A DNA stretch of 64,000 nt from Alphaproteobacteria bacterium (GTDB lineage Bacteria; Pseudomonadota; Alphaproteobacteria; Rickettsiales; 21-14-0-20-44-7). The stretch covers positions 49,297 to 113,296 of the forward strand of contig JAYVPI010000011.1 in NCBI GenBank assembly GCA_043757405.1. The letters run 5' to 3'. Of this stretch, positions 1 through 64,000 are shown piece by piece (within the stretch, counting starts at the first letter, position 1; each line of letters begins with the position of its first letter). The position numbers and the translations under genes were made by a program. Under the pieces are notes generated by a model. That model ran no database searches and was not told where the DNA came from. It saw only the letters and a list, made by a program, of their open reading frames with translations.

Positions 1-13
1 TTGGTCGAGAAAC

Positions 14-1063
14 ATGCGCTTAAACTTAAAATCCGAAAAGCGGGTTATGAATAAAGAATCCTGGAATAATAATTTCGATTTCCTGCGGCTTTTTGCAGCG
101 CTAGGGGTGTTATTCGGCCATTGCTTCTTGCTCACCGGGAACCATGCTAATGAACCGCTTTATATTCTTTCGGGTTGGCATATTGGTGAGTTATGTGTTT
201 TCGTTTTCTTCCTTATCAGCGGTTATTTGGTAACTGGAAGTTATACTAAACGTCCAAAAAATTATGTTCGTAATAGGTTTTTGAGGATTTTCCCTGCACT
301 TTTTATCAATGTTTTCCTGACAGCTTTTATCCTTGGCCCTTTCCTAACTACGCTTCCGATTAAGGAATATTTGACGGATCATCTCACTTATGAATATCTC
401 GCCAATATCACTTTCCTCATCTGGGATTGGCGGCTGCCCGGGGTTTTTGAAAGCATTAATCCCAACCATGTTGCCAATGGTTCATTATGGACATTGGGAC
501 CGGAAGTTATGATGTATGGCTTTATCTGGATATTGGGCAGGACGGGTGCAGATTTCAAAAAAGCGATTATTCCTATGATGCTGATCCCGGCAATAATGGT
601 TGTTATTGCTCCGGATAGAACCTCTATAATTATGGAAAATTGGAAAATGCGGATTCTTCCTGATTGGCGGCCGGCACTCTTTTTCATGATTGGCGCGGCA
701 TATTATATCCACCGTGACAATATCAAATATAACCCGCGCATTTTCGCTATTCTTATTGTGCCAGCATTCGTCGTTTCATATTTCGGGTTTCTATATCTCG
801 GCGCCTGTATAATTTTGCCTTATGCGATTTTCTATTTCGCCTTTAGCAAACGCATAAAATTAAATAACGCCGCCCGTTATGGCGATTTTTCTTATGGTAT
901 ATATATTTATGCATTCCTCGTGCAGCAGGCCCTGATTTCTCTCAGTGGCAATTCTTTGCTGCCGCTGCAGCTATTATTATATTCTTTGCCGATAACATTG
1001 CTGTTCGCCGCTTTATCATGGCACTTGGTCGAGAAAAACGCGCTGCGCTTGAAGTCTAAATGA
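14..1063 (+). CDS. Acyltransferase family 3 (OafA/YrhL-like) integral membrane protein
   Basis: 349-aa multi-TM ORF. The N-terminal FDFLRLFAALGVLFGHCF motif with a conserved His is typical of acyltransferase_3. The 3' end overlaps convergent yejF by 8 nt. Confidence 0.7.
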   Translation: MRLNLKSEKRVMNKESWNNNFDFLRLFAALGVLFGHCFLLTGNHANEPLYILSGWHIGELCVFVFFLISGYLVTGSYTKRPKNYVRNRFLRIFPALFINVFLTAFILGPFLTTLPIKEYLTDHLTYEYLANITFLIWDWRLPGVFESINPNHVANGSLWTLGPEVMMYGFIWILGRTGADFKKAIIPMMLIPAIMVVIAPDRTSIIMENWKMRILPDWRPALFFMIGAAYYIHRDNIKYNPRIFAILIVPAFVVSYFGFLYLGACIILPYAIFYFAFSKRIKLNNAARYGDFSYGIYIYAFLVQQALISLSGNSLLPLQLLLYSLPITLLFAALSWHLVEKNALRLKSK

Positions 1064-2603
1064 AACTGGCCTTGATCAATTCCTTGGTATAATCGCTTTT
1101 TGGGTTTTCAAAAATTTCCTCAGTCGGAGCATATTCGATAATCTCGCCATCCTTCATCACCGCAATATCATGTGCGAGCGCACGCATAACGCGCAGGTCG
1201 TGGCTGATGAAAATATAGCTAAGTCCGCGCTCGGTCTGCAGTTTTTTCAACAAGTCGATTATTTGCGATTGCACTGATAAATCCAACGCGCTGGTCGGCT
1301 CATCCAGCAAAATAAATTTCGGATCAAGCGCAATGGCGCGGGCGATGCCGATGCGCTGGCGCTGGCCGCCGGAGAATTCATGCGGGTAACGCGCCGCCAT
1401 TTCCGGCTGCAGGCCGACCTCGCGCAGGGTCTGGCTGATATTATCCTTTAATCCATGGGCGTTGAGTCCTTCTTTGATAATCTGCTCCACTGTCATGCGC
1501 GGATTCAAGCTACTATACGGATCCTGAAAAACCACCTGGAATTTTTTTCTGTGCGCACGCAGTTGGCGCGCGTCGTATTTACTCAAATCATTTCCATTCG
1601 CTACTATTAGGCCACTACTTTTTATTAGTTTAAGCAGCGCCATACCCAGCGTGGTTTTACCGCTGCCGCTTTCACCAACAATGCCGATAGTTTTGCCCAA
1701 AGGCACTGCCAAAGTCACATTTTTAACCGCCTGTACTTCACCAATTTTACCGCCAAAGAAGCCGCCTTTGATCGGGAAGGTGACTGACAAATTCTCACAA
1801 CTTATAACTTGTGACTTCCCATCTTTAGTTTCCACCGCCCGTCCTTTCGGTGCGGAGTTGATTAGGTGTTTAGTATATTTATGCTGCGGATTGGCGAATA
1901 CTTCCTTCACCTCCCCGTTCTCCACCAGATCGCCGTCCTTCATGATATAAACGCGGTCGCAGAGGTTTTTCACCACCGTCAGATCATGCGTGATCAGCAA
2001 TACCGCCATGCCGGTATCTTTCTGGATTTTCTTCAGCAGTTTCAAAATATCGGCGGCGACAATCACATCCAGCGCCGTTGTAGGCTCATCGGCAATCAAT
2101 AGCTCCGGGTTATTGGCAATCGCCATCGCAATCATCACCCGTTGCCGCTGCCCGCCGGAAAGCTCGTGCGGATAAGCGTTCAGGCGCGGGATGAGTTTTT
2201 TCAAGCCAACTTGCGCCATCAACTGTTCAATCCTTTCTTTGGCGGCGGCTTTGGGCATTGGATTATGCGTTTGGATAACTTCCTCAATTTGACGGCCGAT
2301 TTTGTGCAGCGGGTTCAAACTCGTCATCGGCTCCTGGAAAATCATCCCGATTTTCGTGCCGCGGATTTTGCGCAAAACCTGGTCATTCGCCGCTAATACT
2401 TCTACGCCGTCAAATTCAATACTGCCGCTTTGCTTTGCGCCTTGAACTAGTTGTAAAACTGACAAAGCAGTAACCGATTTCCCAGAGCCGGATTCGCCAA
2501 CCAGCGCCACCATTTCACTCTTGTTGATTTGCAATTCAGCATTTTTGACAACATGATTGCTGCCGAAAAGAATGTTCAAAGCTTTGATTTCGAGCAAACT
2601 CAT
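1056..2603 (-). CDS. yejF: ABC transporter ATP-binding protein with two fused ATPase domains (YejF-like peptide importer)
   Basis: 515 aa with two Walker A motifs (GESGSGKS, GESGSGKT) and two LSGGQRQR signatures. Last gene of a permease-permease-ATPase operon. Confidence 0.85.
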   Translation of the reverse strand: MSLLEIKALNILFGSNHVVKNAELQINKSEMVALVGESGSGKSVTALSVLQLVQGAKQSGSIEFDGVEVLAANDQVLRKIRGTKIGMIFQEPMTSLNPLHKIGRQIEEVIQTHNPMPKAAAKERIEQLMAQVGLKKLIPRLNAYPHELSGGQRQRVMIAMAIANNPELLIADEPTTALDVIVAADILKLLKKIQKDTGMAVLLITHDLTVVKNLCDRVYIMKDGDLVENGEVKEVFANPQHKYTKHLINSAPKGRAVETKDGKSQVISCENLSVTFPIKGGFFGGKIGEVQAVKNVTLAVPLGKTIGIVGESGSGKTTLGMALLKLIKSSGLIVANGNDLSKYDARQLRAHRKKFQVVFQDPYSSLNPRMTVEQIIKEGLNAHGLKDNISQTLREVGLQPEMAARYPHEFSGGQRQRIGIARAIALDPKFILLDEPTSALDLSVQSQIIDLLKKLQTERGLSYIFISHDLRVMRALAHDIAVMKDGEIIEYAPTEEIFENPKSDYTKELIKASFI

Positions 2604-2617
2604 AATAAAATCTCCGC

Positions 2618-2673
2618 AGATCCTGAATTCATTTCAGGATCTCTTCGAATAGATCCCGAAACAAGTTCGGGAT
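2618..2673. repeat. Two adjacent short hairpins in the yejE-yejF spacer
   Basis: agatcctgaa-ttcat-ttcaggatct (2618-2642) and atcccgaa-acaag-ttcgggat (2653-2673). Both are perfect stems read directly from the sequence. Confidence 0.5.
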
Positions 2674-2691
2674 ATGCAATTTGGGAGCAGT

Positions 2692-3702
2692 TCATTTCAC
2701 CACCTTTCGCGGATCAAACGCATCCCGCACCGCTTCACCGATGAACATTAGAAGACTGAGCATAATTGAGAGCGAGAAAAACGCTGTCAAACCAAGCCAA
2801 GGCGAATCAAGATTATTTTTTCCCTGCAAGGTCAATTCGCCAAGCGACGGATAACTAGATGGTAATCCGTAACCCAGGAAATCAAGAGCAGAAAGGCTGG
2901 TGATAGCGCCGGTGAGGATGAACGGAAGCATGGCCATGGTTGAGGTGAGGGCGTTAGGAAGTATATGGCGGAAGATGATATTGATCTCCTTAACACCCAG
3001 CGCACGTGCCGCACGCACAAAATCCAGTTTACGGGCGCGGAAAAATTCTGCACGCACATAATCCGTCACTCCCATCCAGCCGAAAGCCAGCATGATTACG
3101 AAAACGATGAATATGCTGGGGTTGATCATGCTGAAAACGATTATGAACAAAAATAACCGCGGCACTGCCGACCAGATTTCCATGAAACGCTGCATAAATA
3201 TATCAAGCCAACCGCCGAAATAGCCGATAATGGCGCCAATAGTAATACCTATAACTGCAATCCATAAAGTGAACCATGAACCGTATAAGACTGAAAGCCG
3301 GAAACCATAAATCATCCTCGCCGCCACATCGCGCCCCTGATCATCCGTGCCAAGCAAATGTTCCAGTGATGGCGGTGCCAGCACTTGCGTGCCTAGATTG
3401 AATATATGTCCATACTCGATTGGCGGCATGATAATATATCCATTGGAATTAATAAGATCACGCACGAATGGGTCTTTATAATCCGTCTCAGTTTCAAATG
3501 CGCCGCCGAAATTGGTTTCTGGGTAATTTTTAAATATTGGAAAATATGCTTTGCCGTGAGACATCACCAAAATCGGTTTGTCATTGGCCAGAAATTCAGA
3601 AAACAAGGTGATGAAAAGCAAAATTGAAAACGCGATCAGTGAATAATAACCACGCTTATTTGCTTTAAATTTGCGAATGCGGTTTCTTGCTAGCGGTGAC
3701 AT
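2692..3702 (-). CDS. yejE: ABC transporter permease (YejE-like)
   Basis: 336-aa multi-TM protein of the BPD-transporter inner membrane type. Its start overlaps the yejB stop. Confidence 0.8.
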   Translation of the reverse strand: MSPLARNRIRKFKANKRGYYSLIAFSILLFITLFSEFLANDKPILVMSHGKAYFPIFKNYPETNFGGAFETETDYKDPFVRDLINSNGYIIMPPIEYGHIFNLGTQVLAPPSLEHLLGTDDQGRDVAARMIYGFRLSVLYGSWFTLWIAVIGITIGAIIGYFGGWLDIFMQRFMEIWSAVPRLFLFIIVFSMINPSIFIVFVIMLAFGWMGVTDYVRAEFFRARKLDFVRAARALGVKEINIIFRHILPNALTSTMAMLPFILTGAITSLSALDFLGYGLPSSYPSLGELTLQGKNNLDSPWLGLTAFFSLSIMLSLLMFIGEAVRDAFDPRKVVK

Positions 3703-4769
3703 TATTTCCCCTCAAAATCAATTCGCGGATCAACCAAAGCATAGGTAATATCGCGGATAATCGTTAGTACAAGCGCGATTAGCGAGAAAATAAATAACGT
3801 GCCGAACATGACAGGATAATCACGGGATACAACAGCTTCAAAACCTAGGCGGCCCAAACCATCAAGAGAAAATATAACTTCAATAATCACCGTGCTGGTA
3901 AATAATATGCCGATCAATGCCGCCGGCACGCCGGAAATAATGATCATCATCGCATTGCGGAAAATATGCCCATAAAGAACGCGTCTTTCTGTCAGGCCTT
4001 TGGCGCGTGCGGTCAATACATACTGCTTATTGATCTCTTCTAAAAATGAGTTTTTGGTGAGCATAGTCAATGCCGCGAATTCGCTGATTACCAATGCTGT
4101 CAGCGGCAAAACCATATGCCAGCTATAATCGAGAATTTTACTCGTTAAACTCAACTCATGCCAGTTATCGGAAACCAATCCCCGCAATGGAAAAAGATTC
4201 CAATAACTATCTCCCGCAAAAAGTACGATCAGCAAAATAGCGAATAGAAAAGACGGAATCGCATAAAAAATTATAATGGCAACACTGGACCAGAAATCGA
4301 ATTCATCTCCATCTCTCACTGCCTTTTTTACACCCAGCGGAATCGAGATCAAATAACTTAGCAATGTCGCCCACAGACCCAGTGAAATCGAAACAGGAAG
4401 TTTTTCTTTTACCAATTGGATAACTGTTTTATCCTGATAAAAACTAGTGCCAAAGTCAAATTTGAGGTAGTTCAGCGCCATATCTTTAAAGCGCGTTAGT
4501 GGCGGTTTGTCGAAGCCGTAAAGCTTCTTGATTTGCTCGATCATCTCCGGATCCAACCCGCGCCGCCCGCGATATAACTGCCCTTTGGAAACCTCTGAAC
4601 CGCCGCTGCCAATGTTCGCTGTGGCGCTCTCCGCCTTACCTTCCAGCTGCATCACCAGCTGCTCCACCGGCCCGCCTGGCGCGATTTGCACCAGTGCGAA
4701 ATTCAGCGCCATAATGCCGAATAGGGTGGGGATTATCAGCAATAAACGGCGAAGTATATAAGCTTTCAT
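3702..4769 (-). CDS. yejB: ABC transporter permease (YejB-like)
   Basis: 355-aa multi-TM protein of the DppB/OppB type. First gene of the operon in this window; no adjacent substrate-binding gene. Confidence 0.8.
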   Translation of the reverse strand: MKAYILRRLLLIIPTLFGIMALNFALVQIAPGGPVEQLVMQLEGKAESATANIGSGGSEVSKGQLYRGRRGLDPEMIEQIKKLYGFDKPPLTRFKDMALNYLKFDFGTSFYQDKTVIQLVKEKLPVSISLGLWATLLSYLISIPLGVKKAVRDGDEFDFWSSVAIIIFYAIPSFLFAILLIVLFAGDSYWNLFPLRGLVSDNWHELSLTSKILDYSWHMVLPLTALVISEFAALTMLTKNSFLEEINKQYVLTARAKGLTERRVLYGHIFRNAMMIIISGVPAALIGILFTSTVIIEVIFSLDGLGRLGFEAVVSRDYPVMFGTLFIFSLIALVLTIIRDITYALVDPRIDFEGK

Positions 4770-4780
4770 GGTGCTAGGAA

Positions 4781-4801
4781 CCTAACACCTAAAACCTAAG
4801 C
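4781..4801. repeat. Imperfect heptamer array cctaaca/cctaaaa/cctaagc
   Basis: Three consecutive 7-nt units lie between the yejB start and the stop of the DUF1013 gene. Confidence 0.5.
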
Positions 4802-5332
4802 CGCGCTATCTTTTTTCTTCATTTTCTCAATCATCGTATTGAGCGCCGTCTGGGTGCATAAACCGAGCAACACCGGGTCGCGCGGGTTCAGGTTGCTGAT
4901 GTTCCAATAGCTGCGGCCGCGGATGGCTTCAATGGTTTTTTTAGTGGTGCCGATGAGTTTGACGATCTGCGAATCGGCGAATTCAGGGTGGTGTTTCAAT
5001 AGCCATGCGATTGCGTCCGGCTTGTCCTGGCGGCGGGCGACCGGGGTATAGCGTGCGCCCTTGCGCTGTTTGGCGCTGAACTCTATGGCCGAGGAATTCA
5101 TTTTCAACTGCGCCGTATCATCCGCTTCGCAGCGCTCGATTTCTTCTTTGGTCAGCTCATTTGATTTTACTGGGTCGTTCGGCTGGATGGAACCGGCGAC
5201 ATCGCCATCGGCAATGCCCTGGATTTCCAGCGGGTGCATTTGTGTGAAGGCCGCGATCTGGTCGAAAGTCAGGGTGGAATTGTCGATCAGCCATTTGGCG
5301 GTCGCCTTTGGCATAAATGGTGCGGTTGTCAT
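4796..5332 (-). CDS. DUF1013 family protein (TrcR-like, conserved in Alphaproteobacteria)
   Basis: 178 aa. The N-terminus MPKATAKWLIDNSTLTFDQIAAFTQMHPLEIQGIADG matches my recollection of the DUF1013 family. The true start could be Met7. Confidence 0.65.
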   Translation of the reverse strand: MTTAPFMPKATAKWLIDNSTLTFDQIAAFTQMHPLEIQGIADGDVAGSIQPNDPVKSNELTKEEIERCEADDTAQLKMNSSAIEFSAKQRKGARYTPVARRQDKPDAIAWLLKHHPEFADSQIVKLIGTTKKTIEAIRGRSYWNISNLNPRDPVLLGLCTQTALNTMIEKMKKKDSAA

Positions 5333-5381
5333 AGTAATCCTTTGTTTTCCTTGATAGCCGCGCTTTTACACCAAAACCCGC

Positions 5382-7862
5382 TTGCAGTACAAGAAAAATC
5401 GGCTAGATTCGAGCAGAATGCAGCCACCCATCCGCCCCAACCGACAACCTAATTCAAGGCAAAATCTCAATTTGCTTATTTCCCGGATGTTGTTCTGGGT
5501 TTTCCTGCTTATTTGCTTCGGCGCAGTGGGTGTTTTTGCCATTTTTGCCTTTTATAGCAAGGACTTGCCGTCTACGGAGGAATTGAAGAATTATTACCCG
5601 AAGACTACCACCCGCCTCTATGACGCCAATGGCGGATTATTGGCGGAATTCGCCTCCGAGCGCCGCGTTTTTGTGCCGATTGGCTTTATTCCCGATAATG
5701 TGAAACAGGCATTTATTTCCGCCGAGGACCAGAATTTTTATGAGCATTCCGGCGTCGATGTAATCTCCATAATTCGTGCTATGGGCAATAACGCCATCAA
5801 TAAATTCACCGGTCATGGCGGCGTCAGCGGCGGTTCCACAATCACCCAGCAAGTGGTGAAAAATCTTCTCCTCACCAAGGAGCGCAGCTTCTCGCGTAAG
5901 GCCAAAGAGGCAATTCTGGCGATTCGCGTTACGCAATCGATGAGCAAGGATAAAATTTTGGAAATTTATTTGAACGAAATTTTCCTAGGTAATCGTTCAT
6001 ATGGCGTAGTGGCGGCGGCATATAATTATTTTAATAAATCGATTGATGAATTGACGATAGAAGAAGCCGCATTTCTTGCCGGCCTGCCGAAAGCGCCCAG
6101 CGAATTTGACCCGCGTAATAATTATGAACGCTCAATGCAACGCCGGAATTATGTTCTCCAAAGGATGCGCCATAATGGTTATATAACCCAGGAACAGGCG
6201 GAAACCGCCGCGGCCAAACCAATTGCATTGCGCGAGGCCAAAGAGAAGGAGATCGTCAGCACCAGCTTCGCTGAAGAAGTTCGCCGTTTTTTGGTGACCA
6301 AATATGGCGAAGAACAAGCTTATGGCGGCGGTTTGACGGTGCGCTCCACGCTGAATCCCAAACTGCAGAAATTCGCCGAGAAGGCTTTGTATGAAGGTAT
6401 TACCGGTTACGATCGCAACCATGGCTGGCGCGGTCCAATTTCTCATGTCCAGGATTTAGAATTGTGGAAGGAACAGCTCTCGGCAATAAAAGACCCGCAA
6501 CAACTTGGCTTGTGGAAGCTTGCTGCAGTGTTGAGCACAAGCGACAAAAGCGCACAAGTGGGTTTCAAAGATGGCAAAACCGCGACGCTTGGCTTCGATG
6601 GCGTGAAATGGGCGCGTAAATGGTATTCCGGCCAACGCATTGGTTTGCCGCCTTCTAACATTAAGGAAGTAATCAAAGCCGGGGATGTCGTCGCGGTTTC
6701 GTTTAAGGATGATAAATATACGCTGGAGCAAATTCCTGATGTAAACGGCGCGATGATTGTCATGGATCCATCCAGCGGCCGCGTGCTGGCGATGGTTGGT
6801 GGTTATCCATATGGCAATAGCGATTTCAACCGCGCGACGCAAGCTAAACGCCAGCCGGGCTCATCATTCAAGCCGATTGTATATCTCGCGGCTTTGGAAA
6901 ACGGTTTCCTGCCATCTACAGTGGTTAATGATGGCCCAATTGCCATTCCGCAAGGGCCGGGTCTTCCTATGTGGACCCCGAAAAACTATGGGGGTGATTT
7001 CTTAGGTCCAATTCCATTACGCATGGCACTCGCTAAATCGCGCAATAATGTGACGGTGCTATTGTCACTAATGATGGGTGTGGGTAAGGTACAGGAAATG
7101 GCGACGCGGCTGGGGGTGTTGGATAAGCCGGAGCCTTATTATTCGATGGTGCTTGGCGCGGATGAAACTACGCTGATGAAGCTGATTACGGCTTATGCGG
7201 TGATTGATAATAATGGTAAGCAAGTAAAACCAATTTTAATTGACCGCATCCAGGACCGCGCCGGCCGCACAATTTTCAAAGGCGATACGCGTGAATGTAT
7301 TGGCTGTAGTGGTGATAAGATCAGCGCCACCGCCCCGCAAATTGTCGATAACGCTAAACAACTCGTTGATCCGGCCACAACATATCAGCTCATCACCATG
7401 ATGCAGGGCGTGATCCAATTTGGTACGGCGACCCGCGCCAAAATTCTTGGCCGCCCGATTGCCGGAAAAACCGGAACCACCAATGACAGCCTTGATACCT
7501 GGTTCATGGGCTTCACGCCGGATATTGTTGTCGGAACTTATATCGGCTTTGACCATCCACGCACTTTAGGCCGTGATGCGACTGGAGCTTCCGTGCCATT
7601 GCCGGCGTTTATCAGCTTCATGCAAAACGCGATGAAAGATGTGCCGCCAAAGCAATTCGCGATTCCATCAGGAGTGCGTTTGCAGCGTATTGATTTGGCC
7701 ACGGGCCGTGCCCCCAATGAATTCACTAACCCGGCCAATATAGGTATGGAAGTCATTAACCCACACGCGCCGGGGAATATCAATTATTCCGACGAATATA
7801 AGGAAAGATATCTGGGCGGTTCCGGCGTTGGTAGTGGATCGATTGATAGCGGCTTATATTAA
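5382..7862 (+). CDS. mrcA: Penicillin-binding protein 1A (glycosyltransferase + transpeptidase)
   Basis: 826 aa with an N-terminal TM anchor, GT51 motifs (EDQNFYEHSGVD, GGSTITQQ), transpeptidase SSFKP (SxxK) and KTGTT. Confidence 0.9.
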   Translation: MQYKKNRLDSSRMQPPIRPNRQPNSRQNLNLLISRMLFWVFLLICFGAVGVFAIFAFYSKDLPSTEELKNYYPKTTTRLYDANGGLLAEFASERRVFVPIGFIPDNVKQAFISAEDQNFYEHSGVDVISIIRAMGNNAINKFTGHGGVSGGSTITQQVVKNLLLTKERSFSRKAKEAILAIRVTQSMSKDKILEIYLNEIFLGNRSYGVVAAAYNYFNKSIDELTIEEAAFLAGLPKAPSEFDPRNNYERSMQRRNYVLQRMRHNGYITQEQAETAAAKPIALREAKEKEIVSTSFAEEVRRFLVTKYGEEQAYGGGLTVRSTLNPKLQKFAEKALYEGITGYDRNHGWRGPISHVQDLELWKEQLSAIKDPQQLGLWKLAAVLSTSDKSAQVGFKDGKTATLGFDGVKWARKWYSGQRIGLPPSNIKEVIKAGDVVAVSFKDDKYTLEQIPDVNGAMIVMDPSSGRVLAMVGGYPYGNSDFNRATQAKRQPGSSFKPIVYLAALENGFLPSTVVNDGPIAIPQGPGLPMWTPKNYGGDFLGPIPLRMALAKSRNNVTVLLSLMMGVGKVQEMATRLGVLDKPEPYYSMVLGADETTLMKLITAYAVIDNNGKQVKPILIDRIQDRAGRTIFKGDTRECIGCSGDKISATAPQIVDNAKQLVDPATTYQLITMMQGVIQFGTATRAKILGRPIAGKTGTTNDSLDTWFMGFTPDIVVGTYIGFDHPRTLGRDATGASVPLPAFISFMQNAMKDVPPKQFAIPSGVRLQRIDLATGRAPNEFTNPANIGMEVINPHAPGNINYSDEYKERYLGGSGVGSGSIDSGLY

Positions 7863-8615
7863 ATCAAATTGCAGCCCATCATATGCTGGTGCAACGCCGC
7901 TTGGCAACTCGCTTTTTATTATGTCGTAATCCAGGTTCGCGCCCATATGGGTTAGGTAGGCTTGTTTGGGTTTGTATTCTTCGATCCATTCCAGGGTTTG
8001 CTTTAAGTGCGAATGCGTCGGCGCAACTTCGCGGCGCAGGCAATCTACCACCCAGACATCGGCGTTATACAAAGAGGATTTTGATTCATTGGGAAAGTTT
8101 TTTACGTCGGTGGAATAGATGAAATTATTGATGCGGTAGCCGACGGAATGGACGGATCCGTGATCTTGTAAAAATGGGAGGATCTTGAATTCACCGAACT
8201 GGAAAGTTTTGAGCATGGAAATATGGTGCGCGCGCAAAGAGGGGCGGAACCAGCCATATTCGGGTTTGGGAGCTTTGAAGCAATAGGCGAAGCGCTCGGT
8301 GATTTCCGCCATGGTTTCTTCATCGCCATAGGCGTCAATAGGGCCTTGTTTGAGGTAGTTAAAAGATTTGATATCGTCAATTCCATGCACATGGTCAGCA
8401 TGGGGGTGTGTGTAAAGCACGGCGTCGATTTTGCTGATATTATTGTCTAAAGCCTGTTGGCGCAGGTCGGGGGAGGTATCGATGAGGATATTGGTTTTTT
8501 CGCCGGTGATGTGGACTGAACAGCGAGTACGGATGTTCTTTGGGTTCGGCGGTATTTGTGCGCCGATATGCGGAACGCCGCTGGATGAGCCGCAGCCGAG
8601 GATGGTGATTTTCAT
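7854..8615 (-). CDS. MBL-fold metallo-hydrolase
   Basis: 253 aa with the THPHADHVHG metal-binding motif. It overlaps the tatD stop, and tatD followed by an MBL gene is a common alphaproteobacterial pair. Confidence 0.8.
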   Translation of the reverse strand: MKITILGCGSSSGVPHIGAQIPPNPKNIRTRCSVHITGEKTNILIDTSPDLRQQALDNNISKIDAVLYTHPHADHVHGIDDIKSFNYLKQGPIDAYGDEETMAEITERFAYCFKAPKPEYGWFRPSLRAHHISMLKTFQFGEFKILPFLQDHGSVHSVGYRINNFIYSTDVKNFPNESKSSLYNADVWVVDCLRREVAPTHSHLKQTLEWIEEYKPKQAYLTHMGANLDYDIIKSELPSGVAPAYDGLQFDLI

Positions 8616-9379
8616 TGCGGCACCTTTATGAAAAGTTTGTGGAAGTTTTCAGTTGTTGCTTTTTCAACTTCTTTGAAGCTGATGCCTCTCAACTCCGCTA
8701 GTTTTTCAGCGGTGAATTTGGTGAAGGCCGGCTCGTTGCGTTTGCCGCGATTGGGGAGAGGGGCGAGATATGGGGAATCGGTTTCTACCAGCAAACGGTC
8801 TAGTGGGAGTTTTTTGGCCCTTTCTTGTAAATCTGTGGCGGTTTTGAAGGTGAGGATGCCGGAGAGGGAGATATACAGGCCATTATCGATGGCGCATTTG
8901 GCGACTTCGTAAGTGGAGGAGAAGCAGTGCAACAAGCCGGGGAAGGGCGCTTCACGCTTGATGATTTCAATCATATCCTCGTCGGCGTTGCGGGTGTGGA
9001 TGACTAATGGCAGGCCGGTTTCACGGGCAGCGACGATATGTTCGAGGAAACATTGTTTCTGCTCCTCGCGCGGGGAATGCTCATAATAAAAATCCAAACC
9101 GGTTTCGCCGATGCCGACGCATTTGGGGTGTTTGGTTTTTTCGATTAATTCTGCGGCCGTGACGCTGGTATGTTTCATCGCATCATGCGGATGCACGCCA
9201 ACGGTGCAGAAGATGTTTTCATATTTATCGGCAATCGCGGCGATTTCCTCGAATTCGGCCATTTTGGTGCAGATGGAAACCATTTTCCCAACGCCATATT
9301 CCGCCGCGCGCGCCACAACCGCATCAAGATCATCCTTGAAATCGGGGAAGTTCAAATGGCAGTGTGAATCGACCAGCAT
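8612..9379 (-). CDS. tatD: TatD-family metal-dependent hydrolase
   Basis: 255 aa. MLVDSHCHLNF at the N-terminus, and VGIGETGLDFYY and ETDSPYL motifs. Confidence 0.85.
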   Translation of the reverse strand: MLVDSHCHLNFPDFKDDLDAVVARAAEYGVGKMVSICTKMAEFEEIAAIADKYENIFCTVGVHPHDAMKHTSVTAAELIEKTKHPKCVGIGETGLDFYYEHSPREEQKQCFLEHIVAARETGLPLVIHTRNADEDMIEIIKREAPFPGLLHCFSSTYEVAKCAIDNGLYISLSGILTFKTATDLQERAKKLPLDRLLVETDSPYLAPLPNRGKRNEPAFTKFTAEKLAELRGISFKEVEKATTENFHKLFIKVPQ

Positions 9380-9423
9380 ATCCTTATTGTAAATATATTT
9401 GGCCCACCGTAAAAGGGAATATT

Positions 9424-10077
9424 ATGAGCAGTCACTTATTCATGCCCGAAAATCTCTCGCGCTATATCAGCGAGACAATCTCCCGCGAGCTTCCGGTGCA
9501 GAAGGCTTTGCGCGTGAAAACTATGGAATTGCCAAATGCCAATATGCTGACAACCCCGGATCAGGTGGGGTTTCTGCAGATGTTGGTGAAGTTGACCGGG
9601 GCGAAGAAGATTTTGGAAATTGGGACTTTTACCGGATATAGCGCATTGGCGATGGCGCTTGTCTTGCCACAGGATGGGAAGTTGACGGCTTGTGATATGA
9701 GCAAAAAATATACCGATATTGGCCGCGAGTTTTGGCAGGAAGCTGGGGTTGCGGAGAAAATTGAAGTGAAGTTGGGCAATGCGCATGAGACTGTGAATGA
9801 GTTGCTTAAAAACGGCGCGAATTTTGATATGGCGTTTATTGACGCGGATAAAGGCGGATATGATTTTTATTATGAAACTTGTTTGAAACTGGTGCGCACC
9901 GGCGGTTTGATCGCTTTTGATAATATGATTTGGGGCGGGGATGTGGCAGATGTTTCAATCACCGACCGCGATACACTGGCGCTCAGGAATTTGAATGCGA
10001 AAATAATTAAAGATGAGCGCGTCGATGCCTGCCTGCTCACCGTGGCAGATGGCATAATGTTGGCGCGCGTGCGCTAG
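9424..10077 (+). CDS. Class I SAM-dependent O-methyltransferase (caffeoyl-CoA OMT-like)
   Basis: ILEIGTFTGYSAL SAM-binding motif and FDMAFIDADK. The ATG at 9424 is preferred over the track start at 9364, which would overlap tatD. Confidence 0.8.
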   Translation: MSSHLFMPENLSRYISETISRELPVQKALRVKTMELPNANMLTTPDQVGFLQMLVKLTGAKKILEIGTFTGYSALAMALVLPQDGKLTACDMSKKYTDIGREFWQEAGVAEKIEVKLGNAHETVNELLKNGANFDMAFIDADKGGYDFYYETCLKLVRTGGLIAFDNMIWGGDVADVSITDRDTLALRNLNAKIIKDERVDACLLTVADGIMLARVR

Positions 10078-10163
10078 AATATGCTGACGATATCCTGGCC
10101 GATACCTTTTACAGTATTGCAGGCGGCGAGAATAACTAAGCTGAATAATGTGAGATATTTCAT
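10074..10163 (-). CDS. Entericidin EcnA/B-family small lipoprotein (29 aa, below the ORF-track cutoff)
   Basis: Hand translation gives MKYLTLFSLVILAACNTVKGIGQDIVSIF. It has an LAAC lipobox followed by CNTxxGxGxD, as in entericidins. Its stop overlaps the OMT stop on the opposite strand. Confidence 0.55.
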   Translation of the reverse strand: MKYLTLFSLVILAACNTVKGIGQDIVSIF

Positions 10164-10259
10164 CCCTATAGCTTGCAACAAATTATAAATTTGTCAATTG
10201 CATTTATCGGTTCCGTATATCTTACGAAAGCATAAGCCACCCGAAGCCAAAGGCGAAGG

Positions 10260-10307
10260 GTGGTGGGCGGTTAGGGATTCGAACCCCAGACCCTCTCGGT
10301 GTAAACG
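10260..10307 (-). repeat. att direct repeat: duplicated 3' portion of tRNA-Val (distal island boundary)
   Basis: 48/48 identity to 16404-16451. It covers the acceptor 3' strand, the T-arm, the variable loop and part of the anticodon arm. Confidence 0.9.
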
Positions 10308-10436
10308 CTAATGTAAAGTTATTTCTGGGATTTACCAGTTCTTTCCTGTGATAGCTGACCCGTTGACTTTACTGCCTTTTTCTCCTTATCGAGGATAGAC
10401 AAGGATTTTTTGAGATTACTCGAAATTGCCTTCCTC

Positions 10437-10456
10437 TGCTTCCCCCGTGCTTCCCC
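10437..10456 (+). promoter_or_regulatory. Putative integrase arm-type site (left copy)
   Basis: tgcttcccccgtgcttcccc recurs at 16318-16337 with 19/20 identity in the same orientation. Both copies lie inside the island near the att cores. Confidence 0.4.
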
Positions 10457-10492
10457 CGAAGCATTTAATCAACCGATAAGGAGAAATATATC

Positions 10493-11752
10493 ATGCCCAA
10501 AATTACAAAACGCACAATCGATACACTTAAAGCCATTTCATCCGACAAAGATGTATTCATCTGGGATTCCGACGACGGCTCACTCAAAGGATTCGGCATC
10601 AGGGTAAAACCTAGCGGTGCAGCTTCTTACTTTGTTCAGTACCGTAACAAAGAGGGGCGCACTCGCCGCCTGGTGCTGGCAAGGGTGACGACTTTCTCGC
10701 CGGAGGAAGCGCGAAAGGAGGCGAGAGTAAAACTCTCCTTTGTGTCAAAAGGCGAAGACCCATCTGCCGAGCGTCACGCTGACAGGAAATCTATGACAGT
10801 TGCGGAATTATGCGACCTGTATTTCATCGAAGGTGCTGGGCATGTGAAGACCTCGACGCTTGTTAATGATAAATCACGCACCTCATGTCATATCAAACCT
10901 CTACTTGGCAACCGCGTTGCAAAGGGCTTAACCATCACTGACATTGAAAAGTTTCAGAACGACATCGCTATCGGCAAAACTGCAACGCGGAAGAAAGAGA
11001 AAGGGCGCGGCGGTAACGTCAGGGGCGGACGCGGCACTGCGGCGCGGACTGTTGATACCTTGAGCATGATTTTGGAATTTGGCAAACGCCGGAAAATCAT
11101 TGGTGAAAATCCTGTGCGCGGTGTCAAGAAATTCGCCAGCGAAAAGCGTAAGCGTTTTCTTTCTAGCGAGGAATTGAAATCCCTGGGTGATGAATTGCGG
11201 AAGATGGAAGACAACGAAGGAAAATATACTGCACCCGCTGCTATCAGGGCTTTGCTCCTGACCGGTTGCCGCAAGAATGAGATGCTTGCCCTGCCGTGGT
11301 CATGGCTCGACGCCAAAGCTCGCTGCATCAGGTTTGAGGATACCAAAAGCGGCGCACAGATACGGCCACTTGGCGCAACAGCAGCCGAATATCTCGGGGC
11401 AATACCAAAAGATGCAAATACTCGCTGGGTCTTTCCGGCGGATAAGAGCCAGGGGCATTATATCGGTCTGCCCAGGGTATTGGAGAGGCTGTGCGAAAGG
11501 GCTGGAATTAAAAATGTAAGTTTGCATGTTCTCCGCCACACCTTCGCGGCATCAGCAGCGGAGCTTGGATATTCCGTTCTTACAATCGCCGGATTACTTG
11601 GCCATAGCGTACCAGGCGTGACCGCACGTTACGCGCATGTGCCAGACCGCGCTTTAATCTCTGCAGCCAATCATGTTTCCAAATATGTAATGGAGATGTT
11701 GGAGGGGAAAGAGGAAGCCAATGTCGTGCAACTCCGGAACATGGCGGGATAG
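10493..11752 (+). CDS. int: Tyrosine site-specific integrase (P4-like, DUF4102 arm-binding N-terminus)
   Basis: 419 aa. N-terminal LKGFGIRVKPSGAASYFVQYR (DUF4102-like) and C-terminal HVLRHTFAS...LLGHS...YAH catalytic R-H-R-Y region. AAGGAG SD 9 nt upstream. Confidence 0.9.
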   Translation: MPKITKRTIDTLKAISSDKDVFIWDSDDGSLKGFGIRVKPSGAASYFVQYRNKEGRTRRLVLARVTTFSPEEARKEARVKLSFVSKGEDPSAERHADRKSMTVAELCDLYFIEGAGHVKTSTLVNDKSRTSCHIKPLLGNRVAKGLTITDIEKFQNDIAIGKTATRKKEKGRGGNVRGGRGTAARTVDTLSMILEFGKRRKIIGENPVRGVKKFASEKRKRFLSSEELKSLGDELRKMEDNEGKYTAPAAIRALLLTGCRKNEMLALPWSWLDAKARCIRFEDTKSGAQIRPLGATAAEYLGAIPKDANTRWVFPADKSQGHYIGLPRVLERLCERAGIKNVSLHVLRHTFAASAAELGYSVLTIAGLLGHSVPGVTARYAHVPDRALISAANHVSKYVMEMLEGKEEANVVQLRNMAG

Positions 11753-11851
11753 TCTGTAAATTTCTGTGGACAGCACTCATCTATTTCGAATAACCTCAAT
11801 TCACCATCCATGTAAAAAAGTCTTAAACAATAATGTAGGACAGGTTTTTAT

Positions 11852-12082
11852 ATGGTCGAAAATAATATTTCTATTAAGCGGCTTCGTCGCAAACAGGCTT
11901 CCAAGTATCTGGAGGAAAAGTGGAGCATCAATCGCGCTCCAAGCACATTAGCAAAACTTGCAGTTATTGGCGGTGGGCCGAAGTTTCAGCATGTTAATCG
12001 CATTCCATTATACCCAATCACAGAACTGGACGATTGGGCCAGCGCAATGTTAAGCCCTCTGAAATCGTCTACAAGCGAATAG
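11852..12082 (+). CDS. AlpA/excisionase-like helix-turn-helix protein
   Basis: 76 aa. Its size, its position after int, and the pattern ...STLAKLAVIGGGPKF...IPLYPITELDDWA resemble AlpA/Xis-family DNA-binding proteins. Confidence 0.55.
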   Translation: MVENNISIKRLRRKQASKYLEEKWSINRAPSTLAKLAVIGGGPKFQHVNRIPLYPITELDDWASAMLSPLKSSTSE

Positions 12083-12089
12083 CGTTAGT

Positions 12090-12629
12090 ATGAGTTCTGT
12101 ATACTTCAACCCTGTGTATGCGACTAAGTATGGAGTCGGAGAGGCCATATTAATTGAGAATTTCCAATTTTGGATTGGGATTAATCAAGGTAATGGCGTG
12201 AACCTTCATGAAGGACGTACATGGTCATTCATGACGCAGCAGCAGTTGTCAGATAAATTCCCGTTTTTTAAGAAAAAGAAAATTGAAAGGCTTCTGGAAT
12301 CATTGTGCGCACAAGGAATAATCATAAAAGGCAGATTCAACAAGCGTAAAAACGACCGCACAACCTGGTATGCATTTAACAATGAAACCGAGTTTATACC
12401 TAATAAGTCATTGAAAATACTCAAAGGTCAAAATCGAGATATCGATTTCCCAGAATTGGAACATCCACCATACGGAAATGACCCAGCGTTACCAGATATA
12501 AAACAAAATAATAAAACTAATTATCCAAATGAAGGATTTAACAATGCAACTTACTCAAACAAAAAATCAAAATTTGAACTTATCGCAGCTGGGGTTCATC
12601 ACGAAATTCTTAAACGCTCCGAAAATTAA
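12090..12629 (+). CDS. Winged-helix DNA-binding protein (replication/regulation-associated, island-encoded)
   Basis: 179 aa. HEGRTWSFMTQQQLSDKFPFFKKKKIERLLESLCAQGIIIKGRFNKRKNDRTTWYAF resembles replisome-organizer-type wHTH proteins of phages and islands. Confidence 0.45.
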   Translation: MSSVYFNPVYATKYGVGEAILIENFQFWIGINQGNGVNLHEGRTWSFMTQQQLSDKFPFFKKKKIERLLESLCAQGIIIKGRFNKRKNDRTTWYAFNNETEFIPNKSLKILKGQNRDIDFPELEHPPYGNDPALPDIKQNNKTNYPNEGFNNATYSNKKSKFELIAAGVHHEILKRSEN

Positions 12630-13107
12630 TTGGCAGGAGTATAAGCGGCTCTACGAGAAAGACATGAGTTATGAAAAACCGCCCACACTTGATGCAAGTC
12701 ATTTACCAACAATTCGTGCAATGATGAAAGAATTGGAGAATTTGGTGCTGCCAATCCGCCAGTTTCCGCAGCAACAAAATATCTTATCACAAGAGATTTT
12801 GAAATCAGCTTTGGCTCATCGGATTAAAGATGACCTGGGAGAAATTGGCGGCAGATTACGCGATGCAGTTTTCCAAGAAGATTTAGGAGGATTTCCATTG
12901 GATGTAATTCTTGAAGCAATGAAATCATGGCGGCAAAAGCAACCATATTTTCCAGCGACGTCTGACATTGTTAAACTTGCAGAGAAGTTATTGTTCGCTA
13001 GGAAGCAGCAAATTATGAAACTCAAAGTTTTGGAGGAAAAGATTCTTAAATCACATTCTTTGCAGCATCAAGAAAATATCACAACTAATCAAACGGTTTC
13101 AAACTAA
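12529..13107 (+). CDS. Hypothetical island protein (start uncertain)
   Basis: 192-aa ORF whose first 100 nt overlap the previous ORF out of frame. An internal Met at 12664 would remove the overlap. No recognizable motif. Confidence 0.4.
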   Translation: MKDLTMQLTQTKNQNLNLSQLGFITKFLNAPKINWQEYKRLYEKDMSYEKPPTLDASHLPTIRAMMKELENLVLPIRQFPQQQNILSQEILKSALAHRIKDDLGEIGGRLRDAVFQEDLGGFPLDVILEAMKSWRQKQPYFPATSDIVKLAEKLLFARKQQIMKLKVLEEKILKSHSLQHQENITTNQTVSN

Positions 13108-13113
13108 TGACGG

Positions 13114-13464
13114 TTGTTCAGAATGGCGAATTATAATGGAAATCCGAATATTGCAATCTACGGTCAGCGCACCCAGTTCGGCCAGCCCAAAGGGGCTGAT
13201 TCAAAGATAGCGCGGAAGATGGCATTCAATCCCTGGCTAATACGAAATGCAGTCCGGCGCATTGGATGCACCGTATTCGATGCGAATAGGCCTTTCACTG
13301 TGGAATACATCCTGAACACAATAGCTCCAAAGGGGAAGGCCACTGGTGCACAATATTTTGCTGCTACGCTATTTGTACGAGCAATGACGGATGGAAAAGC
13401 TAATAAACTTGTTGGTGACATCATTGATGGGCCAGCCAGTAAACAGAGGGAGAGAGATTGCTAG
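13114..13464 (+). CDS. Hypothetical island protein
   Basis: 116-aa ORF with coherent coding appearance. No recognizable motif. Confidence 0.4.
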   Translation: MFRMANYNGNPNIAIYGQRTQFGQPKGADSKIARKMAFNPWLIRNAVRRIGCTVFDANRPFTVEYILNTIAPKGKATGAQYFAATLFVRAMTDGKANKLVGDIIDGPASKQRERDC

Positions 13465-13499
13465 GTTAAGGGCATTAGAGCGGTAAGTTAATAGCCTGA

Positions 13500-14039
13500 T
13501 TATCTGGATTTGCATTTCCTCCAATATCGATAAAAACAATATGGTGGAAAAATTAACAACATTATAAAAATTAGTCCTTCAAGGCCAATAATAAAATAAA
13601 TAGCTGGTAGCGCCCATGCGTAAGGCAAACCTGTTTTATCCCAAGCTATGCCTACTTGGAAAGAAACACACGTTGTAATAAGAGTTAAAAACCCATTATG
13701 ACAGGAAAGATTTCTCTGCTCTTCTTGAAGTTGAAGAACTGCTAAGTATTCTTGAAAACTTTTATATTTTTGAGGGTTTGTGCGAATTTGCTGAAAGTAA
13801 GAAGGATGAGAAGCTAAGCCTTGCTTTATTTCTGGATGGGTTTCTGCTAAGCGCATAAATTCTTGGATTTCTTTCTCTACTTTTTGTTGATGTACATTTT
13901 CTTCGTTAAGCCTTTTAATGTGTAATTCTTCTTGCCTCAATTCCTCCATATCACTCTCAAGATTGTATACAGCCTGAGCATGTGCGGGTATAATTACAAC
14001 AAGAATAATAGTTATAACAATTTTGAAAAATAGTTTCAT
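13500..14039 (-). CDS. Signal-peptide/coiled-coil membrane protein (island cargo)
   Basis: 179 aa. N-terminal signal-like MKLFFKIVITIILVVIIPAHAQA, a charged helical middle region and two C-terminal hydrophobic segments. Transcribed divergently from the SIR2-like gene. Confidence 0.55.
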   Translation of the reverse strand: MKLFFKIVITIILVVIIPAHAQAVYNLESDMEELRQEELHIKRLNEENVHQQKVEKEIQEFMRLAETHPEIKQGLASHPSYFQQIRTNPQKYKSFQEYLAVLQLQEEQRNLSCHNGFLTLITTCVSFQVGIAWDKTGLPYAWALPAIYFIIGLEGLIFIMLLIFPPYCFYRYWRKCKSR

Positions 14040-14237
14040 GATTCCCTCAACTTGGTGTCGGGGAGTTTCAAAAACCTATTCAAGAAAAGGTTCGCATTGG
14101 TCTTCGGGCAAGCCCTGTTATATGCACCAATACCTCCCCGACTAAGTCGAGGAGTGCGAATGACGGTCACACAATGCCGCCTTGAATAAGAGGTTTGAAC
14201 GCCCCAGAACTTGTGTAAGTCCTGATTTGAAGATAAC

Positions 14238-15377
14238 ATGCTACCTTTTCAGGTCAACAAAGTAATGCAAAACCATAAAGACTCACCAGAAAAGCTAGTG
14301 TTCGTTCTTGGAGCAGGGGCAAGCTCTCATTTTGGCTATCCATTAGGAAGCCAGCTTATAAAAGCAATGGAAATGTTCCTTAAAACAATATCTGTAAGAA
14401 ATAAAAACGAATATGAGAAAGACGGAAACATTCAAAGGGCCAGAGAATTTCTTACACAAATTCAGTCATACAATCCTTTGAACATTGATTATTACTTACA
14501 TAATAATCCAGACGAAGAAGAAATGGGTAAAAGGCTCATAGAAGCAACAATATTACATTGTCAAAATTCCAAGCTGTTCAAACATAATACCAGAGAAGAA
14601 ATTTGGTGGAAAAAGACTATGGTATTGTCAGAGAAAAAATATGTCAATTCCGCTAATTGGGTCAAATTTATCCATCATAAAATTGTCGCGAATTGCAAAA
14701 CTGTTGATGACGTCATTAAAGAACTGAACGATATAACCATCATAACATTCAACTATGATTTATCTTTTGAGCAGGCTTTGTGGGAATACTTTAAGAAAAG
14801 CAAATTTGAAAAAGTAAGAGAATTTTTATTTTCTCAATTTTACGAGAAAAACGTGATTCATATTAATGGAAAAGTTTCTAATAAAAATCTTAACGGCGAG
14901 CCTGTAAAAGATGATTACGAATGTCTTAATTTTGATGCAGATGGTGACCAAGCATACACTCGCTTTTTACAGTCAGACGGAGGCGGTATTGAAATAGTTG
15001 GAGTAGATAAGGCCAAACCAAATTCTCTAGCAGTAGAGAGGATAAAAGAAGCCCACTTATTATATCTGCTAGGATATGCTTTTGATGAGTTTAACAATTA
15101 TGTCATTGGCCTAGACACGCCATTCCAGCTTGGAAATAAGAATTTCAATTTCTACTACACAAATATGGCCGGCGGAGCGATAGTTGACAGCAAAGTCAGA
15201 AGTTTTTTTGACCCTTACGACATCAGAAGTTTTGGAGCAGATTCAAGAATCAAACAGGCTTTCAGAACCAGAGAAGATGACGCTCAACTATATGGCAATA
15301 TAGTAAAGTCTGAAAAGAATGTTTATAAAGCATTGGAAGAAGACTTGTTTATTCCTGTTATGAAGAAACTAAGTTAA
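14238..15377 (+). CDS. Stand-alone SIR2-like (SIR2_2-type) protein, putative NADase effector
   Basis: 379 aa with ordered motifs VFVLGAGASSHFGYP, IITFNYD, VIHINGK and LLYLLGYAFDEFN, matching the GAGxS / TTNYD / hHG / GYSxxD landmarks of defence-type SIR2 domains. Alternative start at 14265. Confidence 0.6.
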   Translation: MLPFQVNKVMQNHKDSPEKLVFVLGAGASSHFGYPLGSQLIKAMEMFLKTISVRNKNEYEKDGNIQRAREFLTQIQSYNPLNIDYYLHNNPDEEEMGKRLIEATILHCQNSKLFKHNTREEIWWKKTMVLSEKKYVNSANWVKFIHHKIVANCKTVDDVIKELNDITIITFNYDLSFEQALWEYFKKSKFEKVREFLFSQFYEKNVIHINGKVSNKNLNGEPVKDDYECLNFDADGDQAYTRFLQSDGGGIEIVGVDKAKPNSLAVERIKEAHLLYLLGYAFDEFNNYVIGLDTPFQLGNKNFNFYYTNMAGGAIVDSKVRSFFDPYDIRSFGADSRIKQAFRTREDDAQLYGNIVKSEKNVYKALEEDLFIPVMKKLS

Positions 15378-15410
15378 AATTATCTCTGCTACACATAAGA
15401 AACTAGCTTA

Positions 15411-16268
15411 TCATTCAACTATATCTTTCAGAACTTGTGGATTCTGTTCTGATGCCAACGAATTATGTCGGGATAACTCGTCAGCATATTTCATTACATT
15501 GGCTGCCCGCTCGGCTGTTTCTTTATCTGTATTCCTTCCCTCAATAATGTTTACTAGCTCTTTGACCAGCAACTCATCCAATTCAGTCAACAAGTTGAAA
15601 TAACCTTTGAGGCCATATTTATTTATGTAATCAGCTCTATGTGGTAATGCTGCAAGTAATAATTTCTTTTCTGCTTCGCTATCAATTAATTTCGCCAAAT
15701 CCGAAGTTCCAATACTTAATAATTTAATTCGCATGTAAGCCCCAGCTAGAATCGTCTGCAAAGCAGTAAAATAAGCCCAAGCAATCGGAGAAATATACGG
15801 CTTTTCGGCAAGAGACGAAGGATAAGGAGCGTCATCAGCCTTTATCATCTTGGCTTGATTATCGAAGAACTGCTGAATTTTTTTGTCATACACAGCACGT
15901 TCAGCCGCTTTTTCAAAATTTATAACTGATAATGACATTGCACCTATCCGGTAGCTGTTATAAGCAATCACAGCTGCCCATAGATTATCAACCGCTTTAA
16001 TTCGTCTCTCATCCAAAAGCGCATCCCGCCGGCTACCTCGTGATAAGATGGTTTCTTTTAATAATGAAATCTGACTCTCTTTTGAGCGCAGGTCACTCTT
16101 CAATGTCTCTTCGCTATTTCGGTAATCGCTACGAAGATTTTCCAGGCTAGATTCAAATTCGTGTTTAACTGCTTCGACAACTCTTGTTTTTAGTCCAAGG
16201 TAAAGGAGGCCTATTACGCCTGATACAACAAAAGACAGAATCGTTAGTAAATCACGCAAATCAATCAT
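15411..16268 (-). CDS. N-terminally membrane-anchored coiled-coil protein (island cargo)
   Basis: 285 aa. One TM segment (LLTILSFVVSGVIGLLYLGL), then a heptad-like charged region and an all-helical C-terminal domain. Convergent with the SIR2-like gene, 33-nt gap. Confidence 0.55.
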   Translation of the reverse strand: MIDLRDLLTILSFVVSGVIGLLYLGLKTRVVEAVKHEFESSLENLRSDYRNSEETLKSDLRSKESQISLLKETILSRGSRRDALLDERRIKAVDNLWAAVIAYNSYRIGAMSLSVINFEKAAERAVYDKKIQQFFDNQAKMIKADDAPYPSSLAEKPYISPIAWAYFTALQTILAGAYMRIKLLSIGTSDLAKLIDSEAEKKLLLAALPHRADYINKYGLKGYFNLLTELDELLVKELVNIIEGRNTDKETAERAANVMKYADELSRHNSLASEQNPQVLKDIVE

Positions 16269-16317
16269 ATTTTATCCGAGGACATTTTAGTTCCTGTAAT
16301 AGTTTTAATCAACGGCT

Positions 16318-16337
16318 TGCTTCCCCCATGCTTCCCC
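16318..16337 (+). promoter_or_regulatory. Putative integrase arm-type site (right copy)
   Basis: tgcttcccccatgcttcccc has 19/20 identity to 10437-10456. It lies 67 nt inside the tRNA-proximal att core. Confidence 0.4.
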
Positions 16338-16404
16338 GACGAGAAGCAGATGTCTTGCCAGATTCCCCAGAACCTGTTAAACAACAGACAGATAAAGAGA
16401 AAAG

Positions 16405-16481
16405 TGGTGGGCGGTTAGGGATTCGAACCCCAGACCCTCTCGGTGTAAACGAGATGCTCTAACCAGCTGAGCTAACCGCCC
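16405..16481 (-). tRNA. tRNA-Val (anticodon UAC), CCA encoded
   Basis: Hand-folded cloverleaf: acceptor GGGCGGT/ACCGCCC, D-arm GCTC..GAGC, anticodon arm TCTCG-TTTACAC-CGAGA, T-arm TGGGG-TTCGAAT-CCCTA, 3' ACCA. Confidence 0.95.
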
Positions 16482-16766
16482 GAAAAATCCATTTCTATGA
16501 GCATCTGCTTGCAGTTTCCTGCGCTTCCGGTGCTCATGTACGAGAAGTACATTCCGCGCCGGTTCTTGAAAACTGCGGCGCATCTGTCTCATATAAATGA
16601 ATTTTACTCCATTTATATTGGAGCGCTTGTTTAGCAATTAATCCCTGGCTAAGCAACCCTTTTTTGACTCAACTTGAGCCGTCAGCCCGCCGCATCCGGC
16701 GGCGTTTCAAAGTAGCGTCCGCAACGCTGTCTTTGAAACAATCAATAATGGAGTTAATTAATCGGC

Positions 16767-16797
16767 AAAAAAATACCCCGCTAAAAAGCGAGGTATT
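16767..16797 (-). terminator. Rho-independent terminator of hupB
   Basis: On the minus strand, taccTcgc-ttttta-gcgGggta is followed by a run of 7 T, starting 19 nt after the hupB stop. Confidence 0.75.
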
Positions 16798-16815
16798 AAA
16801 TTTTTTGCCTAGTAA

Positions 16816-17088
16816 TTAATTAACAGCTTCTTTCAAAGCTTTACCAGCGCGGAATTTTGGTTGTTTTGACGCTGGGATGTTGATTTTAGCGCCGGTGCGC
16901 GGGTTGCGGCCAGTTGTGGCTTTGCGTTTCTGCACGAGGAAAGTTCCGAAGCCAACAAGGCGGACTTCATTGCCTTTTTTCAGAGAAGTTCCGATTGAAT
17001 TGATGATTGCATCAACAGCGCGGGCTGCATCAGCGCGGCCGAGTTTAGCAGAATTTGCTACTGCGGCGATAAGTTCATTTTTATTCAT
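16816..17088 (-). CDS. hupB: DNA-binding protein HU
   Basis: 90 aa. [11 protein letters not shown]...VRLVGFGTF...[26 protein letters not shown] is the canonical HU/IHF fold sequence. Confidence 0.95.
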
Positions 17089-17250
17089 ATTATTACCCTA
17101 TGGTTATCTATGTTATACCCTTTCGCAAACTGGCTCTGCGCCTGGCCCCGAAGAGTTTTTCCAGAAAAAACCAATTTTAAACTTCTGTCAACCAGAAAAG
17201 CGGAGATTTCTGCGCTTTTCCGCGAAATGGTAAAATTAAACACAGTAGTT

Positions 17251-17448
17251 TTAATTGCGCTAGAAGCGCCGCGCATGCCCTGTGGGCAGCTGTCGCCCTC
17301 AATGGGCTCGCTCAGTCGGGTCTAGTGCCCTCCTTCAGTGGAGGTTTTCCCTTCTAGGCAGTTGATGCTATGGAATCCGAGCGCATCGCGCGAAGGCAAG
17401 GCCATTGAGGCGGGAAGCTTTCTTGTGCGGCGCTTCTAGCGCAATTAA
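17251..17448. mobile_element. MITE-like element with perfect 22-bp terminal inverted repeats (copy 1)
   Basis: ttaattgcgctagaagcgccgc (17251-17272) is the exact reverse complement of 17427-17448. The interior is homologous, in inverted orientation, to 20657-20849. Confidence 0.8.
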
Positions 17449-17450
17449 AA

Positions 17451-19856
17451 TTAATGCGGAAGATGAATCTCGTCGCTGCCTTTGCCGTCTTTTTTCTTTT
17501 TGGTGAACTCACCATCCCACAGAACAGGAACTAGTGGTTGCGACAATGCGTGTTTCAGCACATCATCAACGGTTTCAACCGGGATAATTTCCAGATGATT
17601 TTTTACATTGTCAGGAATATCAGCCAAATCTTTCAAGTTTTCTTGTGGAATGAGAACTGTTTTGATGCCGCTGCGAAGTGCCGCCAGCATTTTCTCTTTC
17701 AAGCCGCCGATCGGCAGCACGCGGCCACGCAATGTAATTTCACCAGTCATGGCTACGTCTTTGCGCACCGGGATGCCGGAAAGTACTGATACAATTGATG
17801 TACACATCGCGACACCCGCGCTTGGCCCGTCTTTTGGCGTGGCGCCCTCAGGAACGTGGACATGAATGTCTTTGTCTTGGAATTCAGGTGGTTTAATTCC
17901 GTAATCCAGGCAGCGGAAACGTACGAAGCTGGCTGCTGCTTCGATTGATTCCTTCATTACTTTTTCCAGGTTGCCGGTATAGGAGATTTTGCCTTTGCCG
18001 CCGGGCAATGCTACTGCTTCGATTTGCAGGATATCGCCGCCGGTTTCGGTATATGCTAATCCGGTGGTGATGCCGATCAAATCACTTTTCTCAGTTTGAC
18101 CGTAGGAATATTTGCGGACTTTGGCGAATTTTTCCAAGTTCTTGCGGGTGATGGCCATTTTGGTGACTTTGCCGCTGACGATTTTTTTCAAACTCTTGCG
18201 GATGAGATTAGCCAATTCCCGCTCAAGGTTTCGTACTCCGGCTTCGCGTGTGTAATAGCGAATTAGATCAGTGATGGCATCGTCGGTGATTTTCCATTCA
18301 TCAAGTTTCATCGAATGTGATTCGATGAGTTTCGGAATTAAATGGGTTTTAGCAATTTCGATTTTTTCTTCTTCCGTGTAACCGCCGATGCGGATGATTT
18401 CCATCCTGTCGAGTAGCGGGCGCGGGAGTTTTAATGTGTTCGCAGTAGCGATGAACATTACATCGGAGAGATCGTAATCGACTTCCAAATAATGATCGTT
18501 GAATTTATTGTTTTGTTCAGGGTCGAGTACTTCCAGCAATGCGGAAGATGGATCGCCGCGGAAATCATGGCTCATTTTATCGATTTCATCGAGAAGGATA
18601 AGCGGGTTGGAGTGCTTCACCTTCTTCATCGACTGGATAATTTTGCCTGGCATTGAGCCAAGATATGTCCGGCGGTGGCCGCGGATTTCTGCTTCGTCAC
18701 GCATGCCGCCGAGGGAGATTTTAGCAAATTGACGACCTGTAGCTTCCGCAATAGAGCGGCCGAGCGAGGTTTTGCCGACGCCTGGAGGGCCAACTAAACA
18801 GAGGATAGGGCCGCGCATTTTGCCACCGGTGCGGGATTGCACGGCTAAGTATTCTAAAATGCGTTCTTTAACTTGTTCCAAACCATAATGGTCTTTCTGC
18901 AGGACGGATTCAGCGTCGTTTATATCGGTTTTGATTTGCGTTGGGGCTTTCCACGGCAATGTTGTGATCCAATCCAGGTAATTGCGGATGACACTGGCTT
19001 CCGCCGACATCGCGCTCATGCTTTTGAGTTTTTTCAGCTCGCCTTTCGCTTTCTCTTTGGCTTCATCGGAGAGTTTCAGCTCGCTGATCTTTTTCTCAAA
19101 CTCGGCGATATCATCTTTGCCGTCATCCTCATCGAGTTCTTTGTGAATGGCTTTCAATTGCTCATTCAAATAATAATCTTTCTGGTTTTTTTCGATTTGG
19201 TTTTTAACGCGGCCGCGGATTTTGATTTCAGTGTTAATCAAACCGATTTCGCGCTCAAGCAATGAGGAAATTTCTTCCAGGCGGATTTTCGGGTTCAATT
19301 CATCAAGAAGTTTTTGGCGTTCCTGGATTTTGATTGGTAAATAGCTCGCCAATTTATCCGACAAATCTCCCGGATGGGTGATTTTATTGATATTCTCTAA
19401 AATATTGAACGGGATGCGGCGGTTGATTTTTAAATATTCACCGAATTGGCGAATCACAGTGCGGCACAATGCCTCCACTTCCGGGACGGAAGCTTCGACT
19501 TCGTCGAGTGCGGTGACTTCTGCTTCGGAATAATCTTTATGCACGGTGTATGTTTTTACGCGGGCGCGGCGTTCGCCTTCGACCAGGACTTTTACTGTGC
19601 CGTCCGGAAGTTTCAAAAGATGCAGCACTGAGCAGATGACGCCGACTTCGTATAATTTATTATGTTCCGGATCGTCGTCGCTGGGAGTTATTTGTGTGAC
19701 TAAAAATACTTTGCGCATTCCGTCATTCAGGCACACTTCCAATGCTTTGATCGATTTTTCGCGGCCAACCAAGAGTGAAGGAACGGTGCCGGGAAAAACC
19801 ACGACATCACGTAAGGGAAGTACCGGATAGGTTTCTTTCGCTGTCCGTTTAAACAT
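17451..19856 (-). CDS. lon: ATP-dependent Lon protease
   Basis: LON N-domain ([13 protein letters not shown]), Walker [10 protein letters not shown], and protease motif [11 protein letters not shown] with the catalytic Ser. The ATG at 19856 is preferred over the track start at 19886. Confidence 0.93.
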
Positions 19857-19953
19857 ATTTGTAATGTAGTGCATGCACTTTAGCATTTCAAGTCAGTTAT
19901 TAGTTGATGGGGTGGGGTTGATGGTTTATATGAGTGGAAACATTAGAGGATTT

Positions 19954-20316
19954 ATGAGCTATTTGATCGCCCGAGCCTATGCCGAAACCCCAACAGCCGC
20001 GCCTGTAAAGACGGAAAGCGCCCTGGATGCCATGCAATTCATGCCATTTGTCTTTATTTTCGTGGTATTTTATTTCCTCATTTTGCGCCCGCAACAAAGG
20101 AAGTTTAAACAGCACCAAGCAATGGTTTCCGCAATTAAACGCGGGGATAAAGTTGTTACTTCCGGCGGTATTTTGGGCAAAGTGGCGCGTGTTGATGAGG
20201 GCGGCATTATCCAGGTCGAAATCGCCGATGGCGTTGTGGTGAAAACTATGGCGGCGACAATTACTACCGTAGTTGATGACAAAGCATTGAATGATAATTC
20301 AGCGGCGAAAAAATAA
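19954..20316 (+). CDS. yajC: Preprotein translocase subunit YajC
   Basis: FMPFVFIFVVFYFLILRPQQRKFKQHQAMVSAIKRGDKVVTSGGILGKV is the YajC signature. The start is uncertain (19921, 19930 or 19954). Confidence 0.85.
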   Translation: MSYLIARAYAETPTAAPVKTESALDAMQFMPFVFIFVVFYFLILRPQQRKFKQHQAMVSAIKRGDKVVTSGGILGKVARVDEGGIIQVEIADGVVVKTMAATITTVVDDKALNDNSAAKK

Positions 20317-20654
20317 TGGCAAATATCGGCACAACCTTATTCACAATTTTCCGCGGTAAAAAAACCGGCGCTGATGAATTTGGTAATCGATATTACATGA
20401 ACGCAAAAAAGAGCCGCCGTTGGGTGATTTATAAAGGCATCGCCGAGGCTTCCAAAGTTCCGGCGGAGTGGCATCGCTGGTTGCACAAGACCACGGACGA
20501 AGTTCCGCAAAATCTCAAAACCCACGCCTGGGAAAAACCGCATTTGCCGAATCTGACTGGCACTGATAATGCATATGTGCCGAAGGGCCATGTTAAATCT
20601 GGCACGAAGCGGAACAAGGCTACGGGTGATTATCAGGCCTGGAAGCCTGAGTAG
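20316..20654 (+). CDS. NADH:ubiquinone oxidoreductase subunit NDUFA12-family protein
   Basis: 112 aa. GADEFGNRYY...RRWVIYKG...VPAEWHRWLHKTTDEVP matches the NDUFA12 family. Confidence 0.85.
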   Translation: MANIGTTLFTIFRGKKTGADEFGNRYYMNAKKSRRWVIYKGIAEASKVPAEWHRWLHKTTDEVPQNLKTHAWEKPHLPNLTGTDNAYVPKGHVKSGTKRNKATGDYQAWKPE

Positions 20655-20656
20655 TT

Positions 20657-20849
20657 TTAATAAGTGCGCTCGGCGCGCAGCCCCGGCCTCAATGGCCTTG
20701 CCTTCGCACTACGTGCTCGGATTCCATAGCATCACTATTTACAATAGCCACCAATGAGGGAGGGCGCTTGACCCGACTGAGCGAGCCCAAAATTCTAATC
20801 TTGAGGGCGACAGCTCGCGAAGCGATGCGCGGCGCTTGAGCGCAATTAA
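20657..20849. mobile_element. MITE-like element, copy 2 (inverted relative to copy 1, degenerate TIRs)
   Basis: It shares cctcaatggccttgccttcgc, gctcggattccatagcatca, acccgactgagcgagccca and ttgagggcgacagct with the reverse complement of 17251-17448. It ends in gcgcaattaa. Confidence 0.75.
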
Positions 20850-20850
20850 A

Positions 20851-20883
20851 AATAAAAAAGGGTGCGCAAACACGCACCCTTTT
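20851..20883 (-). terminator. Rho-independent terminator of the 20904-21170 gene
   Basis: aagggtgcg-caaaca-cgcaccctt hairpin. On the minus strand it is followed by ttttttattttt. Confidence 0.7.
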
Positions 20884-20903
20884 GAATTAGCCTAAACCAA
20901 GAT

Positions 20904-21170
20904 TTAGTGAGCTGCTTTTTTCTCTGTAGAGATAGTAGTAGTTGCCGTTGCTGAACCAGCAGGAGTTTCTACTGATTGGCTTGCTTGGTTAGTTTGAGTT
21001 TGGTTGCCTTGAGCGTCTGTAGATTTCGCTTCAGTTTTAGTTTCTGTAGTAGTTGCAGCAGGAGCTTCAGTTGCAGCTGGTGCTTTAAAAGCTTTAGCTG
21101 GAGTTTCAGCTGCTTGAGCTGCTGAAGTCAATGCGATAACAGCGATTGCTGCGATAAAAAGTTTATTCAT
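20904..21170 (-). CDS. Small secreted low-complexity (Ala/Thr/Glu-rich) protein
   Basis: 88 aa with signal peptide MNKLFIAAIAVIALTSAAQA followed by an A/T/E/K-rich sequence. It has its own terminator. Confidence 0.55.
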   Translation of the reverse strand: MNKLFIAAIAVIALTSAAQAAETPAKAFKAPAATEAPAATTTETKTEAKSTDAQGNQTQTNQASQSVETPAGSATATTTISTEKKAAH

Positions 21171-21339
21171 AGTAGATTATCCCTAGAATTTAAGTTGTAA
21201 CCGGGCCACAGAATGCCGCCCGAAGTTCGTGGTTAATTATCACAATTTCAAATAACGCCCAAACATTTTTTTTGGCATTTCTTCAAGAAAAATCACTAAT
21301 CATTGATTTTCGGGTTTTTAAGCCCATAATAATCGGCTT

Positions 21340-22332
21340 ATGAAGAAGCCGGAACCTATAAAACGTCTGAAAGAAATTGGGCTTTTGATATATAGAGCTG
21401 CTGATAACATGGTTAATCATGATGGGATTGAGCATGCCGGTTATCTCGCATTTGTCATCATGCTCGCGGTTTTCCCGTTTCTGGTGTTTTTCGTCGCCAT
21501 ACTTGGCGCTCTCGGCCAAACCGGGCAGGGTGGGGATTTCATCCATTTAATCATCGACCGTGCGCCCAAATATATGACCGATCCGGTCCTGCCCAGTATC
21601 AATGAGATCCTTTCCGGCCCGCCGCATGGCTTGCTAACAATCTCGATTCTCGGAACAATCTGGACATCTTCGTCAATCGTTGAGGGCATGCGCACCGTGC
21701 TTAACCGCGCCTATCACGTCCACACCCCGCCCAATTATTATTTCCGCCGCGCCATGTCGATCATGCAAATCTTGCTGCTCTCGATGATCCTCATCATCGC
21801 CATGCTCGGCCTGATTATCATTCCGACGATATTCAACAAACTCTATGGTCTTTTCTTTACTTTCAACACGGTTAGCAACCAGGCCGAGTTGCCGCATTTG
21901 GCCTTTTTCGCAGGCGAATGGGAATTTTTACGTTATGTTTTCGCGGTTCTAGTCCTTTTATTCTTTGTTTCCACGCTTTATTACGTCCTGCCCAATGTCC
22001 GCCATAAATGGCGCGATACGCTGCCGGGGGCGGTGGTGACAGTGATCGGTTGGAGCCTTTTGACTAAGGGAATGGCTTATTATATCGGCCATTTTACCCA
22101 GCTCAGCGTGGTTTATGGCAGTTTGGCCAATATCATCGTTTTTCTACTGTTTTTCTATATCGTAAACATTATATTCATTTACGGCGCTGAGTTTAACTAC
22201 CTGCTCGAAAAATATCTGGGTCACAAAATTATACAAAAAGAAGAAGTGGCGCCGGAACAGGTGAAGCCTACCGAAACCATGAACCGCGTTGTAACCAAAA
22301 AAGAAATCGTAATTCCTAATGACAAAAAATAA
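21340..22332 (+). CDS. YihY/BrkB family membrane protein
   Basis: 330 aa, multi-[21 protein letters not shown] and [28 protein letters not shown] are typical of the YihY/BrkB (former RNase BN) family. Confidence 0.8.
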
Positions 22333-22351
22333 TGACAAAGAAAATTATAAG

Positions 22352-22392
22352 GCAGCAGATGGCCAGCTTAATAAAGCAGCAGATGGCCAGCT
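22352..22392. repeat. Tandem duplication (24-nt period) just upstream of the argH start
   Basis: gcagcagatggccagct occurs at 22352 and at 22376. This produces the KAADGQL KAADGQL repeat in the extended ORF. Confidence 0.8.
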
Positions 22393-22393
22393 A

Positions 22394-23758
22394 ATGCGCG
22401 GCGGCCAATTTAGCGAAATGCCGGACGCGCTTTTGCAGGAAATCAACGCGTCGATCGGCTTTGACCATAAGCTTTATGCTCAAGACATATTGGCATCGAT
22501 CGCGCATACTAAAATGCTGGTGAAGCAAAAAATTATCACTGCCGAAGATGGCAATAATATCGTCGATGGATTGAACCGGATAAAGAAGGGTATTGAGGAA
22601 GGCTCGGTGATGTTCCGGACAGATCTGGAAGATATCCATATGAATATCGAAGCCAAGTTAAAAGGTCTCGCCGGGGAATCTGCGGGACGGCTGCACACGG
22701 CGCGTTCGCGCAATGACCAGGTGGCGGTGGATTTCCGGCTGTGGGTGCGGGATGCGATTGATGAAACGGTTGGTTATTTGAAAGCGCTGCGGGCGGCATT
22801 AGTAGCGCGGGCGGAGAAGGATGCGGCGACTATTATGCCTGGATTCACGCATTTGCAAAGCGCACAGCCGGTGACTTTTGGTCATCACTTAATGGCATAT
22901 TATGAAATGTTCTCACGCGACCAATCACGGTTTGAAAATGCGCGGGTGCGGATGAATCTTTGCCCGCTTGGCGCAGCGGCGCTTGCCGGGACATCTTTCC
23001 CGACGAATCGGGAGATGATTGCCAAGGAATTGGAATTCGATGGCCCAACGGCGAATTCATTGGATTCAGTTTCCGACCGGGATTTTGCGCTGGAATTTTT
23101 AAGTGCGGCTTCAATTTGCGCGATGCATCTCTCGCGCCTGGCGGAGGAGATGGTGATTTGGTCATCAGCGCAGTTCAAATTCATTACGCTTTCCGATAAG
23201 TTTACTACTGGCTCATCCATCATGCCACAGAAACGCAATCCCGACGCGGCGGAACTGGTGCGCGGGAAAACGGGGCGGATTTATGGTTCGCTGGTTAATT
23301 TGCTGACCGTCATGAAAGCTCTGCCATTGGCGTATAATAAGGATATGCAGGAAGATAAAGAGCCGGTGTTTGACGCGGCGGAGACTTTATCGATTTGTTT
23401 GCAGGTTACGCGGGGCATGGTTTTGGATATGAAAGTGAACGCAGATAATATGCTAAAGGCGGCATCTAGTGGTTTCTCCACCGCCACCGATTTCGCTGAT
23501 TGGCTGGTGCGGGAATTGGATATCCCGTTCCGCGACGCGCATCATATTACTGGCAAGGCAGTGAAGCTGGCGGAAGAGCAAAAATGCGATCTTGCCGATC
23601 TGGATTTGAAGGATCTGCAAAAGCTCGAAGCCAAAATTCATAATGGAATATTTGCAAGTCTTGGTGTTGAAAACTCAGTGAAGTCACGTAAATCATACGG
23701 CGGTACGGCCCCGGAGAACGTATTGGCGCAGGTGAAAAAGGCCAAGGAAAGTTTATGA
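22394..23758 (+). CDS. argH: Argininosuccinate lyase
   Basis: MRGGQFSE... N-terminus and [12 protein letters not shown] fumarate-lyase signature. The ATG at 22394 is preferred over 22319. Confidence 0.93.
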
Positions 23759-24000
23759 AAATAGAAAAATGCGTCAATTGCGGCTCATCAGATTTATTTG
23801 ACGGCATGTGGTCGATGCGCAATTTCCGCCTGTTCCCGCGCGGCTTTGGCCGGGGTTTGGCGGGCGTTTTGGCGGAATTTACCGTTTGCCTGGCCTGCAG
23901 TTATACCCACACTCATTTTGGCGAAAAGGAACTCCAGAAAATCAGAAAATGGAAAGAAATGGAAGCAAAGAGCGCCGTTGAAACAAAAAGCAAACGCTAG
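23755..24000 (+). CDS. Small zinc-ribbon-like protein
   Basis: 81 aa with CVNCGS...CLAC cysteine pairs. The start overlaps the argH stop (ATGA). Confidence 0.45.
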
Positions 24001-24017
24001 GAAGAGGGAATCGGCGC

Positions 24018-24137
24018 ATGTTCAAAAATCTAATTTTACTTTTCGCCGTCGTCGCCCTCGCCGCGCTCACCACCTCATGCGGCAATAAGAAAGAATTAGT
24101 ATTACCCGAAGGCAAGGAGCGGCGAACCGTGTTTTAA
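24018..24137 (+). CDS. Small lipoprotein (39 aa, LptM/YifL-like position after argH; below the ORF-track cutoff)
   Basis: Hand translation gives MFKNLILLFAVVALAALTSCGNKKELVLPEGKERRTVF, with an LTSC lipobox and GAGG 10 nt upstream. Small lipoprotein genes commonly follow argH. Confidence 0.55.
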   Translation: MFKNLILLFAVVALAALTTSCGNKKELVLPEGKERRTVF

Positions 24138-24553
24138 CGCGCCCGGTTAAGCTCAGTACCATAGGCGGTAATATATTGTGCCAGATGCCTACTAATATCA
24201 TAATGATTGTCAGGATTGCCGATATTGGCCAGTAATTCCAGCTTCCGCTCATCTCCTATATGGAGGCCTAATATAGGGGTTTGCTTATAAATCCCAAACC
24301 ATAATTTTTTCTCCATATCAATATCACCGTGGCGGTCGCCTTCCAAATGATCGCATAAATGTTTAAATGGTGAGGCATTGAATGGCTTATTATTGAACCT
24401 CGCATCCGTGATTTCAACCGCAGCATTATTAGTTTTGGCAAGTAGAGGTAACGAATCCTCGCTGCAACGTATAAATACTTCATGATAAGCCCGGTGCATT
24501 ACAATTTCCATGCCGAGAAACTCATCTTCAGTTATCTGGAGAGATATCGCCAT
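24134..24553 (-). CDS. Hypothetical protein
   Basis: 139-aa ORF with no recognizable motif. Located downstream of topA on the same strand. Confidence 0.4.
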   Translation of the reverse strand: MAISLQITEDEFLGMEIVMHRAYHEVFIRCSEDSLPLLAKTNNAAVEITDARFNNKPFNASPFKHLCDHLEGDRHGDIDMEKKLWFGIYKQTPILGLHIGDERKLELLANIGNPDNHYDISRHLAQYITAYGTELNRAR

Positions 24554-24593
24554 AAGATAAAATGAATCAGTTGTGATAAAAATTATATAAGGA

Positions 24594-27083
24594 TTAACTA
24601 TCCAGCTTCTTCTTTACCAGCGGCACAGCCTCTTCCAGCGTCAGCGTATCGGAAGAGAGTGTTTTTGGAATAGCGATATTTAGCTTATTATATTTGATAT
24701 ATGCGCCATAGCGGCCCTTGTGGATTTCAACTTTTTTGCCTTCATATTCGCCCAGTTCTTTGAGCATGCCGAAATTCTTGGCGCCGCCTTGCGCGGCTCC
24801 GGCCAAAATATCAACGGCGCGGTTGATGCCGATTTCCATTACGTCATCAGTTTTCAAAGACGTGAATTTTTCGTTGTGGTGGAGATATGGACCAAAGCGG
24901 CCAATGCCTGCTTTGATAACTAATTTGGTTTCCGGATGGATGCCGACTTCGCGGGGCAGGGATAGGAATTTCAATGCCTGCTCTAAGGTGATTGTATCAT
25001 GCGCCAGATGTTTCGGAATCGGGAAGCGTTTCGGCTTTACTTTTTTCATTCCTTTGCCTTTGGCTTTTGGCACTTCAGTTTCTTCGCCAGCTTGCAAATA
25101 CCAGCCATATGGGCCATTGCGCACCGTTACTTCCAGGCCTTCCGGGTTTTGTCCGAGTGATCGCGGCTCATCATTTCCGGGCACATCGCCCTCGTCGGCT
25201 TCACCGGCATAGGAGAGTTTGCTTGTGTGTTTGCATTCCGGATAATTGCTGCAGCCGATGAACGCGCCGAATTTGCTGACTTTCAAACCAAGCTGGCCAT
25301 CTTCGCATGATGGGCATTTGCGCCCCTGTGGGAAAATGAATTTTTCGAGCAGCTCGTTTAATTTGTCGAGAACTTCGGTAATCCGCAGCTCGTGCGCTTC
25401 GCCGATTTTCTTGTTAAAATGCTGCCAGAAGTCGCGCAAGACCTGTTTCCAATCCATCTTGCCTTCGGAAACATCATCGAGTTCTTCCTCCAGTTTGGCG
25501 GTGTAATCAAACTCCACATAACGCTCGAAAAACGCGATGAGGAATGAGGTTACAATACGGCCGCGATCGGATGGGATGAAACGTTTTTTATCTAGAGCTA
25601 CATATTGCCGGTCTTGCAATACGGAGATGATGCTGGCGTAAGTGGAGGGGCGGCCAATGCCCATTTCTTCCATCTTCTTCACTAGCGAAGCTTCCGAATA
25701 ACGCGGTGGCGGTTCGGTGAAATGCTGCTCGGTTTTGATTTTCTCGATTTTCAAAGACTGGCCTTTATCGACTTTCGGCAATACGCGGTCAGCTTCGTCT
25801 TTCTCGTCGTCATTGCCTTCTTCGTAGACTTTGCGGTAACCTTCAAACTTAACTACAGAGCCGGTCACGGTCATTCCGGCATATTTATCGGCAGTTTCAA
25901 ATTCCACAGTTACCTGGTCGAATACCGCACTTTCCATTTGCGAGGCGACCATGCGTTCCCAGACTAATTTGTATAATTGCGCCATATCGCCATCAAGGTT
26001 TTTGGCGACATCAGCCGGTAATTTGGTGACGTCGGTCGGGCGGATTGCCTCATGCGCTTCTTGGGAATTTTTGGCTTTGCTGACATAGAGCCGCTCTTTT
26101 TCCGGTACGAAATCCTTGCCGTATTTTTTGCTTATCAGCTCGCGTGTGGCGTCAATCGCTTCCTTGACTACATAAACGCCGTCGGTACGCATATAGGTGA
26201 TGAGGCCGCCATCTTCGTTGACGCCTTCATATAATTTTTGCGCCAGTTGCATTGTGCGTTTGGCACCGAAGCCGAGTTTACGCGCCGCCTCTTGTTGCAA
26301 TGTGGAGGTGATGAAAGGCGGTTTCGGATTGCGGTTAACCTGTTTTTCGATAATGCTTAAGACTACAGCTTTCTGGCCTTTGATTTTTGCTTCGACTTCC
26401 GCCGCTCTGACGCCTGTCGGAATACCGAATTTGTCGAGTTTCTTGCCCTCGATTTTATGCACGCGGGCATTGATGCCGTTATCGAGTTCGGTTTTGATAT
26501 CCCAATATTCCTGGGAAATAAACTGCTCAATTTCCGCTTCACGATCGCAAATCAGACGCAGGGCGACTGACTGCACGCGGCCCGCCGAGCGGGCGCCAGG
26601 AAGTTTGCGCCATAATACTGGTGATAAAGTGAAGCCCACAAGATAATCCAGCGCCCGCCGCGCCTGTTGCGCATTGACCAAATCCATATCGATCTCACGT
26701 GGCGCTTTCATCGCTTCCAGAATCGAGTTTTTGGTAATGGCGTTGAATACTACGCGGCTGACTTTGGTGTCTTTCTTCAGAGCTTTTTTCGCCTTCAACA
26801 CTTCCAGCACATGCCAGGAAATCGCCTCACCCTCACGGTCAGGATCGGTCGCGAGGATAATTTCGTCGGCTTCCTTGGCGCTAGTGGTGATATCCTTCAT
26901 CTTCTTCTGAGAATCGGAATCCACCTCATAATGCATCTCAAAATCTTTGTCCGGCTCAACAGAACCGTTTTTGGACGGCAAATCGCGCACATGGCCATAT
27001 GAGGCCAGGACTTTATAATCCTTTCCTAGATACTTATTAATGGTTTTCGCTTTAGCGGGAGATTCAACGATTACTAGTTTCAT
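24594..27083 (-). CDS. topA: DNA topoisomerase I
   Basis: 829 aa. TOPRIM N-terminus (MKLVIVESPAKAKTI), catalytic-Tyr region (ITYMRTDG), a C-terminal Cys4 zinc ribbon (CPSC...CSNYPEC) and repeated KGRYGAYI-type motifs. Confidence 0.95.
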   Translation of the reverse strand: MKLVIVESPAKAKTINKYLGKDYKVLASYGHVRDLPSKNGSVEPDKDFEMHYEVDSDSQKKMKDITTSAKEADEIILATDPDREGEAISWHVLEVLKAKKALKKDTKVSRVVFNAITKNSILEAMKAPREIDMDLVNAQQARRALDYLVGFTLSPVLWRKLPGARSAGRVQSVALRLICDREAEIEQFISQEYWDIKTELDNGINARVHKIEGKKLDKFGIPTGVRAAEVEAKIKGQKAVVLSIIEKQVNRNPKPPFITSTLQQEAARKLGFGAKRTMQLAQKLYEGVNEDGGLITYMRTDGVYVVKEAIDATRELISKKYGKDFVPEKERLYVSKAKNSQEAHEAIRPTDVTKLPADVAKNLDGDMAQLYKLVWERMVASQMESAVFDQVTVEFETADKYAGMTVTGSVVKFEGYRKVYEEGNDDEKDEADRVLPKVDKGQSLKIEKIKTEQHFTEPPPRYSEASLVKKMEEMGIGRPSTYASIISVLQDRQYVALDKKRFIPSDRGRIVTSFLIAFFERYVEFDYTAKLEEELDDVSEGKMDWKQVLRDFWQHFNKKIGEAHELRITEVLDKLNELLEKFIFPQGRKCPSCEDGQLGLKVSKFGAFIGCSNYPECKHTSKLSYAGEADEGDVPGNDEPRSLGQNPEGLEVTVRNGPYGWYLQAGEETEVPKAKGKGMKKVKPKRFPIPKHLAHDTITLEQALKFLSLPREVGIHPETKLVIKAGIGRFGPYLHHNEKFTSLKTDDVMEIGINRAVDILAGAAQGGAKNFGMLKELGEYEGKKVEIHKGRYGAYIKYNKLNIAIPKTLSSDTLTLEEAVPLVKKKLDS

Positions 27084-27475
27084 TTTGAGCCTGTGGTCAG
27101 TGGTCTGTAGTCTGTAGCTTTAATTTTTAGTTTCGACTTTAGGGAGTTTAGCATTTTCGCGATTTCATCAATTAACATCTTTATTTCATTAAACCGCTCT
27201 ATTTCAATGATTTTCACTTTATTAGCAATAATTAGTTGAGTTTTTAATTCTGCTAGTGAACCTGAGGCAATATTAAGAAAACGAAAAAACTCCTGATCAC
27301 TATGTCTGACGCTGCCCTCAGCTATATTGGAAGGGACGGAAAAAGCTGCTCTTCTGACTTGCTGAGCAAGTCCGTAAATTTCTTCTTTAGGAAAATTCTT
27401 AGTGATTTCAAAGACAAAGCAAGACAAATCCACAGCCTTTTTCCAAACCACCAAATCCTCAAATTTCTTATACAT
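27080..27475 (-). CDS. Four-helix-bundle protein (23S rRNA intervening-sequence protein family)
   Basis: LVVWKKAVDL...YGLAQQVRRAAFSVPSNIAEGS...FLNIASGSLAELKTQL is the family signature. The stop overlaps the topA ATG (ATGA). The ATG at 27475 is preferred over the TTG at 27490. Confidence 0.85.
   Translation of the reverse strand: MYKKFEDLVVWKKAVDLSCFVFEITKNFPKEEIYGLAQQVRRAAFSVPSNIAEGSVRHSDQEFFRFLNIASGSLAELKTQLIIANKVKIIEIERFNEIKMLIDEIAKMLNSLKSKLKIKATDYRPLTTGSK
27089..27118. repeat. Heptamer array (ctgtggt cagtggt ctgtagt ctgtagc), proximal arm flanking the 4HB gene
   Basis: 24/30 identity to the reverse complement of 27477-27506. Confidence 0.8.
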
Positions 27476-27476
27476 T

Positions 27477-27506
27477 GCTACAGACCACAAGCTACCGACT
27501 ACAGGC
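27477..27506. repeat. Heptamer array (ctacaga ccacaag ctaccga ctacagg), distal arm flanking the 4HB gene
   Basis: Inverted partner of 27089-27118. Together the two arrays bracket the whole 4HB ORF. Confidence 0.8.
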
Positions 27507-27718
27507 TAACTGTTCATATAGAGATAGAAAAGCAAGGTAATTGTGAGAGTTATGCCCGTTGTAACCAGCATTTTCCCCTTAATGCGCGCATTTTTGGGCG
27601 CACCCATGGCCTGACCGCGGATTGGGTTATCCTCGGTTTTGTTGCCGAATGGCAGGCTTAGATAGAACACCATCCACCAGGTTAGCACAAAAAATACGAA
27701 GGTTTGGATTGGGGTCAT
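27506..27718 (-). CDS. DUF1467 family small membrane protein
   Basis: 70 aa with two TM segments. WWMVFYLSLPFG...GAPKNARIKGK resembles the DUF1467 family conserved in Alphaproteobacteria. Confidence 0.6.
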   Translation of the reverse strand: MTPIQTFVFFVLTWWMVFYLSLPFGNKTEDNPIRGQAMGAPKNARIKGKMLVTTGITLTITLLFYLYMNS

Positions 27719-27731
27719 AGTTACCTAAATT

Positions 27732-27821
27732 TGTCATTCTCGGGCTTGACCCGAGAATCCAGGTCGCTTGCTCCGATACAGTATGCAACCCTAGATCCCC
27801 GGGTCAAGCCCGAGGATGACA
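27732..27821. repeat. Palindromic element, type A (two inverted ~30-nt hairpin modules tgtcatYctcgggcttgacccgagRatcca)
   Basis: The left module at 27732-27761 and the right module ending gatgaca at 27821 are near-perfect reverse complements. Each module is itself a hairpin. Confidence 0.85.
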
Positions 27822-27831
27822 ATTTCAAAAA

Positions 27832-29478
27832 TTAAACCCGCGCCACATGCACTTCAATCATCGGGTTTTTGTCCAATTCGTCGCGGATGATGCGGCGGAC
27901 GGCTTTGCGGGCGGCTTCTTCGGCGTCTTTATTGTCGCGTTTGCGGTCTACTGCTGCTTCGACTTCTTCGATTAATTCAGCGAATAATTCACCATCTTCT
28001 TCAGGGTCGAGGAGGCCGGGGGCGCTGATGCGCGGGCGGGTGATGTTGATGCCTTTTTTGTCGATGGTCAGGGAGATGAAGATCGCGCCGTTAACTTTCA
28101 ATTTCCGGCGGTTGCGCATGATTATGGAATCACCGGCGAGGAATGCGAATGCATCGATGGCCAGTTTTCCGGCTTCGACCATGCCGATTTTTTCGTGTTT
28201 GCCGGGCGCGAGTTTTAAGACGTCGCCGTTTTTGATTTCAAAAGCTTCCGGCACGCCGAGGGATTTGGCTAGTTTGGCATGTTCGTGGATATGGCGCGCT
28301 TCGCCGTGGACGGGGATGGCGATTTGCGGTTTCACATATTCATACATCGCTTTCAATTCATCGCGATATGGGTGGCCGGAAACATGGATATGCTCTTCTT
28401 TCTCGGTGATTACTTCGACGCCTTGAATGGTCAGCAAATTGAGCATGCGGTATATTGCAGTATCATTGCCGGGGATGACTTTGGAAGAGAAAATCGCGGT
28501 GTCGCCTTTTAGCAATTTCAAATTCGGATGCGTACCTTCCGCCATGCGCGAAAACGCGGCGCGTGGTTCGGCCTGGCTGCCGGTACATAAATATAAGGCG
28601 CGGCTGCGCGGAATTTTGCCGGCGTCTTTTTCCTGGAAGAATTTCGGCGCGTCTTTCAAATAGCCACTGGCTGTTGCCGCTTCAATCAAGCGCCAGAATG
28701 AGCGGCCGCAGACTACAACATCGCGGTCATTCATTTTTGCCGCGTATAAAATTGATTCCACCCGCGCCAGATTGGATGCAAATGTGCCGACCGCAACGCG
28801 ATTTTTACATTGACCAACAAGCCTGGTGAGGTTTTCGCGTACGCCCATTTCTGAGCCGCTTTCGCCTTTGGAAAATACATTAGTCGAATCGCAAACCATA
28901 GCCAGCACGCCTTCAACACCTTTGGCTTTGAGCGCAGTCAGGTTGGAGGCGGGGCCAACCATTGGGTTTGCATCAAACTTCCAATCGCCGGTATGCATGA
29001 TGATTCCGTGCTTGGTATGGATCGCCATCGCCTGCATTTCCGGGATTGAGTGGGTGAGGTTGATGGCGTCAATCTCAAACGGCCCTAATGTAAATTTCTT
29101 CCCCGGCGTGATTTCGTGGATTTTGACGCGTTTGCCGAATGTGGTTTCAAGCAATTTCAAACGCAGGAAATTGGCGGTGAATGAAGTAGTATAAACCGGA
29201 CATTCCAGCTGCTCCCACAAATAAGGAATCCCGCCGACATGGTCCTCATGCGCATGAGTGACGACGAGTCCAATCAAATCCTTCTTGATGCTCTCAATAA
29301 ACTTGATATTGGGAACAATAATCTCCGCACCCGGATAATAATCATCGGCAAAACCAATCCCGCAATCCACCATGATCCACTTGCCGTCGAGGTGGTAAAG
29401 GTTCAGGTTCATGCCGATTTCGCCGCTTCCACCAAGCGGGAGGAAGAGGAGGTCGTCTTTGTGTTTCTTGAGATTCAT
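27832..29478 (-). CDS. rnj: Ribonuclease J (beta-CASP MBL-fold RNase)
   Basis: 548 aa. The THAHEDHVGG motif and beta-CASP region. Lies in the conserved alphaproteobacterial nuoN-birA-coaX-rnj block. Confidence 0.9.
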   Translation of the reverse strand: MNLKKHKDDLLFLPLGGSGEIGMNLNLYHLDGKWIMVDCGIGFADDYYPGAEIIVPNIKFIESIKKDLIGLVVTHAHEDHVGGIPYLWEQLECPVYTTSFTANFLRLKLLETTFGKRVKIHEITPGKKFTLGPFEIDAINLTHSIPEMQAMAIHTKHGIIMHTGDWKFDANPMVGPASNLTALKAKGVEGVLAMVCDSTNVFSKGESGSEMGVRENLTRLVGQCKNRVAVGTFASNLARVESILYAAKMNDRDVVVCGRSFWRLIEAATASGYLKDAPKFFQEKDAGKIPRSRALYLCTGSQAEPRAAFSRMAEGTHPNLKLLKGDTAIFSSKVIPGNDTAIYRMLNLLTIQGVEVITEKEEHIHVSGHPYRDELKAMYEYVKPQIAIPVHGEARHIHEHAKLAKSLGVPEAFEIKNGDVLKLAPGKHEKIGMVEAGKLAIDAFAFLAGDSIIMRNRRKLKVNGAIFISLTIDKKGINITRPRISAPGLLDPEEDGELFAELIEEVEAAVDRKRDNKDAEEAARKAVRRIIRDELDKNPMIEVHVARV

Positions 29479-29518
29479 ATTTTGCTTATAAGTGATTTAA
29501 CGAAAGTTTCTACAATTA

Positions 29519-29564
29519 TGTCATCCCAGCGAAGGCTGGGATCCAGCCTGCGCTGGAATCCAGC
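29519..29564. repeat. Half-size palindromic element variant
   Basis: tgtcatcccagcgaaggctgggatccagcctgcgctggaatccag. Same tgtcat terminus and ggatcc/ggaatccag core as types A and B. Confidence 0.65.
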
Positions 29565-29565
29565 T

Positions 29566-30345
29566 TTATTTTTTATGCGCCGCAAAAATCTCCTGCAGGC
29601 CCAATATCGTCAAATCCGGCTCGATTTTTTCGATTGCCTTAGTCGATTCGCCGAACATCGGCGCCAGGCCGCCGGTGGCGATTACTACGGGTTTGGTTTT
29701 CATCTCGGCTTTGATGCGGGCGGTGATGCCTTCGATTAGGCCGATATAGCCCCAATAAATGCCGCTTTGCATGGCTTCCTTGGTGTTGGTGGCGATGGCG
29801 CGTTTTGGTTTTTTGATCCAAACGCGCGGCAGCATCGCGGCGGCTTCCTGTAATGCGGATAATGATAGATTGATGCCGGGCGAAATTACGCCGCCGCGGT
29901 AATCGCCTTTTTCATCGACGACATCGAAAGTGGTGGCGGTGCCGAAATCGATGATGATGGCGGCTTTGTTGTACAATTTTTTGGCGGCCACTGCATTGAC
30001 GACGCGGTCGGCGCCAATTTCGGAAGGGTTGTCGATTTTGATTTTGACGGAATATTTGATGTTCTCGCCAACGACTAATGGTTTCACGCGGAAGAAATTG
30101 GCGCATAGTTTGTTGATCGCGATCATGATCTGCGGCACGACCGAGGCGATGATGATATTGCGGATGTCTTTTTTATTAATCCCTTCATCCTGCATCAAAA
30201 GCCCCAAAATGGCCGCATATTCATCACCAGTACGGTGATGGTCAGTTTGCAAACGCCACTTGGCTTTAATCTTCGCGCCGTCAAAAACCGCGAAATTGAT
30301 ATTGGTGTTGCCAGCATCGATGGCGAGTAAGTAATTATTGGGCAT
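29566..30345 (-). CDS. coaX: Type III pantothenate kinase
   Basis: LLAIDAGNTNINFAVF and DFGTATTFD motifs. The track's N-terminal 17 aa are a translation of repeat 30361-30450, so the ATG at 30345 is used. Confidence 0.9.
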   Translation of the reverse strand: MPNNYLLAIDAGNTNINFAVFDGAKIKAKWRLQTDHHRTGDEYAAILGLLMQDEGINKKDIRNIIIASVVPQIMIAINKLCANFFRVKPLVVGENIKYSVKIKIDNPSEIGADRVVNAVAAKKLYNKAAIIIDFGTATTFDVVDEKGDYRGGVISPGINLSLSALQEAAAMLPRVWIKKPKRAIATNTKEAMQSGIYWGYIGLIEGITARIKAEMKTKPVVIATGGLAPMFGESTKAIEKIEPDLTILGLQEIFAAHKK

Positions 30346-30360
30346 ACACACTCCAATATT

Positions 30361-30450
30361 TGTCATTCTCGGGCTTGACCCGAGAATCCAAGTCACTTGC
30401 TCTGACTTGGTATGTGACCCTGGATCCTCGGGTCAAGCCCGAGGATGACA
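30361..30450. repeat. Palindromic element, type A
   Basis: tgtcattctcgggcttgacccgagaatcca ... tggatcctcgggtcaagcccgaggatgaca. Fills the birA-coaX spacer. Confidence 0.85.
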
Positions 30451-30461
30451 ATATAAGCAGA

Positions 30462-31199
30462 TTAAATGGCATGGACTTCTCCGGAGGAAATAATCCTTTC
30501 GCCTTCATTGGTTTCCAAAACCAGCTCGCCGGTAGAAGTCAGTCCTTTGAAAATTCCCTCAACGTGTTTTTCTTCGAGATTAGCAACGATTTTTTCACCC
30601 AAACCGCTGGCGTTTTTGAGCCATAACGCGCTAATTTTGCCGAAACCGTCTTCCAACCAGATGTCGTAATACTTGCTAAAATCTTCCAGTAATTTGTCTT
30701 TTATCTTGCCAAAGTTTTCTTTATTGCCGAGCTTTTTCATGTTGGTGGCATAATCAGGAGATTTTTTGACGTTAATGCCAAATCCGACGATCAGATAATC
30801 CAAACGATCAGGTTTGCTGGACGCTGATTCAAGTAATATCCCGGCGATTTTTTTGCCATCAGCGAGGACATCATTCGGCCATTTTAGCCGCACCTCGGTA
30901 TCGGGGAGGTTTATTTGGATTGCTTCCAACGCCGCGAGAGAGGCGACGAATGAAACTTGATGCGCGGTGCGGACATCAAGATTGCGGATGAGGATGGAGA
31001 GATAGATATTTCCTTCCGGGGATTCCCAGCTGCGGGAATATCGGCCTTTGCCGCGGGTTTGCTTTTTGGCAGTGACGACGGTGAAGTTGGCGGCGCGTTT
31101 TTCAGCTAGTTTACGCAGCTCATCATTGGTGCTTTCCAGTTCATCATATTCAAGTATTTCCATCTTCCTTAGAATAGACCGGAAACGGCGGAATAACAA
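30462..31199 (-). CDS. birA: Biotin--[acetyl-CoA-carboxylase] ligase
   Basis: 245 aa with the QTRGKGRYSRSWESPEGNIYLS biotin-binding motif. No N-terminal HTH domain. Confidence 0.88.
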   Translation of the reverse strand: MLFRRFRSILRKMEILEYDELESTNDELRKLAEKRAANFTVVTAKKQTRGKGRYSRSWESPEGNIYLSILIRNLDVRTAHQVSFVASLAALEAIQINLPDTEVRLKWPNDVLADGKKIAGILLESASSKPDRLDYLIVGFGINVKKSPDYATNMKKLGNKENFGKIKDKLLEDFSKYYDIWLEDGFGKISALWLKNASGLGEKIVANLEEKHVEGIFKGLTSTGELVLETNEGERIISSGEVHAI

Positions 31200-32623
31200 G
31201 CATCCATCAACAATGCCGGATTGATGAAAATCAATAGGCTAAGCAGTGCGGAGATGGCGATTATAAAGCTGGAGGTGAAATCTAATTTGAGTGTCAGGCG
31301 TGTTGTGCCTTCCGGTTTGTCAAAATACATGATCTTGACGATGCGCAGGTAATAATATGCGGCGACTACTGAGGCAAGGATGCCGATAACTGCGATGATA
31401 TAAAACTTCTGCTGCATAAGCGCGGCGAAAATGAAGAACTTGGCGAAGAATCCTGGGAATGGCGGGAAGGGAAGGCCGATGAAAGAGAACATCAGGAAAG
31501 ATAGCATCAGTGCCACGACGGGATGACGGCTGCTCAAACCTTTAAAGTCGTCGATTTTCTCGATCAACCCGTCCTTGGTTTTTAAAGACAGGAGATATGC
31601 AAAGATGGCGATGCTGCTCAAGATATAAATTACCATATATGCAAGCACGCTTTGCACGCCCTGCTGCGTATTGGCGACGATGCCAAGCAGCGCATAGCCA
31701 ACATGGCCGATGGAGCTATAGGCGAGGAGGCGTTTGATATTGCTTTGCCAGATTGCGCCGAATGCGCCGACCAGCATTGAAAGAACTGAAATCACGATTA
31801 CCACTTGTTGCCATTGGAAAGCGAATCCGGCGAATGGGCCGCCAATTAGCAGGCGGATGAATAATGATACCGCCGCCAGTTTAGGCACGATGGCGAAATA
31901 AGCGGTGACCGGCGTTGGCACACCCTCATAAACATCCGGCGTCCACATATGGAATGGCGCCGCGGAAAGTTTGAAGGCGAGGCCGATTATAATGAAAACC
32001 AATCCTACAATAACGCCTTTGGAAAGCGCGGCTTGTCCTTGCAGGACGGTGAGTATATTGGTGAAGTTGGTTGAGCCTAGATAGCCGTAAACCAAGCTGA
32101 TTCCGTATAATAAAATGCCGCTGGCTAATGCGCCGAGGACAAAATATTTGATTGCGGCTTCAGTGGCGCGTTTATCTTCGCGCCGGCTGCCAGCGAGGAT
32201 ATAAAGGCTTAAGGACTGCAATTCAAGGCCGAGATACAATGTCAGCAAATCATTCGCCGAGACCATAATCACCATGCCGAGTAGGGAAGTGAGGATGAGG
32301 ATTGGATATTCAAAGCTTAAGTTATTAGTTTTGTCTTCGATGAAGTTGAAAGATAAAATCAACACCAGTGCGGCGCTGAAGATCAAAATGGATTTGGCGA
32401 AAATGCCGAAATTATCAAAGCGGTAAAGACCGTTGAAAATGATTTTGGTTTCGTGCGGCAGAAATATAACCGCGAATAATGCGCCCAGCAAGATGAAGGC
32501 GGAAAGGCGGGTGGAGATGAGGATGCTGCTTTTGGCAGGCGCATAAACGCCGATCATCAGCACGGCAAGCGCACCTAATGCCAACACTAATTCAGGAATT
32601 ATCAATTGCAGGTTTTCCATCAT
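31169..32623 (-). CDS. nuoN: NADH-quinone oxidoreductase subunit N
   Basis: 484-aa antiporter-like multi-TM protein. Last gene of the nuo block. Confidence 0.9.
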
Positions 32624-34086
32624 CTTTGGGTTTGGCCAATTAGGTTTTCAACAGTTGCGCGGGTCAATTCAAAAATACTTTCCGGATAAACCCCGAATAT
32701 TATCACCAGGATAGCAAGAACTCCCAGGCTTAAAAATTCTGTCCCGTTCAAATCCTGCATCTTTGCCGATTCTTCGTTCAACTCGCCGAACATTACGCGG
32801 CGGTATAGCCATAACATATATGCCGCGCCAAGGATAACCCCGGTAGCGGACAAGGCGGCGACAATTTTATTGACCTGGAATATAGCCATAAAGGTCAGGA
32901 ACTCGCCGACGAAACCGGAAGTTGCCGGTAGTCCCACTGAGCCCATTGTGAAGACCATGAACACCAACGCATATTTCGGCATCTTGTGCGCAAGGCCGGA
33001 GAAACGGCCGATTTCGCGGGTGTGCATGCGCTCATATACTACACCGACACAGAGGAAAAGGGCGCCGGAAACCAAGCCGTGTGAAATCATCTGGAATAAT
33101 GCGCCGTCGATTCCCTGTTGGGTGAAGGTGAAAATCGCCAATGTTACGAAACCCATATGCGCGACGGAGGAATAAGCGATCAGTTTTTTCATATCTTCCT
33201 GTACCAGCGCGACCAGCGATGTATAAATGATAGCGATAATGCTGAGTGAATAAACCAGCGGGGTGAAGACATAACTGGCATCGGGAAGCATCGGCAACGA
33301 GAAGCGGAGGAATCCGTATGCGCCGAGTTTTAGCAAAACACCGGCTAATATCACCGAACCGGCGGTTGGTGCCTGCACGTGTGCATCGGGCAACCACGTA
33401 TGCAGCGGCCACATCGGAACTTTGACGGCGAAGGAGGCGAATAAAGCCAGCCACAGCCAGATTTGTTCCTGAACCCCAAGATATGGCATGCGCTCGATCA
33501 GAACCGGGATAGAGGTTGTGTGGGTGTAGCCATACATGTAGATCAATGCCACCAGCAGCAATACCGAACCGGCGAGTGTGTAGAGGAAAAATTTGAACGC
33601 GGCATAAATCCGGTTTTGTCCGCCCCATACGCCGATGATCAAGAACATTGGGATCAATACGCCCTCGAAGAAGAGATAGAATAATACCGCATCTAATGAT
33701 GCGAATACGCCGATGATAATTCCTTCCATCACCAAAAAGGCGATCATATATTCTTTCAAACGCTCGGTGATATGTGCGCTGGCAAGTATGCAAAGCGGCA
33801 TCAGGAAAGTAGTGAGCATAATCATCACCAGCGAAATTCCATCGACGCCGAGATAATAATTTATATTATAACCGCGCACCCATTGATATTTTTCGACGAA
33901 TTGGAAATCGGCAATGCCAGCATCAAAAAACTTCCACATCAATAGTGAAATCATGAAATTAAGGAAAGTCGTTGCCAGCGCAATATTACGAATAGTCTTC
34001 GCCCCCGGCTGGCGCATGGTAAACAGCACCGCCGCCGCAAGGATGGGCAGGAAAATCAGGATTGATAGTAGCGGCAGGTTCATCAT
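32620..34086 (-). CDS. nuoM: NADH-quinone oxidoreductase subunit M
   Basis: Antiporter-like subunit ([19 protein letters not shown]). The ATGATG at 34086 is used; the track's upstream 16 aa are translated from repeat 34103-34171. Confidence 0.9.
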
Positions 34087-34102
34087 TTCGCCACCTCGCT
34101 CT

Positions 34103-34171
34103 TCATAGCGACGCGGCAATCCAGGTTCGCGCACTCCGTCCCTGGATTGCTTCGCTTTGCTTGCAATGACG
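34103..34171. repeat. Palindromic element, type B (gtcatWgcga...gcaatccagg...cctggattgc...gcaatgac)
   Basis: Nested inverted repeats. It lies exactly between the nuoL stop and the nuoM start, flanked by the 9-bp direct repeat catcatttc (34081-34089 and 34188-34196). Confidence 0.85.
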
Positions 34172-34189
34172 ATTGTGTAAAATTATCCA

Positions 34190-36103
34190 TCATTTCCTGA
34201 ATATAAAGATACTGCTTAAGACGGCCAGCGCCAAAATCATCACCAAAGAATATTGGTAAATAAATCCGGTCTGGAATGCTTTCAAACGCGCACCGAAACG
34301 GCTGGAAATATTTGCGGCGCCGTTAGGCATTCCGTCAACCAGCTTCACATCAACTTCGCGCCAGAAGAAATTGGCGATTTTGAATGTCGGGCGGACAAAT
34401 ACGGCGTTATAGATTTCATCAATATACCATTTGTTCAAGCTCGCCAGGTATAATGGCTTAAGGGCTTTAGCTAAACTTTCGGCAATTGATAATTTCCAGA
34501 TATAAATCACCGCCGCGATCACGCCCATCGTTACTACACCCGGCACAATCCATTCCGGCGGGTGGATATGTTCTAAGGCTGGATTGCCAGGCAGTGCACC
34601 ATACCAGAAGCCGGCATTGGGCGATAATACATGCAGGATTTCTTCGCCATACCAGCCTGAGAATATCGCGCCTAGCGACAATATAATCAGCGGAATCATC
34701 ATAGTAGGCGGCGATTCATGCGCATGGTCGAATGTATGATGGTCAGCACGCGTCTGTCCGTGGAATGTGAGGAACAGCAGGCGGAATGAATAAAATGAAG
34801 TCAGCAACGCGGTAATAGCGCCCATTATGAATGCGAATTGCGCAGTTTCAGTATGGCCATTATATGCCATGCCGAGGATTGCTTCTTTGGAATAATATCC
34901 GGCCAGGAACGGAATCCCGGTAATCGCCAATGTGCCAATCCAGAACAATGCATATGTCAGCGGAATCTTCTTCCACAACCCGCCCATTTTGCGAATATCC
35001 TGTTCGTGATGCATTGCGTGAATCACCGAGCCAGCGCCGAGGAATAATAAGGCTTTGAAAAATGCGTGAGTGGCGAGGTGGAATATACCGGCTTGATAAG
35101 CCGACAAACCGCAGGCAAAAACCATATAGCCTAGTTGAGAGCAGGTGGAATATGCGATTACTTTTTTGATATCATTTTGCGTAAGCGCAATTGTCGCCGC
35201 AAATATCGCGGTGAATGCACCAACTACAGTTACGATTTCACGCGCGGTTAATGAGAGTTCAAATAATGGCGAGCAGCGGGCGATCATGAATACGCCGGCG
35301 GTTACCATTGTTGCGGCGTGGATGAGTGCAGAAACCGGGGTAGGGCCTTCCATTGCGTCAGGGAGCCATGTATGCAGTCCAAATTGCGCGCTTTTGCCGC
35401 AAGCGCCGATGAAGAGGAGGATACAGGCCAGCGTAATGGCGTTAATGTCATAGCCAAGGATATTCCAGGTTATTTTGCTATTCGCGGTGGCGGCGGAGAA
35501 AACATCGTGGAAATTTACCGAGCCAAAAAGCAGGAATATTGCGGCGATACCGAGAATGAAACCGAAATCGCCGATGCGGTTGACGACAAATGCTTTAATC
35601 GCGGCGGCATTGGCGGAATCTTTGTAGAACCAAAAACCGATGAGCAAATATGAACATAAGCCCACGCCTTCCCAGCCGACGAACAATTGGATGAAATTAT
35701 CGGCAGTAACCAGGATCAACATGAAGAACGTGAACAGCGAAAGATAGGCCATGAAGCGCTGCTTGTGCGGATCTTCGTCCATATAACCGATCGAGTATAA
35801 ATGTACTAATGAGGAAACGCCGGTTACCACCACCAGCATCACGGCGGTTAATGGGTCGATCAATATCGACCAATTGGCTTTGAAATCACCAGAGTAAATC
35901 CATTTTACCAATGTCACATGTTGCGGATGCTGCAGAATTGCGACGTTGTTGAACATATAAAGTGATGCGATGGCCGCCACGAACAACAAGCCGGTAGTCA
36001 CTACTTGCGCCAGCCTGGCGCTGATAATTTGCGTCTGCAACCCGGTGAACACGGCTCCCAGTAACGGCGCAAATAATATGATTTTGGCTAGGATCAATTC
36101 CAT
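34190..36103 (-). CDS. nuoL: NADH-quinone oxidoreductase subunit L
   Basis: Antiporter-like subunit with a C-terminal lateral helix region. The ATG at 36103 is used; the track's first 19 aa are translated from repeat 36115-36193. Confidence 0.9.
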   Translation of the reverse strand: MELILAKIILFAPLLGAVFTGLQTQIISARLAQVVTTGLLFVAAIASLYMFNNVAILQHPQHVTLVKWIYSGDFKANWSILIDPLTAVMLVVVTGVSSLVHLYSIGYMDEDPHKQRFMAYLSLFTFFMLILVTADNFIQLFVGWEGVGLCSYLLIGFWFYKDSANAAAIKAFVVNRIGDFGFILGIAAIFLLFGSVNFHDVFSAATANSKITWNILGYDINAITLACILLFIGACGKSAQFGLHTWLPDAMEGPTPVSALIHAATMVTAGVFMIARCSPLFELSLTAREIVTVVGAFTAIFAATIALTQNDIKKVIAYSTCSQLGYMVFACGLSAYQAGIFHLATHAFFKALLFLGAGSVIHAMHHEQDIRKMGGLWKKIPLTYALFWIGTLAITGIPFLAGYYSKEAILGMAYNGHTETAQFAFIMGAITALLTSFYSFRLLFLTFHGQTRADHHTFDHAHESPPTMMIPLIILSLGAIFSGWYGEEILHVLSPNAGFWYGALPGNPALEHIHPPEWIVPGVVTMGVIAAVIYIWKLSIAESLAKALKPLYLASLNKWYIDEIYNAVFVRPTFKIANFFWREVDVKLVDGMPNGAANISSRFGARLKAFQTGFIYQYSLVMILALAVLSSIFIFRK

Positions 36104-36114
36104 TCTCCCAAGTT

Positions 36115-36193
36115 TGTCATCCTCGGGCTTGACCCGGGGATCCAGGGCCGTACACTCCACAAGCTCTGGATTCCCGCCTGCGCGGGGATGACA
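36115..36193. repeat. Palindromic element, A/variant hybrid
   Basis: tgtcatcctcgggcttgacccggggatcc ... ctggattcccgcctgcgcggggatgaca. Flanked by a perfect 21-bp direct repeat (36076-36096 and 36204-36224). Confidence 0.85.
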
Positions 36194-36221
36194 TGGTTAG
36201 TGGATATGATTTTGGCTAGGA

Positions 36222-36872
36222 TCATTCTTGCGGCACTCCGTTTTCGGTTTCAGTTCCGGTGCTTTCTTCGTCTATCTCATTACTAAACTCATCCCGGTCT
36301 TCGTCGATGAACTGGTATGAAGTCACCAGGTTTTTGAACGCCGGATAAACTTTTTTCGCCTCTTTCTCATTACGCGCGTTCAAAGTGATGATGGAAATGG
36401 TCTCGTCCTGGAGGATATAAGCGATTTCTTCCATATTTCCGGATTTGTCATCTTTCAATTTTTTGACCAATGCCAGCGCACCATCTTTGGTAAACAAGTT
36501 GGTGTCGTCATAAACTTTTACATTCGAGTTGATATCCTGGTAGCTGGCAATATCCTCATCAATGATTTTTTGCACGCTGCCGTTGATGCGGTCGGATGTG
36601 CGCAAATACAGCACAGCCGGAGAATTCTGCCACGAACCACCTTTAGGATAAAACACGATTGATACACCTTGCGCCACGCCGGATTGGTTATCCGCAACCC
36701 ACCCGCTCGGCGGATCGATCTTGATATGGCCCGGCGGCGTATATACCGGAACCACCGCCGGTTTCGGCATTTCCTTACGCTCCGGAACTTGATCCGGCCC
36801 GGACTTTGGCGCCGCAGCGAGTGCGGGGGCGGAGGATAATATGAGTAATAAAACTAAAAAATATTTCTTCAT
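36222..36872 (-). CDS. Secreted protein of unknown function embedded in the nuo operon
   Basis: 216 aa with signal peptide MKKYFLVLLLILSSAPALAA and an acidic C-terminal tail. Shares a GW(V/F)ADN motif with the upstream 177-aa ORF. Confidence 0.6.
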   Translation of the reverse strand: MKKYFLVLLLILSSAPALAAAPKSGPDQVPERKEMPKPAVVPVYTPPGHIKIDPPSGWVADNQSGVAQGVSIVFYPKGGSWQNSPAVLYLRTSDRINGSVQKIIDEDIASYQDINSNVKVYDDTNLFTKDGALALVKKLKDDKSGNMEEIAYILQDETISIITLNARNEKEAKKVYPAFKNLVTSYQFIDEDRDEFSNEIDEESTGTETENGVPQE

Positions 36873-37405
36873 TATTTTGACTCATATTTTGCTGATTGAA
36901 GTATTGGCATAATTTCCGATGAATTATTTTTATAGGTAGTTTCAATTACCATAACCCAAGCCTCTTTATTCGAGCTGATTGGGTATAAGAAAACCATAAC
37001 TCGTTCAGGCGAATCTTTTATGCCCATGAAACAATACGTCACGTTTCCCATAGGGGCGGCTATGTCAGTTTTCTGGGGGATTTGTTTATAGCATCCTTTT
37101 GATGGGGAAGAATCATAAGAAGCGATGGTGATAAATTCCTTTTCCTCGTTTCCCTTTTTTAAAAGAAAAGCTTGCCGGGCAAGGTCTGGAGAAACCGAGT
37201 ATTTTTTCATTAATTCATTTTGTACCGTATTATCAGCGAACCAATTACCGGAGGCTTGCAAGGAAAAACTGCTGCCATCATTAAAGTGAACAACCGCTTT
37301 ATTATCCTTTTGTATTTGCGCCCAAGCAACAAACCCAACTCCTACTACTAAAATAAAAATAGCAAGTTTAAAAAAGAACTTAAAAATACCAAAAATAAAA
37401 CCCAT
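36872..37405 (-). CDS. Membrane-anchored protein of unknown function embedded in the nuo operon
   Basis: 177 aa with an N-terminal TM anchor. GNWFADNT aligns with SGWVADNQ of the next ORF. Its stop overlaps the next start (ATGA). Confidence 0.6.
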   Translation of the reverse strand: MGFIFGIFKFFFKLAIFILVVGVGFVAWAQIQKDNKAVVHFNDGSSFSLQASGNWFADNTVQNELMKKYSVSPDLARQAFLLKKGNEEKEFITIASYDSSPSKGCYKQIPQKTDIAAPMGNVTYCFMGIKDSPERVMVFLYPISSNKEAWVMVIETTYKNNSSEIMPILQSAKYESK

Positions 37406-37408
37406 AAT

Positions 37409-37717
37409 TTACCCCTTCAACTCACTAATATCTTCGACATGGATCGTTTTCGTGTTTCGGAAAAACGCTACTAATATCGCCAGTCCAATCGCGGCTTCGG
37501 CGGCGGCTACGGTTAATATGAAAAGTGTGAAAACCTGTCCAACCAGATCATGCAAATGCACGGAGAAGGCGACGAAATTTATGTTTACGGCGAGCAGCAT
37601 CAGCTCCACAGACATCAAAATTGTGATGATGGATTTTTTGTTGATGAATAATCCGGTGACGCCGATGACGAAGATTATTGCGGCGAGGATGAGGTAGTGA
37701 GTTAAACCTATTCCCAT
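37409..37717 (-). CDS. nuoK: NADH-quinone oxidoreductase subunit K
   Basis: 102 aa, three TM segments, [17 protein letters not shown] motif. Confidence 0.93.
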
Positions 37718-37718
37718 A

Positions 37719-37731
37719 CACCTCCCAAATT
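37719..37731 (-). promoter_or_regulatory. Conserved SD-bearing 13-mer (minus strand aatttGGGAGGTG) adjoining the type B element, upstream of nuoK
   Basis: An identical 13-mer is present at 38449-38461 upstream of nuoJ. GGGAGGTG ends 1 nt (nuoK) or 7 nt (nuoJ) before the ATG. Confidence 0.6.
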
Positions 37732-37732
37732 A

Positions 37733-37813
37733 GTCATTGCGAGGAGCGTGGCGACGCGGCAATCCAGGGTCGCAAACTCCGCGCTGGATTGCTTCGCTCG
37801 GGCTCGCAATGAC
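37733..37813. repeat. Palindromic element, type B
   Basis: gtcattgcgag...gcaatccagg...gctggattgc...ctcgcaatgac. Fills the nuoJ-nuoK junction. Confidence 0.85.
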
Positions 37814-37832
37814 GGGGCTTTTCTGATTTCCA

Positions 37833-38441
37833 TTATGACACTCCCTTGCCGGTTTCGACTTTGACAATTTCCAGCGTATCGCGGCGTTTGCGGTTGACCT
37901 GGGTGTTGATTTTCTGCTTGCGCATACGCTCGCGTGGATAGAAGCAGAGGACGATGGCGCCGATCATCGCTACTAACAGGATCATTCCGGAAATTTGGAA
38001 GGCGAAAGCGTAATCAGTATAAATTACTTGGCCGAGCGCGGCTGTATTGGTGACGCCGGTTTTGATTGGTTGCGACAGGCGAAACGGCATGGCGGCGACT
38101 TTGTCCATTTGTGTGAAAAGAATCACCATTTGTGTCAGCAAAAAAGTAGCGATGACAAATCCGGCATGCGAATATTTCGTCAACCCGCGGCGGAAAGTTT
38201 CTACTTCGACATTGAGCATCATCACCACGAATAGGAATAGAACGGCAACCGCGCCGACATAAACGATTATCAGTAACATGGCCAGGAACTCGGCGCCAAG
38301 CATGATGAAGAGTGCGGCAGCGTTGAAAAAAGCGAGGATCAGGAATAGTACCGAATGTACGGGGTTGCGTAACGTTACTACCATCAGCGCGGAGCTGACG
38401 AGGATGAAACCGAAAGCATAAAACATGATAGCGGCAATCAT
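37833..38441 (-). CDS. nuoJ: NADH-quinone oxidoreductase subunit J
   Basis: 202 aa. NPVHSVLFLILAFFNAAALFIMLGAEFLAMLLIIVYVGAVAVLFLFVVMM is the NuoJ signature. Confidence 0.93.
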   Translation of the reverse strand: MIAAIMFYAFGFILVSSALMVVTLRNPVHSVLFLILAFFNAAALFIMLGAEFLAMLLIIVYVGAVAVLFLFVVMMLNVEVETFRRGLTKYSHAGFVIATFLLTQMVILFTQMDKVAAMPFRLSQPIKTGVTNTAALGQVIYTDYAFAFQISGMILLVAMIGAIVLCFYPRERMRKQKINTQVNRKRRDTLEIVKVETGKGVS

Positions 38442-38448
38442 ATTTTAC

Positions 38449-38461
38449 CACCTCCCAAATT
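38449..38461 (-). promoter_or_regulatory. Conserved SD-bearing 13-mer adjoining the type B element, upstream of nuoJ
   Basis: The plus strand reads cacctcccaaatt, identical to 37719-37731. Confidence 0.6.
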
Positions 38462-38462
38462 T

Positions 38463-38537
38463 GTCATTGCGAGCCCGCGCAAAGCAATCCAGCGCGGAGT
38501 TTGCAATCCTGGATTGCCGCGCTTCGCTCGCAATGAC
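38463..38537. repeat. Palindromic element, type B
   Basis: gtcattgcgagc...gcaatccagcg...cctggattgc...ctcgcaatgac. Fills the nuoI-nuoJ junction. Confidence 0.85.
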
Positions 38538-38556
38538 GGGGCTTTGTGATTGGCGA

Positions 38557-39042
38557 TCATCTGAACTTTGCCCTCTCGATCAAGTTGGCGGCGATTTCCT
38601 TTTCCCAGCGGTCACCATTGGAAAGTAGCTTGTCCTTGTCATAGAACAATTCCTCGCGCGTATAAGTCGCAAACTCAAAATTCGGCCCCTCGACAATCGC
38701 ATCAACCGGGCAGGCTTCCTCGCAATAACCGCAATAGATGCATTTGGTCATGTCGATATCATATTTCGTGGTGCGCCGCGAACCATCCTCGCGTACATCC
38801 GCCTCAATCGTAATCGCCTGCGCCGGACAAATCGCCTCGCAAAGCTTACAGGCAATGCACCGCTCTTCACCGTTAGGATAACGCCGCAGCACATGCTCAC
38901 CACGGAAACGCGGGGAAAGCGGGCCTTTTTCGTATGGGTAGTTCAGAGTTACCGAGGGCTGGAAAAAGAAATATTTCAGCGTTTTGCAGAATCCGGCAAC
39001 GATTTCCAAAAGTAGCAGCGATGTGATTTTGAATCTATTCAC
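38557..39042 (-). CDS. nuoI: NADH-quinone oxidoreductase subunit I
   Basis: 161 aa with two 4Fe-4S ferredoxin motifs ([24 protein letters not shown]). Confidence 0.95.
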
Positions 39043-40288
39043 TTGGCGGATTAGCTCCTAATATTGCTTCTACGATAGAATCGTTATTCTGATATTTTTT
39101 TACCATAGCATCAACTTCATTCAAACTATGGCAATATTTATAAACCTGTTCCCTTTGGTCCTTATCACTGTCCTTTGCTCGATTTGTATCATTACGAGGA
39201 TCAATATAATTCCGGCAATTGTTTAAATCATCGATAAAGATAGAAACCTCTTTTGGGTATTGAGTAGTTTTTTCGGTACTATCCGGCAACCAGCCAAAAT
39301 AAACCAGAACCCCAGCCACCGCAACCACACCGAGCAGCGACAGTGGCAAAAACACCTTCCAACCCAATCGCATCAACTGGTCATAGCGGTAGCGCGGCAA
39401 AGTGGCGCGGGCCCAGATGAAGATGAAGAGGCAGGCGACAATCTTTAGCGCGAACCAGATTGGGCCGGGGATGAAGGAGAGGCTCGCCATTGGGGGCAGC
39501 CAGCCGCCGAGGAATAATATCGTGGCATTGGCGCTCATCAGGATCATGTTCATATATTCGCCGAGGAAAAACATGGCGAAAATCATCGAGGAATATTCGA
39601 CATTGTAACCGGAAACCAGCTCGGCTTCGGCTTCCGGGAGGTCAAATGGGTGGCGGTTGGTTTCGGCGAGGATCGAGATAAAAAAGATGACGAACATCGG
39701 GAAAAGCGGGATGATATACCACATGCCTTTCTGCGCGTTGACTATTGCGGAAAGGTTCAACGACCCCGCGCAAAGCAAAACGGTGATGATGACCAGTCCA
39801 ATCGAAACCTCATAAGAAACCATCTGCGCCGCCGAGCGGATGGCGCCGAGGAACGGGTATTTGGAGTTGGAAGCCCAGCCGGCGATGATGATGCCGTAAA
39901 CCCCAAGCGACGAAATCGCCAGCAAATACAACACGCCGACATTGATATCGGCCAGCACCAGCCCCGCCCCAAACGGAATCACCGCCCAGCCAGCCATCGC
40001 CAGCGTAAACGTAATCACCGGCGCTAACACAAACAGCACCTTGTTGGATTCGGTGGGCAAAATCAACTCCTTAGACATCAACTTCACCCCATCCGCAAAC
40101 GGCTGCAACAGGCCGAACGGCCCAACGACATTAGGGCCTTTCCGCATCTGCATCGCGGCAATGACCTTACGCTCCATCAGCGTCAGGTAAGCCATGGCAA
40201 TGATCAGCGGCAAAATAATCAGCACAATCCGCCCAAGGATTTTCAGGAGAGGGTAGAGGTATTCATTGTATGCAGCAGCCCAATCCAT
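39035..40288 (-). CDS. nuoH: NADH-quinone oxidoreductase subunit H with a ~75-aa hydrophilic C-terminal extension
   Basis: 417 aa. The canonical NuoH sequence runs to ...VLVYFGWLP. It is followed by [13 protein letters not shown]...ILGANPPSE, which has no TM segments. Confidence 0.9.
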
Positions 40289-40641
40289 TATTTGGCCTCC
40301 GTCATAGCGCTAGGATTCTCAAAATAATTATAAATTGAAATAGAATTCAAAATTATATTCTGAATAAGGAAAAAAACTCCTAAAATAATTAAAAATATAA
40401 GAATAATTTTATCTCTAGGCGTAACTGGTACTTCCTCATTTACTTTGTCGTTTTTATATAATTTACCTTTTTTTAGAAGATTTAAATAATACATATTAGC
40501 TAGTCCAGCAAAGGCTAAAGCGGTCATACCAAATGTATCATGTTTAATTTTATAATAGATTAGTACAGTTTGAAGAATGTACATAAAAATAAGCATTGTC
40601 GCATAAATATAAGCATACAATTTATAATACCGTTCGCTCAC
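40288..40641 (-). CDS. Small membrane protein embedded between nuoG and nuoH
   Basis: 117 aa, GTG start preceded by GAGGAGG, 3-4 hydrophobic segments, very AT-rich. The stop overlaps the nuoH start. Confidence 0.5.
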
Positions 40642-40661
40642 ACAACCTCCTCAAGGAAACC

Positions 40662-40738
40662 GTCATTCCCGCGAAGGCGGGAATCTAGGGCTTGTGAGAT
40701 CGCGACCCTGGATCCTCGGGTCAAGCCCGAGGATGACA
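40662..40738. repeat. Palindromic element (variant left module gtcattcccgcgaaggcgggaatc, type A right module)
   Basis: Read directly from the sequence. It ends ggatcctcgggtcaagcccgaggatgaca. Confidence 0.8.
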
Positions 40739-40740
40739 CT

Positions 40741-40768
40741 GAACTCTGAACTCTGAACTCTGAACTCT
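40741..40768. repeat. Perfect heptamer tandem array (gaactct)x4
   Basis: Four exact 7-nt units lie immediately after the nuoG stop codon. Confidence 0.9.
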
Positions 40769-40771
40769 GAA

Positions 40772-42793
40772 TCACGCCTCCTCCTTACCCGTCGAAGCAA
40801 CCATCTCCATACACTGCGCCATCGTGCGCGAGTTGCGGGAGATTGGGTCGGTCATGTAGAAGTTTTGGATTGGGTAGGTGAAAGGTTGATTGCCGATTGC
40901 CGATTGCCGAATTGAGGCGCCCCAGCTCCATTTGGCTGGAGTAATAACGTCTAATTTTGCAAAATGGGGGGCTTCTTTGAATAATTCGGTGCGCAATTCT
41001 TCCAATGTATTGAAGGGGAGAGTTTTGCCCGCAATTTCAGAAAGGGCGCGGATGATTTTCCAATCTTCTCGAGCCTCGCCCGGCGGGAAGGCGGCTTGTT
41101 TGGTGTGTTGCACGCGGCCTTCGAGGTTTAAATAAATTCCGTCCTTTTCGGTATACGCCACGCCCGGCAGCACAACATCGGCGGCATGCGCACCTTTGTC
41201 GCCGTGATGGCCCTGGTAGATGATGAATGCGCTTTTGTATTTGCTCAAATCGGTTTCGTCGGCGCTGAGGAGGTAGAGTAATTTATGATTGCCGATTGCC
41301 GATTGCCGATTGGAAGTGAAGCCCAGATCCAAACCGGCAACGCGCGAGGCGGCGGTGTGGAGGATGTTGAAACCGTTCCAGTTTTCGGTGTCTTGGATCA
41401 GGTTATATTTTTCGGCGATTAATTTCGCGCTGGATAGAATCGCGGCGCTATCCGGGCGGGTGAGGGCGGCATTGCCGATTATCAGCATCGGTTTTTTGGC
41501 ACCGGCGAAAAACTTTTTCACGGCATCGCTGGTGATTAATTCCGGGGATTCGCCCAAGTGTTGGTATTTATAATTAAGGTCTGTTTCCTCACCGATATTG
41601 GCAATTTTCAAACCACCGCGCAGGAAAGTTTTGCGGATGCGGTGGTTGACCAGCGGCGCTTCCCAACGCGGGTTGGTGCCGATTAATAACAATGCATCAG
41701 CTTGTTCGATTCCGGCAATTGTGGTGTTGAATAAATATGCGCCGCGATTGCCGGTGTCGAGATGCGCTTCATCCTGGCGGCATTCGAGGTTTTCGCATTT
41801 CAAGCTGTTGAATAATTTTTTCGCTGCGAACATGGTTTCCGCATCCACCTGGTCACCGGCAATCACCGCCATTTCCTCACCTTTCAACTTCGACATTTTC
41901 TTGGCGATCGCATTGAACGCCTCATCCCAGTTCACAGGTTGCAGTTTACCGTTCACCCGTAAATAAGGCCGGTCGAGGCGCTGTACTTTTAAACCGTCAC
42001 AAGCGTGGCGGGTTTTGTCGGAAATCCATTCCTCGTTAATGTCATCATGGTTGCGCGGTAAAATCCGCATCACCTCATTGCCGCGCGTATCAATGCGGAT
42101 ATTGCTGCCGACCGCGTCCATTACATCAATACTTTCAGTTTTTTTCAACTCCCAGGGGCGGCCTTTGAATGCGTATGGTTTTGAGGTAAGTGCGCCAACC
42201 GGGCATAAATCAACTACGTTAGCTGATAATTCAGAGGTCAGGGATTTTTCCAGATATGAGGTGATTTCCATATGTTCGCCGCGGTTCAACGCGCCCATTT
42301 CTTCGATTCCGGCGACGTCGTCAGTAAAGCGGATACAGCGCGTGCAATGAATACAGCGCGTCATTTCGGTTTTCACCAATGGCCCCATATATTTTTCCGG
42401 CACGGCGCGTTTTGCCTCAGGATAACGCGATCCGGCACGGCCAAAATACATTGATTGGTCTTGCAAATCACATTCGCCGCCCTGGTCGCAAATCGGGCAA
42501 TCAAGCGGGTGGTTGATGAGGAGGAATTCCATCACGCCCTCACGCGCTTTTTTCACCATCGGCGAATTGGTCTTCACCACCATCCCTTCCGCCACCGGCA
42601 GCGCGCAGGAAGCTTGCGGCTTCGGCGGCCCGGGCGAGACTTCCACCAGGCACATCCGGCAGTTGCCCGCAATGGCAAGCCGCTCATGATAACAAAACCG
42701 CGGAATTTCCACGCCGAGCTGCTCACAAGCTTGGATCAGCACAGTGCCTGCTTCGACTTCGATCTGTTTATCATCGATGGTAAGTTTGACCAT
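40772..42793 (-). CDS. nuoG: NADH-quinone oxidoreductase subunit G
   Basis: 673 aa. N-terminal 2Fe-2S and 4Fe-4S Cys clusters (CYHERLAIAGNCRMC, CPICDQGGEC, CIHCTRC) and a molybdopterin-like domain. Contains two in-frame heptamer arrays. Confidence 0.95.
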   Translation of the reverse strand: MVKLTIDDKQIEVEAGTVLIQACEQLGVEIPRFCYHERLAIAGNCRMCLVEVSPGPPKPQASCALPVAEGMVVKTNSPMVKKAREGVMEFLLINHPLDCPICDQGGECDLQDQSMYFGRAGSRYPEAKRAVPEKYMGPLVKTEMTRCIHCTRCIRFTDDVAGIEEMGALNRGEHMEITSYLEKSLTSELSANVVDLCPVGALTSKPYAFKGRPWELKKTESIDVMDAVGSNIRIDTRGNEVMRILPRNHDDINEEWISDKTRHACDGLKVQRLDRPYLRVNGKLQPVNWDEAFNAIAKKMSKLKGEEMAVIAGDQVDAETMFAAKKLFNSLKCENLECRQDEAHLDTGNRGAYLFNTTIAGIEQADALLLIGTNPRWEAPLVNHRIRKTFLRGGLKIANIGEETDLNYKYQHLGESPELITSDAVKKFFAGAKKPMLIIGNAALTRPDSAAILSSAKLIAEKYNLIQDTENWNGFNILHTAASRVAGLDLGFTSNRQSAIGNHKLLYLLSADETDLSKYKSAFIIYQGHHGDKGAHAADVVLPGVAYTEKDGIYLNLEGRVQHTKQAAFPPGEAREDWKIIRALSEIAGKTLPFNTLEELRTELFKEAPHFAKLDVITPAKWSWGASIRQSAIGNQPFTYPIQNFYMTDPISRNSRTMAQCMEMVASTGKEEA
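40887..40910. repeat. Intragenic heptamer array (gattgcc)x3 in nuoG, copy 1
   Basis: tgattgccgattgccgattgccga is identical to 41286-41309 and encodes IRQSAIGNQ. Confidence 0.9.
41286..41309. repeat. Intragenic heptamer array (gattgcc)x3 in nuoG, copy 2
   Basis: The same 24-mer lies 399 nt (133 codons) from copy 1 and encodes NRQSAIGNH. Confidence 0.9.
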
Positions 42794-42851
42794 GCTAAGG
42801 TTTTAGCTGGAATTTAGGAATGTTCAAGTTTTGGATAAGTTTTTAAATAAC

Positions 42852-44192
42852 TTAAGCCGAAAAACTTTTTATTATGGTTTCCGTCACCTTTTCCACCTCA
42901 GCCTTGTCCTGTCCTTCCGCCATCACACGTATCAATGGCTCGGTGCCGGATTTGCGGATTAAAATTCTTCCGGTGCCGTTCAATTTCTTCTCTGCGGCAT
43001 CTATCGTTTTCTTGGCGTTAGCAATAATTTTGTCTGGATTTTGCCCAGTCTCATAGCGGAAGTTTTTCAGGATTTGGGGCAGGGGTTTGAAGGCTTGCGC
43101 AACCTGGCTCATTGGGTTTTCCGCACTTTTCAAAGCCGCCAAAACCTGTAATGCGGCAACTAAGCCATCACCGGTAGTATTATAATCACTCAAAATTATA
43201 TGCCCGCTCTGCTCACCGCCTAAATTGCATTTCTGCGCGCGCATTTCTTCGGCAACATAACGATCGCCGACCTGTGTGCGGTGGAGTGTTAGGCCGATGG
43301 ATTTTAGATAATGTTCCAGGCCCAGATTCGACATCACCGTGGAAACCACGCAGAGATTGCTCATTCTTCCTGCTTTGGTCATGTCTGAAGCAATAACTGC
43401 CAGTAACTGATCGCCATCAATCAATTTGCCTTTTTCATCGCACATCACCAAACGGTCAGCGTCGCCATCGAGTGCAATGCCAAGATCCGCGCCTTCCGCA
43501 ACAACTTTTTTCTGCATGGCATCAGGATAAGTTGAGCCGCATTTGTCGTTGATGTTGTAGCCATTCGGGCTGGCGTTGATGGTGATTACTTCTGCGCCCA
43601 GTTCGGTGAGGATTATTGGTGCAACATAATATGCCGCGCCATTGGCGCAATCGAGGACGATTTTCAAACCCTCCAGGTTCTTATTTTTGGGAATCGAATT
43701 TTTCACGAATTCTATATATCTTCCGCGGGCATTTTCTAAACGGCGTGCTTTGCCGAGATTGGCGGGTTCGACCAGTTTCGAGTTCAAATCCGAATCCATC
43801 AGGGTTTCAATTTCGTGCTCGATATCATCAGAAAGCTTCTGCCCGTCATTCTGGAAAATCTTGATCCCGTTATCCTGATATGGATTATGCGAAGCGGAAA
43901 TCATCACGCCCAAATCGGCGCGCATTGAATTGGTGAGCATCGAAATTGCCGGAGTCGGGAGTGGGCCGACGAGGATCACATCCATGCCCATACTGATGAA
44001 ACCGGCGGTGAGCGCAGGTTCGATCATATAGCCGGAAAGGCGGGTGTCTTTGCCGATGATCACCTTATGTTTGTGACCGCCGCGGGCGAAATAATGGCCG
44101 GCTGCCATGCCGAGTTTCAATGCCAATTCGGCCGTCAATTCGCTATTGGCAGTGCCGCGTATTCCATCAGTGCCAAAATATTTACGCGTCAT
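42852..44192 (-). CDS. glmM: Phosphoglucosamine mutase
   Basis: 446 aa. The active-site motif [13 protein letters not shown] and the FGTDGIRG N-terminus. Confidence 0.95.
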
Positions 44193-44581
44193 TTTGGCCC
44201 CATTGCGTAATAAGCATCAAGCGAGCGTTGCTGGGCGACATAGGTTTTGAAAAATTCCCGCATTGGGTGGCCTTCAGGCATGACGTGGAATTCTCCGGCG
44301 ACATTATCTTGCACCCAGAAAGCCGGCGGGCAGTTCTCAACTTTATGCATTTGGAAAGCTGCTAATTCCTGCTGCTGTCTCATATAATGGCGGTAAAAAT
44401 TCTTTATCAGGGAGTTTTCAGGATATGCGGCAAACCCGGCGCTGACCTCCGGCGCGGTTACAATTGGAGCAGGGCAGATCGCATTAGGATTGTGGCTATA
44501 GCTAACGCCGCTGCCGGTATGGCCAGTGCCGCTACACGCCGCCAAAAGCAAAAGGCTAAGAGCTAAAAGCCGGTTTCTCAT
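44189..44581 (-). CDS. Lipoprotein of unknown function
   Basis: The ATG at 44581 gives [18 protein letters not shown], a signal peptide with an LAAC lipobox. The track start at 44641 would overlap the RidA gene. Confidence 0.6.
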
Positions 44582-45015
44582 TATTGAACCTCGAAAATGC
44601 CGTCCACTTCTACTGCAACACCTAGTGGCAGCGAGTTGCATGATACCGCGGCACGCGCGTGTTTGCCGATGACTTCTGCGATCAGGTCGGAAGCGCCGTT
44701 GGCGACATGCGGCTGGGCAATATAATCATCTTTGGAATTTACAAAAACACCGAGTTTGATGCAGGATTTAACTTTGCTAAAATCACCACCACAGGCGAGT
44801 TTCAGCTGCGATAATAACGAAATTGTCGATTCCTTGGCGGCGGCGTAGCCATGTTCAGTATCAATATCAACGCCGAGTTTACCTTTGATTTGGCTGATCT
44901 GGCCGGAGATAAAAATCAGGTTGCCGCTGCGGGTGAATGAAGCATAATTCGCCACCGGCGCCACTGCTTGTGGTAGTTCAATCCCGAGTGTTTTTAACTT
45001 AGCTTCTATACTCAT
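44581..45015 (-). CDS. RidA/YjgF family protein
   Basis: 144 aa with a YjgF/L-PSP-like C-terminus (ARAAVSCNSLPLGVAVEVDGIFEV). Confidence 0.75.
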   Translation of the reverse strand: MSIEAKLKTLGIELPQAVAPVANYASFTRSGNLIFISGQISQIKGKLGVDIDTEHGYAAAKESTISLLSQLKLACGGDFSKVKSCIKLGVFVNSKDDYIAQPHVANGASDLIAEVIGKHARAAVSCNSLPLGVAVEVDGIFEVQ

Positions 45016-45030
45016 TTACTTCCTCTCAAA

Positions 45031-45102
45031 TGTCACCCCGCACTTGTTGCGGAGTCTGGCGTTTACAAGAACCTCCAGACTCCGTCATCCGGCGGGCGAC
45101 GG
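45031..45102. repeat. Palindromic element, type C (tgtcaccccgcacttgttgcggRgtctgg...)
   Basis: Its left module is the reverse complement of the right end of 62718-62801 (28/29). It has an internal ggagtctgg/ccagactcc stem. Confidence 0.75.
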
Positions 45103-45108
45103 TTTTGT

Positions 45109-47049
45109 TTATGTTGACGGCCTATCTTCTTTCGGTTTGATCTCTTTTTTGATTCCGGCTTCCGGCAAACCAGATTTACGTGTCGGCGCACCTTCAATGG
45201 AAGCAAATTCCTTCACCGTCGGCTTGGCAAGTTTTTTGCCTTCCAGCAATTCTTTGATTTCGTCACCTGACAGCGTTTCATATTCCAGCAATGCCTGCGC
45301 CACAATTTCCAATTCGTTGCGGAACTTGGTCAAAAGACTGCGCGCAAGCTCATAACCTTCGTGAATAATACGCTTGATTTCAGAATCGATAACCTGCTTC
45401 GTTTCCGGGGAAACCTTGTCTTTCATGTAATATTCTTCCTCATCAGAAGCATAATTTATCGGCCCCAGTTTCGGGCTCATGCCCCAGCGCATCACCATGC
45501 TTTCCGCAATATGCGTCGCCTGGCTGATGTCGGATGAAGCGCCGCTGGTGACTTTAGACGGCCCGAAAACCAATTCCTCCGCTACACGCCCGCCCATGGA
45601 AACCGCGAGATCCGCTTCCAGTTTTTCGACTGTGACCGAGAGTTTATCATTTTCCGGCAAACGCATCACCATACCCAGCGCCCTTCCGCGCGGCATGATT
45701 GTGGCTTTGTGGATTGGGTCGGAGGCGGGAAGGTGGATACCGACAACAGCGTGGCCGGCTTCGTGATATGCGGTGAGTTTCTTTTCCTCATCCGGCATAA
45801 TCATTGAGCGGCGTTCAACACCCATCATAACTTTGTCGCGGGCTTCTTCCAACTCGCGCATCGTCACCAATTTCTTGTTACGCCGTGCCGCGAGCAACGC
45901 TGCTTCATTGGCAATATTGGCCAATTCCGCGCCGGAGAAGCCGGGAGTACCACGCGCAATTGTGCGGGGTTCAACATCTGGGGCGATCGGGATATTTTTC
46001 AAATGCACGTTCAAAATTGCTTCGCGTCCGGCGATATCTGGTAATGATACCGTCACCTGGCGATCAAACCGGCCCGGGCGCAACAGGGCAGGATCGAGAA
46101 CATCAGGGCGGTTGGTGGCGGCGATAATGATAACGCCTTCATTAGCGTCAAATCCGTCCATTTCCACAAGCATTTGGTTGAGTGTTTGTTCGCGCTCCTC
46201 GTGGCTACCGCCAACGCCTGCGGAGCGTTTGCGTCCTACGGCGTCAATCTCGTCGATGAAGATAATACATGGCGCATTTTTCTTGCCTTGCTCAAACATA
46301 TCACGCACGCGGGAAGCGCCGACGCCGACGAACATTTCCACGAAGTCGGAACCGGAGATTGAAAAAAACGGAACGCCAGCTTCACCGGCAATTGCGCGGG
46401 CTAATAATGTTTTACCTGTACCCGGGGGGCCAACTAACAAAGCGCCGCGCGGGATGCGTGCCCCAAGTTTTTGGAATTTGCCCGGGTCTTTGAGGAAATC
46501 TACGATTTCGGAAAGCTCTTCCTTCGCTTCCTCGATTCCGGCGACGTCCTTGAATGTAATTTTCTTTTGGCTTTCACTCATCAATTTGGAACGCGAGCGG
46601 CCAAAGCTGAACGGTCCGCCGCCGCCGCTGCCGGATTTTCCGCCGCCTTGCATCTGGCGCATGAAATAAATCCACACACCGAACAACAAGATCAACGGCA
46701 GCAAATTGCTCACCAGCATCCAAATATTTGAGGAGGTGGAATCTTCCTTGCGGTAATCGAATTTGATTTTGTTTTCCTGTAGCGCATCCATCAGGTTTTG
46801 CCCGGCGAATGCGTTGGCGGAGAAGCCTTTGCCCCCTTTCATATGTCCGCGCAGGTGGAAACCACGCAACTCTGTGCCCTCAACGGTGATATCTTGAACT
46901 TGCTTGCTCCCGATCGCGTCAAGCACTACTGAATATTCAGTTTCCGGATAATCCCCGGCATTGTTGGCGTCCATAACATATTGGCTTATAACGAATACGC
47001 CAAAAATTATTAGCGCCCACAGGAATATATTTTTGCTGGTATTTTTCAT
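45109..47049 (-). CDS. ftsH: ATP-dependent zinc metalloprotease FtsH
   Basis: AAA Walker A GPPGTGKT, second region of homology, and the HEAGHA zinc site. The ATG at 47049 is preferred over the TTG at 47088, which overlaps tilS. Confidence 0.95.
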
Positions 47050-47068
47050 GATGTCTTTAAATATAGTG

Positions 47069-48004
47069 TCATTGCCCAGGTTTCTCAATGCTTATGATGA
47101 TTTCGCCCTGTTTTGGGCGGAAAATTAGCCCGTTCAAAGTCCTTGTTTTACCCATTAAAAGGTCATTTTTCAGCCGCTTAAGCTTCTCAAATCGCGGCTT
47201 TTTTTCACTTCCCGACACGCGCATAATTAATTGTGATAACACACGATAGGCGATTTCGTCATGTAATTGCCCTAGTTTTTTGATATCCAGACGGCTTGAG
47301 GAAACGCAAGTTTGATAGGCTTTGGCACTCTCTAATTCGATGAAATCCCGCACCCGCGCAAGATTCTCGGCGGCGTCGTTGATACGGCTGGTGATTAGCT
47401 CCGCATCTTCCAAGTTGCCTAATGCCTGCCGCAATTTGTTGCGTTTATATTTGCCGGTCTTATTGGTCGGATCCTCCACCCATTTGATTTTTTTGAGAAT
47501 TAAAGCCTTTTTCAATTCATCTTTTGAAAACCGCAAAACTGGGCGGATGATTTTGACTCCTTGCATTTCGTTGATTTCGGCAATCCCGGAAAGCCCGTCC
47601 AGACCGCTGCCACGGGAAAGGCGCAGGAGGAAAGTTTCGGCATTGTCCTCGGCGTGATGTGCCGTGGCCAGATATTTGATTTTATGGCGGCGGCAATAAT
47701 CTGTCATTAACCCGTAGCGAAGTTTGCGCGCTTCTTCTTGCAGGTTGGATTTTATTTTGTTCTTTTTTTTGAGAATTACATTTTCAATTCCCAGCCCATC
47801 AAGAATCTTCGCCGCTTTTTTTGCTTCTGCTGCGGATGCGGCGCGTAGGCCATGATCAACGATTAACGCTACTACTTCATGGGCTTGTGAGAGCAAATAA
47901 GCCAGCGCCATACTATCTGCCCCACCGGAACAGGCTATGGCGATTTTCCCTTGTATCTTATATTTGGAAAAAAACTCCGACGCCTGACGCCTGACGTCTA
48001 ACAT
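47069..48004 (-). CDS. tilS: tRNA(Ile)-lysidine synthetase
   Basis: 311 aa with the PP-loop CSGGADS. Lies in the conserved tilS-ftsH pair. Confidence 0.88.
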   Translation of the reverse strand: MLDVRRQASEFFSKYKIQGKIAIACSGGADSMALAYLLSQAHEVVALIVDHGLRAASAAEAKKAAKILDGLGIENVILKKKNKIKSNLQEEARKLRYGLMTDYCRRHKIKYLATAHHAEDNAETFLLRLSRGSGLDGLSGIAEINEMQGVKIIRPVLRFSKDELKKALILKKIKWVEDPTNKTGKYKRNKLRQALGNLEDAELITSRINDAAENLARVRDFIELESAKAYQTCVSSSRLDIKKLGQLHDEIAYRVLSQLIMRVSGSEKKPRFEKLKRLKNDLLMGKTRTLNGLIFRPKQGEIIISIEKPGQ

Positions 48005-48727
48005 CTATTTGCAACCTAACTCAGTCTTTGCCGCAGAGGCTTTGCCTTTCAAGTCGCTATGCGCGTCCGGGAACTCAGTTTCAAACCTGGCAACATATTT
48101 GCAAGCTTCTTCTTTCTTGCCCAATTCCTTCAAAGTCAGCGCCATTTTCAAGATATTTTCGGAGGCTTTATCGCCGGTCGGCGCTTCTTTATAACCTTTC
48201 AGATAATTGATAGCTGCAGTATTGAAATCACGTTCGCTCCAGGCAATTTCGCCGAGCCAGAAATATGCTTCACCTGATTGTTCGGTACCGGGATGTTTTT
48301 CGACAAACACTTTCAAGGCCGGACGCGCGGTTTTGTAATCTTCGGAGACGACGCTTTTGAAAATTTCGTCGAACTCGGTGTCTAATGTTTCTGACGAAAC
48401 TGGGGCAACTTTGGTTACATATGGATTTGGTTTGGTCACGGTGCTGCCATCGGCGGCGCTGGCCTTTGCCGTTTGGCCGACGACTAAGGGTTCAGTAGTT
48501 GGGGCAGGTTTGGCCCCTACTGCTTGTGCGGCGGCGATGTCTTTACGTGCCAGGTCGATGCTGTGCTGCAGCTCGTCGACTTTACCGGTCAGGCGGCGGT
48601 TTTCCTCTTCGAGATTGGTAACCTTGGCGGTGAGAGTCGCGATTGCGATTGATGAATCAGTCTGGTCCGCCGCTTGTGCGGCCAGGGAAATGGATAAAAT
48701 TGCTAATGCGCTGAATAATTTTTTCAT
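48005..48727 (-). CDS. cpoB: Tol-Pal system protein CpoB/YbgF
   Basis: 240 aa with a signal peptide, an N-terminal coiled coil and a C-terminal TPR-like region. Lies directly after pal. Confidence 0.85.
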   Translation of the reverse strand: MKKLFSALAILSISLAAQAADQTDSSIAIATLTAKVTNLEEENRRLTGKVDELQHSIDLARKDIAAAQAVGAKPAPTTEPLVVGQTAKASAADGSTVTKPNPYVTKVAPVSSETLDTEFDEIFKSVVSEDYKTARPALKVFVEKHPGTEQSGEAYFWLGEIAWSERDFNTAAINYLKGYKEAPTGDKASENILKMALTLKELGKKEEACKYVARFETEFPDAHSDLKGKASAAKTELGCK

Positions 48728-48761
48728 TGTTCAAATATATGTGGGCCAGCGGAAAAAGCAA

Positions 48762-48794
48762 TAAAAAAGCCCGCCAGATTTTTCCGGCGGGCTT
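48762..48794 (-). terminator. Hairpin with U-run after pal (terminator/attenuator before cpoB)
   Basis: agcccgcc-(10 nt)-ggcgggct. On the minus strand it is followed by tttttt. Confidence 0.6.
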
Positions 48795-48816
48795 AAATAT
48801 TAGGTTGCTTCAAGTC

Positions 48817-49293
48817 TTACTTGGCAACAGTAACCGAGCGGCGGTTGAGAGCCCATGATTCTTCATCAGAGCCTGTCGCTACAGGGCGTTCTTTACCATA
48901 AGAGATCGTTGAAACGCGAGCTGCTGGCACACCTGCATTCACGAGGAATTGCTTAGTGGCATTGGCACGGCGTTCACCGAGTGCAAGGTTGTATTCACGA
49001 GTACCGCGCTCATCGCAATGGCCTTCGATAACAACTGAAGTAGAGTTACCTTTCAGGTATTCAGCTTGTTTTGCAAGAACTGCAGTTGCTTCAGAAGTAA
49101 GCGCAGAGCTGTTATATGCGAAATAAACTGTGTCAGAAATGCCCGGGGACAATTCACCACCGCCTACGCCTGCGTTTTCAGAACCAACGCCACCAGCACC
49201 ACCGTTCGCGCTATTTGCGCCGTCAGTTGGAGGGGTTTCGCAGCCTACTACCAGGACGCAAAGGAAAAGTACGGAAAGAATTCTAGAGATCAT
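48817..49293 (-). CDS. pal: Peptidoglycan-associated lipoprotein Pal
   Basis: 158 aa with the lipobox VVGC and an OmpA-like C-terminal domain (GHCDERGTREYNLALGERRA). Confidence 0.93.
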   Translation of the reverse strand: MISRILSVLFLCVLVVGCETPPTDGANSANGGAGGVGSENAGVGGGELSPGISDTVYFAYNSSALTSEATAVLAKQAEYLKGNSTSVVIEGHCDERGTREYNLALGERRANATKQFLVNAGVPAARVSTISYGKERPVATGSDEESWALNRRSVTVAK

Positions 49294-49440
49294 AATAATA
49301 TCCTTAATTAATTTTTATTCAACTTGCCAGCCGAACTGGCTGAATTTCGGGCTTGAGTTTTAGTTATAGTGCATATCAAGTCAAGATGAATCTTATGTGC
49401 GCTCGCGGGGGCATAGTAGCAGTTGCATAGGAGACACATG

Positions 49441-49509
49441 GTTTTAGGTTATCGGTGTTGGGTTGTGTGGAAAACCCCAACACCCAAAACCCAAAACCTA
49501 ACACCGAAT
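49441..49509. repeat. Inverted pair of imperfect heptamer arrays (ggtgttg/ggttgtg ... cccaaaa cccaaaa cctaaca)
   Basis: The arms at 49441-49470 and 49475-49509 are imperfect reverse complements. Located between the tolB stop and pal. Confidence 0.7.
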
Positions 49510-50799
49510 CTACTTCAAAAGCGGCGACCAGGTCGGGTCTGAGGCATCGCCAGGAGTCGGAATTACACGGTCATTATAACCTGTAATATCCACTGAATGC
49601 AGCCGTGAGCGCCCATTGCGCTCGCCTCTGGTGAAGACAATAACCCGGCCATTTGGCGACCAGGATGGGCCTTCGTCGAGGAAGCTGGAGGTCAAAAGAC
49701 GCTCGCCCGTGCCATCCGGGCGGATAACGCCGATATGGAAGCTGCCTTCCTGCTTGGTAAAGGCGATATAATCCCCGCGTGGCGACCAAACTGGCGTGCC
49801 GTAATTACCTTTGCCAAAAGTCAGGCGTTTGACGTTGCTGCCATCGGCATTCATCAGATAAAGCGCTTGTGAGCCGCCGCGGTCAGAGCTGAAGACGATT
49901 TGTGAGTTATCCGGCGAATAAAACGGGGTAGTACTAATCGCGCTGCCGCCGCTGGTAAGGCGACGCTTGCCGCCGCCGTTGCGGTCGGTTTCATAAATAT
50001 CGGTGCCGCCATTGAGCGCCATTGAGAGCAATAATCTATTACCGTCGGAATTATAGCGCGGTGCAAAAGTCATGCCTGGAAAATCACCAATCACGTTTTC
50101 GTTGCCGGTTTCAACTTCCAGCGTACGCACGCGCGGTGCGCCGTTGGCAAAGGAAAGATAAATGATTTTTTGGTCGGCAGGTGAGAAGCGTGGTGTTAAT
50201 ACCAGGGTTTTGCCGCCGGTGATAAATTGGTGGTTGGCGCCATCTTGATCCATGATCGCCAAACGTTTGACACGCCGGTTTTTAGCGCCCGATTCAGCAA
50301 CATAAACTATGCGCGAGTCAAAATAACCTTTTTCGCCGGTAAGCCGTTCATAGATTTTATCAGAAATTTGATGGGCGACGCGGCGCAATCCGCGTTCGGA
50401 AGTAGTAAAGGCAAAACCTTCGATCTGCTGTCCGGAAAGTACGTCCCATAAGCGGAATTCGATTTCAATATCAGAACCGGAGCCGCGCACAGTGCCGGTT
50501 ACCAATGCTTGCGCGCCGATCTGTGACCAGCTGGCGAAAGTCGGTTTAACCTGGCCGGGACGCATATTCTCGACGAATGCGGCTTTGTTGATTAGCTCGA
50601 ATAATCCCGTACCGCCCAAATCGTTGGCGACTACACTTTCCAAAACGCTGCTGGAAGTGCCGCTGCCGCTAAAACCATAAATCGCAATCGGAATCGGCTT
50701 GAATTGGCCTTGCGTGACATCAACCTGCAACCGCGCCGCATGGGAAGATGCAGGCAGGGATATAAACAAAATCAGAAACGCGAATATAATTTTTTTCAT
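49510..50799 (-). CDS. tolB: Tol-Pal system beta-propeller protein TolB
   Basis: 429 aa with a signal peptide and repeated propeller blades of the (P)xWSPDG type (FSPADQ, YNSDGN, YSPDNS, WSPRGD, WSPNGR). Confidence 0.95.
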   Translation of the reverse strand: MKKIIFAFLILFISLPASSHAARLQVDVTQGQFKPIPIAIYGFSGSGTSSSVLESVVANDLGGTGLFELINKAAFVENMRPGQVKPTFASWSQIGAQALVTGTVRGSGSDIEIEFRLWDVLSGQQIEGFAFTTSERGLRRVAHQISDKIYERLTGEKGYFDSRIVYVAESGAKNRRVKRLAIMDQDGANHQFITGGKTLVLTPRFSPADQKIIYLSFANGAPRVRTLEVETGNENVIGDFPGMTFAPRYNSDGNRLLLSMALNGGTDIYETDRNGGGKRRLTSGGSAISTTPFYSPDNSQIVFSSDRGGSQALYLMNADGSNVKRLTFGKGNYGTPVWSPRGDYIAFTKQEGSFHIGVIRPDGTGERLLTSSFLDEGPSWSPNGRVIVFTRGERNGRSRLHSVDITGYNDRVIPTPGDASDPTWSPLLK

Positions 50800-50817
50800 A
50801 ATTCTCTCTAGTTATCC

Positions 50818-50926
50818 GTTATCCCGGCGAAGGCAGGAAGCCAGTTGTTATAATCTCATATTATAAGTCTTATTCTTGGTCAAGGCAGGATATAGCTGGA
50901 TCCTCGGATCAAGTCCGAGGATGACA
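50818..50926. repeat. Degenerate palindromic element with AT-rich insert
   Basis: gttatcccggcgaaggcaggaagccag ... gctggatcctcggatcaagtccgaggatgaca. Confidence 0.6.
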
Positions 50927-50935
50927 TCTGCGATA

Positions 50936-51331
50936 TCAATTTTTAGGTGAAAATAGCAAGGTTAAATTTTGCCAAACATCATATAGTTGTGGCGGCGGCG
51001 TTTTCTTAATCGGGTTGCAATTAGGATCGGCGATTGCATCTTCAACCGATTGCGCCAAGTCTTTCTGATCGGGGCTAATTTCTCCCGCGAACTCAATAAA
51101 TTTTACGTAACCTTGAAGATCGATATTAATTTCTGCCTGTAATGGTGCATAATTGGACGTAGCGGGAATTTTCCAGCAGGGGCGGAGTTGGCTGGAAATC
51201 AAAACCGCGATTTGCCTCATAGTTTTTTCCGGAACTTCATCTTCTTCATTCTGCGTTTGCACCATTGGCGCATCCGCGGCCATTGCCGGCATGGCGAAAA
51301 GAATACATGCAAACAGAACAAATATTTTCAT
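50936..51331 (-). CDS. Secreted stand-alone TolA C-terminal-domain paralog
   Basis: 131 aa with a signal peptide. The segment ...QLRPCWKIP...INIDLQGYVKFIEF...DPNCNPIKKTPP...FSPKN aligns with the TolA C-terminus (MKCWSPP...DIDIERDGTMKFIGF...DQECNPLRELPP...FDPKDY). Confidence 0.6.
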   Translation of the reverse strand: MKIFVLFACILFAMPAMAADAPMVQTQNEEDEVPEKTMRQIAVLISSQLRPCWKIPATSNYAPLQAEINIDLQGYVKFIEFAGEISPDQKDLAQSVEDAIADPNCNPIKKTPPPQLYDVWQNLTLLFSPKN

Positions 51332-51332
51332 A

Positions 51333-52115
51333 TTAATAGTCCTTCGGGTCGAAATTGATCGTGGTTTCTTTCCATATACTGTATTTATCTATGGGCGGCA
51401 ACTCGCGTAATGGGTTGCATTCCTGGTCAAGTACGGCACGCCGCGCCGCATCTGTTGCCACCTGATACATTGGGTCGGAGTTTTGCCCGGGCCCAAAACC
51501 GATAAATTTCATAGTTCCGTCGCGCTCAATATCTATATCAACCTTTACAGCCAGGTTTTTAGTATTTGCGCCTCCCGCAGGCGGGCTCCAGCATTTCATG
51601 ACCTGATCATGGATTAGTTTGCTGATATAATCATTCTCAGCCAAGGCTTCAGGCGAATTTTTGTCAAAGGGCTGGTCGGATTTGCTGTCTTCTTTCGTAT
51701 CTTCCTCATTGCTTGATTTAGTGTCCGGCTTTGGCTTGTCGAGATCCTTTAATAAATTATCCAGCTCATCTATTTTTGGTTTTTCCGGTTTTTTCTCAGG
51801 TTTCTTTTCCGGTTTCTTATCCGGCTGTTTAGGCTCTGGTTTTTTCGGCTCAGGCTTTTTCGGTTCCGGTGGTTTCGGCACTGGCTTTTTTGGCTCTGGC
51901 GGTTTTGGTTCCGCTTTCTTCGGCTGCGGCGGTTTCACATCGCGTTTTGGCGCCGGTTTCAAATTAGTCTTGTCACCAATCGGCGCCAATTGCACCACGA
52001 TCGGTTTTTCATCCAGCGGTTTCACATGCCGTGAAAAAATGCTCCACGTGCTCATCACCAGCAAAATCGCGATGACAAGATGGAAAATAATCGATTTGAG
52101 AAGATCTTTATTCAT
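51333..52115 (-). CDS. tolA: Tol-Pal system protein TolA
   Basis: 260 aa with an N-terminal TM anchor, a long PEPKK-type Pro/Lys/Glu repeat region and a TolA/TonB-like C-terminal domain. Confidence 0.85.
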   Translation of the reverse strand: MNKDLLKSIIFHLVIAILLVMSTWSIFSRHVKPLDEKPIVVQLAPIGDKTNLKPAPKRDVKPPQPKKAEPKPPEPKKPVPKPPEPKKPEPKKPEPKQPDKKPEKKPEKKPEKPKIDELDNLLKDLDKPKPDTKSSNEEDTKEDSKSDQPFDKNSPEALAENDYISKLIHDQVMKCWSPPAGGANTKNLAVKVDIDIERDGTMKFIGFGPGQNSDPMYQVATDAARRAVLDQECNPLRELPPIDKYSIWKETTINFDPKDY

Positions 52116-52192
52116 GCGGAAAATTTCTTATCCGCAATTTTTAGACTGTCTGGAGTATAATTACAATATGGGAATTAAGGTAATGAATTCAT

Positions 52193-52642
52193 CTATTGGA
52201 TATAGACATGCCGTTCAACTGGTTGAATTTCTAATCGACCAGACTCTATCTCATCCAGAATACAAGAGATAAAACACAAAGGGATCATCGCGGTTAAAAG
52301 ATCTTTTCTTTTACTATCCTCTGGATCAACTTTTACTGATTCAGGTAATTCACCATAGTTAAGCGCAACGATATTACCTCTTTGAATTTGTTCCAAAGTG
52401 TCAGCTTTTATCGCGGCAAAATCATTTGCACCTAAATTCTGTTCCAAAAATTCACTTAACATAGCTGGATTAATCGGCAATTCTTCTTGTCCAATTCTAT
52501 AATATCTTAGTTGGCGATGCATGCTGCTAAGCGCAGGGTACAATTCGTTGAAATCATGTTGTGAGCCCATGAGAATAAATCGAGCTTGTGAAAGCTCAAT
52601 CCTCAACTCTGCAATTTTTATTATTGAAGAAAGGTCGGTCAT
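52193..52642 (-). CDS. Hypothetical protein inserted between tolR and tolA
   Basis: 149-aa AT-rich ORF with no TM segments or recognizable motif. It interrupts the otherwise canonical ybgC-tolQ-tolR-tolA-tolB-pal order. Confidence 0.45.
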   Translation of the reverse strand: MTDLSSIIKIAELRIELSQARFILMGSQHDFNELYPALSSMHRQLRYYRIGQEELPINPAMLSEFLEQNLGANDFAAIKADTLEQIQRGNIVALNYGELPESVKVDPEDSKRKDLLTAMIPLCFISCILDEIESGRLEIQPVERHVYIQ

Positions 52643-52689
52643 AGTTTTTAATACTATGCTATTATTGTTAAATATTTATTACAAAATAA

Positions 52690-53115
<426 letters not shown>

Positions 53116-53125
53116 ATTGCTCCTA

Positions 53126-53195
53126 TTTTTGATTTTTGATTTTTGATTTTTGATTTGTTCTTCAAATCAGCAATCAGCAATCAAAAATCAGCAAT
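53126..53195. repeat. Inverted pair of heptamer arrays: (tttttga)x4 and aatcagc/aatcagc/aatcaaa/aatcagc
   Basis: The perfect 4x array at 53126-53153 faces an imperfect complementary array at 53165-53195 in the tolQ-tolR spacer. Confidence 0.85.
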
Positions 53196-53202
53196 TTTTA
53201 AG

Positions 53203-53985
53203 TTATATTTTCCCTTCATCAAGCTGGCGTGAAATCAATGTCTCGAATTCATCGGAGAAATCATCAAGCCGGTTGGCGAATTTATCCAGGTCGGTCGAGA
53301 AGCGGTTATAAGCGATAACTGCCGGAATCGCCGCCACAAGCCCGATTGCAGTTGCGAAAAGCGCTTCCGCGATACCAGGGGCAACAACTGCCAGTGATAC
53401 GTTTTTGGCTGAAGCGATGGAGCTGAAAGATGCCATAATCCCCCACACCGTACCGAACAATCCAACAAATGGAGTTGCCGAGCCGACAGTGGCGAGGAAG
53501 TTAAGGCGGTTTTCCAATTCATCCAAAGCGCGGTTTTTGGCGACATGCATTACGGTAGAAATGCGGGCGCGGATTCCGTCTTTGTTATTTCCAGCCATCG
53601 CAGTCGGGCCGCTTTTCTGCAATTCTTCCATTCCGGCGACGAAAACATCAGCCATCGGATGGCTCATATTACGGCCTTTTTGTTTTTCGTATAATTGCTC
53701 AATCGTATTTCCCGCCCAGAAATTGGCTTCAAATCTTTGTGCCTTGAATTTTGCAGTTTTGAACTTGCCCCATTTCTCGAAAATAATCGTCCAACTCCAT
53801 ATTGACGCCACCGCCAATGATATAATCACCAGCTTGACAACGATATCCGCATTAGCGAACAAATCGATGAATGACAAGCCGTGATGCCCAACATCAGCAA
53901 CGGTTTTGCTACCCTCCAACGCTATCGAATTAACCTGCTCTACCGGAGCTGATGAAACTGTTTCTACCATATATTCTTCCCTCAA
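53203..53985 (-). CDS. tolQ: Tol-Pal system protein TolQ (MotA/TolQ/ExbB family)
   Basis: 260 aa with three TM segments and the TVGSATPFVGLFGTVWGIM motif. The track start is TTG; the alternative ATG is at 53970. Confidence 0.9.
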   Translation of the reverse strand: MREEYMVETVSSAPVEQVNSIALEGSKTVADVGHHGLSFIDLFANADIVVKLVIISLAVASIWSWTIIFEKWGKFKTAKFKAQRFEANFWAGNTIEQLYEKQKGRNMSHPMADVFVAGMEELQKSGPTAMAGNNKDGIRARISTVMHVAKNRALDELENRLNFLATVGSATPFVGLFGTVWGIMASFSSIASAKNVSLAVVAPGIAEALFATAIGLVAAIPAVIAYNRFSTDLDKFANRLDDFSDEFETLISRQLDEGKI

Positions 53986-53987
53986 TC

Positions 53988-54015
53988 TGTCATTCCCGCG
54001 CAGGCGGGAATCCAG
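53988..54015. repeat. Single palindromic module tgtcattcccgcgcaggcgggaatccag
   Basis: Self-complementary cccgc-gcag-gcggg core. A degenerate partner (ctggatccccgcgca...) lies at 54123-54137. Confidence 0.6.
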
Positions 54016-54157
54016 TGATATTAAATTTTAATTGCCGCCAGACAATTTACGATAATTTTCTTGCTTCGCAAGAAGTAAATATTCGGCGGCAACCGGCCTG
54101 CCAAACCTCCTGCCATTTTATACTGGATCCCCGCGCATTTTTGTCCCCTGACAAAAA

Positions 54158-54556
54158 TCACGAGGATAACGGCGAGGCCGTCATTTTCTCTTTTATCTCA
54201 TCCGGAATGCTTACCGGCGTAAGTTCTTTTCTTCCTACGCAGACAATAACGACGATAGATTTCGCCAATAATTTTTCGCCTATGTATGAATCCTGATTCA
54301 AAGTTATAGATGCGCGTGAAATATTTTGCAAACTAGTTTTGACGGTGATGACATCATCAAGTTTTCCGGGGCTGAGATAATCAATCTCGATTTTGCGCAC
54401 GACAAATAATACTTCCAGATTCGATTGGTTAAACCCAATTTCGCGCAGCCACTCCGTCCGCGCCCGCTCCGCAAAGCGCAGGAAGTTGGCGTGATAAACT
54501 ACCCCGCCGGCGTCCGTGTCTTCATAATATACGCGGTATGAAATTTTGTGTGGCAT
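54158..54556 (-). CDS. ybgC: Tol-Pal-associated acyl-CoA thioesterase YbgC
   Basis: 132 aa with a hotdog fold. VYYEDTDAGGVVYHANFLRFAERARTEWL matches the 4HBT/YbgC family. First gene of the tol cluster. Confidence 0.88.
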   Translation of the reverse strand: MPHKISYRVYYEDTDAGGVVYHANFLRFAERARTEWLREIGFNQSNLEVLFVVRKIEIDYLSPGKLDDVITVKTSLQNISRASITLNQDSYIGEKLLAKSIVVIVCVGRKELTPVSIPDEIKEKMTASPLSS

Positions 54557-54608
54557 AGGCCGAGACTGTCAGGGGTGGGGCAATATTTCAAGATAAATTA
54601 TACAAGCT

Positions 54609-54698
54609 TGTCATTCTCGGGCTTGACCCGAGAATCCAGTGCTTCTTGGTGATGGTGGCATAGCGATCTGGATCCTCGGGTCAAGCCCGAGAATGACA
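54609..54698. repeat. Palindromic element, type A
   Basis: tgtcattctcgggcttgacccgagaatccag ... ctggatcctcgggtcaagcccgagaatgaca. Confidence 0.85.
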
Positions 54699-54706
54699 TA
54701 TCGAGA

Positions 54707-55246
54707 TTAGAAAATTTTATTTTCCATAACGATCTTATCCAGCTTCACATCCCAATCTTCGTTGGGGATTTTCTCGACTTCCTGGGTGGAATATGCAACT
54801 CCGATGCTCATTGAAGGCTTCAGCGCCGCAATCGTCCGGTCATAAAATCCGCCGCCATAACCAAGCCGGTGTTTGTCTTTGTCAAAAGCGAGTAGGGGAA
54901 CAATTACGATATTGGGAGTCAATTCTTCGTGATGATTTTTGCAGGGTTCGTAAATTTTATGATGCGGGCTCTTCACCATCACCGCTTCCGGCTCCCACTG
55001 GCGGAAATGCAGCGGCGCATTTTTTTCTGAAATACAAGGCAGGCAAATATCATAGCCACGCTCATATAGTTCTTTAATCAACGGCCGCACATCAATCTCC
55101 GACCCAATCGGCCAATAAGCGCTGATGATACTGCCCGCCGGAATCTCAATATTTTTAAGAAAATTGTCACGCAGAGCTAAACCCTTTTGCGGATTATGAA
55201 TCTTATCGCGAATCTTTAGCGCGTCTTGTCGTAACTTTTCTTTCAC
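54707..55246 (-). CDS. 5-formyltetrahydrofolate cyclo-ligase
   Basis: 179 aa, GTG start. LGYGGGFYDR is the family signature. Confidence 0.88.
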   Translation of the reverse strand: MKEKLRQDALKIRDKIHNPQKGLALRDNFLKNIEIPAGSIISAYWPIGSEIDVRPLIKELYERGYDICLPCISEKNAPLHFRQWEPEAVMVKSPHHKIYEPCKNHHEELTPNIVIVPLLAFDKDKHRLGYGGGFYDRTIAALKPSMSIGVAYSTQEVEKIPNEDWDVKLDKIVMENKIF

Positions 55247-55421
55247 TAGCCCCCAGAGCCGTCCCGCCTTCGCTCTTTCGAGCTACGGCGCGCCAAGCAG
55301 CCCGCCGCGGCATTGTTATCGCAGAGTCGACGTGAACGGAGAGCCGTCAACGTCGCGCATCCGCGACTGTTTTGAATCGCGAGCGCCCGAGCGCTCGATT
55401 CAAAACAATTATAAATAGAAT

Positions 55422-55571
55422 GGCTCCACAACAACCGTTGGCAGTTTGATTCGCCGAGGTCCTATGATTATAGGTGGGCGCCATATACCAGGCCCACGGG
55501 CCTGACAGGGACAGCTCCCTCTCGTTGAATGAGTATCGACCCTGGGAATGCAGTCGCCTAAACGAGAAGCC
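55422..55571 (-). ncRNA. ssrS: Candidate 6S RNA (SsrS)
   Basis: ~150-nt GC-rich non-coding stretch directly upstream of the 5-FCL gene, which is the classic ssrS-ygfA synteny. The ends pair (GGCUUC/GGAGCC, with further interrupted helices) and there is an apical hairpin caggcccgtgggcctg. The boundaries are approximate. Confidence 0.35.
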
Positions 55572-55650
55572 GCAGAAATCCATTCTAAACGATAATATAG
55601 CACCAATTCACCGTAATTGCAATTAGCCGGGGCTATTATATAATGATTTC

Positions 55651-56979
55651 ATGCGCTTCTCTATCACACTGATATTGCTCATTTCCCTGCTTTTTCCGGC
55701 TCCGGTACTGGCTTTAGGCCTTATCCGCGATGCCGAAATTGAAAAAACCCTGTATGATTATGGCGCCCCGATTTTCCGCACCGCGCGGATTAATCCTGAT
55801 GATGTGAACATATATATCGTCAATGATGATTCGATAAATGCTTTCACCGCCGGTGGTTTGAATCTTTTCATCAATACGGGGCTGATTTTGCGCGCCGATA
55901 ATTCTAATATGCTGATCGGCGTCATGGCGCATGAAACCGGCCATATTGTCGGCGGACACCTTATCAAACGCATGGGCGAGATGGATAATCTCACCGTTGA
56001 AAGTATCCTCACCACAGTTCTCGGCGCCGCTGTGACGGTTGCCGGTTTGCCTAATGCGGGGATAGGCGTGATTGCGGCCGGCCAGCAAGTGGCGCAGCGT
56101 AACTATATGAGCTTCTCGCGCCAGCAGGAAGTTGCTGCCGATGCTGCCGCAATCAAGTTTTTGAATGCCACGCATCAGTCAGCGGGCGGGATGTTGAAGC
56201 TGTTTGAAATTCTGCGCCGCGATGAAACTCTCACCTATGGCACCCTTGATCCATATGCGATCAGCCACCCTTTGAGCCAAGATCGTATTGAGCATGTGCG
56301 CTCGGAAGTTATGATGGCGGATCTTGCGGATGCAGATAATTTCGCCGATCAGCACAAGCGCATGGTTGCCAAATTATATGGATTCTTGGAAAAGCCGGAA
56401 ACTACTTTTCTTAAATATAATGATGAATCCATATATTCTATCTACGCGCGCTCAATTGCATATTTCAAACAATCCAATTTCCCCAAATCATTTGCCGAAT
56501 TGGATAAATTGCTGGCGCAAAAACCTGATGATCCATTTTTTAATGAGTTGAAAGGGCAGTTCTTGTCCGAAAGCGGGCACCCCAAAGACGCAATTGTATA
56601 TTACCAAAAAGCCGATCATGTCTATCCGCATTCTTCGCTCATAAAAACAGAATTGGGCAAAATCCTTCTTGATTCCGGGCGCCTTGATGAGGCTATTTCC
56701 CAACTATCGCAAAGCTCGAAACTGGAACTCACCAATTCCGAAACCTGGCGCCTGCTTGCCATTGCTTATGGCAAAAAGGGCAATGAGGGCATGTCAAAAC
56801 TAATGCTTGCTGAAGAAGCCAATGTTATGGGCAAAAATGACCAGGCGCGGCAATTTGCCCGCTCCGCCAAAGATAAACTGGCAAAAAATTCTCCCGGCTG
56901 GATCCGCTCTAATGATATACTTGCGGATATTAAGCTGAACAAAAAACAGAATAAGGAAGATGAGCATGAGAATTTCTAA
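55651..56979 (+). CDS. M48-family zinc metalloprotease with C-terminal TPR region
   Basis: 442 aa with a signal peptide, the HETGHIVGGH (HExxH) motif and TPR-like helical repeats in the C-terminal half. Confidence 0.85.
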   Translation: MRFSITLILLISLLFPAPVLALGLIRDAEIEKTLYDYGAPIFRTARINPDDVNIYIVNDDSINAFTAGGLNLFINTGLILRADNSNMLIGVMAHETGHIVGGHLIKRMGEMDNLTVESILTTVLGAAVTVAGLPNAGIGVIAAGQQVAQRNYMSFSRQQEVAADAAAIKFLNATHQSAGGMLKLFEILRRDETLTYGTLDPYAISHPLSQDRIEHVRSEVMMADLADADNFADQHKRMVAKLYGFLEKPETTFLKYNDESIYSIYARSIAYFKQSNFPKSFAELDKLLAQKPDDPFFNELKGQFLSESGHPKDAIVYYQKADHVYPHSSLIKTELGKILLDSGRLDEAISQLSQSSKLELTNSETWRLLAIAYGKKGNEGMSKLMLAEEANVMGKNDQARQFARSAKDKLAKNSPGWIRSNDILADIKLNKKQNKEDEHENF

Positions 56980-57907
56980 ATTACTTCTAGTCTTATCAAT
57001 ATTCATTTTTCCGCTATCCGCGCACGCATTTGATCCATGCGATAAGGGCGCGAAATATACTCCGATTGCCGATCGATATACTAAAGGCCTATTCTTCATA
57101 ATCAAAAAATGCCACATCGCTCCCAGCTATCTTCTGGGTACGATACATTCCGATGATCCGCGTGTCACGGATATGCTCTCCACCGCTTTTTCCAAACTTG
57201 CTTATGCCAACACCGCTAGTTTTGAAATCAAGTTCGATCAGCAAACTGCAAGAACTGCGCTGCAATATATGTATATGGAGCCGGATTCGATCGAGACTTT
57301 GCAAAGCCTGACCGGTATGGGGGCATATAGCAAATTCGTCAACCTGATGAAGCAGACGCGCCCCAATAATTCGGAAAGCGCTTATTATCGCATGCGCCCC
57401 TGGGCGGCGGCGGTGATGTTGACTGAGCCGCAGGATAATAATGACGGCGTGGCGCTGGATATAAAGTTACAGAAATTCGCAGAGAGTCGCGGCATCAAAG
57501 TTTATGGGCTGGAAACGGTCAATAGCCAGATGGAAATTTTCAATGGCCTGACCACGCCGCAACAAGTGGGGCTGTTTAATGATGCGGTAGACAACTACCA
57601 GCAAATCGAGGGCGACATCAAGGAGATGTTAGACGCATACCTAGCCCAAGACCTCAACCAGATCAAAACCCTCGCCGATAAAAGTTTTGATACATATACC
57701 GATAAGGAATTAGCGGAACATCTCCAGCTTGAAATGATCAACAAACGCAACCGCACCATGTCCGAGGCGATGAGCGGCAAAATTGATCTGGGCGGCGCTT
57801 TTATCGCGATTGGCGCACTGCATTTGCCGGGCAAGGAAGGCGTGCTGGAGCAATTGGAAGATAAAGGATATCTGATCGAACAAGCCGCTGATCCTGCGGC
57901 GATGTAA
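56960..57907 (+). CDS. TraB/GumN family protein
   Basis: 315 aa with a signal peptide, the SYLLGTIHSDD motif and GALHLPG near the C-terminus, both typical of GumN/TraB. Confidence 0.75.
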   Translation: MSMRISKLLLVLSIFIFPLSAHAFDPCDKGAKYTPIADRYTKGLFFIIKKCHIAPSYLLGTIHSDDPRVTDMLSTAFSKLAYANTASFEIKFDQQTARTALQYMYMEPDSIETLQSLTGMGAYSKFVNLMKQTRPNNSESAYYRMRPWAAAVMLTEPQDNNDGVALDIKLQKFAESRGIKVYGLETVNSQMEIFNGLTTPQQVGLFNDAVDNYQQIEGDIKEMLDAYLAQDLNQIKTLADKSFDTYTDKELAEHLQLEMINKRNRTMSEAMSGKIDLGGAFIAIGALHLPGKEGVLEQLEDKGYLIEQAADPAAM

Positions 57908-57945
57908 CCGTTGACAATGTATCACGTATGTGATACATTAAAGAA

Positions 57946-58353
57946 ATGAAAACGCAAACCATACATGCAAGGGTTAGCCCTAAGATCAAGAAAGCCTCAG
58001 AAAATATTCTGAAGAAAGTCGGTTTGACCATGAGCGAAGCGATTGGATTATTCCTTCATCAAGTCGTAAACCGCAAGGAATTCCCCCTGGAGTTGCGCGT
58101 CCCTAATGCGGAGACAATCAAGGCGTTAAAAGACGTTTCGGAACGTAGAAATTTGACTAGCTATTCAAGCGTAGATGAATTATTTGAGAAACTTAGTAGT
58201 GATGGTAAAAAATATAGAAACCGCAAAAAAGTTCGAAAGGGACTTCCATCTAATGGAAAAGCGCGGCATGAAAATGCACAAGTTGCACGCCATTATCGAA
58301 CTACTCAAAAAAGAAAAGCCACTTCCGGCTTCATGCCGTCTCCACAAACTTAA
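57946..58353 (+). CDS. dinJ: RelB/DinJ-family antitoxin; ORF runs ~45 codons past the expected end into yafQ
   Basis: The N-terminal ribbon-helix-helix IHARVSPKIKKASENILKKVGLTMSEAIGLFLHQVV and ...VPNAETIKALKDV...SVDELFEKL are typical. Everything after ~58197 is an out-of-frame translation of the toxin gene. Confidence 0.7.
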   Translation: MKTQTIHARVSPKIKKASENILKKVGLTMSEAIGLFLHQVVNRKEFPLELRVPNAETIKALKDVSERRNLTSYSSVDELFEKLSSDGKKYRNRKKVRKGLPSNGKARHENAQVARHYRTTQKRKATSGFMPSPQT

Positions 58354-58474
58354 AGGTAATTGGAAAGACCATTGGGATTGCCATATCGAGCCGGACTGGC
58401 TTTTAATTTATCGCGTAGAGGGAGATACAATATATATAGCAAGAACCGGCACGCATAGCGACTTGTTCGATTAG
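58202..58474 (+). CDS. yafQ: YafQ-family type II toxin (mRNA interferase)
   Basis: KFERDFHLMEKRGMKMHKL...PLPASCRLHKLKGNWKDHWDCHIEPDWLLIYRVEGDTIYIARTGTHSDLF matches YafQ. The ATG at 58202 lies in a TGATG context. Confidence 0.85.
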   Translation: MVKNIETAKKFERDFHLMEKRGMKMHKLHAIIELLKKEKPLPASCRLHKLKGNWKDHWDCHIEPDWLLIYRVEGDTIYIARTGTHSDLFD

Positions 58475-59097
58475 TGATTGCTCACGTAATCAACAATATC
58501 TTCCGGTGCATTTTCGCCGGTGAAGTGGGCGATATATTTGCCGTCAGTGCCCATGTAATAAATTAAGTTGGAATGATTAGGCGCATCGTCCTGCTCTGCC
58601 GCTGCCGGCGCTGGAGTTTGGGCATAAACTTTGTAGCTCTTGGTTAGTTTATCGATCTCACTTTGTTCGCCGGTCAGCGCGATGAAGCCTGGATAATAAT
58701 CCTTCAGGAATGTTTTTAATTCCGCCGGAGTATCATGTTTAGGATCGATGCTGATAAAAACCGGTAGCACGCCGATAACTTTTTGGCTTTCAAGCTGGTT
58801 CATAACTTCAGTCATGACAGCCATAGAAACCGGGCAAGTATCAGGGCAGCTGGTGAAGCCGAAAAATACTAAAAGTTTTTTGCCTTGCAAATCTTTGTTG
58901 GTAACTTTTTTGCCGTTTTGATCGGTAAGGGTGAAATCGACATTGGCATTTGGTTCTTCCGCCGAACCCGCCGCTGTTTCAATCGTGCCCATTTGTTTGG
59001 CGTTAGCCATTTGCACGCCTTCATTCTTAGTGAGATAAAAATAACCGCCGGTGATTAAAGTGGTGACGACAAAAGCGACAAGAAATCTTTTAACCAT
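58471..59097 (-). CDS. SCO family (SCO1/SenC) copper chaperone / thiol-disulfide oxidoreductase
   Basis: 208 aa with an N-terminal TM anchor, the FGFTSCPDTCP (CxxxC) motif and a conserved His in the C-terminal part. Confidence 0.88.
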   Translation of the reverse strand: MVKRFLVAFVVTTLITGGYFYLTKNEGVQMANAKQMGTIETAAGSAEEPNANVDFTLTDQNGKKVTNKDLQGKKLLVFFGFTSCPDTCPVSMAVMTEVMNQLESQKVIGVLPVFISIDPKHDTPAELKTFLKDYYPGFIALTGEQSEIDKLTKSYKVYAQTPAPAAAEQDDAPNHSNLIYYMGTDGKYIAHFTGENAPEDIVDYVSNH

Positions 59098-60325
59098 AAA
59101 TCACCCCTATATCTTTCCTGTAAAAACCTTCCGGCCAGTTGATTTTCGCGATCTCATTATAGGCTAATTTGCGCGCCGATTCAAGATCATTGGCGATTGC
59201 TGTAATTCCCAACACCCGGCCACCGGTATTAACCAATTTTTTGTCTTTACGCGCTGTGCCGGAATGGAAGACATAAGCCCCGTCAATTTTCTCAACCCCT
59301 TGAATTATAGTATTTTTCTCATAATATTCTGGATATCCTTTAGCGGCATATACCACCGTTAAAGCAGTTTGGTTGGAGAATTTTGGCTCGGCATGGCCGA
59401 GCATGACGTCGATAATATCGTTTTCCAGGCGGGGCAGGATGCTTTGGGTTTCCGGGTCGCCCATGCGGCAGTTGAACTCGATCAGCTTCGGCCCTTCAGA
59501 TGTAATCATTAGCCCGGCGAACAAAAACCCTTTATAAATAATCCCATCTTCGCGCAATGTATCCAAAACCGGATTGATGATATTATCCATGATTTGCTCG
59601 CGCCAATCATCGGAGATCATATCGCCGGGGGAGTATGTTCCCATCCCGCCAGTATTGGCGCCACTATTGCCGTCGCCGACACGTTTATAATCGCAAGCCG
59701 TGCCGAAACGCATGACTTTTTCGCCGTTAGTGGCGATGAAATAACTCAGCTCGCGCCCGCTCATGAATTCTTCAACCAGGATTTCCGCACCGGCTTCGCC
59801 GAATTTTTTCTCGATGAGCATTTCATCAACTGCCGCTAATGCTTCATCAATTGTTTGTGCTACGACCACGCCTTTGCCAGCCGCAAGTCCATCAGCCTTG
59901 ATAACAATCGGCGCACCTTGCTCTTTAATATAAGCTTTGGCTTCATCGGCTTTGGTGAAGCTTTGCGCTTTCGCTGTCGGCACTCCGGCGCGGCGGCAAA
60001 TTTCCTTGGTAAATGATTTTGAGGCCTCTAACTTCGCCGCCGCTGCGGATGGCCCAAACACCATTATTCCGCGCTCCTCCAAAAAGTCCGCAATCCCCGC
60101 CACCAATGGCGCTTCCGGCCCGACAACGACTAAATTAACATGTTTTTCTCGGCAGAATTCGACGATTTCATCAAAATCAGTGGGTTTTAACTTCACCCTT
60201 TCCGCAATCTTGCCGATGCCGGTATTGCCCGGCGCACAGTAAAGCTGTTTGCATTGCGGTGATTTTTTAATTGCCTGGCAGAGGGCATGTTCCCGCCCGC
60301 CGGAGCCGATTACTAATATATTCAT
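59090..60325 (-). CDS. purD: Phosphoribosylamine--glycine ligase
   Basis: 411 aa. MNILVIGSGGREHAL N-terminus and an ATP-grasp region. Confidence 0.95.
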   Translation of the reverse strand: MNILVIGSGGREHALCQAIKKSPQCKQLYCAPGNTGIGKIAERVKLKPTDFDEIVEFCREKHVNLVVVGPEAPLVAGIADFLEERGIMVFGPSAAAAKLEASKSFTKEICRRAGVPTAKAQSFTKADEAKAYIKEQGAPIVIKADGLAAGKGVVVAQTIDEALAAVDEMLIEKKFGEAGAEILVEEFMSGRELSYFIATNGEKVMRFGTACDYKRVGDGNSGANTGGMGTYSPGDMISDDWREQIMDNIINPVLDTLREDGIIYKGFLFAGLMITSEGPKLIEFNCRMGDPETQSILPRLENDIIDVMLGHAEPKFSNQTALTVVYAAKGYPEYYEKNTIIQGVEKIDGAYVFHSGTARKDKKLVNTGGRVLGITAIANDLESARKLAYNEIAKINWPEGFYRKDIGVIYG

Positions 60326-60415
60326 GCGGGCTGTTTAACCAAAACAGGGTTAAAAAGCAAGCAGGATAAAGACTTATGTAACGAAACTGTCACATATATG
60401 TGGTAGTTTTAACAT

Positions 60416-61279
60416 ATGCCGATTACCCCTGACCTACCTCCTGACGTACGTAAAAAAACAGAAGACCTGGCTAGGTGCCTGCAACAAGGCCTCAAACGGG
60501 GTGCAATAGGCTATGAAATGGATTCCACGGCAGAAATTCCTGCAGTAAAAGGTTCGAAATATGAAGCGCTTTTGAATAGTAAGGAAGAAAGTGATAGGGA
60601 AGCAGCAAAAGAAATAAGGAAATTTCTTGATAGAACGCTTCAAAAAACTCCGCTTGATACTGCAATACCGGCATTAGCAGATCAGTATAACCAGGTGGCG
60701 GAAAGAGAAAGAAAAGCCAAGACTAAAGCGGAAAAAGATGATGCCGCCAATACTCGCGAAATGATTGAACAGACGCTGGAACAATTAATCACGAGCGGCA
60801 GGCAAAATATGGAAAATTTTGTAAATCAGCAACGGGAGATTAGTTCAACGCCTAAGATGATTGAATCTATCGGGGAATACAATAAGCCAATTGACAAAGC
60901 TTTGTATGATAAGGCCCCGATTGGCGGTGGTATTAAAAATGCGAATGAAGTAGATCCTTTTAAGGATCGTGAATTCATAAAACTCAGTAAAGATGATCAA
61001 AAACTCATAGATCGTCAAGTCACAGTACAAATGAAGCTAAGATATCCGGGTGATAAAGAAGCGATAGAAATAATGTCGCTAAAGGAGGCAGAAGAAGCGA
61101 TAAGTTTAAAAATTAACGAGAAACGGGAGAAGCTATCTGCCCCACTTTCGCTTGAGGACCTTAAGAAGCAAGATATGGACAAGCGTGAAACGGACGCTCT
61201 GGAAACTTTGGAAGTTCCGCGCGCCGTTTCAACTACACCTACGCTCCCACACCCTGTAAAAACTTCGCCTGCAAGATAA
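60416..61279 (+). CDS. Hypothetical highly charged helical protein
   Basis: 287-aa Lys/Glu-rich ORF with no signal peptide, TM segment or recognizable motif. Monocistronic, between purD and hslU. Confidence 0.45.
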   Translation: MPITPDLPPDVRKKTEDLARCLQQGLKRGAIGYEMDSTAEIPAVKGSKYEALLNSKEESDREAAKEIRKFLDRTLQKTPLDTAIPALADQYNQVAERERKAKTKAEKDDAANTREMIEQTLEQLITSGRQNMENFVNQQREISSTPKMIESIGEYNKPIDKALYDKAPIGGGIKNANEVDPFKDREFIKLSKDDQKLIDRQVTVQMKLRYPGDKEAIEIMSLKEAEEAISLKINEKREKLSAPLSLEDLKKQDMDKRETDALETLEVPRAVSTTPTLPHPVKTSPAR

Positions 61280-61362
61280 AGAAATGCCAGCCTCTGCTAA
61301 GTAGCGCAGCTGCTTAATTAATATGAGCACCCTTCAGTTGCTGGCCGACATTTTGAAAATAA

Positions 61363-62682
61363 TCATAAAATAAACTTCGTCACATCCGTCGCCTTAGTGA
61401 TGTCTTTCATCTTATCGACAACATAGGCCGCATCGATCTTCACTGATTTTTCTATCATATCCGATGCCTCGAAGCTGATCTCCTCCATCAATTTCTCGAT
61501 AATCGTATGCAAGCGCCGCGCACCGATGTTTTCGACATTGGCGTTGATTTCGGTAGAAATCCGCGCGATTTCAATGATTGCTTCTTTGCTGAAATCAACT
61601 GTCACGCCCTCAGTTGCCATCAATGCGATATATTGCTTGATGAGGCTGGCTTCCGGTTCGTTCAAAATCCGCACCATGTCATCTTGCGATAATGGCTTCA
61701 GCTCAACACGGATCGGCAGGCGGCCCTGCAATTCCGGTAATAAATCCGAAGGTTTGGCGACATGAAAAGCACCGGAAGTTATGAACAAAATATGATCGGT
61801 TTTGACATTCCCGTGCTTGGTCGGCACAATCGTCCCTTCGATCAATGGCAGCAAATCGCGCTGCACGCCCTCGCGTGAAACTTCGCCGCCGCGCTCATAA
61901 CGGCTGGCGATTTTATCGATTTCATCCAAGAAAACGATACCGTTATTTTCCACTTGTTTAATTGCGCTTTGCACGACGCTGTCATTATCAGTGAGTTTCT
62001 CAATCTCTTCCGCCAGCACAACTTTCTTAGCCTCCGCCACAGTCATTTTACGCGCCTTGGTTCGCGTTGCGCCAAGCTTGCCGAAGATATCGGTGATATT
62101 CAAAATCCCCATCTGTCCGCCCGGCATTCCCGGAATATCCATCAATGGCGAAGATGGATTCGGATTATCCTGAACATGAATTTCGATTTCCTTATCTTCC
62201 AACTCTCCCGCATCAAGCCGTTTTTCAAAACTCTTCTTGGTTTCATCCGAAGAAGTTTCTCCCACCAATGCATCAATAATCCGTTTTCGTGCGGCTGTTT
62301 GGGCTTTTTCGGCTTGCTCAGTTTTGACGACTTCCTTGGTTTGCTGGATCGCAACTTCTAATAAATCACGAATAATGGAATCCACATCGCGCCCGACATA
62401 ACCGACTTCAGTAAATTTGGTCGCCTCAACTTTAATAAATGGCGCATCGGCAAGCTTCGCCAACCGCCGCGCAATCTCGGTCTTACCAACGCCGGTCGGC
62501 CCAATCATCAAAATATTCTTCGGCACGATTTCATCACGCAATGATTCATCCACCTGCTGCCGCCGCCAGCGGTTACGCAGCGCAATCGCCACAGATTTCT
62601 TCGCCGCATCTTGCCCGATAATGTGCCGGTCAAGTTCCTTGACGATTTGTCTTGGGGTGAGGGTAGTGTTTGATATTGGCAT
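61363..62682 (-). CDS. hslU: ATP-dependent protease ATPase subunit HslU
   Basis: 439 aa. Walker [16 protein letters not shown] and a ClpX-like AAA+ architecture with an I-domain. Confidence 0.95.
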
Positions 62683-62717
62683 ATAATTAAGTGATAAGGT
62701 TTAAAGGTTCCTAATTA

Positions 62718-62801
62718 GTCATCGCGGGCTTGTTCCGCGATCCGGAAGTTTATGTGATCTCACACAAAGCTACCAGACCCCGCAACAAGTGCGGGGTGAC
62801 A
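62718..62801. repeat. Palindromic element, type C, in the hslV-hslU spacer
   Basis: gtcatcgcgggcttgttccgcgatccgg ... ccagaccccgcaacaagtgcggggtgaca. Confidence 0.8.
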
Positions 62802-62806
62802 TAATC

Positions 62807-63367
62807 TTATGTTTTGGCTGAGTCCAGCTCTTCCACGGTTAAATTATTATTGGTATAAATACAGATATCCCCGGCAATCTTCATCGCCTTTTCGGCAATT
62901 TCACGCGCTGATAGTTCCTGGTCATAAAGCGCGAGCGCCGCCGCAAGTGCATAATTCCCACCGCTACCGATCGCCACCACTCCATGTTCTGGTTCAAGTA
63001 CGTCACCGATACCGGTGATGGTGAGGGAAATATCTTTATCCGCAACAATCATCATTGCTTCCAACCGCCGCAAATATTTATCCGTCCGCCAGTCTTTGGC
63101 AAGTTCCACACAGGCGCGCATCAATTGGCCGGGATGTTTTTCCAACTTGGCCTCCAGCCTCTCAAACAACGTGAACGCATCTGCCGTCGCCCCGGCAAAA
63201 CCGGCGATAATATTCCCGCCACCAATACGCCGAACTTTTTTAGCATTGCCCTTCATAATCGTATTACCGAGCGAAACCTGTCCGTCACCGGCGATGACAA
63301 CTTTGCCATTTTTACGCACGCACAAGATCGTGGTGCCGTATATCGTAGCCGGATTGTGATTTATCAT
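62807..63367 (-). CDS. hslV: ATP-dependent protease subunit HslV
   Basis: 186 aa. [21 protein letters not shown] contains the N-terminal nucleophile Thr region. Confidence 0.95.
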
Positions 63368-63403
63368 ATGATGGAGATATAGTTGGTGGTTATGAGAGTT
63401 TCA

Positions 63404-63487
63404 AGATGTCAGATGTCAAATTCCAGATGTCAGGCTAGACATTTGATACTTTCTTTTCTGACATCTGGTATTTGATATTCGACATCT
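63404..63487. repeat. Inverted pair of heptamer-derived arms (agatgtc units) with 24-nt loop
   Basis: 63404-63433 versus the reverse complement of 63458-63487 gives 25/30 identity. The right arm and loop encode the last ~17 codons of pgk. Confidence 0.8.
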
Positions 63488-64000
63488 TAAGCGCTGCGAT
63501 CCCCGGCAATTCCTTGCCTTCCAGCCATTCCAAAAACGCCCCGCCGGCAGTGGAAATATAGGTGAAATTATCAACCACCGCTGCGTGGGAGAGCGCCGCC
63601 ACCGTATCGCCGCCACCGGCAATGGATTTAACCGGCAATGAGGAAACCACCCGCGCCAATGAAACTGTACCTGCATCAAACGGTGCAATTTCAAACGCGC
63701 CCATTGGCCCGTTCCACAAAATCGTTTTCATTTTGGCCAGTTTTTCCGCCGCCAATGCCACAGTTTTCGGCCCGATATCCAGCATCATCCCATCGCCAAT
63801 TTTATCAACGCCGACAATTTTCGATGCTGCATGTTTTTTGAATTCATCCGTCGCCACCGCATCAACCGGCAGCAAAATTTCACAACCTTTTTTCTGCGCT
63901 TCTTCCAAAATCTTTTTCGCGGTGTGCAATAATTTATCCTCAACCAAAGATTTCCCCATCTCGAACCCTTGCGCTTTCAAAAACGTATTCGCCATGCCGC
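63435..64000 (-). CDS. pgk: Phosphoglycerate kinase (C-terminal part; gene continues beyond the window)
   Basis: ...ILWNGPMGAFE... and ...STAGGAFLEWLEGKELPGIAAL are Pgk C-domain motifs. The leading Met in the track is internal. Confidence 0.9.
   Translation of the reverse strand, partial: GMANTFLKAQGFEMGKSLVEDKLLHTAKKILEEAQKKGCEILLPVDAVATDEFKKHAASKIVGVDKIGDGMMLDIGPKTVALAAEKLAKMKTILWNGPMGAFEIAPFDAGTVSLARVVSSLPVKSIAGGGDTVAALSHAAVVDNFTYISTAGGAFLEWLEGKELPGIAALKMSNIKYQMSEKKVSNV

What the first reader, a model, noticed from the sequence alone, without database searches (positions are those of the whole stretch)
10260..16451. Minimalist 6.1-kb integrative island in tRNA-Val(UAC) with exact 48-bp att repeats
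The tRNA 3' portion (16404-16451) is duplicated exactly at 10260-10307. Between the copies are int, an AlpA/Xis-like gene, a wHTH gene, two or three small unknown ORFs and the cargo above. There are no capsid, terminase, primase or conjugation genes. The integrase sits at the tRNA-distal end reading inward. The size and gene content resemble phage satellites or mobilizable minimal islands rather than a prophage. The perfect repeats suggest recent or still possible excision. The flanks (OMT + entericidin on one side, tRNA-Val-hupB-lon on the other) are a conserved core context.
Basis: partly seen in the sequence, partly recalled or inferred. Interest (0 to 1): 0.6.

Follow-up and report, generated by a model that had tools for sequence, protein, structure and literature searches.

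The report
Small tRNA-Val island carrying defence gene
A 6.1-kb piece of foreign DNA sits in a valine tRNA gene of an uncultured alphaproteobacterium; it carries its own integration, excision and replication genes plus a likely anti-phage enzyme, which makes it a well-preserved but fairly ordinary small mobile island.

Summary
An exact 48-bp direct repeat (10260-10307 and 16404-16451) duplicates the 3' part of tRNA-Val(TAC) and brackets 6,144 bp.

- **Foreign composition.** The island has 41% GC against 48% for the rest of the window. Its tetranucleotide distance lies about 15 sd outside equally sized host windows.
- **Absent in relatives.** A relative with 92% identical Lon has hupB, tRNA-Val and the O-methyltransferase gene within about 900 bp, with no island.
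- **Integration module.** The integrase looks intact and has an arm-binding domain. ORF2 is a homologue of the RdfS excisionase. TGCTTCCCC pairs sit on both arms. These pairs recur at the same positions in related 4.4-8 kb tRNA-Gly islands, so they are probably arm-type integrase sites.
- **Replication and cargo.** The cargo is a SIR2-fold protein that keeps the catalytic motifs, plus two membrane proteins.
- **What is missing.** No capsid, terminase, primase, relaxase or conjugation genes were found.

The architecture (inward-facing integrase, excisionase, small replication module, defence cargo) matches PICMI satellites and cargo tycheposons. It fails the PICMI membership criteria, having no primase and no fis site.

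Excision and the route of transfer between cells remain inferred. I rate it a new member of a known kind, of moderate interest.

The parts
10260..10307 (-). attL core: displaced copy of tRNA-Val positions 31-77 plus 1 nt
   Evidence: Exact 48-bp match to 16404-16451
10437..10456 (+). Int-proximal arm: two TGCTTCCCC copies 11 nt apart, 37-56 nt upstream of the integrase start; candidate arm-type integrase sites overlapping the integrase promoter region
   Evidence: All 4 copies of the 9-mer in the 64-kb window lie in the island (expected 0.49). The core GCTTCCCC appears as tandem copies upstream of the integrase gene in 35 of 70 related loci
10493..11752 (+). Tyrosine integrase, 419 aa, with an N-terminal arm-binding domain
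   Evidence: Pfam Phage_integrase 1.5e-19, Arm-DNA-bind_3 2.3e-12, Phage_int_SAM_3; phrog_1 integrase 4.9e-56. K285, H345, R348, H371 and Y380 are invariant and R260 nearly invariant in a 35-sequence alignment
11852..12082 (+). ORF2, 76 aa: RdfS-like winged-helix recombination directionality factor (excisionase)
   Evidence: phmmer against PDB hits 8dgl_A RdfS at E = 6.8e-6. Homologues lie downstream of the integrase in 27 of 47 related loci that are long enough, co-oriented in 26. No Pfam hit
12090..12629 (+). ORF3, 179 aa: homologue of the N-terminal half of phage replication initiators (O-like / DnaD-like)
   Evidence: phrog_11233 replication initiation protein 1e-26, phrog_6493 1e-15, phrog_678 1.5e-8. 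tblastn finds 153 phage records, 30-35% identical, annotated as replication initiation protein. Homologues lie next to DnaB-like or primase/helicase genes
12664..13107 (+). ORF4, 147 aa (the ORF is open from 12529): unknown function; possibly the detached C-terminal half of the initiator
   Evidence: No family, PDB or phage match. It lies in the +1 frame and overlaps the end of ORF3. 179 + 147 aa is close to the 312-316 aa of the phage homologues. This is inference only
13123..13464 (+). ORF5, 113 aa: unknown function
   Evidence: No match in any library
13500..14039 (-). ORF6, 179 aa: predicted secreted or membrane protein (N-terminal signal-like segment, hydrophobic C-terminus); unknown function
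   Evidence: Read from the sequence; no significant family
14238..15377 (+). ORF7, 379 aa: SIR2-fold protein; candidate NAD-degrading anti-phage effector
   Evidence: PADLOC SIR2 2.7e-5, and 44 of 64 family members hit SIR2 models. G25-A-G-A28, N172 and H208 are invariant and D174 nearly invariant. The AF2 model has pLDDT 86.8, and its top 41 Foldseek PDB matches are all entries of SIR2-containing anti-phage systems (SIR2-HerA, SPARSA, KomC, DSR2) or sirtuins
15411..16268 (-). ORF8, 285 aa: N-terminal transmembrane helix followed by a helical domain; unknown function
   Evidence: Read from the sequence; no match
16318..16337 (+). tRNA-proximal arm: two TGCTTCCCC copies 11 nt apart, 67-86 nt from the core
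   Evidence: The same pair lies 74-85 nt before attR in the related islands L028, L029 and L070. A remnant pair lies at the same place after tRNA-Val in relative L117
16404..16451 (-). attR core, inside the intact tRNA
16405..16481 (-). tRNA-Val(TAC), the integration target, intact
   Evidence: ARAGORN; Rfam 68.6 bits; 77 of 77 nt identical to the tRNA of relative L023
9424..10077 (+). Left flank, core gene: O-methyltransferase
   Evidence: Pfam Methyltransf_3 1.2e-70; syntenic in L023
16816..17088 (-). Right flank, core gene: hupB (HU), followed by lon at 17451-19886
   Evidence: Pfam Bac_DNA_binding 4.2e-33; lon-hupB-tRNA-Val synteny in 7 relatives

Best explanation
This is a horizontally acquired, site-specific integrative mini-element of 6,144 bp (one core copy included) in the 3' half of tRNA-Val(TAC).

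Proposed mechanism:
1. The integrase binds the 48-bp core and, through its N-terminal arm-binding domain, the TGCTTCCCC pairs on both arms. It recombined a circular attP with the tRNA. The element's own core copy restored the tRNA, and the original 3' segment was displaced to attL.
2. The pair just upstream of the integrase gene probably also gives integrase autoregulation, as shown for IntS of ICEMlSymR7A.
3. ORF2, an RdfS-type winged-helix factor, would switch the reaction to excision.
4. ORF3, a phage-type initiator (possibly acting with ORF4), would recruit the host helicase and replisome to amplify the excised circle.
5. The right-hand 2.9 kb is cargo: a SIR2-fold protein expected to deplete NAD+ on phage infection, and two membrane proteins of unknown role.
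6. The element encodes nothing for packaging or conjugation, so transfer between cells must depend on a helper of unknown type.

Shown here: the repeats, gene identities, foreign composition, absence in a relative, and conservation of the arm motif across the integrase family. Inferred: present-day excision, replication, the defence function and helper dependence.
For: - **Repeat and target.** The exact 48-bp repeat equals the tRNA 3' part, and the tRNA is intact.
- **Integrase.** It has catalytic and arm-binding domains. K285, H345, R348, H371 and Y380 are invariant and R260 nearly invariant in a 35-sequence alignment.
- **Excisionase.** ORF2 matches RdfS at E = 6.8e-6. The pairing of integrase and RdfS-like gene recurs in 27 of 47 related loci.
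- **Arm motif.** All 4 copies of TGCTTCCCC in the window lie 67-86 nt and 130-149 nt from the cores. The core GCTTCCCC is tandem upstream of the integrase gene in 35 of 70 related loci. A pair lies 74-85 nt before attR in three tRNA-Gly islands.
- **Literature model.** IntS arm sites and autoregulation, and the role of RdfS, are described in PMC11963761.
- **Replication.** ORF3 hits phage replication initiators. The related island L086 has a DnaD/O-like gene at the same position, and L070 has a Toprim primase there.
- **Composition.** GC is 0.411 against 0.477. The lowest of 183 host windows of equal size is 0.456. Tetranucleotide distance is 0.290 against 0.124 +/- 0.011.
- **Relatives.** L023 lacks the island.
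- **Cargo.** SIR2 motifs and fold are present.
Against: - No read-level evidence of attP or attB junctions was available. The independent Logan contigs (k = 31) break at the 48-bp repeat and cannot tell attL from attB.
- No iterons or other origin-like repeats were found.
- ORF3 covers only the N-terminal half of its phage homologues, so the initiator may be truncated or split.
- ORF2 has no Pfam hit.
- The relative lacking the island is not collinear at base level, because its tRNA segment is inverted.
- The SIR2 assignment rests on motifs and modest structural scores (TM 0.3-0.56), and no partner from a known defence system is present.
Confidence: 0.8

Rival explanations
1. It is a true phage satellite of the minimalist kind, analogous to PICMI. 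A helper phage induces ORF2 and excision, ORF3 drives replication, and concatemers are packaged into helper capsids through a short DNA signal, with no satellite-encoded packaging proteins.
For: Size and layout are almost the same as PICMI115, a satellite of about 6.1 kb with int, alpA, prim and a defence gene and no packaging genes (PMC10803314). The replication gene is of phage origin. The cargo is a defence candidate. Related integrases occur on IMG/VR viral contigs.
Against: No helper phage, cos site or pac site is known. Apart from ORF3, the island proteins and DNA have no relative in phage or viral collections. Three PICMI marker criteria are not met: primase family, fis site, and AlpA Pfam families. 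Nothing in the window is phage-like.
Confidence: 0.25
2. It is an integrative mobilizable element that carries only an origin of transfer (iOriT type) and is moved by a conjugative element's relaxase and secretion system.
For: The closest characterised excisionase, RdfS, belongs to a conjugative element of Alphaproteobacteria. Elements carrying only an oriT are known (PMC11389934).
Against: No relaxase, coupling protein or secretion genes are present. No oriT could be recognised. The replication gene is phage-type, not plasmid-type. There is no DNA similarity to 72,556 plasmids beyond the tRNA piece.
Confidence: 0.1
3. It is an immobile remnant: a decayed prophage, satellite or island that still has repeats but no longer excises or spreads.
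For: The initiator may be truncated or split. There is no origin-like repeat. The exact island was seen only in two sequencing runs of adjacent accession number (SRR23617272 and SRR23617274). Relative L117 shows that such elements do decay at this site, leaving an arm remnant without an integrase.
Against: The 48-bp repeats are perfect. The integrase is full length with all catalytic residues. Arm sites on both sides are intact. All eight ORFs are open. Strong compositional contrast argues for recent arrival. Related islands of 4.4-8 kb have the same compact design, so small size is the normal state and not decay.
Confidence: 0.15
4. It is an assembly artefact. The element belongs to a co-occurring strain or is a free circle, and was threaded into this locus through the shared tRNA sequence.
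For: The window comes from a metagenome assembly. The tRNA is 100% identical between related species. Contigs of relatives break at this tRNA. The k = 31 contigs cannot resolve the 48-bp repeat.
Against: Even then the element would be a real tRNA-Val integrating element carrying the same core. The assembled contig runs through both junctions, each of them next to sequence that occurs once in the window. The arm-site geometry at both ends matches integrated relatives.
Confidence: 0.03

Closest known systems
PICMI (phage-inducible chromosomal minimalist islands of Vibrionaceae; PMC10803314)
   Same: About 6.1 kb; integrase at one end reading inward; excisionase-type regulator next; a small replication gene; one or two unknown genes; defence cargo at the far end; no capsid or terminase genes.
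   Different: The replication gene is an O/DnaD-like initiator, not a DUF3987/DUF5906 primase. The target is tRNA-Val, not the 3' end of fis. The host is an alphaproteobacterium. ORF2 does not reach the AlpA Pfam models. No helper phage is known.
Cargo-carrying tycheposons (Prochlorococcus and other marine bacteria; bioRxiv 10.1101/2020.12.28.424599)
   Same: Integration into a tRNA gene with a partial tRNA repeat; inward-facing tyrosine recombinase at one end; small replication module beside it; cargo; no packaging genes.
   Different: Tycheposons are defined by their own recombinase lineage and a shared hallmark gene set, neither tested here. Here the integrase is of the widespread Arm-DNA-bind_3 (DUF4102) type. 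The element is smaller than the 10-20 kbp that paper gives for PICIs and tycheposons.
IntS/RdfS integration module of ICEMlSymR7A (Mesorhizobium; PMC11963761)
   Same: Integrase gene immediately inside attL; several arm-type sites in attP, including sites just upstream of the integrase gene; an RdfS-family winged-helix excisionase. The tRNA target of ICEMlSymR7A is from my own knowledge, not from the passages read.
   Different: That element is a symbiosis island with full conjugation machinery (its roughly 500-kb size is from my own knowledge) and a different arm motif (TGKTGGTATC). This one is 6 kb and has no transfer genes.
P4-like satellites and PICIs
   Same: Integrase, AlpA-type regulator and replication backbone, with defence genes in a variable region.
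   Different: No Psu, Delta or Sid, no small terminase subunit, no capsid-remodelling genes, no primase-helicase.
Stand-alone SIR2 defence proteins (PADLOC SIR2 models; SIR2-HerA, DSR2, KomC, SPARSA)
   Same: SIR2 Rossmann fold with the GAGxS, NxD and H motifs.
   Different: No HerA, Argonaute, KomA/B or sensor domain. About 380 aa with a C-terminal beta-rich domain of unknown role. Only 10-16% identical to solved structures.

Membership tests
tRNA-integrated genomic island with tyrosine integrase (generic) | Direct repeat equal to the 3' part of a tRNA gene, bracketing the element, with the intact tRNA at one end | tested here: met
   48 of 48 bp identical; tRNA positions 31-77
tRNA-integrated genomic island with tyrosine integrase (generic) | Integrase gene next to one att site, with catalytic residues present | tested here: met
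tRNA-integrated genomic island with tyrosine integrase (generic) | Atypical composition, and absence from the same locus in relatives | tested here: met
   (GC, tetranucleotides); L023 lacks the island. The comparison is not base-exact because of an inversion
PICMI | Integrase (PF00589, PF00239 or PF07508) | tested here: met
   PF00589 at 1.5e-19
PICMI | AlpA (PF05930 or PF12728) | tested here: not met
   No Pfam hit even at E <= 10. A related excisionase fold is indicated by the RdfS match
PICMI | Primase (DUF3987 PF13148 or DUF5906 PF19263) | tested here: not met
   No such domain in any ORF. ORF3 is an O/DnaD-like initiator instead
PICMI | Integration downstream of fis | tested here: not met
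   The target is tRNA-Val
PICMI | Induction, replication and packaging by a helper phage | not testable with these tools
   Needs infection experiments or virome reads
PICI / cfPICI / P4-like / PLE satellites | Packaging or capsid-redirection genes (terS, capsid, Sid/Psu/Delta, and similar) | tested here: not met
   None found in Pfam, PHROGs or NCBIfam
Tycheposon | Inward-facing site-specific integrase at one end, small replication module beside it, cargo, tRNA target with partial tRNA copy | tested here: met
   definition taken
Tycheposon | Recombinase of the tycheposon-specific lineage and shared hallmark gene profiles | not tested
   Profiles were not available. The integrase belongs to the common Arm-DNA-bind_3 type, so membership is doubtful
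Prophage | Capsid, terminase, tail and lysis genes | tested here: not met
ICE / IME with relaxase | Relaxase, coupling protein, type IV secretion genes | tested here: not met
IME with oriT only | An oriT recognised by a helper's relaxase | not testable with these tools
   No oriT library was available; no plasmid DNA similarity
SIR2 anti-phage effectors | SIR2 fold with NAD-binding GAGxS and catalytic N, D and H | tested here: met
SIR2 anti-phage effectors | Partner of a named system (HerA, ThsB, pAgo, KomA/B) or a DSR-type sensor domain | tested here: not met
   No such hit among the island proteins. ORF6 and ORF8 homologues are absent next to distant SIR2 relatives
SIR2 anti-phage effectors | NADase activity and phage protection | not testable with these tools
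   Experimental

The most novel reading that the evidence does not exclude
The element is the alphaproteobacterial counterpart of PICMI: a minimalist phage satellite that uses an O/DnaD-type initiator in place of a primase. The integrase subfamily marked by GCTTCCCC arm sites would then define a large, undescribed family of 4-11 kb helper-dependent mini-elements. These would sit at tRNA-Val and tRNA-Gly and shuttle defence genes (SIR2, type III restriction-modification, DUF3800) among environmental Alphaproteobacteria.
Probability: 0.25. Interest if true: 0.6.

Novelty: new member of a known kind. Interest (0 to 1): 0.4.

Why it matters
Small islands that encode integration, excision and replication but no means of transfer may make up much of the unexplained mobile DNA in bacteria.

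This one is an unusually clean example from an uncultured alphaproteobacterium. It has perfect att sites and a conserved, recognisable arm-site signature. It has a replication module swapped in from phages and a defence-type cargo gene.

The arm motif and its fixed spacing give a simple way to delimit relatives in metagenomes. That would allow a survey of what such mini-elements carry. It does not change current concepts.

Tried and rejected
- **Exact-sequence look-up of HU.** Not on record.
- **Logan contigs of the source run.** They break exactly at the repeat: L021 ends 30 nt into it and L011 starts at its first base. With k = 31 they cannot tell attL from attB or attP, so I rejected them as evidence of excision.
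- **Structure of ORF7 from a single sequence.** It failed with pLDDT 35. A 64-sequence alignment fixed it.
- **Iterons or an origin.** Nothing convincing.
- **Island DNA against phages and plasmids.** Only the tRNA piece matched.
- **ORF3, ORF4, ORF5 and ORF8 against viral contigs.** Nothing.
- **ORF4 and ORF5 against phage genomes.** Nothing.
- **ORF4, ORF5 and ORF8 against PDB sequences.** Nothing.
- **ORF4 as the C-terminal half of a split initiator.** The only alignments, to the C-terminal half of the phage initiators, are not significant at E of about 0.1. I left this as a note.
- **ORF6 or ORF8 as conserved partners of the SIR2 gene.** There was no co-occurrence in 14 viral loci holding distant SIR2 relatives.


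Full report
**Observation**

The window holds one tRNA gene, tRNA-Val(TAC), at 16405-16481 on the minus strand (Rfam 68.6 bits). The 48 bases at 16404-16451 are repeated exactly at 10260-10307. No third copy with up to three mismatches exists, and none appeared in shuffles. The repeat covers tRNA positions 31-77 plus one downstream base. The two copies are 6,144 bp apart.

**Gene content**

- **Integrase, 10493-11752 (+), 419 aa.** It has Pfam Phage_integrase, Arm-DNA-bind_3 and SAM-like domains. In a 35-sequence alignment K285, H345, R348, H371 and Y380 are invariant and R260 nearly invariant.
- **ORF2, 11852-12082 (+), 76 aa.** It has no Pfam hit. It matches the solved excisionase RdfS of the Mesorhizobium element ICEMlSymR7A (PDB 8dgl, E = 6.8e-6).
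- **ORF3, 12090-12629 (+), 179 aa.** It matches PHROG families of replication initiators and DnaD-like loaders (1e-26 to 1.5e-8). It also matches 153 phage genomes at 30-35% identity, where the gene is annotated as a replication initiation protein and lies next to a primase/helicase gene. Metagenomic homologues lie in a phage contig and next to a DnaB-like helicase gene.
- **ORF4 (12664-13107) and ORF5 (13123-13464).** Neither has any relative anywhere I looked.
- **ORF6 (13500-14039, minus) and ORF8 (15411-16268, minus).** Both are predicted membrane proteins with no detectable homologues.
- **ORF7, 14238-15377 (+), 379 aa.** It belongs to a family with 1,941 cluster representatives.
  - An alignment of 64 members keeps the SIR2 signature: G25-A-G-A28, N172 and H208 invariant, D174 nearly invariant.
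  - 44 of the 64 members hit PADLOC SIR2 models.
  - With that alignment AlphaFold gives pLDDT 86.8 and pTM 0.89.
  - The top 41 Foldseek PDB matches are all entries of SIR2-containing anti-phage systems (SIR2-HerA, SPARSA, KomC, DSR2) or sirtuins, though TM-scores are modest at about 0.3-0.56.
- **Not found in any of four libraries.** Capsid, terminase, tail, lysis, primase, relaxase and secretion genes are all absent.

**Foreign origin**

Island GC is 0.411 against 0.477 for the rest of the window. The lowest of 183 equally sized host windows is 0.456 (sd 0.012). Tetranucleotide distance to the host is 0.290 against 0.124 +/- 0.011.

Composition inside the island is mosaic. The integrase gene is at 0.51, ORF3 and ORF4 at 0.36-0.39, and ORF6 to ORF8 at 0.34-0.39. 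This suggests modules of different origin.

**Relatives**

The source is a 155.7-kb NCBI contig. The same island was seen in Logan assemblies of SRR23617274. Close relatives were found through Lon.

- **L023 (Lon 92% identical).** It has lon, hupB, tRNA-Val, a 151-aa lipoprotein gene, the O-methyltransferase gene, tatD and an MBL-fold gene. Only 905 bp separate hupB from the methyltransferase gene, against 6.7 kb in the window. Its tRNA is 77 of 77 nt identical.
- **Caveat on L023.** The tRNA and about 50 nt of its upstream region are inverted relative to hupB, and the spacers differ. This is not a base-exact empty attB.
- **L117 (Lon 81%).** It has tRNA-Val co-directional with hupB, as in the window. 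Two GGGAAGCA copies start 68-79 nt after the tRNA 3' end. They are followed by low-GC DNA with Ku and LigD genes, with no integrase gene and no second att copy. This looks like the remnant of a related element at the same site.

**Arm sites and the integrase family**

The 9-mer TGCTTCCCC occurs four times in the 64 kb, where 0.49 are expected. All four are on the plus strand and inside the island. One 11-nt-spaced pair lies at 10437-10456, 130-149 nt from the attL core and 37-56 nt upstream of the integrase start. The other lies at 16318-16337, 67-86 nt from the attR core.

The integrase has thousands of relatives at about 60% identity. I fetched 90 loci with related integrases.

- The core GCTTCCCC appears as two to four tandem copies 45-90 nt upstream of the integrase start in 35 of 70 loci with enough upstream sequence. 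An inverted copy often lies near -25.
- Four loci could be delimited by exact 47-52 bp repeats of tRNA-Gly(GCC): L028 (6.6 kb), L029 (4.4 kb), L070 (8.0 kb) and L086 (11.2 kb).
- In L028, L029 and L070 a GCTTCCCC pair lies 74-85 nt before attR, the same distance as in the window. L086, with a more distant integrase, has a different tandem motif (GTTACCT) at that place.

A motif conserved in position on both arms, across elements with different tRNA targets and unrelated cargo, is what arm-type integrase binding sites look like. In ICEMlSymR7A five such sites are needed for integration. IntS represses its own promoter there, and RdfS binds beside one of them (PMC11963761). Binding has not been shown for the present element.

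**Backbone of the family**

An ORF2 homologue lies downstream of the integrase gene in 27 of 47 loci that are long enough, co-oriented in 26. The gene after it is a replication gene of varying type:

- a DnaD/O-like protein in L086 (PHROG hits from 8.5e-22 to 2.6e-16);
- a Toprim primase plus a DUF3631 protein in L070, with the primase type recurring in five loci.

Cargo differs between elements. L086 carries a type III restriction-modification pair and a macro-domain protein, judged from the translated sequences only and not scanned. L028 and L029 carry a DUF3800 protein. ORF3 to ORF8 of the window occur in none of these loci.

Compact elements with an integrase, an excisionase, a replication module and cargo are therefore the normal form in this family. 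They are not a decay product.

**Mechanism**

The best-supported reading is a site-specific integrative mini-element.

- Integration and excision work through the integrase, the arm sites and the RdfS-like factor.
- The excised circle can probably be amplified by the phage-type initiator.
- The element carries a SIR2 NAD-degrading defence candidate.
- Lacking any transfer genes, it depends on a helper to move between cells.

The first step rests on sequence evidence and on the characterised IntS/RdfS system. Replication, defence and helper dependence are inferred.

Weak points are as follows. There is no origin-like repeat. ORF3 covers only the N-terminal ~160 residues of 312-316-aa phage homologues, with ORF4 following in the +1 frame. 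A split gene is possible, but ORF4 shows no significant similarity to the phage C-termini. No read-level junction data were available.

**Comparison with known systems**

- **PICMI.** The layout and size are nearly those of PICMI115 from Vibrio, a satellite of about 6.1 kb with int, iolg, alpA, up1, prim and a defence gene up2, and no packaging genes (PMC10803314). Three of that family's four search criteria are not met here: AlpA Pfam families, DUF3987/DUF5906 primase, and the fis site.
- **Tycheposons.** The element fits the architectural definition of cargo-carrying tycheposons: an inward-facing integrase, a small adjacent replication module, a tRNA target and cargo. Membership needs their specific recombinase lineage, which I could not test and which is doubtful.
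- **Other classes.** It is not a prophage, a PICI, a P4-like element, an ICE or a relaxase-bearing IME.
- **General category.** It belongs to helper-dependent "hitcher" elements (PMC11389934).

**Verdict**

It is a new member of a known kind. It has two useful additions: the phage-type initiator, and the conserved arm-site signature that links it to a wider set of 4-11 kb tRNA islands in metagenomes. Whether a phage is the helper remains open; I put that at about 0.25. Interest is 0.4.

Noticed in passing
window 16405-16660; loci L023 7705-7935, L135 6505-6562, L024 (last 60 nt), L026 (last 30 nt), L117 11392-11468, L118 13202-13278: The tRNA-Val gene and about 50 nt of its upstream region point opposite ways relative to hupB in different relatives. 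They are co-directional with hupB in the window, L026 (Lon 86%), L117 (81%) and L118 (74%). They are inverted in L023 and L135 (both 92%) and L024 (85%). At least two inversions are needed, and one breakpoint is the tRNA 3' end, which is the att site. Integrase-mediated inversion between inverted att remnants is a possible cause but is untested.
   Followed up: partly
L117 11469-18660: In a relative with Lon 81% identical, the arm-site pair (GGGAAGCA twice) starts 68-79 nt after tRNA-Val. Behind it lie 7 kb of lower-GC DNA (0.40 against 0.45) with Ku, LigD and other genes, but no integrase gene and no second att copy. This looks like a decayed related element at the same site, so the site has been used more than once.
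   Followed up: partly
L028 806-7435 and L029 9760-14175: Two metagenome contigs carry the same tRNA-Gly(GCC) island backbone: an identical integrase, 308-, 154- and 94-aa genes, and a DUF3800 gene. They differ by a 2.2-kb block of four or five small ORFs, giving 6.6 kb against 4.4 kb. This shows cargo turnover inside otherwise identical mini-islands.
   Followed up: partly
window 12090-13107: ORF3 (179 aa) aligns only to the N-terminal ~160 aa of 312-316-aa phage replication initiators. ORF4 follows in the +1 frame with a 100-nt overlap of open frames (12529-12629). Together they make 326 aa. This could be a split or frameshifted initiator, or a natural two-gene arrangement.
   Followed up: partly
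L086 11268-11885, L028 2320-3246: In many related islands one gene of unknown function starts at or overlaps the integrase stop codon and sits between the integrase and excisionase genes. This recalls the 'integrase-overlapping gene' iolg that PICMI115 needs for excision. The window's island lacks such a gene; its excisionase gene follows the integrase gene after 99 bp.
   Followed up: no
window 16680-16750 and 17243-17456; L023 3551-3687 and 7705-7770: GC-rich hairpin elements (for example GTCAGCCCGCCGCATCCGGCGGC) recur in several intergenic regions of this genome and of its relative. They resemble REP-type repeats and complicate alignment of the spacers around the tRNA.
   Followed up: no
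window 55419-55581 (minus strand): A 6S RNA (SsrS) gene is found at Rfam's gathering threshold (50.1 bits).
   Followed up: no
window 10074-10163 (minus strand): A 29-aa entericidin-like lipoprotein ORF (MKYLTLFSLVILAACNTVKGIGQDIVSIF) overlaps the stop codon of the O-methyltransferase gene by 4 nt. In relative L023 this position holds an unrelated 151-aa lipoprotein gene instead.
   Followed up: partly
window 7854-8615 (minus strand): The MBL-fold hydrolase gene two genes left of the island carries a precomputed Pfam hit to Anti-Pycsar_Apyc1 in the contig annotations. It is syntenic in relatives, so it is probably a housekeeping MBL-fold gene and not a counter-defence gene.
   Followed up: no

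Follow-up and report, generated by a model that had tools for sequence, protein, structure and literature searches.

Hairpin doublets split overlapping stop/start junctions in an alphaproteobacterium and leave bridging mini-ORFs that may restore coupling

At least six gene junctions in the window (the whole 64,000-nucleotide stretch of DNA that was analysed) once had overlapping stop and start codons. Pairs of short hairpin arms in inverted orientation (doublets) now split them, and in each case a short duplication has kept both codons. The doublets multiplied in the window's lineage and entered junctions of this kind. The surviving insertions are marked by a direct duplication of the junction, 8–22 nt long, in which the upstream copy keeps the stop codon of one gene and the downstream copy the start codon of the next. 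It is rather likely that the doublets split the overlaps while duplicating the junctions, and that the mini-ORFs bridging the inserts recreate the coupling of the neighbouring genes.

The source of the window is an uncultured alphaproteobacterium, and Pfam places nuoG, H, I, J, K, L and M on its minus strand (Table 1). A preliminary description had reported elements with duplicated flanks at nuoI/nuoJ, nuoJ/nuoK and nuoL/nuoM, and its coordinates and strings were all found to be as given. At nuoL/nuoM the two copies of catcatttc agree at 9/9 positions; at nuoI/nuoJ, ggcaatcat and ggcgatcat agree at 8/9, and at nuoJ/nuoK, attcccat and atttccat agree at 7/8. When the flanks were shuffled, the nuoL/nuoM pair was the only significant one of these three type B pairs (p about 0.01). 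The nuoI/nuoJ pair gave p about 0.23, and the nuoJ/nuoK pair fell under the reporting threshold, the best match in those flanks having p about 0.2. The 8/9 and 7/8 pairs are supported because the empty sites of relatives have exactly the predicted ancestral sequence. The E6 core, once reverse-complemented, matches E7 at 69/75 positions. The SD-bearing 13-mer CACCTCCCAAATT (family D12) is indeed identical before nuoK and nuoJ, but it does not form a constant end of the element, because the cores that carry it lie in opposite orientation and it is absent from type B doublets in other organisms.

Table 1. Elements, duplicated junction copies and mini-ORFs in the window
Feature	Position	Strand	Remark
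E1, type A core, rnj/DUF1467	27733..27820	.	
E2, single arm + partial repeat, coaX/rnj	29520..29546	.	L137: TAATG here
Mini-ORF birA/coaX, 45 codons	30335..30472	-	relic coaX ATG 30472 to TAA 30335–30337 inside coaX
E3, type A core, birA/coaX	30362..30449	.	
Active nuoM start, downstream copy GAAATGATG	34081..34089	-	
Mini-ORF nuoL/nuoM, 36 codons	34083..34193	-	final TGA overlaps nuoM ATG
E4, type B core, nuoL/nuoM	34103..34170	.	one arm truncated
nuoL TGA + relic nuoM start, upstream copy GAAATGATG	34188..34196	-	
Active nuoL 5' end, downstream copy TTGATCCTAGCCAAAATCATAT	36076..36097	-	start TTG 36097 or ATG 36103
Mini-ORF orfX2/nuoL, 43 codons	36094..36225	-	final TGA in TTGA at nuoL
E5, mixed A/C-arm core, orfX2/nuoL	36116..36192	.	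SRM motif matched by both arms
orfX2 TGA + relic nuoL start + 7 codons, upstream copy ATGATCCTAGCCAAAATCATAT	36204..36225	-	
Mini-ORF nuoJ/nuoK, 41 codons	37708..37833	-	TAG begins 7 nt into nuoK
Active nuoK start ATGGGAAT	37710..37717	-	
SD-carrying 13-mer AATTTGGGAGGTG before nuoK	37719..37731	-	repeat family D12
E6, type B core, nuoJ/nuoK	37733..37813	.	inverted relative to E7
Relic ATGGAAAT, ancestral nuoK start overlapping nuoJ TAA	37826..37833	-	
Active nuoJ start, downstream copy ATGATTGCC	38433..38441	-	
Mini-ORF nuoI/nuoJ, 40 codons	38438..38560	-	relic ATG (ATGA with nuoI stop) to TGA overlapping nuoJ ATG
SD-carrying 13-mer AATTTGGGAGGTG before nuoJ	38449..38461	-	repeat family D12
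E7, type B palindromic core, nuoI/nuoJ	38463..38537	.	two inverted GTCATTGCGAG...GCAATCCAG arms
nuoI TGA stop + relic nuoJ start, upstream copy ATGATCGCC	38552..38560	-	
Native SD + orfY GTG, downstream copy GAGGAGGTTGTGTGA	40638..40652	-	
Mini-ORF nuoG/orfY, 45 codons	40638..40775	-	final TGA in GTGA at orfY
E8, mixed C/A-arm core, nuoG/orfY	40662..40737	.	arm 40661–40688 = exact NTS match
nuoG stop + relic GTG start, upstream copy GAGGAGGCGTGA	40772..40783	-	
E9, control, before tolB	50818..50925	.	plain spacer in relatives
E10, single NTS-like arm, ybgC/tolQ spacer	53989..54015	.	
E11, control, 5-FTHF cyclo-ligase/ybgC spacer	54610..54697	.	
E12, variant doublet between two co-directional ORFs	62709..62801	.	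all three frames closed

The closest relatives, L137, L057, L076, L139 and L140 (NuoM of L137 is 85% and NuoJ of L057 88% identical), lack the element at the junctions compared and overlap there as predicted. At nuoI/nuoJ an ATGA overlap is found in L137, L057, L139 and L140, relatives reading TTCA(G/A)ATGAT with a 4-nt overlap at the site of the nuoI TGA and nuoJ start; E7 and E6 are both absent from these four. TAATG occurs at nuoJ/nuoK in L137, L057 and L140, and ATGA at nuoL/nuoM in L137, which lacks E4; the same ATGA string is present in L138. E5 is absent from L137 and L076 and E3 from L137–L140, and the nuoG/orfY junctions of L057 and L140 overlap without an element. The ancestral overlaps postulated in the preliminary description are thus borne out by the relatives, as is the preservation of both stop and start by the duplication. 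The nuoJ/nuoK relic ATGGAAAT is the very sequence of L137 and L140, the active copy having drifted to ATGGGAAT. Arms number 18 in the 64-kb window versus 0 in 36.5 kb of syntenic DNA of the closest relative. An insert lying between direct repeats can be excised precisely, and on that ground the spacers might be ancestral and the relatives might have lost their elements; this is extremely improbable, as precise losses would need to have happened repeatedly and independently. Four relatives at varied distances are without an element at nuoI/nuoJ and four at nuoJ/nuoK, and at more distant alphaproteobacterial loci the junctions are mostly tight or overlapping. Two Logan assemblies (L001, L002), built from different sequencing runs and covering this region, argue against misassembly: they encode the same NuoJ and NuoK as the window and share its cores, with both nuoJ/nuoK arms and both nuoI/nuoJ arms reading identically.

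The same pattern accompanies type A and C cores. A suspected 'weaker fifth case' at nuoG/orfY proved to be real, its two copies corresponding to each other, and two junctions that had escaped listing, orfX2/nuoL and birA/coaX, behave alike. The repeat at orfX2/nuoL is exact over 21 nt (36076–36096 and 36204–36224), which was reached by 0/300 shuffles. At birA/coaX an 11-nt overlap was duplicated, with the upstream copy ATGCCATTTAA at 30462–30472 and the active coaX ATG at 30345. E2 has replaced an ancestral TAATG overlap at coaX/rnj and shows no clear relic start, and at E1, where any duplication is indistinct, the frame past the rnj stop is open as far as a TAA that lies 2 nt short of the downstream ATG.

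The arms have the layout GTCAT, hairpin, ATCCAG. By their motifs, type A and C arms are assignable to the NTS/Ssn-related-motif (SRM) repeat class, and the 'type B' elements, palindromic as first described, are a variant whose arm hairpin is weak and which fails the SRM motif. The window holds 13 SRM matches versus 0.18 expected (motif definitions from PMC11893778) and one exact NTS match. According to that paper (Nat Commun 2025, PMC11893778), SsnA, a GIY-YIG nuclease, binds the NTS repeats of Neisseria (NTS/SRM/dRS3) in single-stranded DNA form and cleaves a few nt upstream of them, and the repeats modulate transformation; Wolbachia and Rickettsia are listed as SRM-rich. Type C arms fit the NTS consensus CGTCATTCCCGCGMAVGCGGGAATCYRG, either perfectly or with 1–3 mismatches, type A arms resemble NTSvar, and both systems have oriented hairpin arms in which GTCAT (5') and ATCC (3') are conserved. 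Unlike NTS, the arms here are mainly inverted doublets with a loop of 15–55 nt, type B arms fold weakly alone, and a crude motif scan of the window revealed no ssnA-like gene. Insertion sites, flank duplications and translation through the repeats are not described in the available text of PMC11893778. E1 and E11, both type A, align across the whole Rfam model of WsnRNA46, the Wolbachia 'sRNA 46' (RF02625, positions 1–151, 51–56 bits, E 1e-8 to 1e-9), with scores under the gathering score of 65.3 and on both strands, as expected of a palindrome and not of a strand-specific sRNA gene.

A duplication of 8–9 bp, as originally proposed, holds for the type B junctions (9, 8 and 9 nt) but not for those of type A/C (about 11, about 12 and 21–22 nt); lengths of 8–22 nt therefore do not represent a fixed-length target-site duplication. 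Flanking duplications are likewise a feature of the split junctions and not of the family in general, since 36 type B doublets from other organisms had no flank repeats above the null and four elements in plain spacers of the window (E9–E12) had none. The type B lengths and the inverted termini GTCAT...ATGAC would suit a classical MITE, moved by a transposase with a fixed 8–9 bp stagger, its relics functionless and the frames coincidental or only avoiding harmful fusions. That is unlikely in view of the A/C lengths and the doublets without repeats, of a duplication-to-core spacing that varies (11–34 nt on the 5' side, 9–21 nt on the 3' side), of the inversion of the E7 core versus E6 between outer flanks of the same orientation, and of a frame rule that holds in 7/7 cases, as described below. 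The variable duplication length argues against a classical fixed-stagger transposase; it favours the fill-in of a loosely staggered break, or a template switch, with selection filtering the outcome. Variable lengths and the family's general lack of flank repeats would also be accounted for by two steps, a tandem junction duplication that un-overlaps the genes followed by a non-duplicating IS200/IS605- or REPIN-like element landing in the spacer; the NTS-ssnA-NTS arrangement is noted to resemble IS200/IS605 and REP systems (PMC11893778). Such a course is quite improbable, requiring two rare events per junction at six junctions, and its duplicated-but-empty intermediate was seen in no relative at the junctions examined.

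The relic starts, as they had been called, are probably not dead: each opens a mini-ORF of 36–45 codons that spans the hairpin completely and ends on the real downstream start or 7–8 nt inside it. The nuoI/nuoJ frame was also called by the gene caller on L001. At each window junction only one of the three frames bridges the insert, and it is the relic-start frame. Five copy-to-copy distances (134, 119, 116, 128 and 107) are all 2 mod 3, and the sixth, 127, is 1 mod 3, as the 11-nt overlap demands; with an independent case in L076, at a distance of 107, the frame condition holds in 7/7, for which (1/3)^7 is about 5e-4, a statistic noticed post hoc with n=7. The arms are G+C-rich and often stop-free, which makes an open frame less remarkable here than it would be in random sequence. 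The type B inserts at nuoI/nuoJ and nuoJ/nuoK share flanks, and their origins are not fully independent; their lengths differ. Among the control elements no bridging frame was found in E9, E11 or E12, and E10, a half element, has open frames and no start codon and is uninformative. The E9 and E11 sites are plain spacers in L262 and L263.

Judged from the sequence, the mini-ORFs probably keep the translation of the two flanking genes linked. The upstream copy would constitute a complete initiation site, with the old SD within the upstream gene and a start overlapping its stop, and for this reason ribosomes are proposed to re-initiate there. They would translate the mini-ORF across the hairpin and terminate on, or 7–8 nt within, the downstream gene's real start; translation would thereby melt the hairpin and restore the ancestral termination-reinitiation coupling. 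A strong SD just 3' of the core may give additional, independent initiation. Tolerance would be limited to insertions that, by the total length they add, bring the relic-start frame onto the stop frame of the upstream gene, which would explain the frame rule in every case. The new SD sequences alone might suffice to express the downstream genes.

The RNA hairpins are strong (E7, -59 kcal/mol, z -4.5; E3, -69.8 kcal/mol, z -8.8; the E4 fold has z -3.6), and REP-type hairpins stabilise upstream mRNA. The elements might then be kept for mRNA processing or stability, or as a DNA target through which an Ssn nuclease modulates recombination, in keeping with the role of SsnA-bound NTS in Neisseria noted above, and their frames would be incidental. 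This is doubtful, since it leaves unexplained both the frame rule and the identity of the sole bridging frame with the relic-start frame, and no terminator or promoter signal was found at the elements. The same operon in the closest relative is without any element, and the elements are therefore not required.

REP, REPIN and BIME elements are also inverted doublets of short hairpin repeats between genes, often within operons, and are associated with RAYT transposases. In contrast to these, the window has neither a GTAG-type REP head nor a RAYT gene, and REPINs would not be expected to duplicate their target on moving, whereas the insertions here are accompanied by duplications. Mycobacterial MIRUs are non-palindromic, often tandem units of 46–101 bp in actinobacteria; those described here are single palindromic doublets in an alphaproteobacterium. 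By analogy, the arrangement nevertheless resembles that of MIRUs, which insert at start codons and have an internal ORF coupled to the gene with a -4 nt spacing (PMC12548453, citing Supply 1997). Both are mobile intercistronic repeats with an internal ORF coupled by overlapping stop/start codons to a flanking gene, a coupling by which an insertion would hardly disturb operon expression.

The Rickettsia palindromic elements (RPE) of Ogata and colleagues (2000) are said to be inserted in frame inside genes. Compared by description, they and the elements here are both palindromes about 100 bp long, found in Alphaproteobacteria, that stay open to translation, and the relatives L057 (about 3782–3848) and L140 (4898–4975) have in-frame copies inside ORFs. 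In the window the elements instead occupy bridging ORFs of their own between genes, at junctions that are duplicated. In a distant relative, L264, a type B arm at the ATGA junction of nuoL/nuoM is apparently in frame with nuoM, but the assembly is full of split genes and the case is therefore uninformative.

The window belongs to an uncultured alphaproteobacterium. The order of the genes from nuoG to nuoN on the minus strand was confirmed by Pfam, and after nuoN come birA, coaX and rnj, the last of which encodes RNase J (Table). Two open reading frames between nuoK and nuoL, orfX1 and orfX2, match no Pfam family. Unassigned ORFs also lie between nuoK and nuoL in five loci from the closest relatives (L137, L057, L076, L139 and L140); similarity to orfX2 is visible in L057 and L076, and L057 has an orfX2 paralogue where orfX1 stands in the window. 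The strings and coordinates in the preliminary description were all found to be correct on re-check, as was its identical 13-mer, CACCTCCCAAATT, which lies at 37719-37731 and 38449-38461. The region from nuoJ to orfX2 is present in two independent short-read assemblies, with identical NuoJ and NuoK and the same palindromic cores.

Table. Genes of the nuo region, bridging mini-ORFs at the occupied junctions, duplicated sequences and the corresponding junctions in relatives
Feature	Position	Strand	Length	Basis, or end of frame	Duplication	Junction in relatives
nuoG	40772-42793	-		Pfam
orfY (small ORF)	40288-40641	-		gene-order table
nuoH	39035-40288	-		Pfam
nuoI	38557-39042	-		Pfam
nuoJ	37833-38441	-		Pfam
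nuoK	37409-37717	-		Pfam
orfX1	36872-37405	-	177 aa	no Pfam family
orfX2	36222-36872	-	216 aa	no Pfam family
nuoL	34190 to about 36100	-		Pfam
nuoM	32620-34086	-		Pfam
nuoN	31169-32623	-		gene-order table
nuoG-orfY mini-ORF	40775 to 40638	-	45 codons	TGA of GTGA at orfY	GAGGAGGCGTGA vs GAGGAGGTTGTGTGA, about 12 nt	ATGA in L057, TGATG in L140 (equivalent junction)
nuoI-nuoJ mini-ORF	38560 to 38438	-	40 codons	TGA of ATGA at nuoJ	ATGAT(C/T)GCC, 9 nt	ATGA (-4) in L137; also L057, L139, L140
nuoJ-nuoK mini-ORF	37833 to 37708	-	41 codons	TAG beginning 7 nt inside nuoK	ATGG(A/G)AAT, 8 nt	TAATG (-1) in L137; also L057, L140
orfX2-nuoL mini-ORF	36225 to 36094	-	43 codons	TGA of TTGA at nuoL	21 nt exact, or 22 nt with one change	ATGA in L137; also L076
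nuoL-nuoM mini-ORF	34193 to 34083	-	36 codons	TGA of ATGA at nuoM	GAAATGATG, 9 nt, exact	ATGA in L137; same ATGA string in L138
birA-coaX mini-ORF	30472 to 30335	-	45 codons	TAA copied from the old birA stop, beginning 8 nt inside coaX	ATGCCATCTAA, about 11 nt, both copies kept	11-nt overlap ATGCCATCTAA

Twelve elements lie in the window. Their arms have the layout GTCAT, small hairpin, ATCCAG, and a palindrome consists of two arms inverted around a loop of 15-55 nt; arm types, namely A (TCTCGGGCTTGACCCGAGA), B (TGCGAGC...GCA; GTCATTGCGAG...GCAATCCAG) and C (TCCCGCGAAGGCGGGA), may be mixed inside one element. A literature search with the type C arm sequences led to work on a repeat class of Neisseria, comprising the Neisseria Transformation Sequence (NTS) and Ssn-related motifs (SRM); the same search with type B arms gave primer coincidences only. 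The small GIY-YIG nuclease SsnA binds NTS/SRM as single-stranded DNA and cuts a few nt upstream (PMC11893778). The connection of these repeats with a family of single-strand-specific nucleases is recent, and in the relevant passages of that paper their spread is treated as a hypothesis, with an IS-like NTS-ssnA-NTS unit (PMC11893778). When the patterns published there were applied to the window, 13 SRM matches were found compared to 0.18 expected, all in type A and C arms, together with one exact NTS match at 40661-40688, one with a single mismatch, and six NTSvar-like arms within three mismatches. Type A and C arms match the published NTS/SRM consensus, and they fold well as single-stranded DNA (-9.3 kcal/mol, z -5.9 for A; -8.9 kcal/mol, z -5.1 for C). 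Type B arms gave no SRM match and their hairpins are weak as DNA (z -1.4 to +0.65), so type B is regarded as a variant sharing with the others only the GTCAT/ATCCAG borders and the doublet architecture. Type-B arms occur in at least 120 stretches of IMG/VR contigs, and the variant is therefore widespread. Judged by sequence, the arms may be counted among the NTS/SRM repeats or as close neighbours of that class.

Type A doublets score 51-56 bits on both strands against Rfam WsnRNA46 of Wolbachia (RF02625), below its gathering threshold of 65.3, and type B elements did not match this family. A crude motif scan of all ORFs in the 64-kb window gave no GIY-YIG (SsnA-type) nuclease; the products of the ORFs that elements flank include YbgC and TolQ. 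A role of the elements as terminators or promoters is unsupported by shuffle-controlled counts: sigma-70 promoters and intrinsic terminators were as frequent at elements as in shuffles, and no terminator was called on the gene strand at any element.

Within the reference set NuoJ identity does not exceed 57%, and the genomes nearest to the window there are from Alphaproteobacteria, among them Micavibrio-like and Rickettsiales MAGs. A metagenome scan and protein look-ups provided nearer relatives, among them L057 and L076 (NuoJ 88% and 86% identical to that of the window), L137, L138 and L139 (NuoM 85%, 83% and 77%), and L140 and L141 (NuoM 76%). The L137 sequence extends from nuoI to a topoisomerase I gene that lies downstream of rnj; it contains no element anywhere, and its junctions are exactly the overlapping stop/start sequences that had been predicted as ancestral. 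Compared with these, the window shows the ancestral junction sequence plus an insert and a direct duplication. Arms number 18 in the window and zero in 36.5 kb of syntenic DNA of the closest relative (L137 and L262), which points to a lineage-specific expansion, the zero count being subject to the tendency of short-read contigs to break at repeats, with the junctions themselves contiguous in L137. Filled and empty sites in close relatives are direct evidence that NTS/SRM doublets are mobile.

A duplication of 8-9 bp, preserving both stop and start, had been proposed for each insertion. This length stands for the type B elements (8, 9 and 9 nt) but not for types A and C, at which the duplications are about 11, about 12 and 21-22 nt. 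The nuoG junction, earlier offered as a weaker case, is borne out by its duplication and by the overlapping junctions in L057 and L140, and the pattern now extends from three junctions to six in the window, plus one in a relative. Taken on their sequence, just the 9/9 and 21/21 repeats reach significance, and the remaining ones rest on the empty sites. At nuoJ-nuoK the non-coding relic, that is the upstream copy, is identical to L137 and L140, and the active downstream copy has changed. The distance from duplication to core is variable, from 11 to 34 nt at the 5' end and from 9 to 21 nt at the 3' end.

The inserts at nuoI-nuoJ and nuoJ-nuoK have their outer flanks in common, and these point the same way, with AAAGCCCC on the 5' side and AATTTGGGAGGTG on the 3' side. 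The cores of the two inserts (38463-38537 and 37733-37813) are reverse complements, with 69 of 75 positions identical compared to 61 of 75 in the same orientation. One explanation would be that the flanks are copied together with the core, which can flip between terminal inverted repeats of 11 nt; the other would be convergence of the flanks. Cutting by SsnA was rejected as the source of co-mobilised flanks: the nuclease cuts only a few nt upstream of NTS, whereas the distances here are 9-34 nt outside the cores, and the longer carried flanks are therefore not explained. The variation in duplication lengths and core distances does not agree with a classical MITE, which would make target-site duplications of one fixed length, and neither do the opposed orientation of these two cores and the 36 non-redundant IMG/VR type-B doublets from other organisms, in which no flank repeats above the mismatched-pair null were found and the flanks are simply C-GTCAT...ATGAC-G. 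Flank repeats were likewise absent at four window elements sited where relatives have ordinary spacers of 11-72 nt, and an exact search of IMG/VR with the type-B flanks AAAGCCCCGTCATTGCGAG and CTCGCAATGACWAATTTGGG gave no match. Insertion without duplication, as by REPIN/RAYT, is at odds with the duplications at six junctions, and Pfam scans of neighbouring genes gave no RAYT gene. Microhomology between insert ends and target sites was not seen by eye. A break-and-fill or template-switch process of loose geometry may make the duplication, and selection would then keep only those events whose duplication spans both stop and start. The filled and empty sites show the anatomy of an insertion: a variable junction duplication, with flanks probably carried along and cores that may flip.

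Each relic start overlaps the upstream stop and keeps its old purine-rich Shine-Dalgarno sequence inside the upstream gene. The frame from each is open through the entire hairpin and ends at the real downstream start. The preliminary description had taken the upstream copies for relics of the start regions; they do match the ancestral starts, but are here re-read as the starts of bridging mini-ORFs. At every one of the occupied window junctions a single frame of the three bridges the insert, and it is always that of the relic start. A mini-ORF can end on the duplicated stop only if the distance from copy to copy lies in one residue class modulo 3. Five distances, 134, 119, 116, 128 and 107, are all 2 mod 3, as required, and the sixth, 127 at birA-coaX, falls in the class that an overlap of 11 nt demands (1 mod 3). 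The nuoJ-nuoK junction of L076 is an independent case, in which a frame of 35 codons runs from a relic ATG, part of TGATG, to the TAA of TAATG on nuoK, at a distance of 107; the doublet there (298-403) is a different hairpin (ATCCCGAACTTGTTTCGGGAT / CCCTGAAACAAGTTCAGGG) with no GTCAT head. The frame condition holds in 7 of 7 cases, for which (1/3)^7 is about 5e-4, a figure that covers the frame condition alone in a pattern noticed post hoc. A tandem of about five (TTCAGAG) units at 40739-40771, between the nuoG stop and the element, lies within the bridging frame. The nuoI-nuoJ bridging frame was called as a gene by the gene caller on L001, the same region from another sequencing run. Such frames are easily mistaken for genes in annotation, and peptides such as VIPAQAGIQ or SLRAKRGNPG stem from bridging or read-through frames and do not stand for genes.

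Ribosomes ending the upstream gene would re-initiate at the relic start, for which the signals are present, and would then translate through the insert, which if untranslated would form a hairpin of -45 to -70 kcal/mol. On reaching the next gene they would terminate on its start, and termination-reinitiation coupling would be restored. Between core and start there is a strong Shine-Dalgarno sequence (GGGAGGTG, GAGGTGG, GGGAGA, GGAGTG, or the duplicated native GAGGAGG), which may add direct initiation. If the length were 0 mod 3, membrane subunits would gain a fusion of about 40 residues, and in the third residue class ribosomes would cross the start in the wrong frame, so that one residue class would survive. 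The duplicated start codon would in this way turn the insert into a short translated bridge handing ribosomes to the next gene, and a tightly coupled respiratory complex I operon can absorb five hairpin insertions of 100-130 nt.

The MIRUs of mycobacteria are units of 46-101 bp, non-palindromic and often in tandem. The same coupling logic of an internal ORF with the flanking gene is described for them in the relevant part of a recent account (PMC12548453). Like MIRUs, the elements described here are intercistronic repeats with an internal ORF, the stop of which overlaps the downstream start (ATGA, TTGA or GTGA) at four junctions and begins 7-8 nt inside the gene at two. They are palindromic, present in a single copy per site and alphaproteobacterial, and are thereby set apart from MIRUs by description; the similarity lies in the mechanism. 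The case would carry a principle known until now from mycobacterial MIRUs over to Alphaproteobacteria and to repeats of a palindromic kind. A related phenomenon is the tolerance of Rickettsia palindromic elements (RPE) in frame, and in-frame copies in two relatives resemble RPE-like insertion. In L057 a type-B-like copy (about 3782-3848) lies in frame in the 5' part of an orfX2-like gene. In L140, and also L141, an A/C doublet (4898-4975) is in frame at the 3' end of a small ORF that precedes nuoH and that, with the doublet, finishes as TAATG on nuoH.

Elements elsewhere in the window served for comparison. No bridging frame was found at those before tolB (E9), between the 5-formyltetrahydrofolate cyclo-ligase gene and ybgC (E11), or between two co-directional ORFs (E12). 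No known ancestral overlap is split by any of the three, and at E9 and E11 the relatives have plain spacers. The ybgC-tolQ element (E10) is a single arm with open frames and no start codon. At rnj-DUF1467 (E1), where the ancestral gap is 2 nt, an open frame ends 2 nt before the downstream start with no clear duplication, and at coaX-rnj (E2; ancestral TAATG) one ends on the downstream start with no clear relic start. A sorting of the 36 IMG/VR doublets into relay, in-ORF or neither by naive ORF logic was set aside because of spurious long ORFs on both strands in high-G+C sequence. Other palindromes in junction spacers of more distant relatives (L012, L019 and L007) showed no relic starts. Two of these, the Micavibrio-like MAGs L012 (10613-10711, 11024-11122) and L019 (10613-10724), carry a palindromic repeat of TCAGATGA/GATCATC heptamers in the nuoJ-nuoK and nuoK-nuoL spacers. 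In L264, from a distant relative, a single type-B arm (9001-9135) lies directly after an ATGA nuoL-nuoM overlap and was fused to NuoM by the gene caller (N-terminus ...RHCEERNAAIQ...); many genes of that assembly are split, which makes the frame unreliable.

Where the window is syntenic with L137, elements occupy six of six ancestrally overlapping junctions compared to one of five non-overlapping ones (one-sided Fisher p about 0.015, calculated by hand on small numbers chosen post hoc), which hints at a preference for such targets. The observation of palindromic elements at stop/start junctions is confirmed, and its interpretation as insertion is supported. What appears to be new is the mobility evidence for the repeat class, the anatomy of the insertion and the frame rule; the concept itself was preceded by MIRUs. 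A broader proposal, which we advance tentatively and consider rather unlikely to hold in full, is that NTS/SRM doublets are a mobile class whose insertion makes duplications of variable length and prefers stop/start overlaps, with arms and flank adapted as relay cassettes. If it were true, stop-free arms and an outward Shine-Dalgarno-like flank would let doublets colonise essential operons as translated relay cassettes with coupling kept.

Several other features were noted in the window. A 6S RNA (RF00013; 50.1 bits compared to a gathering score of 46.4) lies at 55419-55581 on the minus strand, immediately before the start of the 5-formyltetrahydrofolate cyclo-ligase gene (54707-55246), as in the classic pairing of ssrS with ygfA. 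The 3' part of a tRNA-Val gene (16405-16481, minus strand) is repeated as a 58-nt copy at a distance of 6.1 kb (10250-10307 and 16394-16481). G+C between the two is 0.38 at 12-16 kb compared to about 0.47 elsewhere, and the stretch looks like an island integrated at the tRNA. Heptamer tandems are found twice inside the nuoG coding sequence, as (GATTGCC) x3 at 40887-40910 and 41286-41309, and near tolQ/tolR as (ATTTTTG)n at 53125-53195.

Follow-up and report, generated by a model that had tools for sequence, protein, structure and literature searches.

Introduction

MITEs, such as the Correia elements of Neisseria, leave a short target duplication whose fixed length depends on the parent transposase (for Correia, TA), and the IS1634 group of the IS4 family consists of full insertion sequences with a DDE transposase and long direct repeats of variable length. 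The Rickettsia palindromic elements (RPE) described by Ogata et al. reportedly keep the reading frame and are incorporated into the host protein. REP/BIME elements are associated with RAYT (IS200/IS605-like, HUH Y1) transposases (cited in PMC11893778), and transposition of the IS200/IS605 type proceeds without target duplication. The Ssn-related motifs (SRM) and the Neisseria Transformation Sequence (NTS), which contains dRS3, have as their enzyme the GIY-YIG ssDNA nuclease SsnA (Nat Commun 2025, PMC11893778). Strand-specific cleavage of ssDNA immediately 5' of the motif by the cognate Ssn also characterises this system. Alphaproteobacteria such as Rickettsia, Wolbachia and Sphingomonas are reported to be rich in the SRM family, which is described as single motifs clustered near genes, with a modulating effect on transformation, and Ssn homologs of the class GIY-YIG_unchar_3 (cd10448) are often flanked by SRMs; mobility, insertion events, target duplications and translation effects are not reported in that paper (PMC11893778). 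The spread of dRS3/NTS/SRM repeats has been an open question since their discovery in Neisseria, and the 2025 Ssn paper identified the cognate ssDNA nuclease but gave no insertion mechanism (PMC11893778).

The element described here separates nuoL from an upstream gene (ORF216) in a stretch of 64 kb that was analysed as a whole (the window). It resembles the SRM/NTS system in its hairpin arms, which carry an oriented GTCAT...ATCCAG frame, and in the enrichment of the motif, but it joins two SRM types into one 77-bp MITE-like inverted pair and there is no ssn gene within the window. Like a MITE it is small, non-coding, multicopy and located inside operons, where it is co-transcribed, and it has terminal inverted repeats (GTCAT...ATGAC) and a direct target duplication. 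A short unit with conserved inverted ends was indeed found in several copies, and comparison with empty sites revealed target duplications of 21 bp at nuoL and 9-12 bp at four further sites. In contrast to MITEs, the duplications are not of fixed length (9-23 bp), the arms are modular and there are 10-18 nt of extra junction sequence; no autonomous IS with matching ends was found in the window, and we know of no parent IS with the ends of this element. Long target duplications of variable length recall the IS1634 group, but no such transposase gene or ends were seen here. REP/BIME elements are likewise inverted hairpin pairs between operon genes for which a dedicated ssDNA-specific nuclease is proposed, but their motif is unlike, their enzyme family is HUH Y1 rather than GIY-YIG, and at nuoL a duplication is present and the arms begin with GTCAT, not with a GTAG head. 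As with RPE, palindromic repeats in an alphaproteobacterium land inside coding genes without destroying them and are open to translation. Here, however, the insert is out of frame and is not translated within the host protein, duplication of the gene's 5' end together with a new start codon rescues it, and the element could be read only as a short ORF of its own.

Results

A 21-bp duplication flanks the insert

The 21-mer ATATGATTTTGGCTAGGATCA occurs twice and exactly, with a start-to-start spacing of 128 (Table 1), and all of the coordinates given in the original prediction were correct. The exact repeat is 21 bp, as the flanking bases are unlike (a/g before, a/t after), and could reach 24 bp if a 1-nt indel is allowed (GAA[T]TGATCC...). 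These are the only two matches in 64 kb with up to three mismatches, and none was found in 100 dinucleotide-preserving shuffles. Read on the minus strand, the upstream copy has the sequence ATGATCCTAGCCAAAATCATAT and, with the adjoining base, forms an ATG (36225-36223) that overlaps the TGA (36224-36222) of the 216-aa ORF; the nuoL residues ILAKII are encoded by the downstream copy. Between the two copies lie 107 bp with the inverted-repeat element, with arms at 36115-36128 and 36180-36193, and an in-frame ATG GAA TTG.

Table 1. Features of the nuoL junction and of the parallel junctions in the window.
Feature	Positions	Strand	Remarks
ORF216, secreted protein	36222..36872	-	No Pfam family; stop codon preserved by upstream repeat copy
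Upstream (5') copy of 21-bp duplication	36204..36224	-	With base 36225 gives the relic nuoL start ATG, overlapping the ORF216 stop
Bridge ORF, 43 codons	36094..36225	-	MILAKIISTNHVIPAQAGIQSLWSVRPWIPGSSPRMTNLGEWN*; begins at relic ATG, crosses the entire element and ends with a TGA overlapping TTG; only open frame of three across the insert
Insert, 107 bp, lineage-specific	36097..36203	-	10-nt 5' junction + 79-bp SRM pair + 18-nt 3' junction; missing from the junctions of three relatives
5' junction segment, 10 nt	36194..36203	-	CCACTAACCA; common to no other element copy
SRM arm Y	36166..36193	-	TGTCATCCCCGCGCAGGCGGGAATCCAG; matches published SRM consensus; 1 base off Neisseria NTS consensus CGTCATTCCCGCGMAVGCGGGAATCYRG (defined in PMC11893778) over 27 shared positions
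Spacer between SRM arms, 20 bp	36146..36165	.	Homologous to spacer of element E4 (40662-40737), by E3-E4 alignment
SRM arm X	36115..36145	+	TGTCATCCTCGGGCTTGACCCGGGGATCCAG; resembles NTSvar (CGTCATACTCGGGNNNNNCCCGAGTATC); faces arm Y, GTCAT outward on both
3' junction, 18 nt	36097..36114	-	AACTTGGGAGAATGGAAT; Shine-Dalgarno-like GGGAG 36109-36105, ATG 36103-36101, first T of TTG
Candidate present start ATG	36101..36103	-	MEL-ILAKII; start named in the original prediction; only 1 nt after GGGAG
Candidate present start TTG	36095..36097	-	GGGAG ends 7 nt before it; shares TTGA with the stop of the bridge ORF; would give MILAKII; read from sequence
Downstream (3') duplication copy	36076..36096	-	Codons 2-8 (ILAKII...) of functional nuoL; counterpart, by alignment, of the one copy that L081, L082 and L083 have
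nuoL, NADH-quinone oxidoreductase subunit L	34190..36103	-	Intact; 90% identical to nearest relative; Pfam Proton_antipo_N/M, NADH5_C
nuoI/nuoJ, type B element	38441..38560	-	Duplication ATGATCGCC / ATGATTGCC; 40-codon bridge ORF ending ATGA on new start
nuoJ/nuoK, type B element	37717..37833	-	Duplication ATGGAAATCAG / ATGGGAATAGG; 41-codon bridge ORF
nuoL/nuoM, degraded type B element	34086..34193	-	Duplication GAAATGATGGA / GAAATGATGAA; 36-codon bridge ORF ending ATGA
birA/coaX, X-X SRM pair	30345..30472	-	Ancestral overlap 11 nt; duplication ATGCCATTTAAT / ATGCCCAATAAT; 45-codon bridge ORF

A repeat of 21 bp, a common assembler k-mer length, in what appears to be an assembled NCBI contig (155,688 bp) raises the question of a k=21 graph join. 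This is very improbable: such joins collapse repeats and do not make two copies 107 bp apart, both genes are left intact and in frame, four other junctions have diverged duplications of like design, and an independent assembly (L007, see below) has a 23-bp repeat with one mismatch.

The site is empty in relatives

The three closest relatives, L081, L082 and L083, have NuoL proteins of 635, 635 and 638 aa that are 90, 88 and 79% identical, with the N-termini MILAKII, MIIAKII and MIEAKII, respectively; neither the MEL start nor a second 21-mer is found in them. All three have the same gene order, the ATGA overlap and a single 21-mer region without the element, and the L081 ortholog of ORF216 (78% identical) is at the equivalent position and ends at the matching ATGA. 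A more distant group, with 67% NuoL identity, has N-termini of equal length and also lacks the element; the best NuoL identity among the reference-genome contigs searched was at most 61%, which is too distant for an empty-site comparison. Since the relatives have one copy of the 21-mer and the ATGA overlap but no element, the 107-bp insert and its duplication are specific to the source lineage and the upstream ATG, where NuoL of the relatives begins and which overlaps the upstream TGA, is a true relic start. Both the relic start and the reading of the repeat as an insertion-associated target duplication had been predicted from the focal DNA, and the relatives bear them out. The reverse scenario, in which the element and both 21-mers are ancestral and were lost by precise recombination between the direct repeats, would recreate exactly the empty site of the relatives, but it needs several independent precise losses (in the 90, 88 and 79% relatives and the 67% group). 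In addition, none of the five junctions holds an element in the relatives, in which SRMs are very few in total, and the 21/21 identity in a largely unconstrained copy points to a recent event, so that this scenario is highly implausible.

The element is an inverted pair of SRMs

The palindrome between the copies had been anticipated, but it is not an anonymous one; its sequence consists of two Ssn-related motifs, of the Neisseria NTS/dRS3 family, in inverted orientation. Both arms, 36115-36145 (+) and 36166-36193 (-), match the published degenerate SRM consensus, HGTCWYN(0-2)YYVSBRHN(0-5)WNVSBRGN(0-2)RNCYNB (PMC11893778), which has 13 matches in the 64-kb window, for which 50 Markov shuffles gave 0.14 on average, and 2 matches in 64 kb of orthologous DNA of the relatives. 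Each arm is semi-palindromic with oriented flanks, GTCAT upstream and ATCCAG downstream, and forms a separate small hairpin in a fold that has a three-way junction and a z-score of only -2.1. The focal element (E3) has a core of ~77 bp that combines two different SRM types (Y-X). Arm types are modular among the window elements, which are X-X, Y-X or type B: arm X is also found in five other elements, E3 and E4 share a 76-77-bp core bounded exactly by GTCAT...ATGACA, and E1, E2 and E5 share X arms. The focal event belongs to a lineage-specific burst of SRM insertions.

Rfam gave no match at the element (gathering threshold over the window; E≤1 over 35950-36350), and no GIY-YIG/Ssn gene was found among the window ORFs by motif and Pfam searches, nor was a transposase gene found in the window. 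The gene strand has no promoter-like or terminator-like site in 35900-36500, which makes the element an unlikely transcription signal.

The junction sequence had been attributed to acquisition with the insertion. Of this sequence, which includes the junction segments CCACTAACCA and GGGAGAATGGAAT, only one part (AAACTTGGGAG) recurs at other element ends. The motif AAAYTTGGGAG after ATGAC is also present at the nuoJ and nuoK elements and in >120 metagenomic copies of related elements, and the focal 3' junction resembles the nuoK junction. In viral contigs, the ATGACAAAYTTGGGAG tail alone gave only chance or coding matches.

Parallel junctions and relative age

Four further junctions of the window have an element and a duplicated start region where relatives have empty sites (Table 1), and their duplications are of 9-12 bp, so that the focal duplication is the longer, as had been predicted for the type B sites. 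Their pooled mismatches amount to 8/43, and at that divergence the chance of no mismatch in 21 bp is 0.013, which argues that the focal event, whose copies are 21/21 identical, is the younger; it is a young event. An SRM pair is also found at a nuo-operon ATGA junction on an unrelated contig of a Hyphomicrobium MAG (L007), which came from the reference-genome search with NuoL, with a 23-bp duplication (22/23 matching) and a 57-codon bridge ORF. Over these sites the duplication length varies from 9 to 23 bp. The nuoG junction (element E4) was left out, as its duplication has diverged too far and a different gene now lies downstream. No flanking repeat was detectable at the other 8 SRM pairs examined, and in metagenomic copies the flanking-duplication test was at the null level, the true ends probably being further out.

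The present nuoL start and the bridge ORF

Translation of nuoL would now begin at TTG 36097 or ATG 36103, 3' of the insert-borne GGGAG. The original prediction named the ATG as the present start and an in-frame ATG does exist there, but its use is not established and the usual spacing between a Shine-Dalgarno sequence and a start codon favours the TTG, which would yield fMet-ILAKII, identical to the ancestral N-terminus. In annotation three codons compete as the nuoL start: the TTG, the ATG and also a GTG that gives a spurious 656-aa extension.

The frame of the relic ATG is open across the entire element, and SRM-type repeats are abundant in Rickettsia (PMC11893778), both of which would fit a NuoL that still starts at the old ATG with an extra N-terminal peptide coded by the element. 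The period of 128 nt (128 mod 3 = 2), however, brings the relic frame into the downstream copy out of frame, and it ends at a TGA (36096-36094) after 43 codons; the reading frame refutes a Rickettsia-type coding palindrome and leaves this explanation a negligible chance. Translational coupling across the insert may be retained via the bridge ORF. At all five window junctions the relic frame is the sole open frame through the element, and counted from the first base of the new start its stop follows after 1, 7, 1, 1 and 8 nt, while elements at sites with ancestral spacers (E7 and E8) have stops in all frames. The naive P for the bridge frames is ~0.004, a value that counts three homologous type B events as independent. 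ORFs of 36-57 codons across such elements are by-products of insertion.

Use of the GGGAG at nuoL would be a co-option. A portable built-in RBS was considered and rejected as a family-wide property, because the >120 metagenome copies (arm and tail), which are mostly from gut, have GGGAG with no start codon after it; in these copies GGGAG belongs to a long terminal inverted repeat. Nor is the Shine-Dalgarno sequence always element-borne, as the purine-rich stretch at ybgC/tolQ aligns to native sequence in relatives.

Discussion

Taken together, the data are probably best explained by a lineage-specific insertion of an SRM pair into nuoL, with a 21-bp duplication, that is younger than its siblings, created a new start and possibly preserved coupling. 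In an ancestor, ORF216 and nuoL shared an ATGA overlap, an arrangement that the closest relatives still have. The 107-bp unit inserted 21-22 nt into nuoL and the 21 bp TGATCCTAGCCAAAATCATAT were duplicated on either side of it, such that the upstream copy retains the ORF216 TGA and an orphaned ATG and the downstream copy restores the 5' end of nuoL. The duplication could have arisen by the repair of breaks staggered by 21-24 nt, or by an equivalent copy-back step, and would have been kept because both genes remain functional only where the stop/start overlap is duplicated. Ribosomes starting at the relic ATG would read the 43-codon bridge and stop at the TGA that overlaps the TTG (TTGA), and in this way the original translational coupling could be retained.

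The same outcome, a lineage-specific insertion with duplication, could have been reached by a different mechanism, in which a nascent strand switched to another element copy, possibly at the nuoK junction, copied the hairpin pair with its flank and re-primed 21 nt back by microhomology. The junction segments outside the conserved core, a GAA microhomology at the 3' junction and the variable duplication lengths (9 to 23 bp) are consistent with such a templated patch, as is the likeness of the 3' junction, ATGAC-AAACTTGGGAGA-ATGGAAT, to the nuoK junction, ATGAC-TAATTTGGGAGGTGT-ATGGGAAT, and to the ancestral nuoK start, ATGGAAAT. We consider it rather unlikely, as the core of the nuoK donor is type B and not Y-X as at nuoL, there is no identical donor copy within the window and the nuoK resemblance was noticed post hoc. 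Against the insertion scenario stand duplication lengths of 9-23 bp, unlike those of a single classical transposase, and the 10 nt and ~13 nt of junction sequence that it leaves unaccounted for.

Returning to insertion of the SRM pair with staggered breaks, the target itself could offer one source of the stagger. The 22-bp nuoL target has the form ATGAT-N10-ATCAT-AT, and opposite-strand cuts near ATGAT and ATCAT in GAATGATCCTAGCCAAAATCATATTA would account for a stagger of 21-24 nt. The targets in L007 and at ybgC/tolQ contain AATGAC, and the duplication edge is at, or at most 1 nt from, ATGA in the focal case, L007 and nuoI/J; nuoJ/K and birA/coaX have overlaps other than ATGA, and there the duplication begins at ATG. 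It is tentatively possible, though we would not call it probable, that SRM/NTS pairs are mobile in their own right, with a preference for targets resembling the ATGAC/GTCAT ends of the pairs. The hairpin pairs would then land on operon junctions because ATGA is the commonest stop/start overlap, and survivors would need a long duplication that rebuilds stop and start, the GGGAG RBS of the element and a bridge ORF, opened by the relic start, that leads ribosomes across the hairpins and preserves coupling.

For genome annotation, the locus is a warning that the nuoL start is ambiguous and that short ORFs over such elements are by-products. The nuoL locus, its four window siblings and the Hyphomicrobium case provide dated filled-versus-empty sites with exact junctions, and any insertion mechanism must explain duplications of 9-23 bp that are anchored on ATGA. 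The nuoL locus also indicates how a tightly coupled essential operon, that of complex I, can take in selfish DNA where its genes overlap, by duplication of the stop/start overlap, a possible hand-off of ribosomes via a translated bridge and a borrowed Shine-Dalgarno sequence. If SRM/NTS pairs do spread and survive in the manner outlined above, this would be the first filled-versus-empty-site evidence for the spread of dRS3/NTS-type repeats, and operons would be seen to tolerate selfish DNA by a route that is new.

The Insertion at nuoL and Empty Sites in Relatives

The 5′ end of nuoL, whose product contains Proton_antipo_N/M and NADH5_C (Pfam), lies in one copy of a perfect 21-bp direct repeat with copies 128 bp apart, and the original prediction was correct in both the coordinates and the description of this repeat (see table). 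All genes around it have the minus strand as coding strand. The downstream copy encodes residues ILAKII of NuoL, the upstream copy holds an ATG overlapping the TGA of a 216-codon ORF (ORF216), and the 107 bp separating them contain an inverted-repeat element and an in-frame ATG GAA TTG. When up to three mismatches are allowed, the 21-mer has only these two matches in the 64-kb window and none in 100 dinucleotide-preserving shuffles.

The closest NuoL among reference genomes is 61% identical, none being nearer, and relatives were found in a metagenome protein collection (P0001-P0003; NuoL 90, 88, and 79% identical) on contigs L081, L082, and L083, which are colinear with the window and have the same unusual gene order nuoJ-nuoK-ORF-ORF-nuoL, with one ORF in L083. 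In all three, the nuoL ATG is overlapped by the upstream stop (ATGA in L081 and L082, TAATG in L083), NuoL begins with MILAKII, MIIAKII, or MIEAKII, the nuoL junction lacks the element, and the 21-mer region is single (in L081 it reads TGATTCTAGCCAAAATCATAT, with one mismatch), continuing directly into TATTTGCGCC as does the window's downstream copy. This comparison of N-termini and junctions bears out the claim that the upstream copy is a genuine relic nuoL start (MILAKII), since the relatives start NuoL at the matching overlapping ATG, and a MEL start with two 21-mers was found in none of them. Because the relatives have one 21-mer and no element, the insert and duplication are new in the window's lineage; an ancestral element lost from the relatives would be unparsimonious, as several independent precise deletions are needed.

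ORF216 and its neighbor ORF177, which separate nuoK from nuoL in the complex I operon of this clade, have no Pfam family and are both of obscure function, one having a signal peptide and the other an N-terminal membrane helix. ORF216 and its L081 ortholog are 78% identical, and ORF177 has only a weak SGW(I/F)xDN stretch in common with a 205-aa L081 protein. They could be lineage-specific accessory or assembly proteins of complex I. Elsewhere in the window, genes for an NDUFA12-like complex I accessory subunit and 6S RNA (Rfam, 50.1 bits) fit an alphaproteobacterial origin.

Features of the nuoL insertion, its siblings, and other loci. Bridge stop positions are relative to the first base of the new start. 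Positions refer to the window unless a contig is named.
Feature	Position	Strand	Sequence (upstream copy / downstream copy)	Bridge stop
21-mer, ORF216/nuoL	36204-36224 / 36076-36096		ATATGATTTTGGCTAGGATCA; upstream copy, minus strand, (A)TGATCCTAGCCAAAATCATAT	+1, TTGA overlap
nuoI/nuoJ duplication			ATGATCGCC / ATGATTGCC	+1, ATGA overlap
nuoJ/nuoK duplication			ATGGAAATCAG / ATGGGAATAGG	+7
nuoL/nuoM duplication			GAAATGATGGA / GAAATGATGAA	+1, ATGA overlap
birA/coaX duplication			ATGCCATTTAAT / ATGCCCAATAAT	+8
Arm Y	36193-36166	minus	TGTCATCCCCGCGCAGGCGGGAATCCAG	
Arm X	36115-36145	plus	TGTCATCCTCGGGCTTGACCCGGGGATCCAG	
Relic ATG	36225-36223	minus		
ORF216 TGA	36224-36222	minus		
Candidate nuoL starts	ATG 36103; TTG 36097	minus		
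Bridge TGA	36096-36094	minus		
ORF216; ORF177	36222-36872; 36872-37405	minus		
ORF216/ORF177 counterparts	L081 4749-6004; L082 1232-2390; L083 5432-6001			
L007 SRM pair (region)	3118-3209 (3068-3260)		CCAAA[C/G]CGGAGGCCGCGGAATGA	
E4	40662-40737			
Heptamer tandem repeat	40738-40771		(ACTGAAC/TCTGAAC)n	
(GATTGCC)3 runs	40876-40915; 41275-41314			
nuoG-nuoH small ORFs	40288-40641; L081 1412-2100			
SRM upstream of tolB	50813-50925; L263 9631-9661			
ybgC (region)	54158-54556 (53984-54700)			
SRM elements beside ybgC	53989-54132; 54610-54697			
29-bp hairpin	62773-62801; L262 3576-3604		GTCACCCCGCACTTGTTGCGGGGTCTGG	
tRNA-Val gene	16405-16481			
Bracketed interval	10250-16451			
Tyrosine integrase	10493-11752			
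SIR2-like protein	14238-15377			
NDUFA12-like gene	20316-20654			
6S RNA gene	55419-55581			

The Element Belongs to the SRM/NTS Family

The two arms of the element face each other with GTCAT outward on both, and their sequence was traced by full-text literature search to the 2025 description of the Ssn nuclease family (PMC11893778), where the Neisseria Transformation Sequence (NTS) is CGTCATTCCCGCGMAVGCGGGAATCYRG and includes the classical dRS3 repeat, a variant (NTSvar) is CGTCATACTCGGGNNNNNCCCGAGTATC, and a degenerate Ssn-related motif (SRM) is defined. Arm Y differs from NTS by one base over 27 shared positions, and arm X resembles NTSvar, its stem having a compensatory change of A-T to C-G. 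The published SRM expression has 13 matches in the window, both arms among them, compared with 0.14 in Markov shuffles and two in ∼64 kb of orthologous DNA of the relatives, and the latter difference reveals a burst of SRM spread in the window's lineage. The focal element and E4, a further hairpin element, are copies of a single Y-X unit of 76-77 bp, with ends exactly GTCAT...ATGACA and unrelated flanks. The type B elements (GTCATTGCGAG...), located at nuoI/J, nuoJ/K, and nuoL/M, have a GTCAT...ATCCAG frame and are not caught by the published expression. The focal element is hence a member of the SRM/NTS family, and it behaves like a MITE. Rfam has nothing at the element, there is no promoter or terminator signal on the gene strand around it, and the fold of its RNA is a three-way junction whose z-score is modest (−2.1). 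No GIY-YIG gene is present in the 64-kb window, which alone is too small to judge an association with ssn.

E4, between nuoG and the next ORF, is adjoined by a heptamer tandem repeat, and the nuoG coding region has two (GATTGCC)3 runs 399 bp apart, of which at least the one nearer the 3′ end is missing from the relatives when nuoG is aligned. Between nuoG and nuoH the window has one 117-aa ORF vs. unalignable 98- and 130-aa ORFs in L081, and the region beside E4 seems to have been replaced. Upstream of tolB, the window has a full SRM pair with spacer and the closest relative a solo SRM in the same place; the site was thus occupied before the lineages split, and a second arm was then gained or one lost. 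The ybgC thioesterase gene has SRM elements on both sides, the same arrangement as the NTS-gene-NTS layout around selected genes (PMC11893778), and the YbgC C-terminus runs on into the degraded upstream arm. The window and a relative's contig have an identical SRM-type hairpin of 29 bp, at non-orthologous places. Metagenome contigs (L141-L260), many from human gut, contain ∼135-180-bp elements with long terminal inverted repeats (CTCCCAARTTTGTCATTSCGAGG...CCTCGSAATGACAAAYTTGGGAG), some in tandem arrays with periods of 154-234 bp; these are widespread outside Alphaproteobacteria and have an end motif in common with the type B elements. Separately, the tRNA-Val 3′ end is repeated directly over 58 bp (93% identical), and the two copies enclose ∼6.1 kb containing a tyrosine integrase, a weak SIR2-like protein, and several ORFs without family, which looks like a small integrated island.

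Parallel Insertions at Overlapping Genes

Alignment with the relatives' empty sites revealed four more insertions at junctions of ancestrally overlapping genes (11 nt at birA/coaX), and each duplication spans the stop/start overlap, so that both genes are intact. A purine-rich motif (GGGAGGTG twice, GAGGTG, and GGAG; GGGAG at nuoL) lies 1-10 nt before the new start and is not in the empty sites. The four sibling duplications have diverged (eight mismatches in 43 bp, pooled), and since 21/21 identity is unlikely at that rate (P = 0.013), the nuoL insertion is the youngest of the five. The focal duplication is longer than those at type B sites, as had been claimed, although the latter are 9-12 rather than 8-9 bp.

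The 21-bp duplication is unusual but not unique. In a Hyphomicrobium sp. MAG (L007; JBEBJD010000215.1), an inverted SRM pair lies at the ATGA junction of nuoJ and a small ORF, between the two copies of a 23-bp direct repeat (22/23 matching). Other Hyphomicrobiaceae have a plain ATGA junction, and L007 is an independent example of the architecture seen at nuoL. The repeat at nuoL is known from assembled sequence, not reads, and its length matches a common assembler k-mer, which could suggest an artefact; however, k-mer artefacts do not make duplications that are spaced apart and leave two reading frames intact, the sibling duplications have diverged, and L007 is an independent assembly. The 21-bp repeat is a real target duplication. 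Ten SRM pairs in all the DNA retrieved had flanks that could be used, and only these two have long flanking repeats; those of the rest are ≤9 bp, the same as the null. Hence long duplications are seen where survival needs them, which argues for variable duplication length plus selection, or for unconstrained duplications having decayed at other sites.

The nuoL Start and Bridge ORFs

The original prediction placed the present nuoL start at MEL in junction sequence; the in-frame ATG is indeed in the insert, but it is only one of two candidates. That ATG (MEL-ILAKII) is 1 nt after GGGAG, while a TTG is 7 nt after it and a start there would give fMet-ILAKII, restoring the ancestral N-terminus and length (635 aa, as in P0001 and P0002). 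The TTG is better placed because a ribosome-binding site is usually 5-9 nt from the start, and it has a slightly better than even chance of being the start in use. ATG is the stronger codon, and nuoK in the window evidently starts at an ATG 3 nt after GGAGG, making short spacing possible, so the nuoL ATG is a serious candidate at somewhat less than even chances. A 656-codon extension, starting at a GTG that lies within the element and has no ribosome-binding site, is unlikely.

The relic ATG opens a 43-codon ORF across the whole element, the stop of which overlaps the TTG as TTGA, and at all five window junctions the relic frame is the sole open frame of three across the insert. If one frame in three were open at random this has P ∼0.004, a naive value as the three type B events, being homologous, are not fully independent. 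L007 has a 57-codon equivalent from the relic to the duplicated ATGA, and a 35-codon ORF crosses E1, a further hairpin element, beginning 4 nt downstream of the RNase J stop and finishing 3 nt short of the next ATG. All frames have stops in the elements that precede tolQ and tolB; these two sites are real spacers in relatives, and the tolQ ribosome-binding site aligns to native sequence. The pattern fits translational coupling being retained by termination-reinitiation through the bridge ORF, and suggests a way for genes that overlap and are coupled to survive insertions of this kind.

Constraints on the Insertion Mechanism

Ssn cleaves single-stranded DNA a few nucleotides upstream of its motif, and it has been speculated that NTS-ssnA-NTS resembles an insertion sequence, with no insertions or duplications reported (PMC11893778). 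Any mechanism is constrained by variable duplication length (9-12, 21, and 23 bp), an edge anchored at the overlap, and end-like targets. One edge is at, or ≤1 nt from, the start/stop overlap, with nuoL/M listed at 3 nt from the ATG: the duplication begins exactly at the ATG at nuoI/J (ATGA overlap) and at nuoJ/K and birA/coaX (non-ATGA overlaps), 1 nt inside it at nuoL, and 3 nt before it at nuoL/M, and in L007 it ends exactly at ATGA. The nuoL target is ATGAT-N10-ATCAT-AT in all relatives and resembles the element's own ends, as does AATGAC at the junctions of L007 and the ybgC/tolQ site.

Within the insert, 10 nt (CCACTAACCA) and ∼13 nt (GGGAGAATGGAAT) are outside both the conserved core and the target sequence. 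AAAYTTGGGAG is found again downstream of ATGAC at the nuoJ and nuoK elements and, in >120 metagenomic copies of related elements, is part of the long terminal inverted repeat with no start codon after it, so this stretch is element-borne and any Shine-Dalgarno role at nuoL would be co-option. The focal 3′ junction, ATGAC-AAACTTGGGAGA-ATGGAAT, resembles that of nuoK, ATGAC-TAATTTGGGAGGTGT-ATGGGAAT, and the ancestral nuoK start ATGGAAAT; a nuoK-type junction could have been the source of MEL, through template switching or as a flank carried along. The finding is valuable mainly for the exact insertion junctions of this repeat family, and for the bridge ORFs that recur at them.
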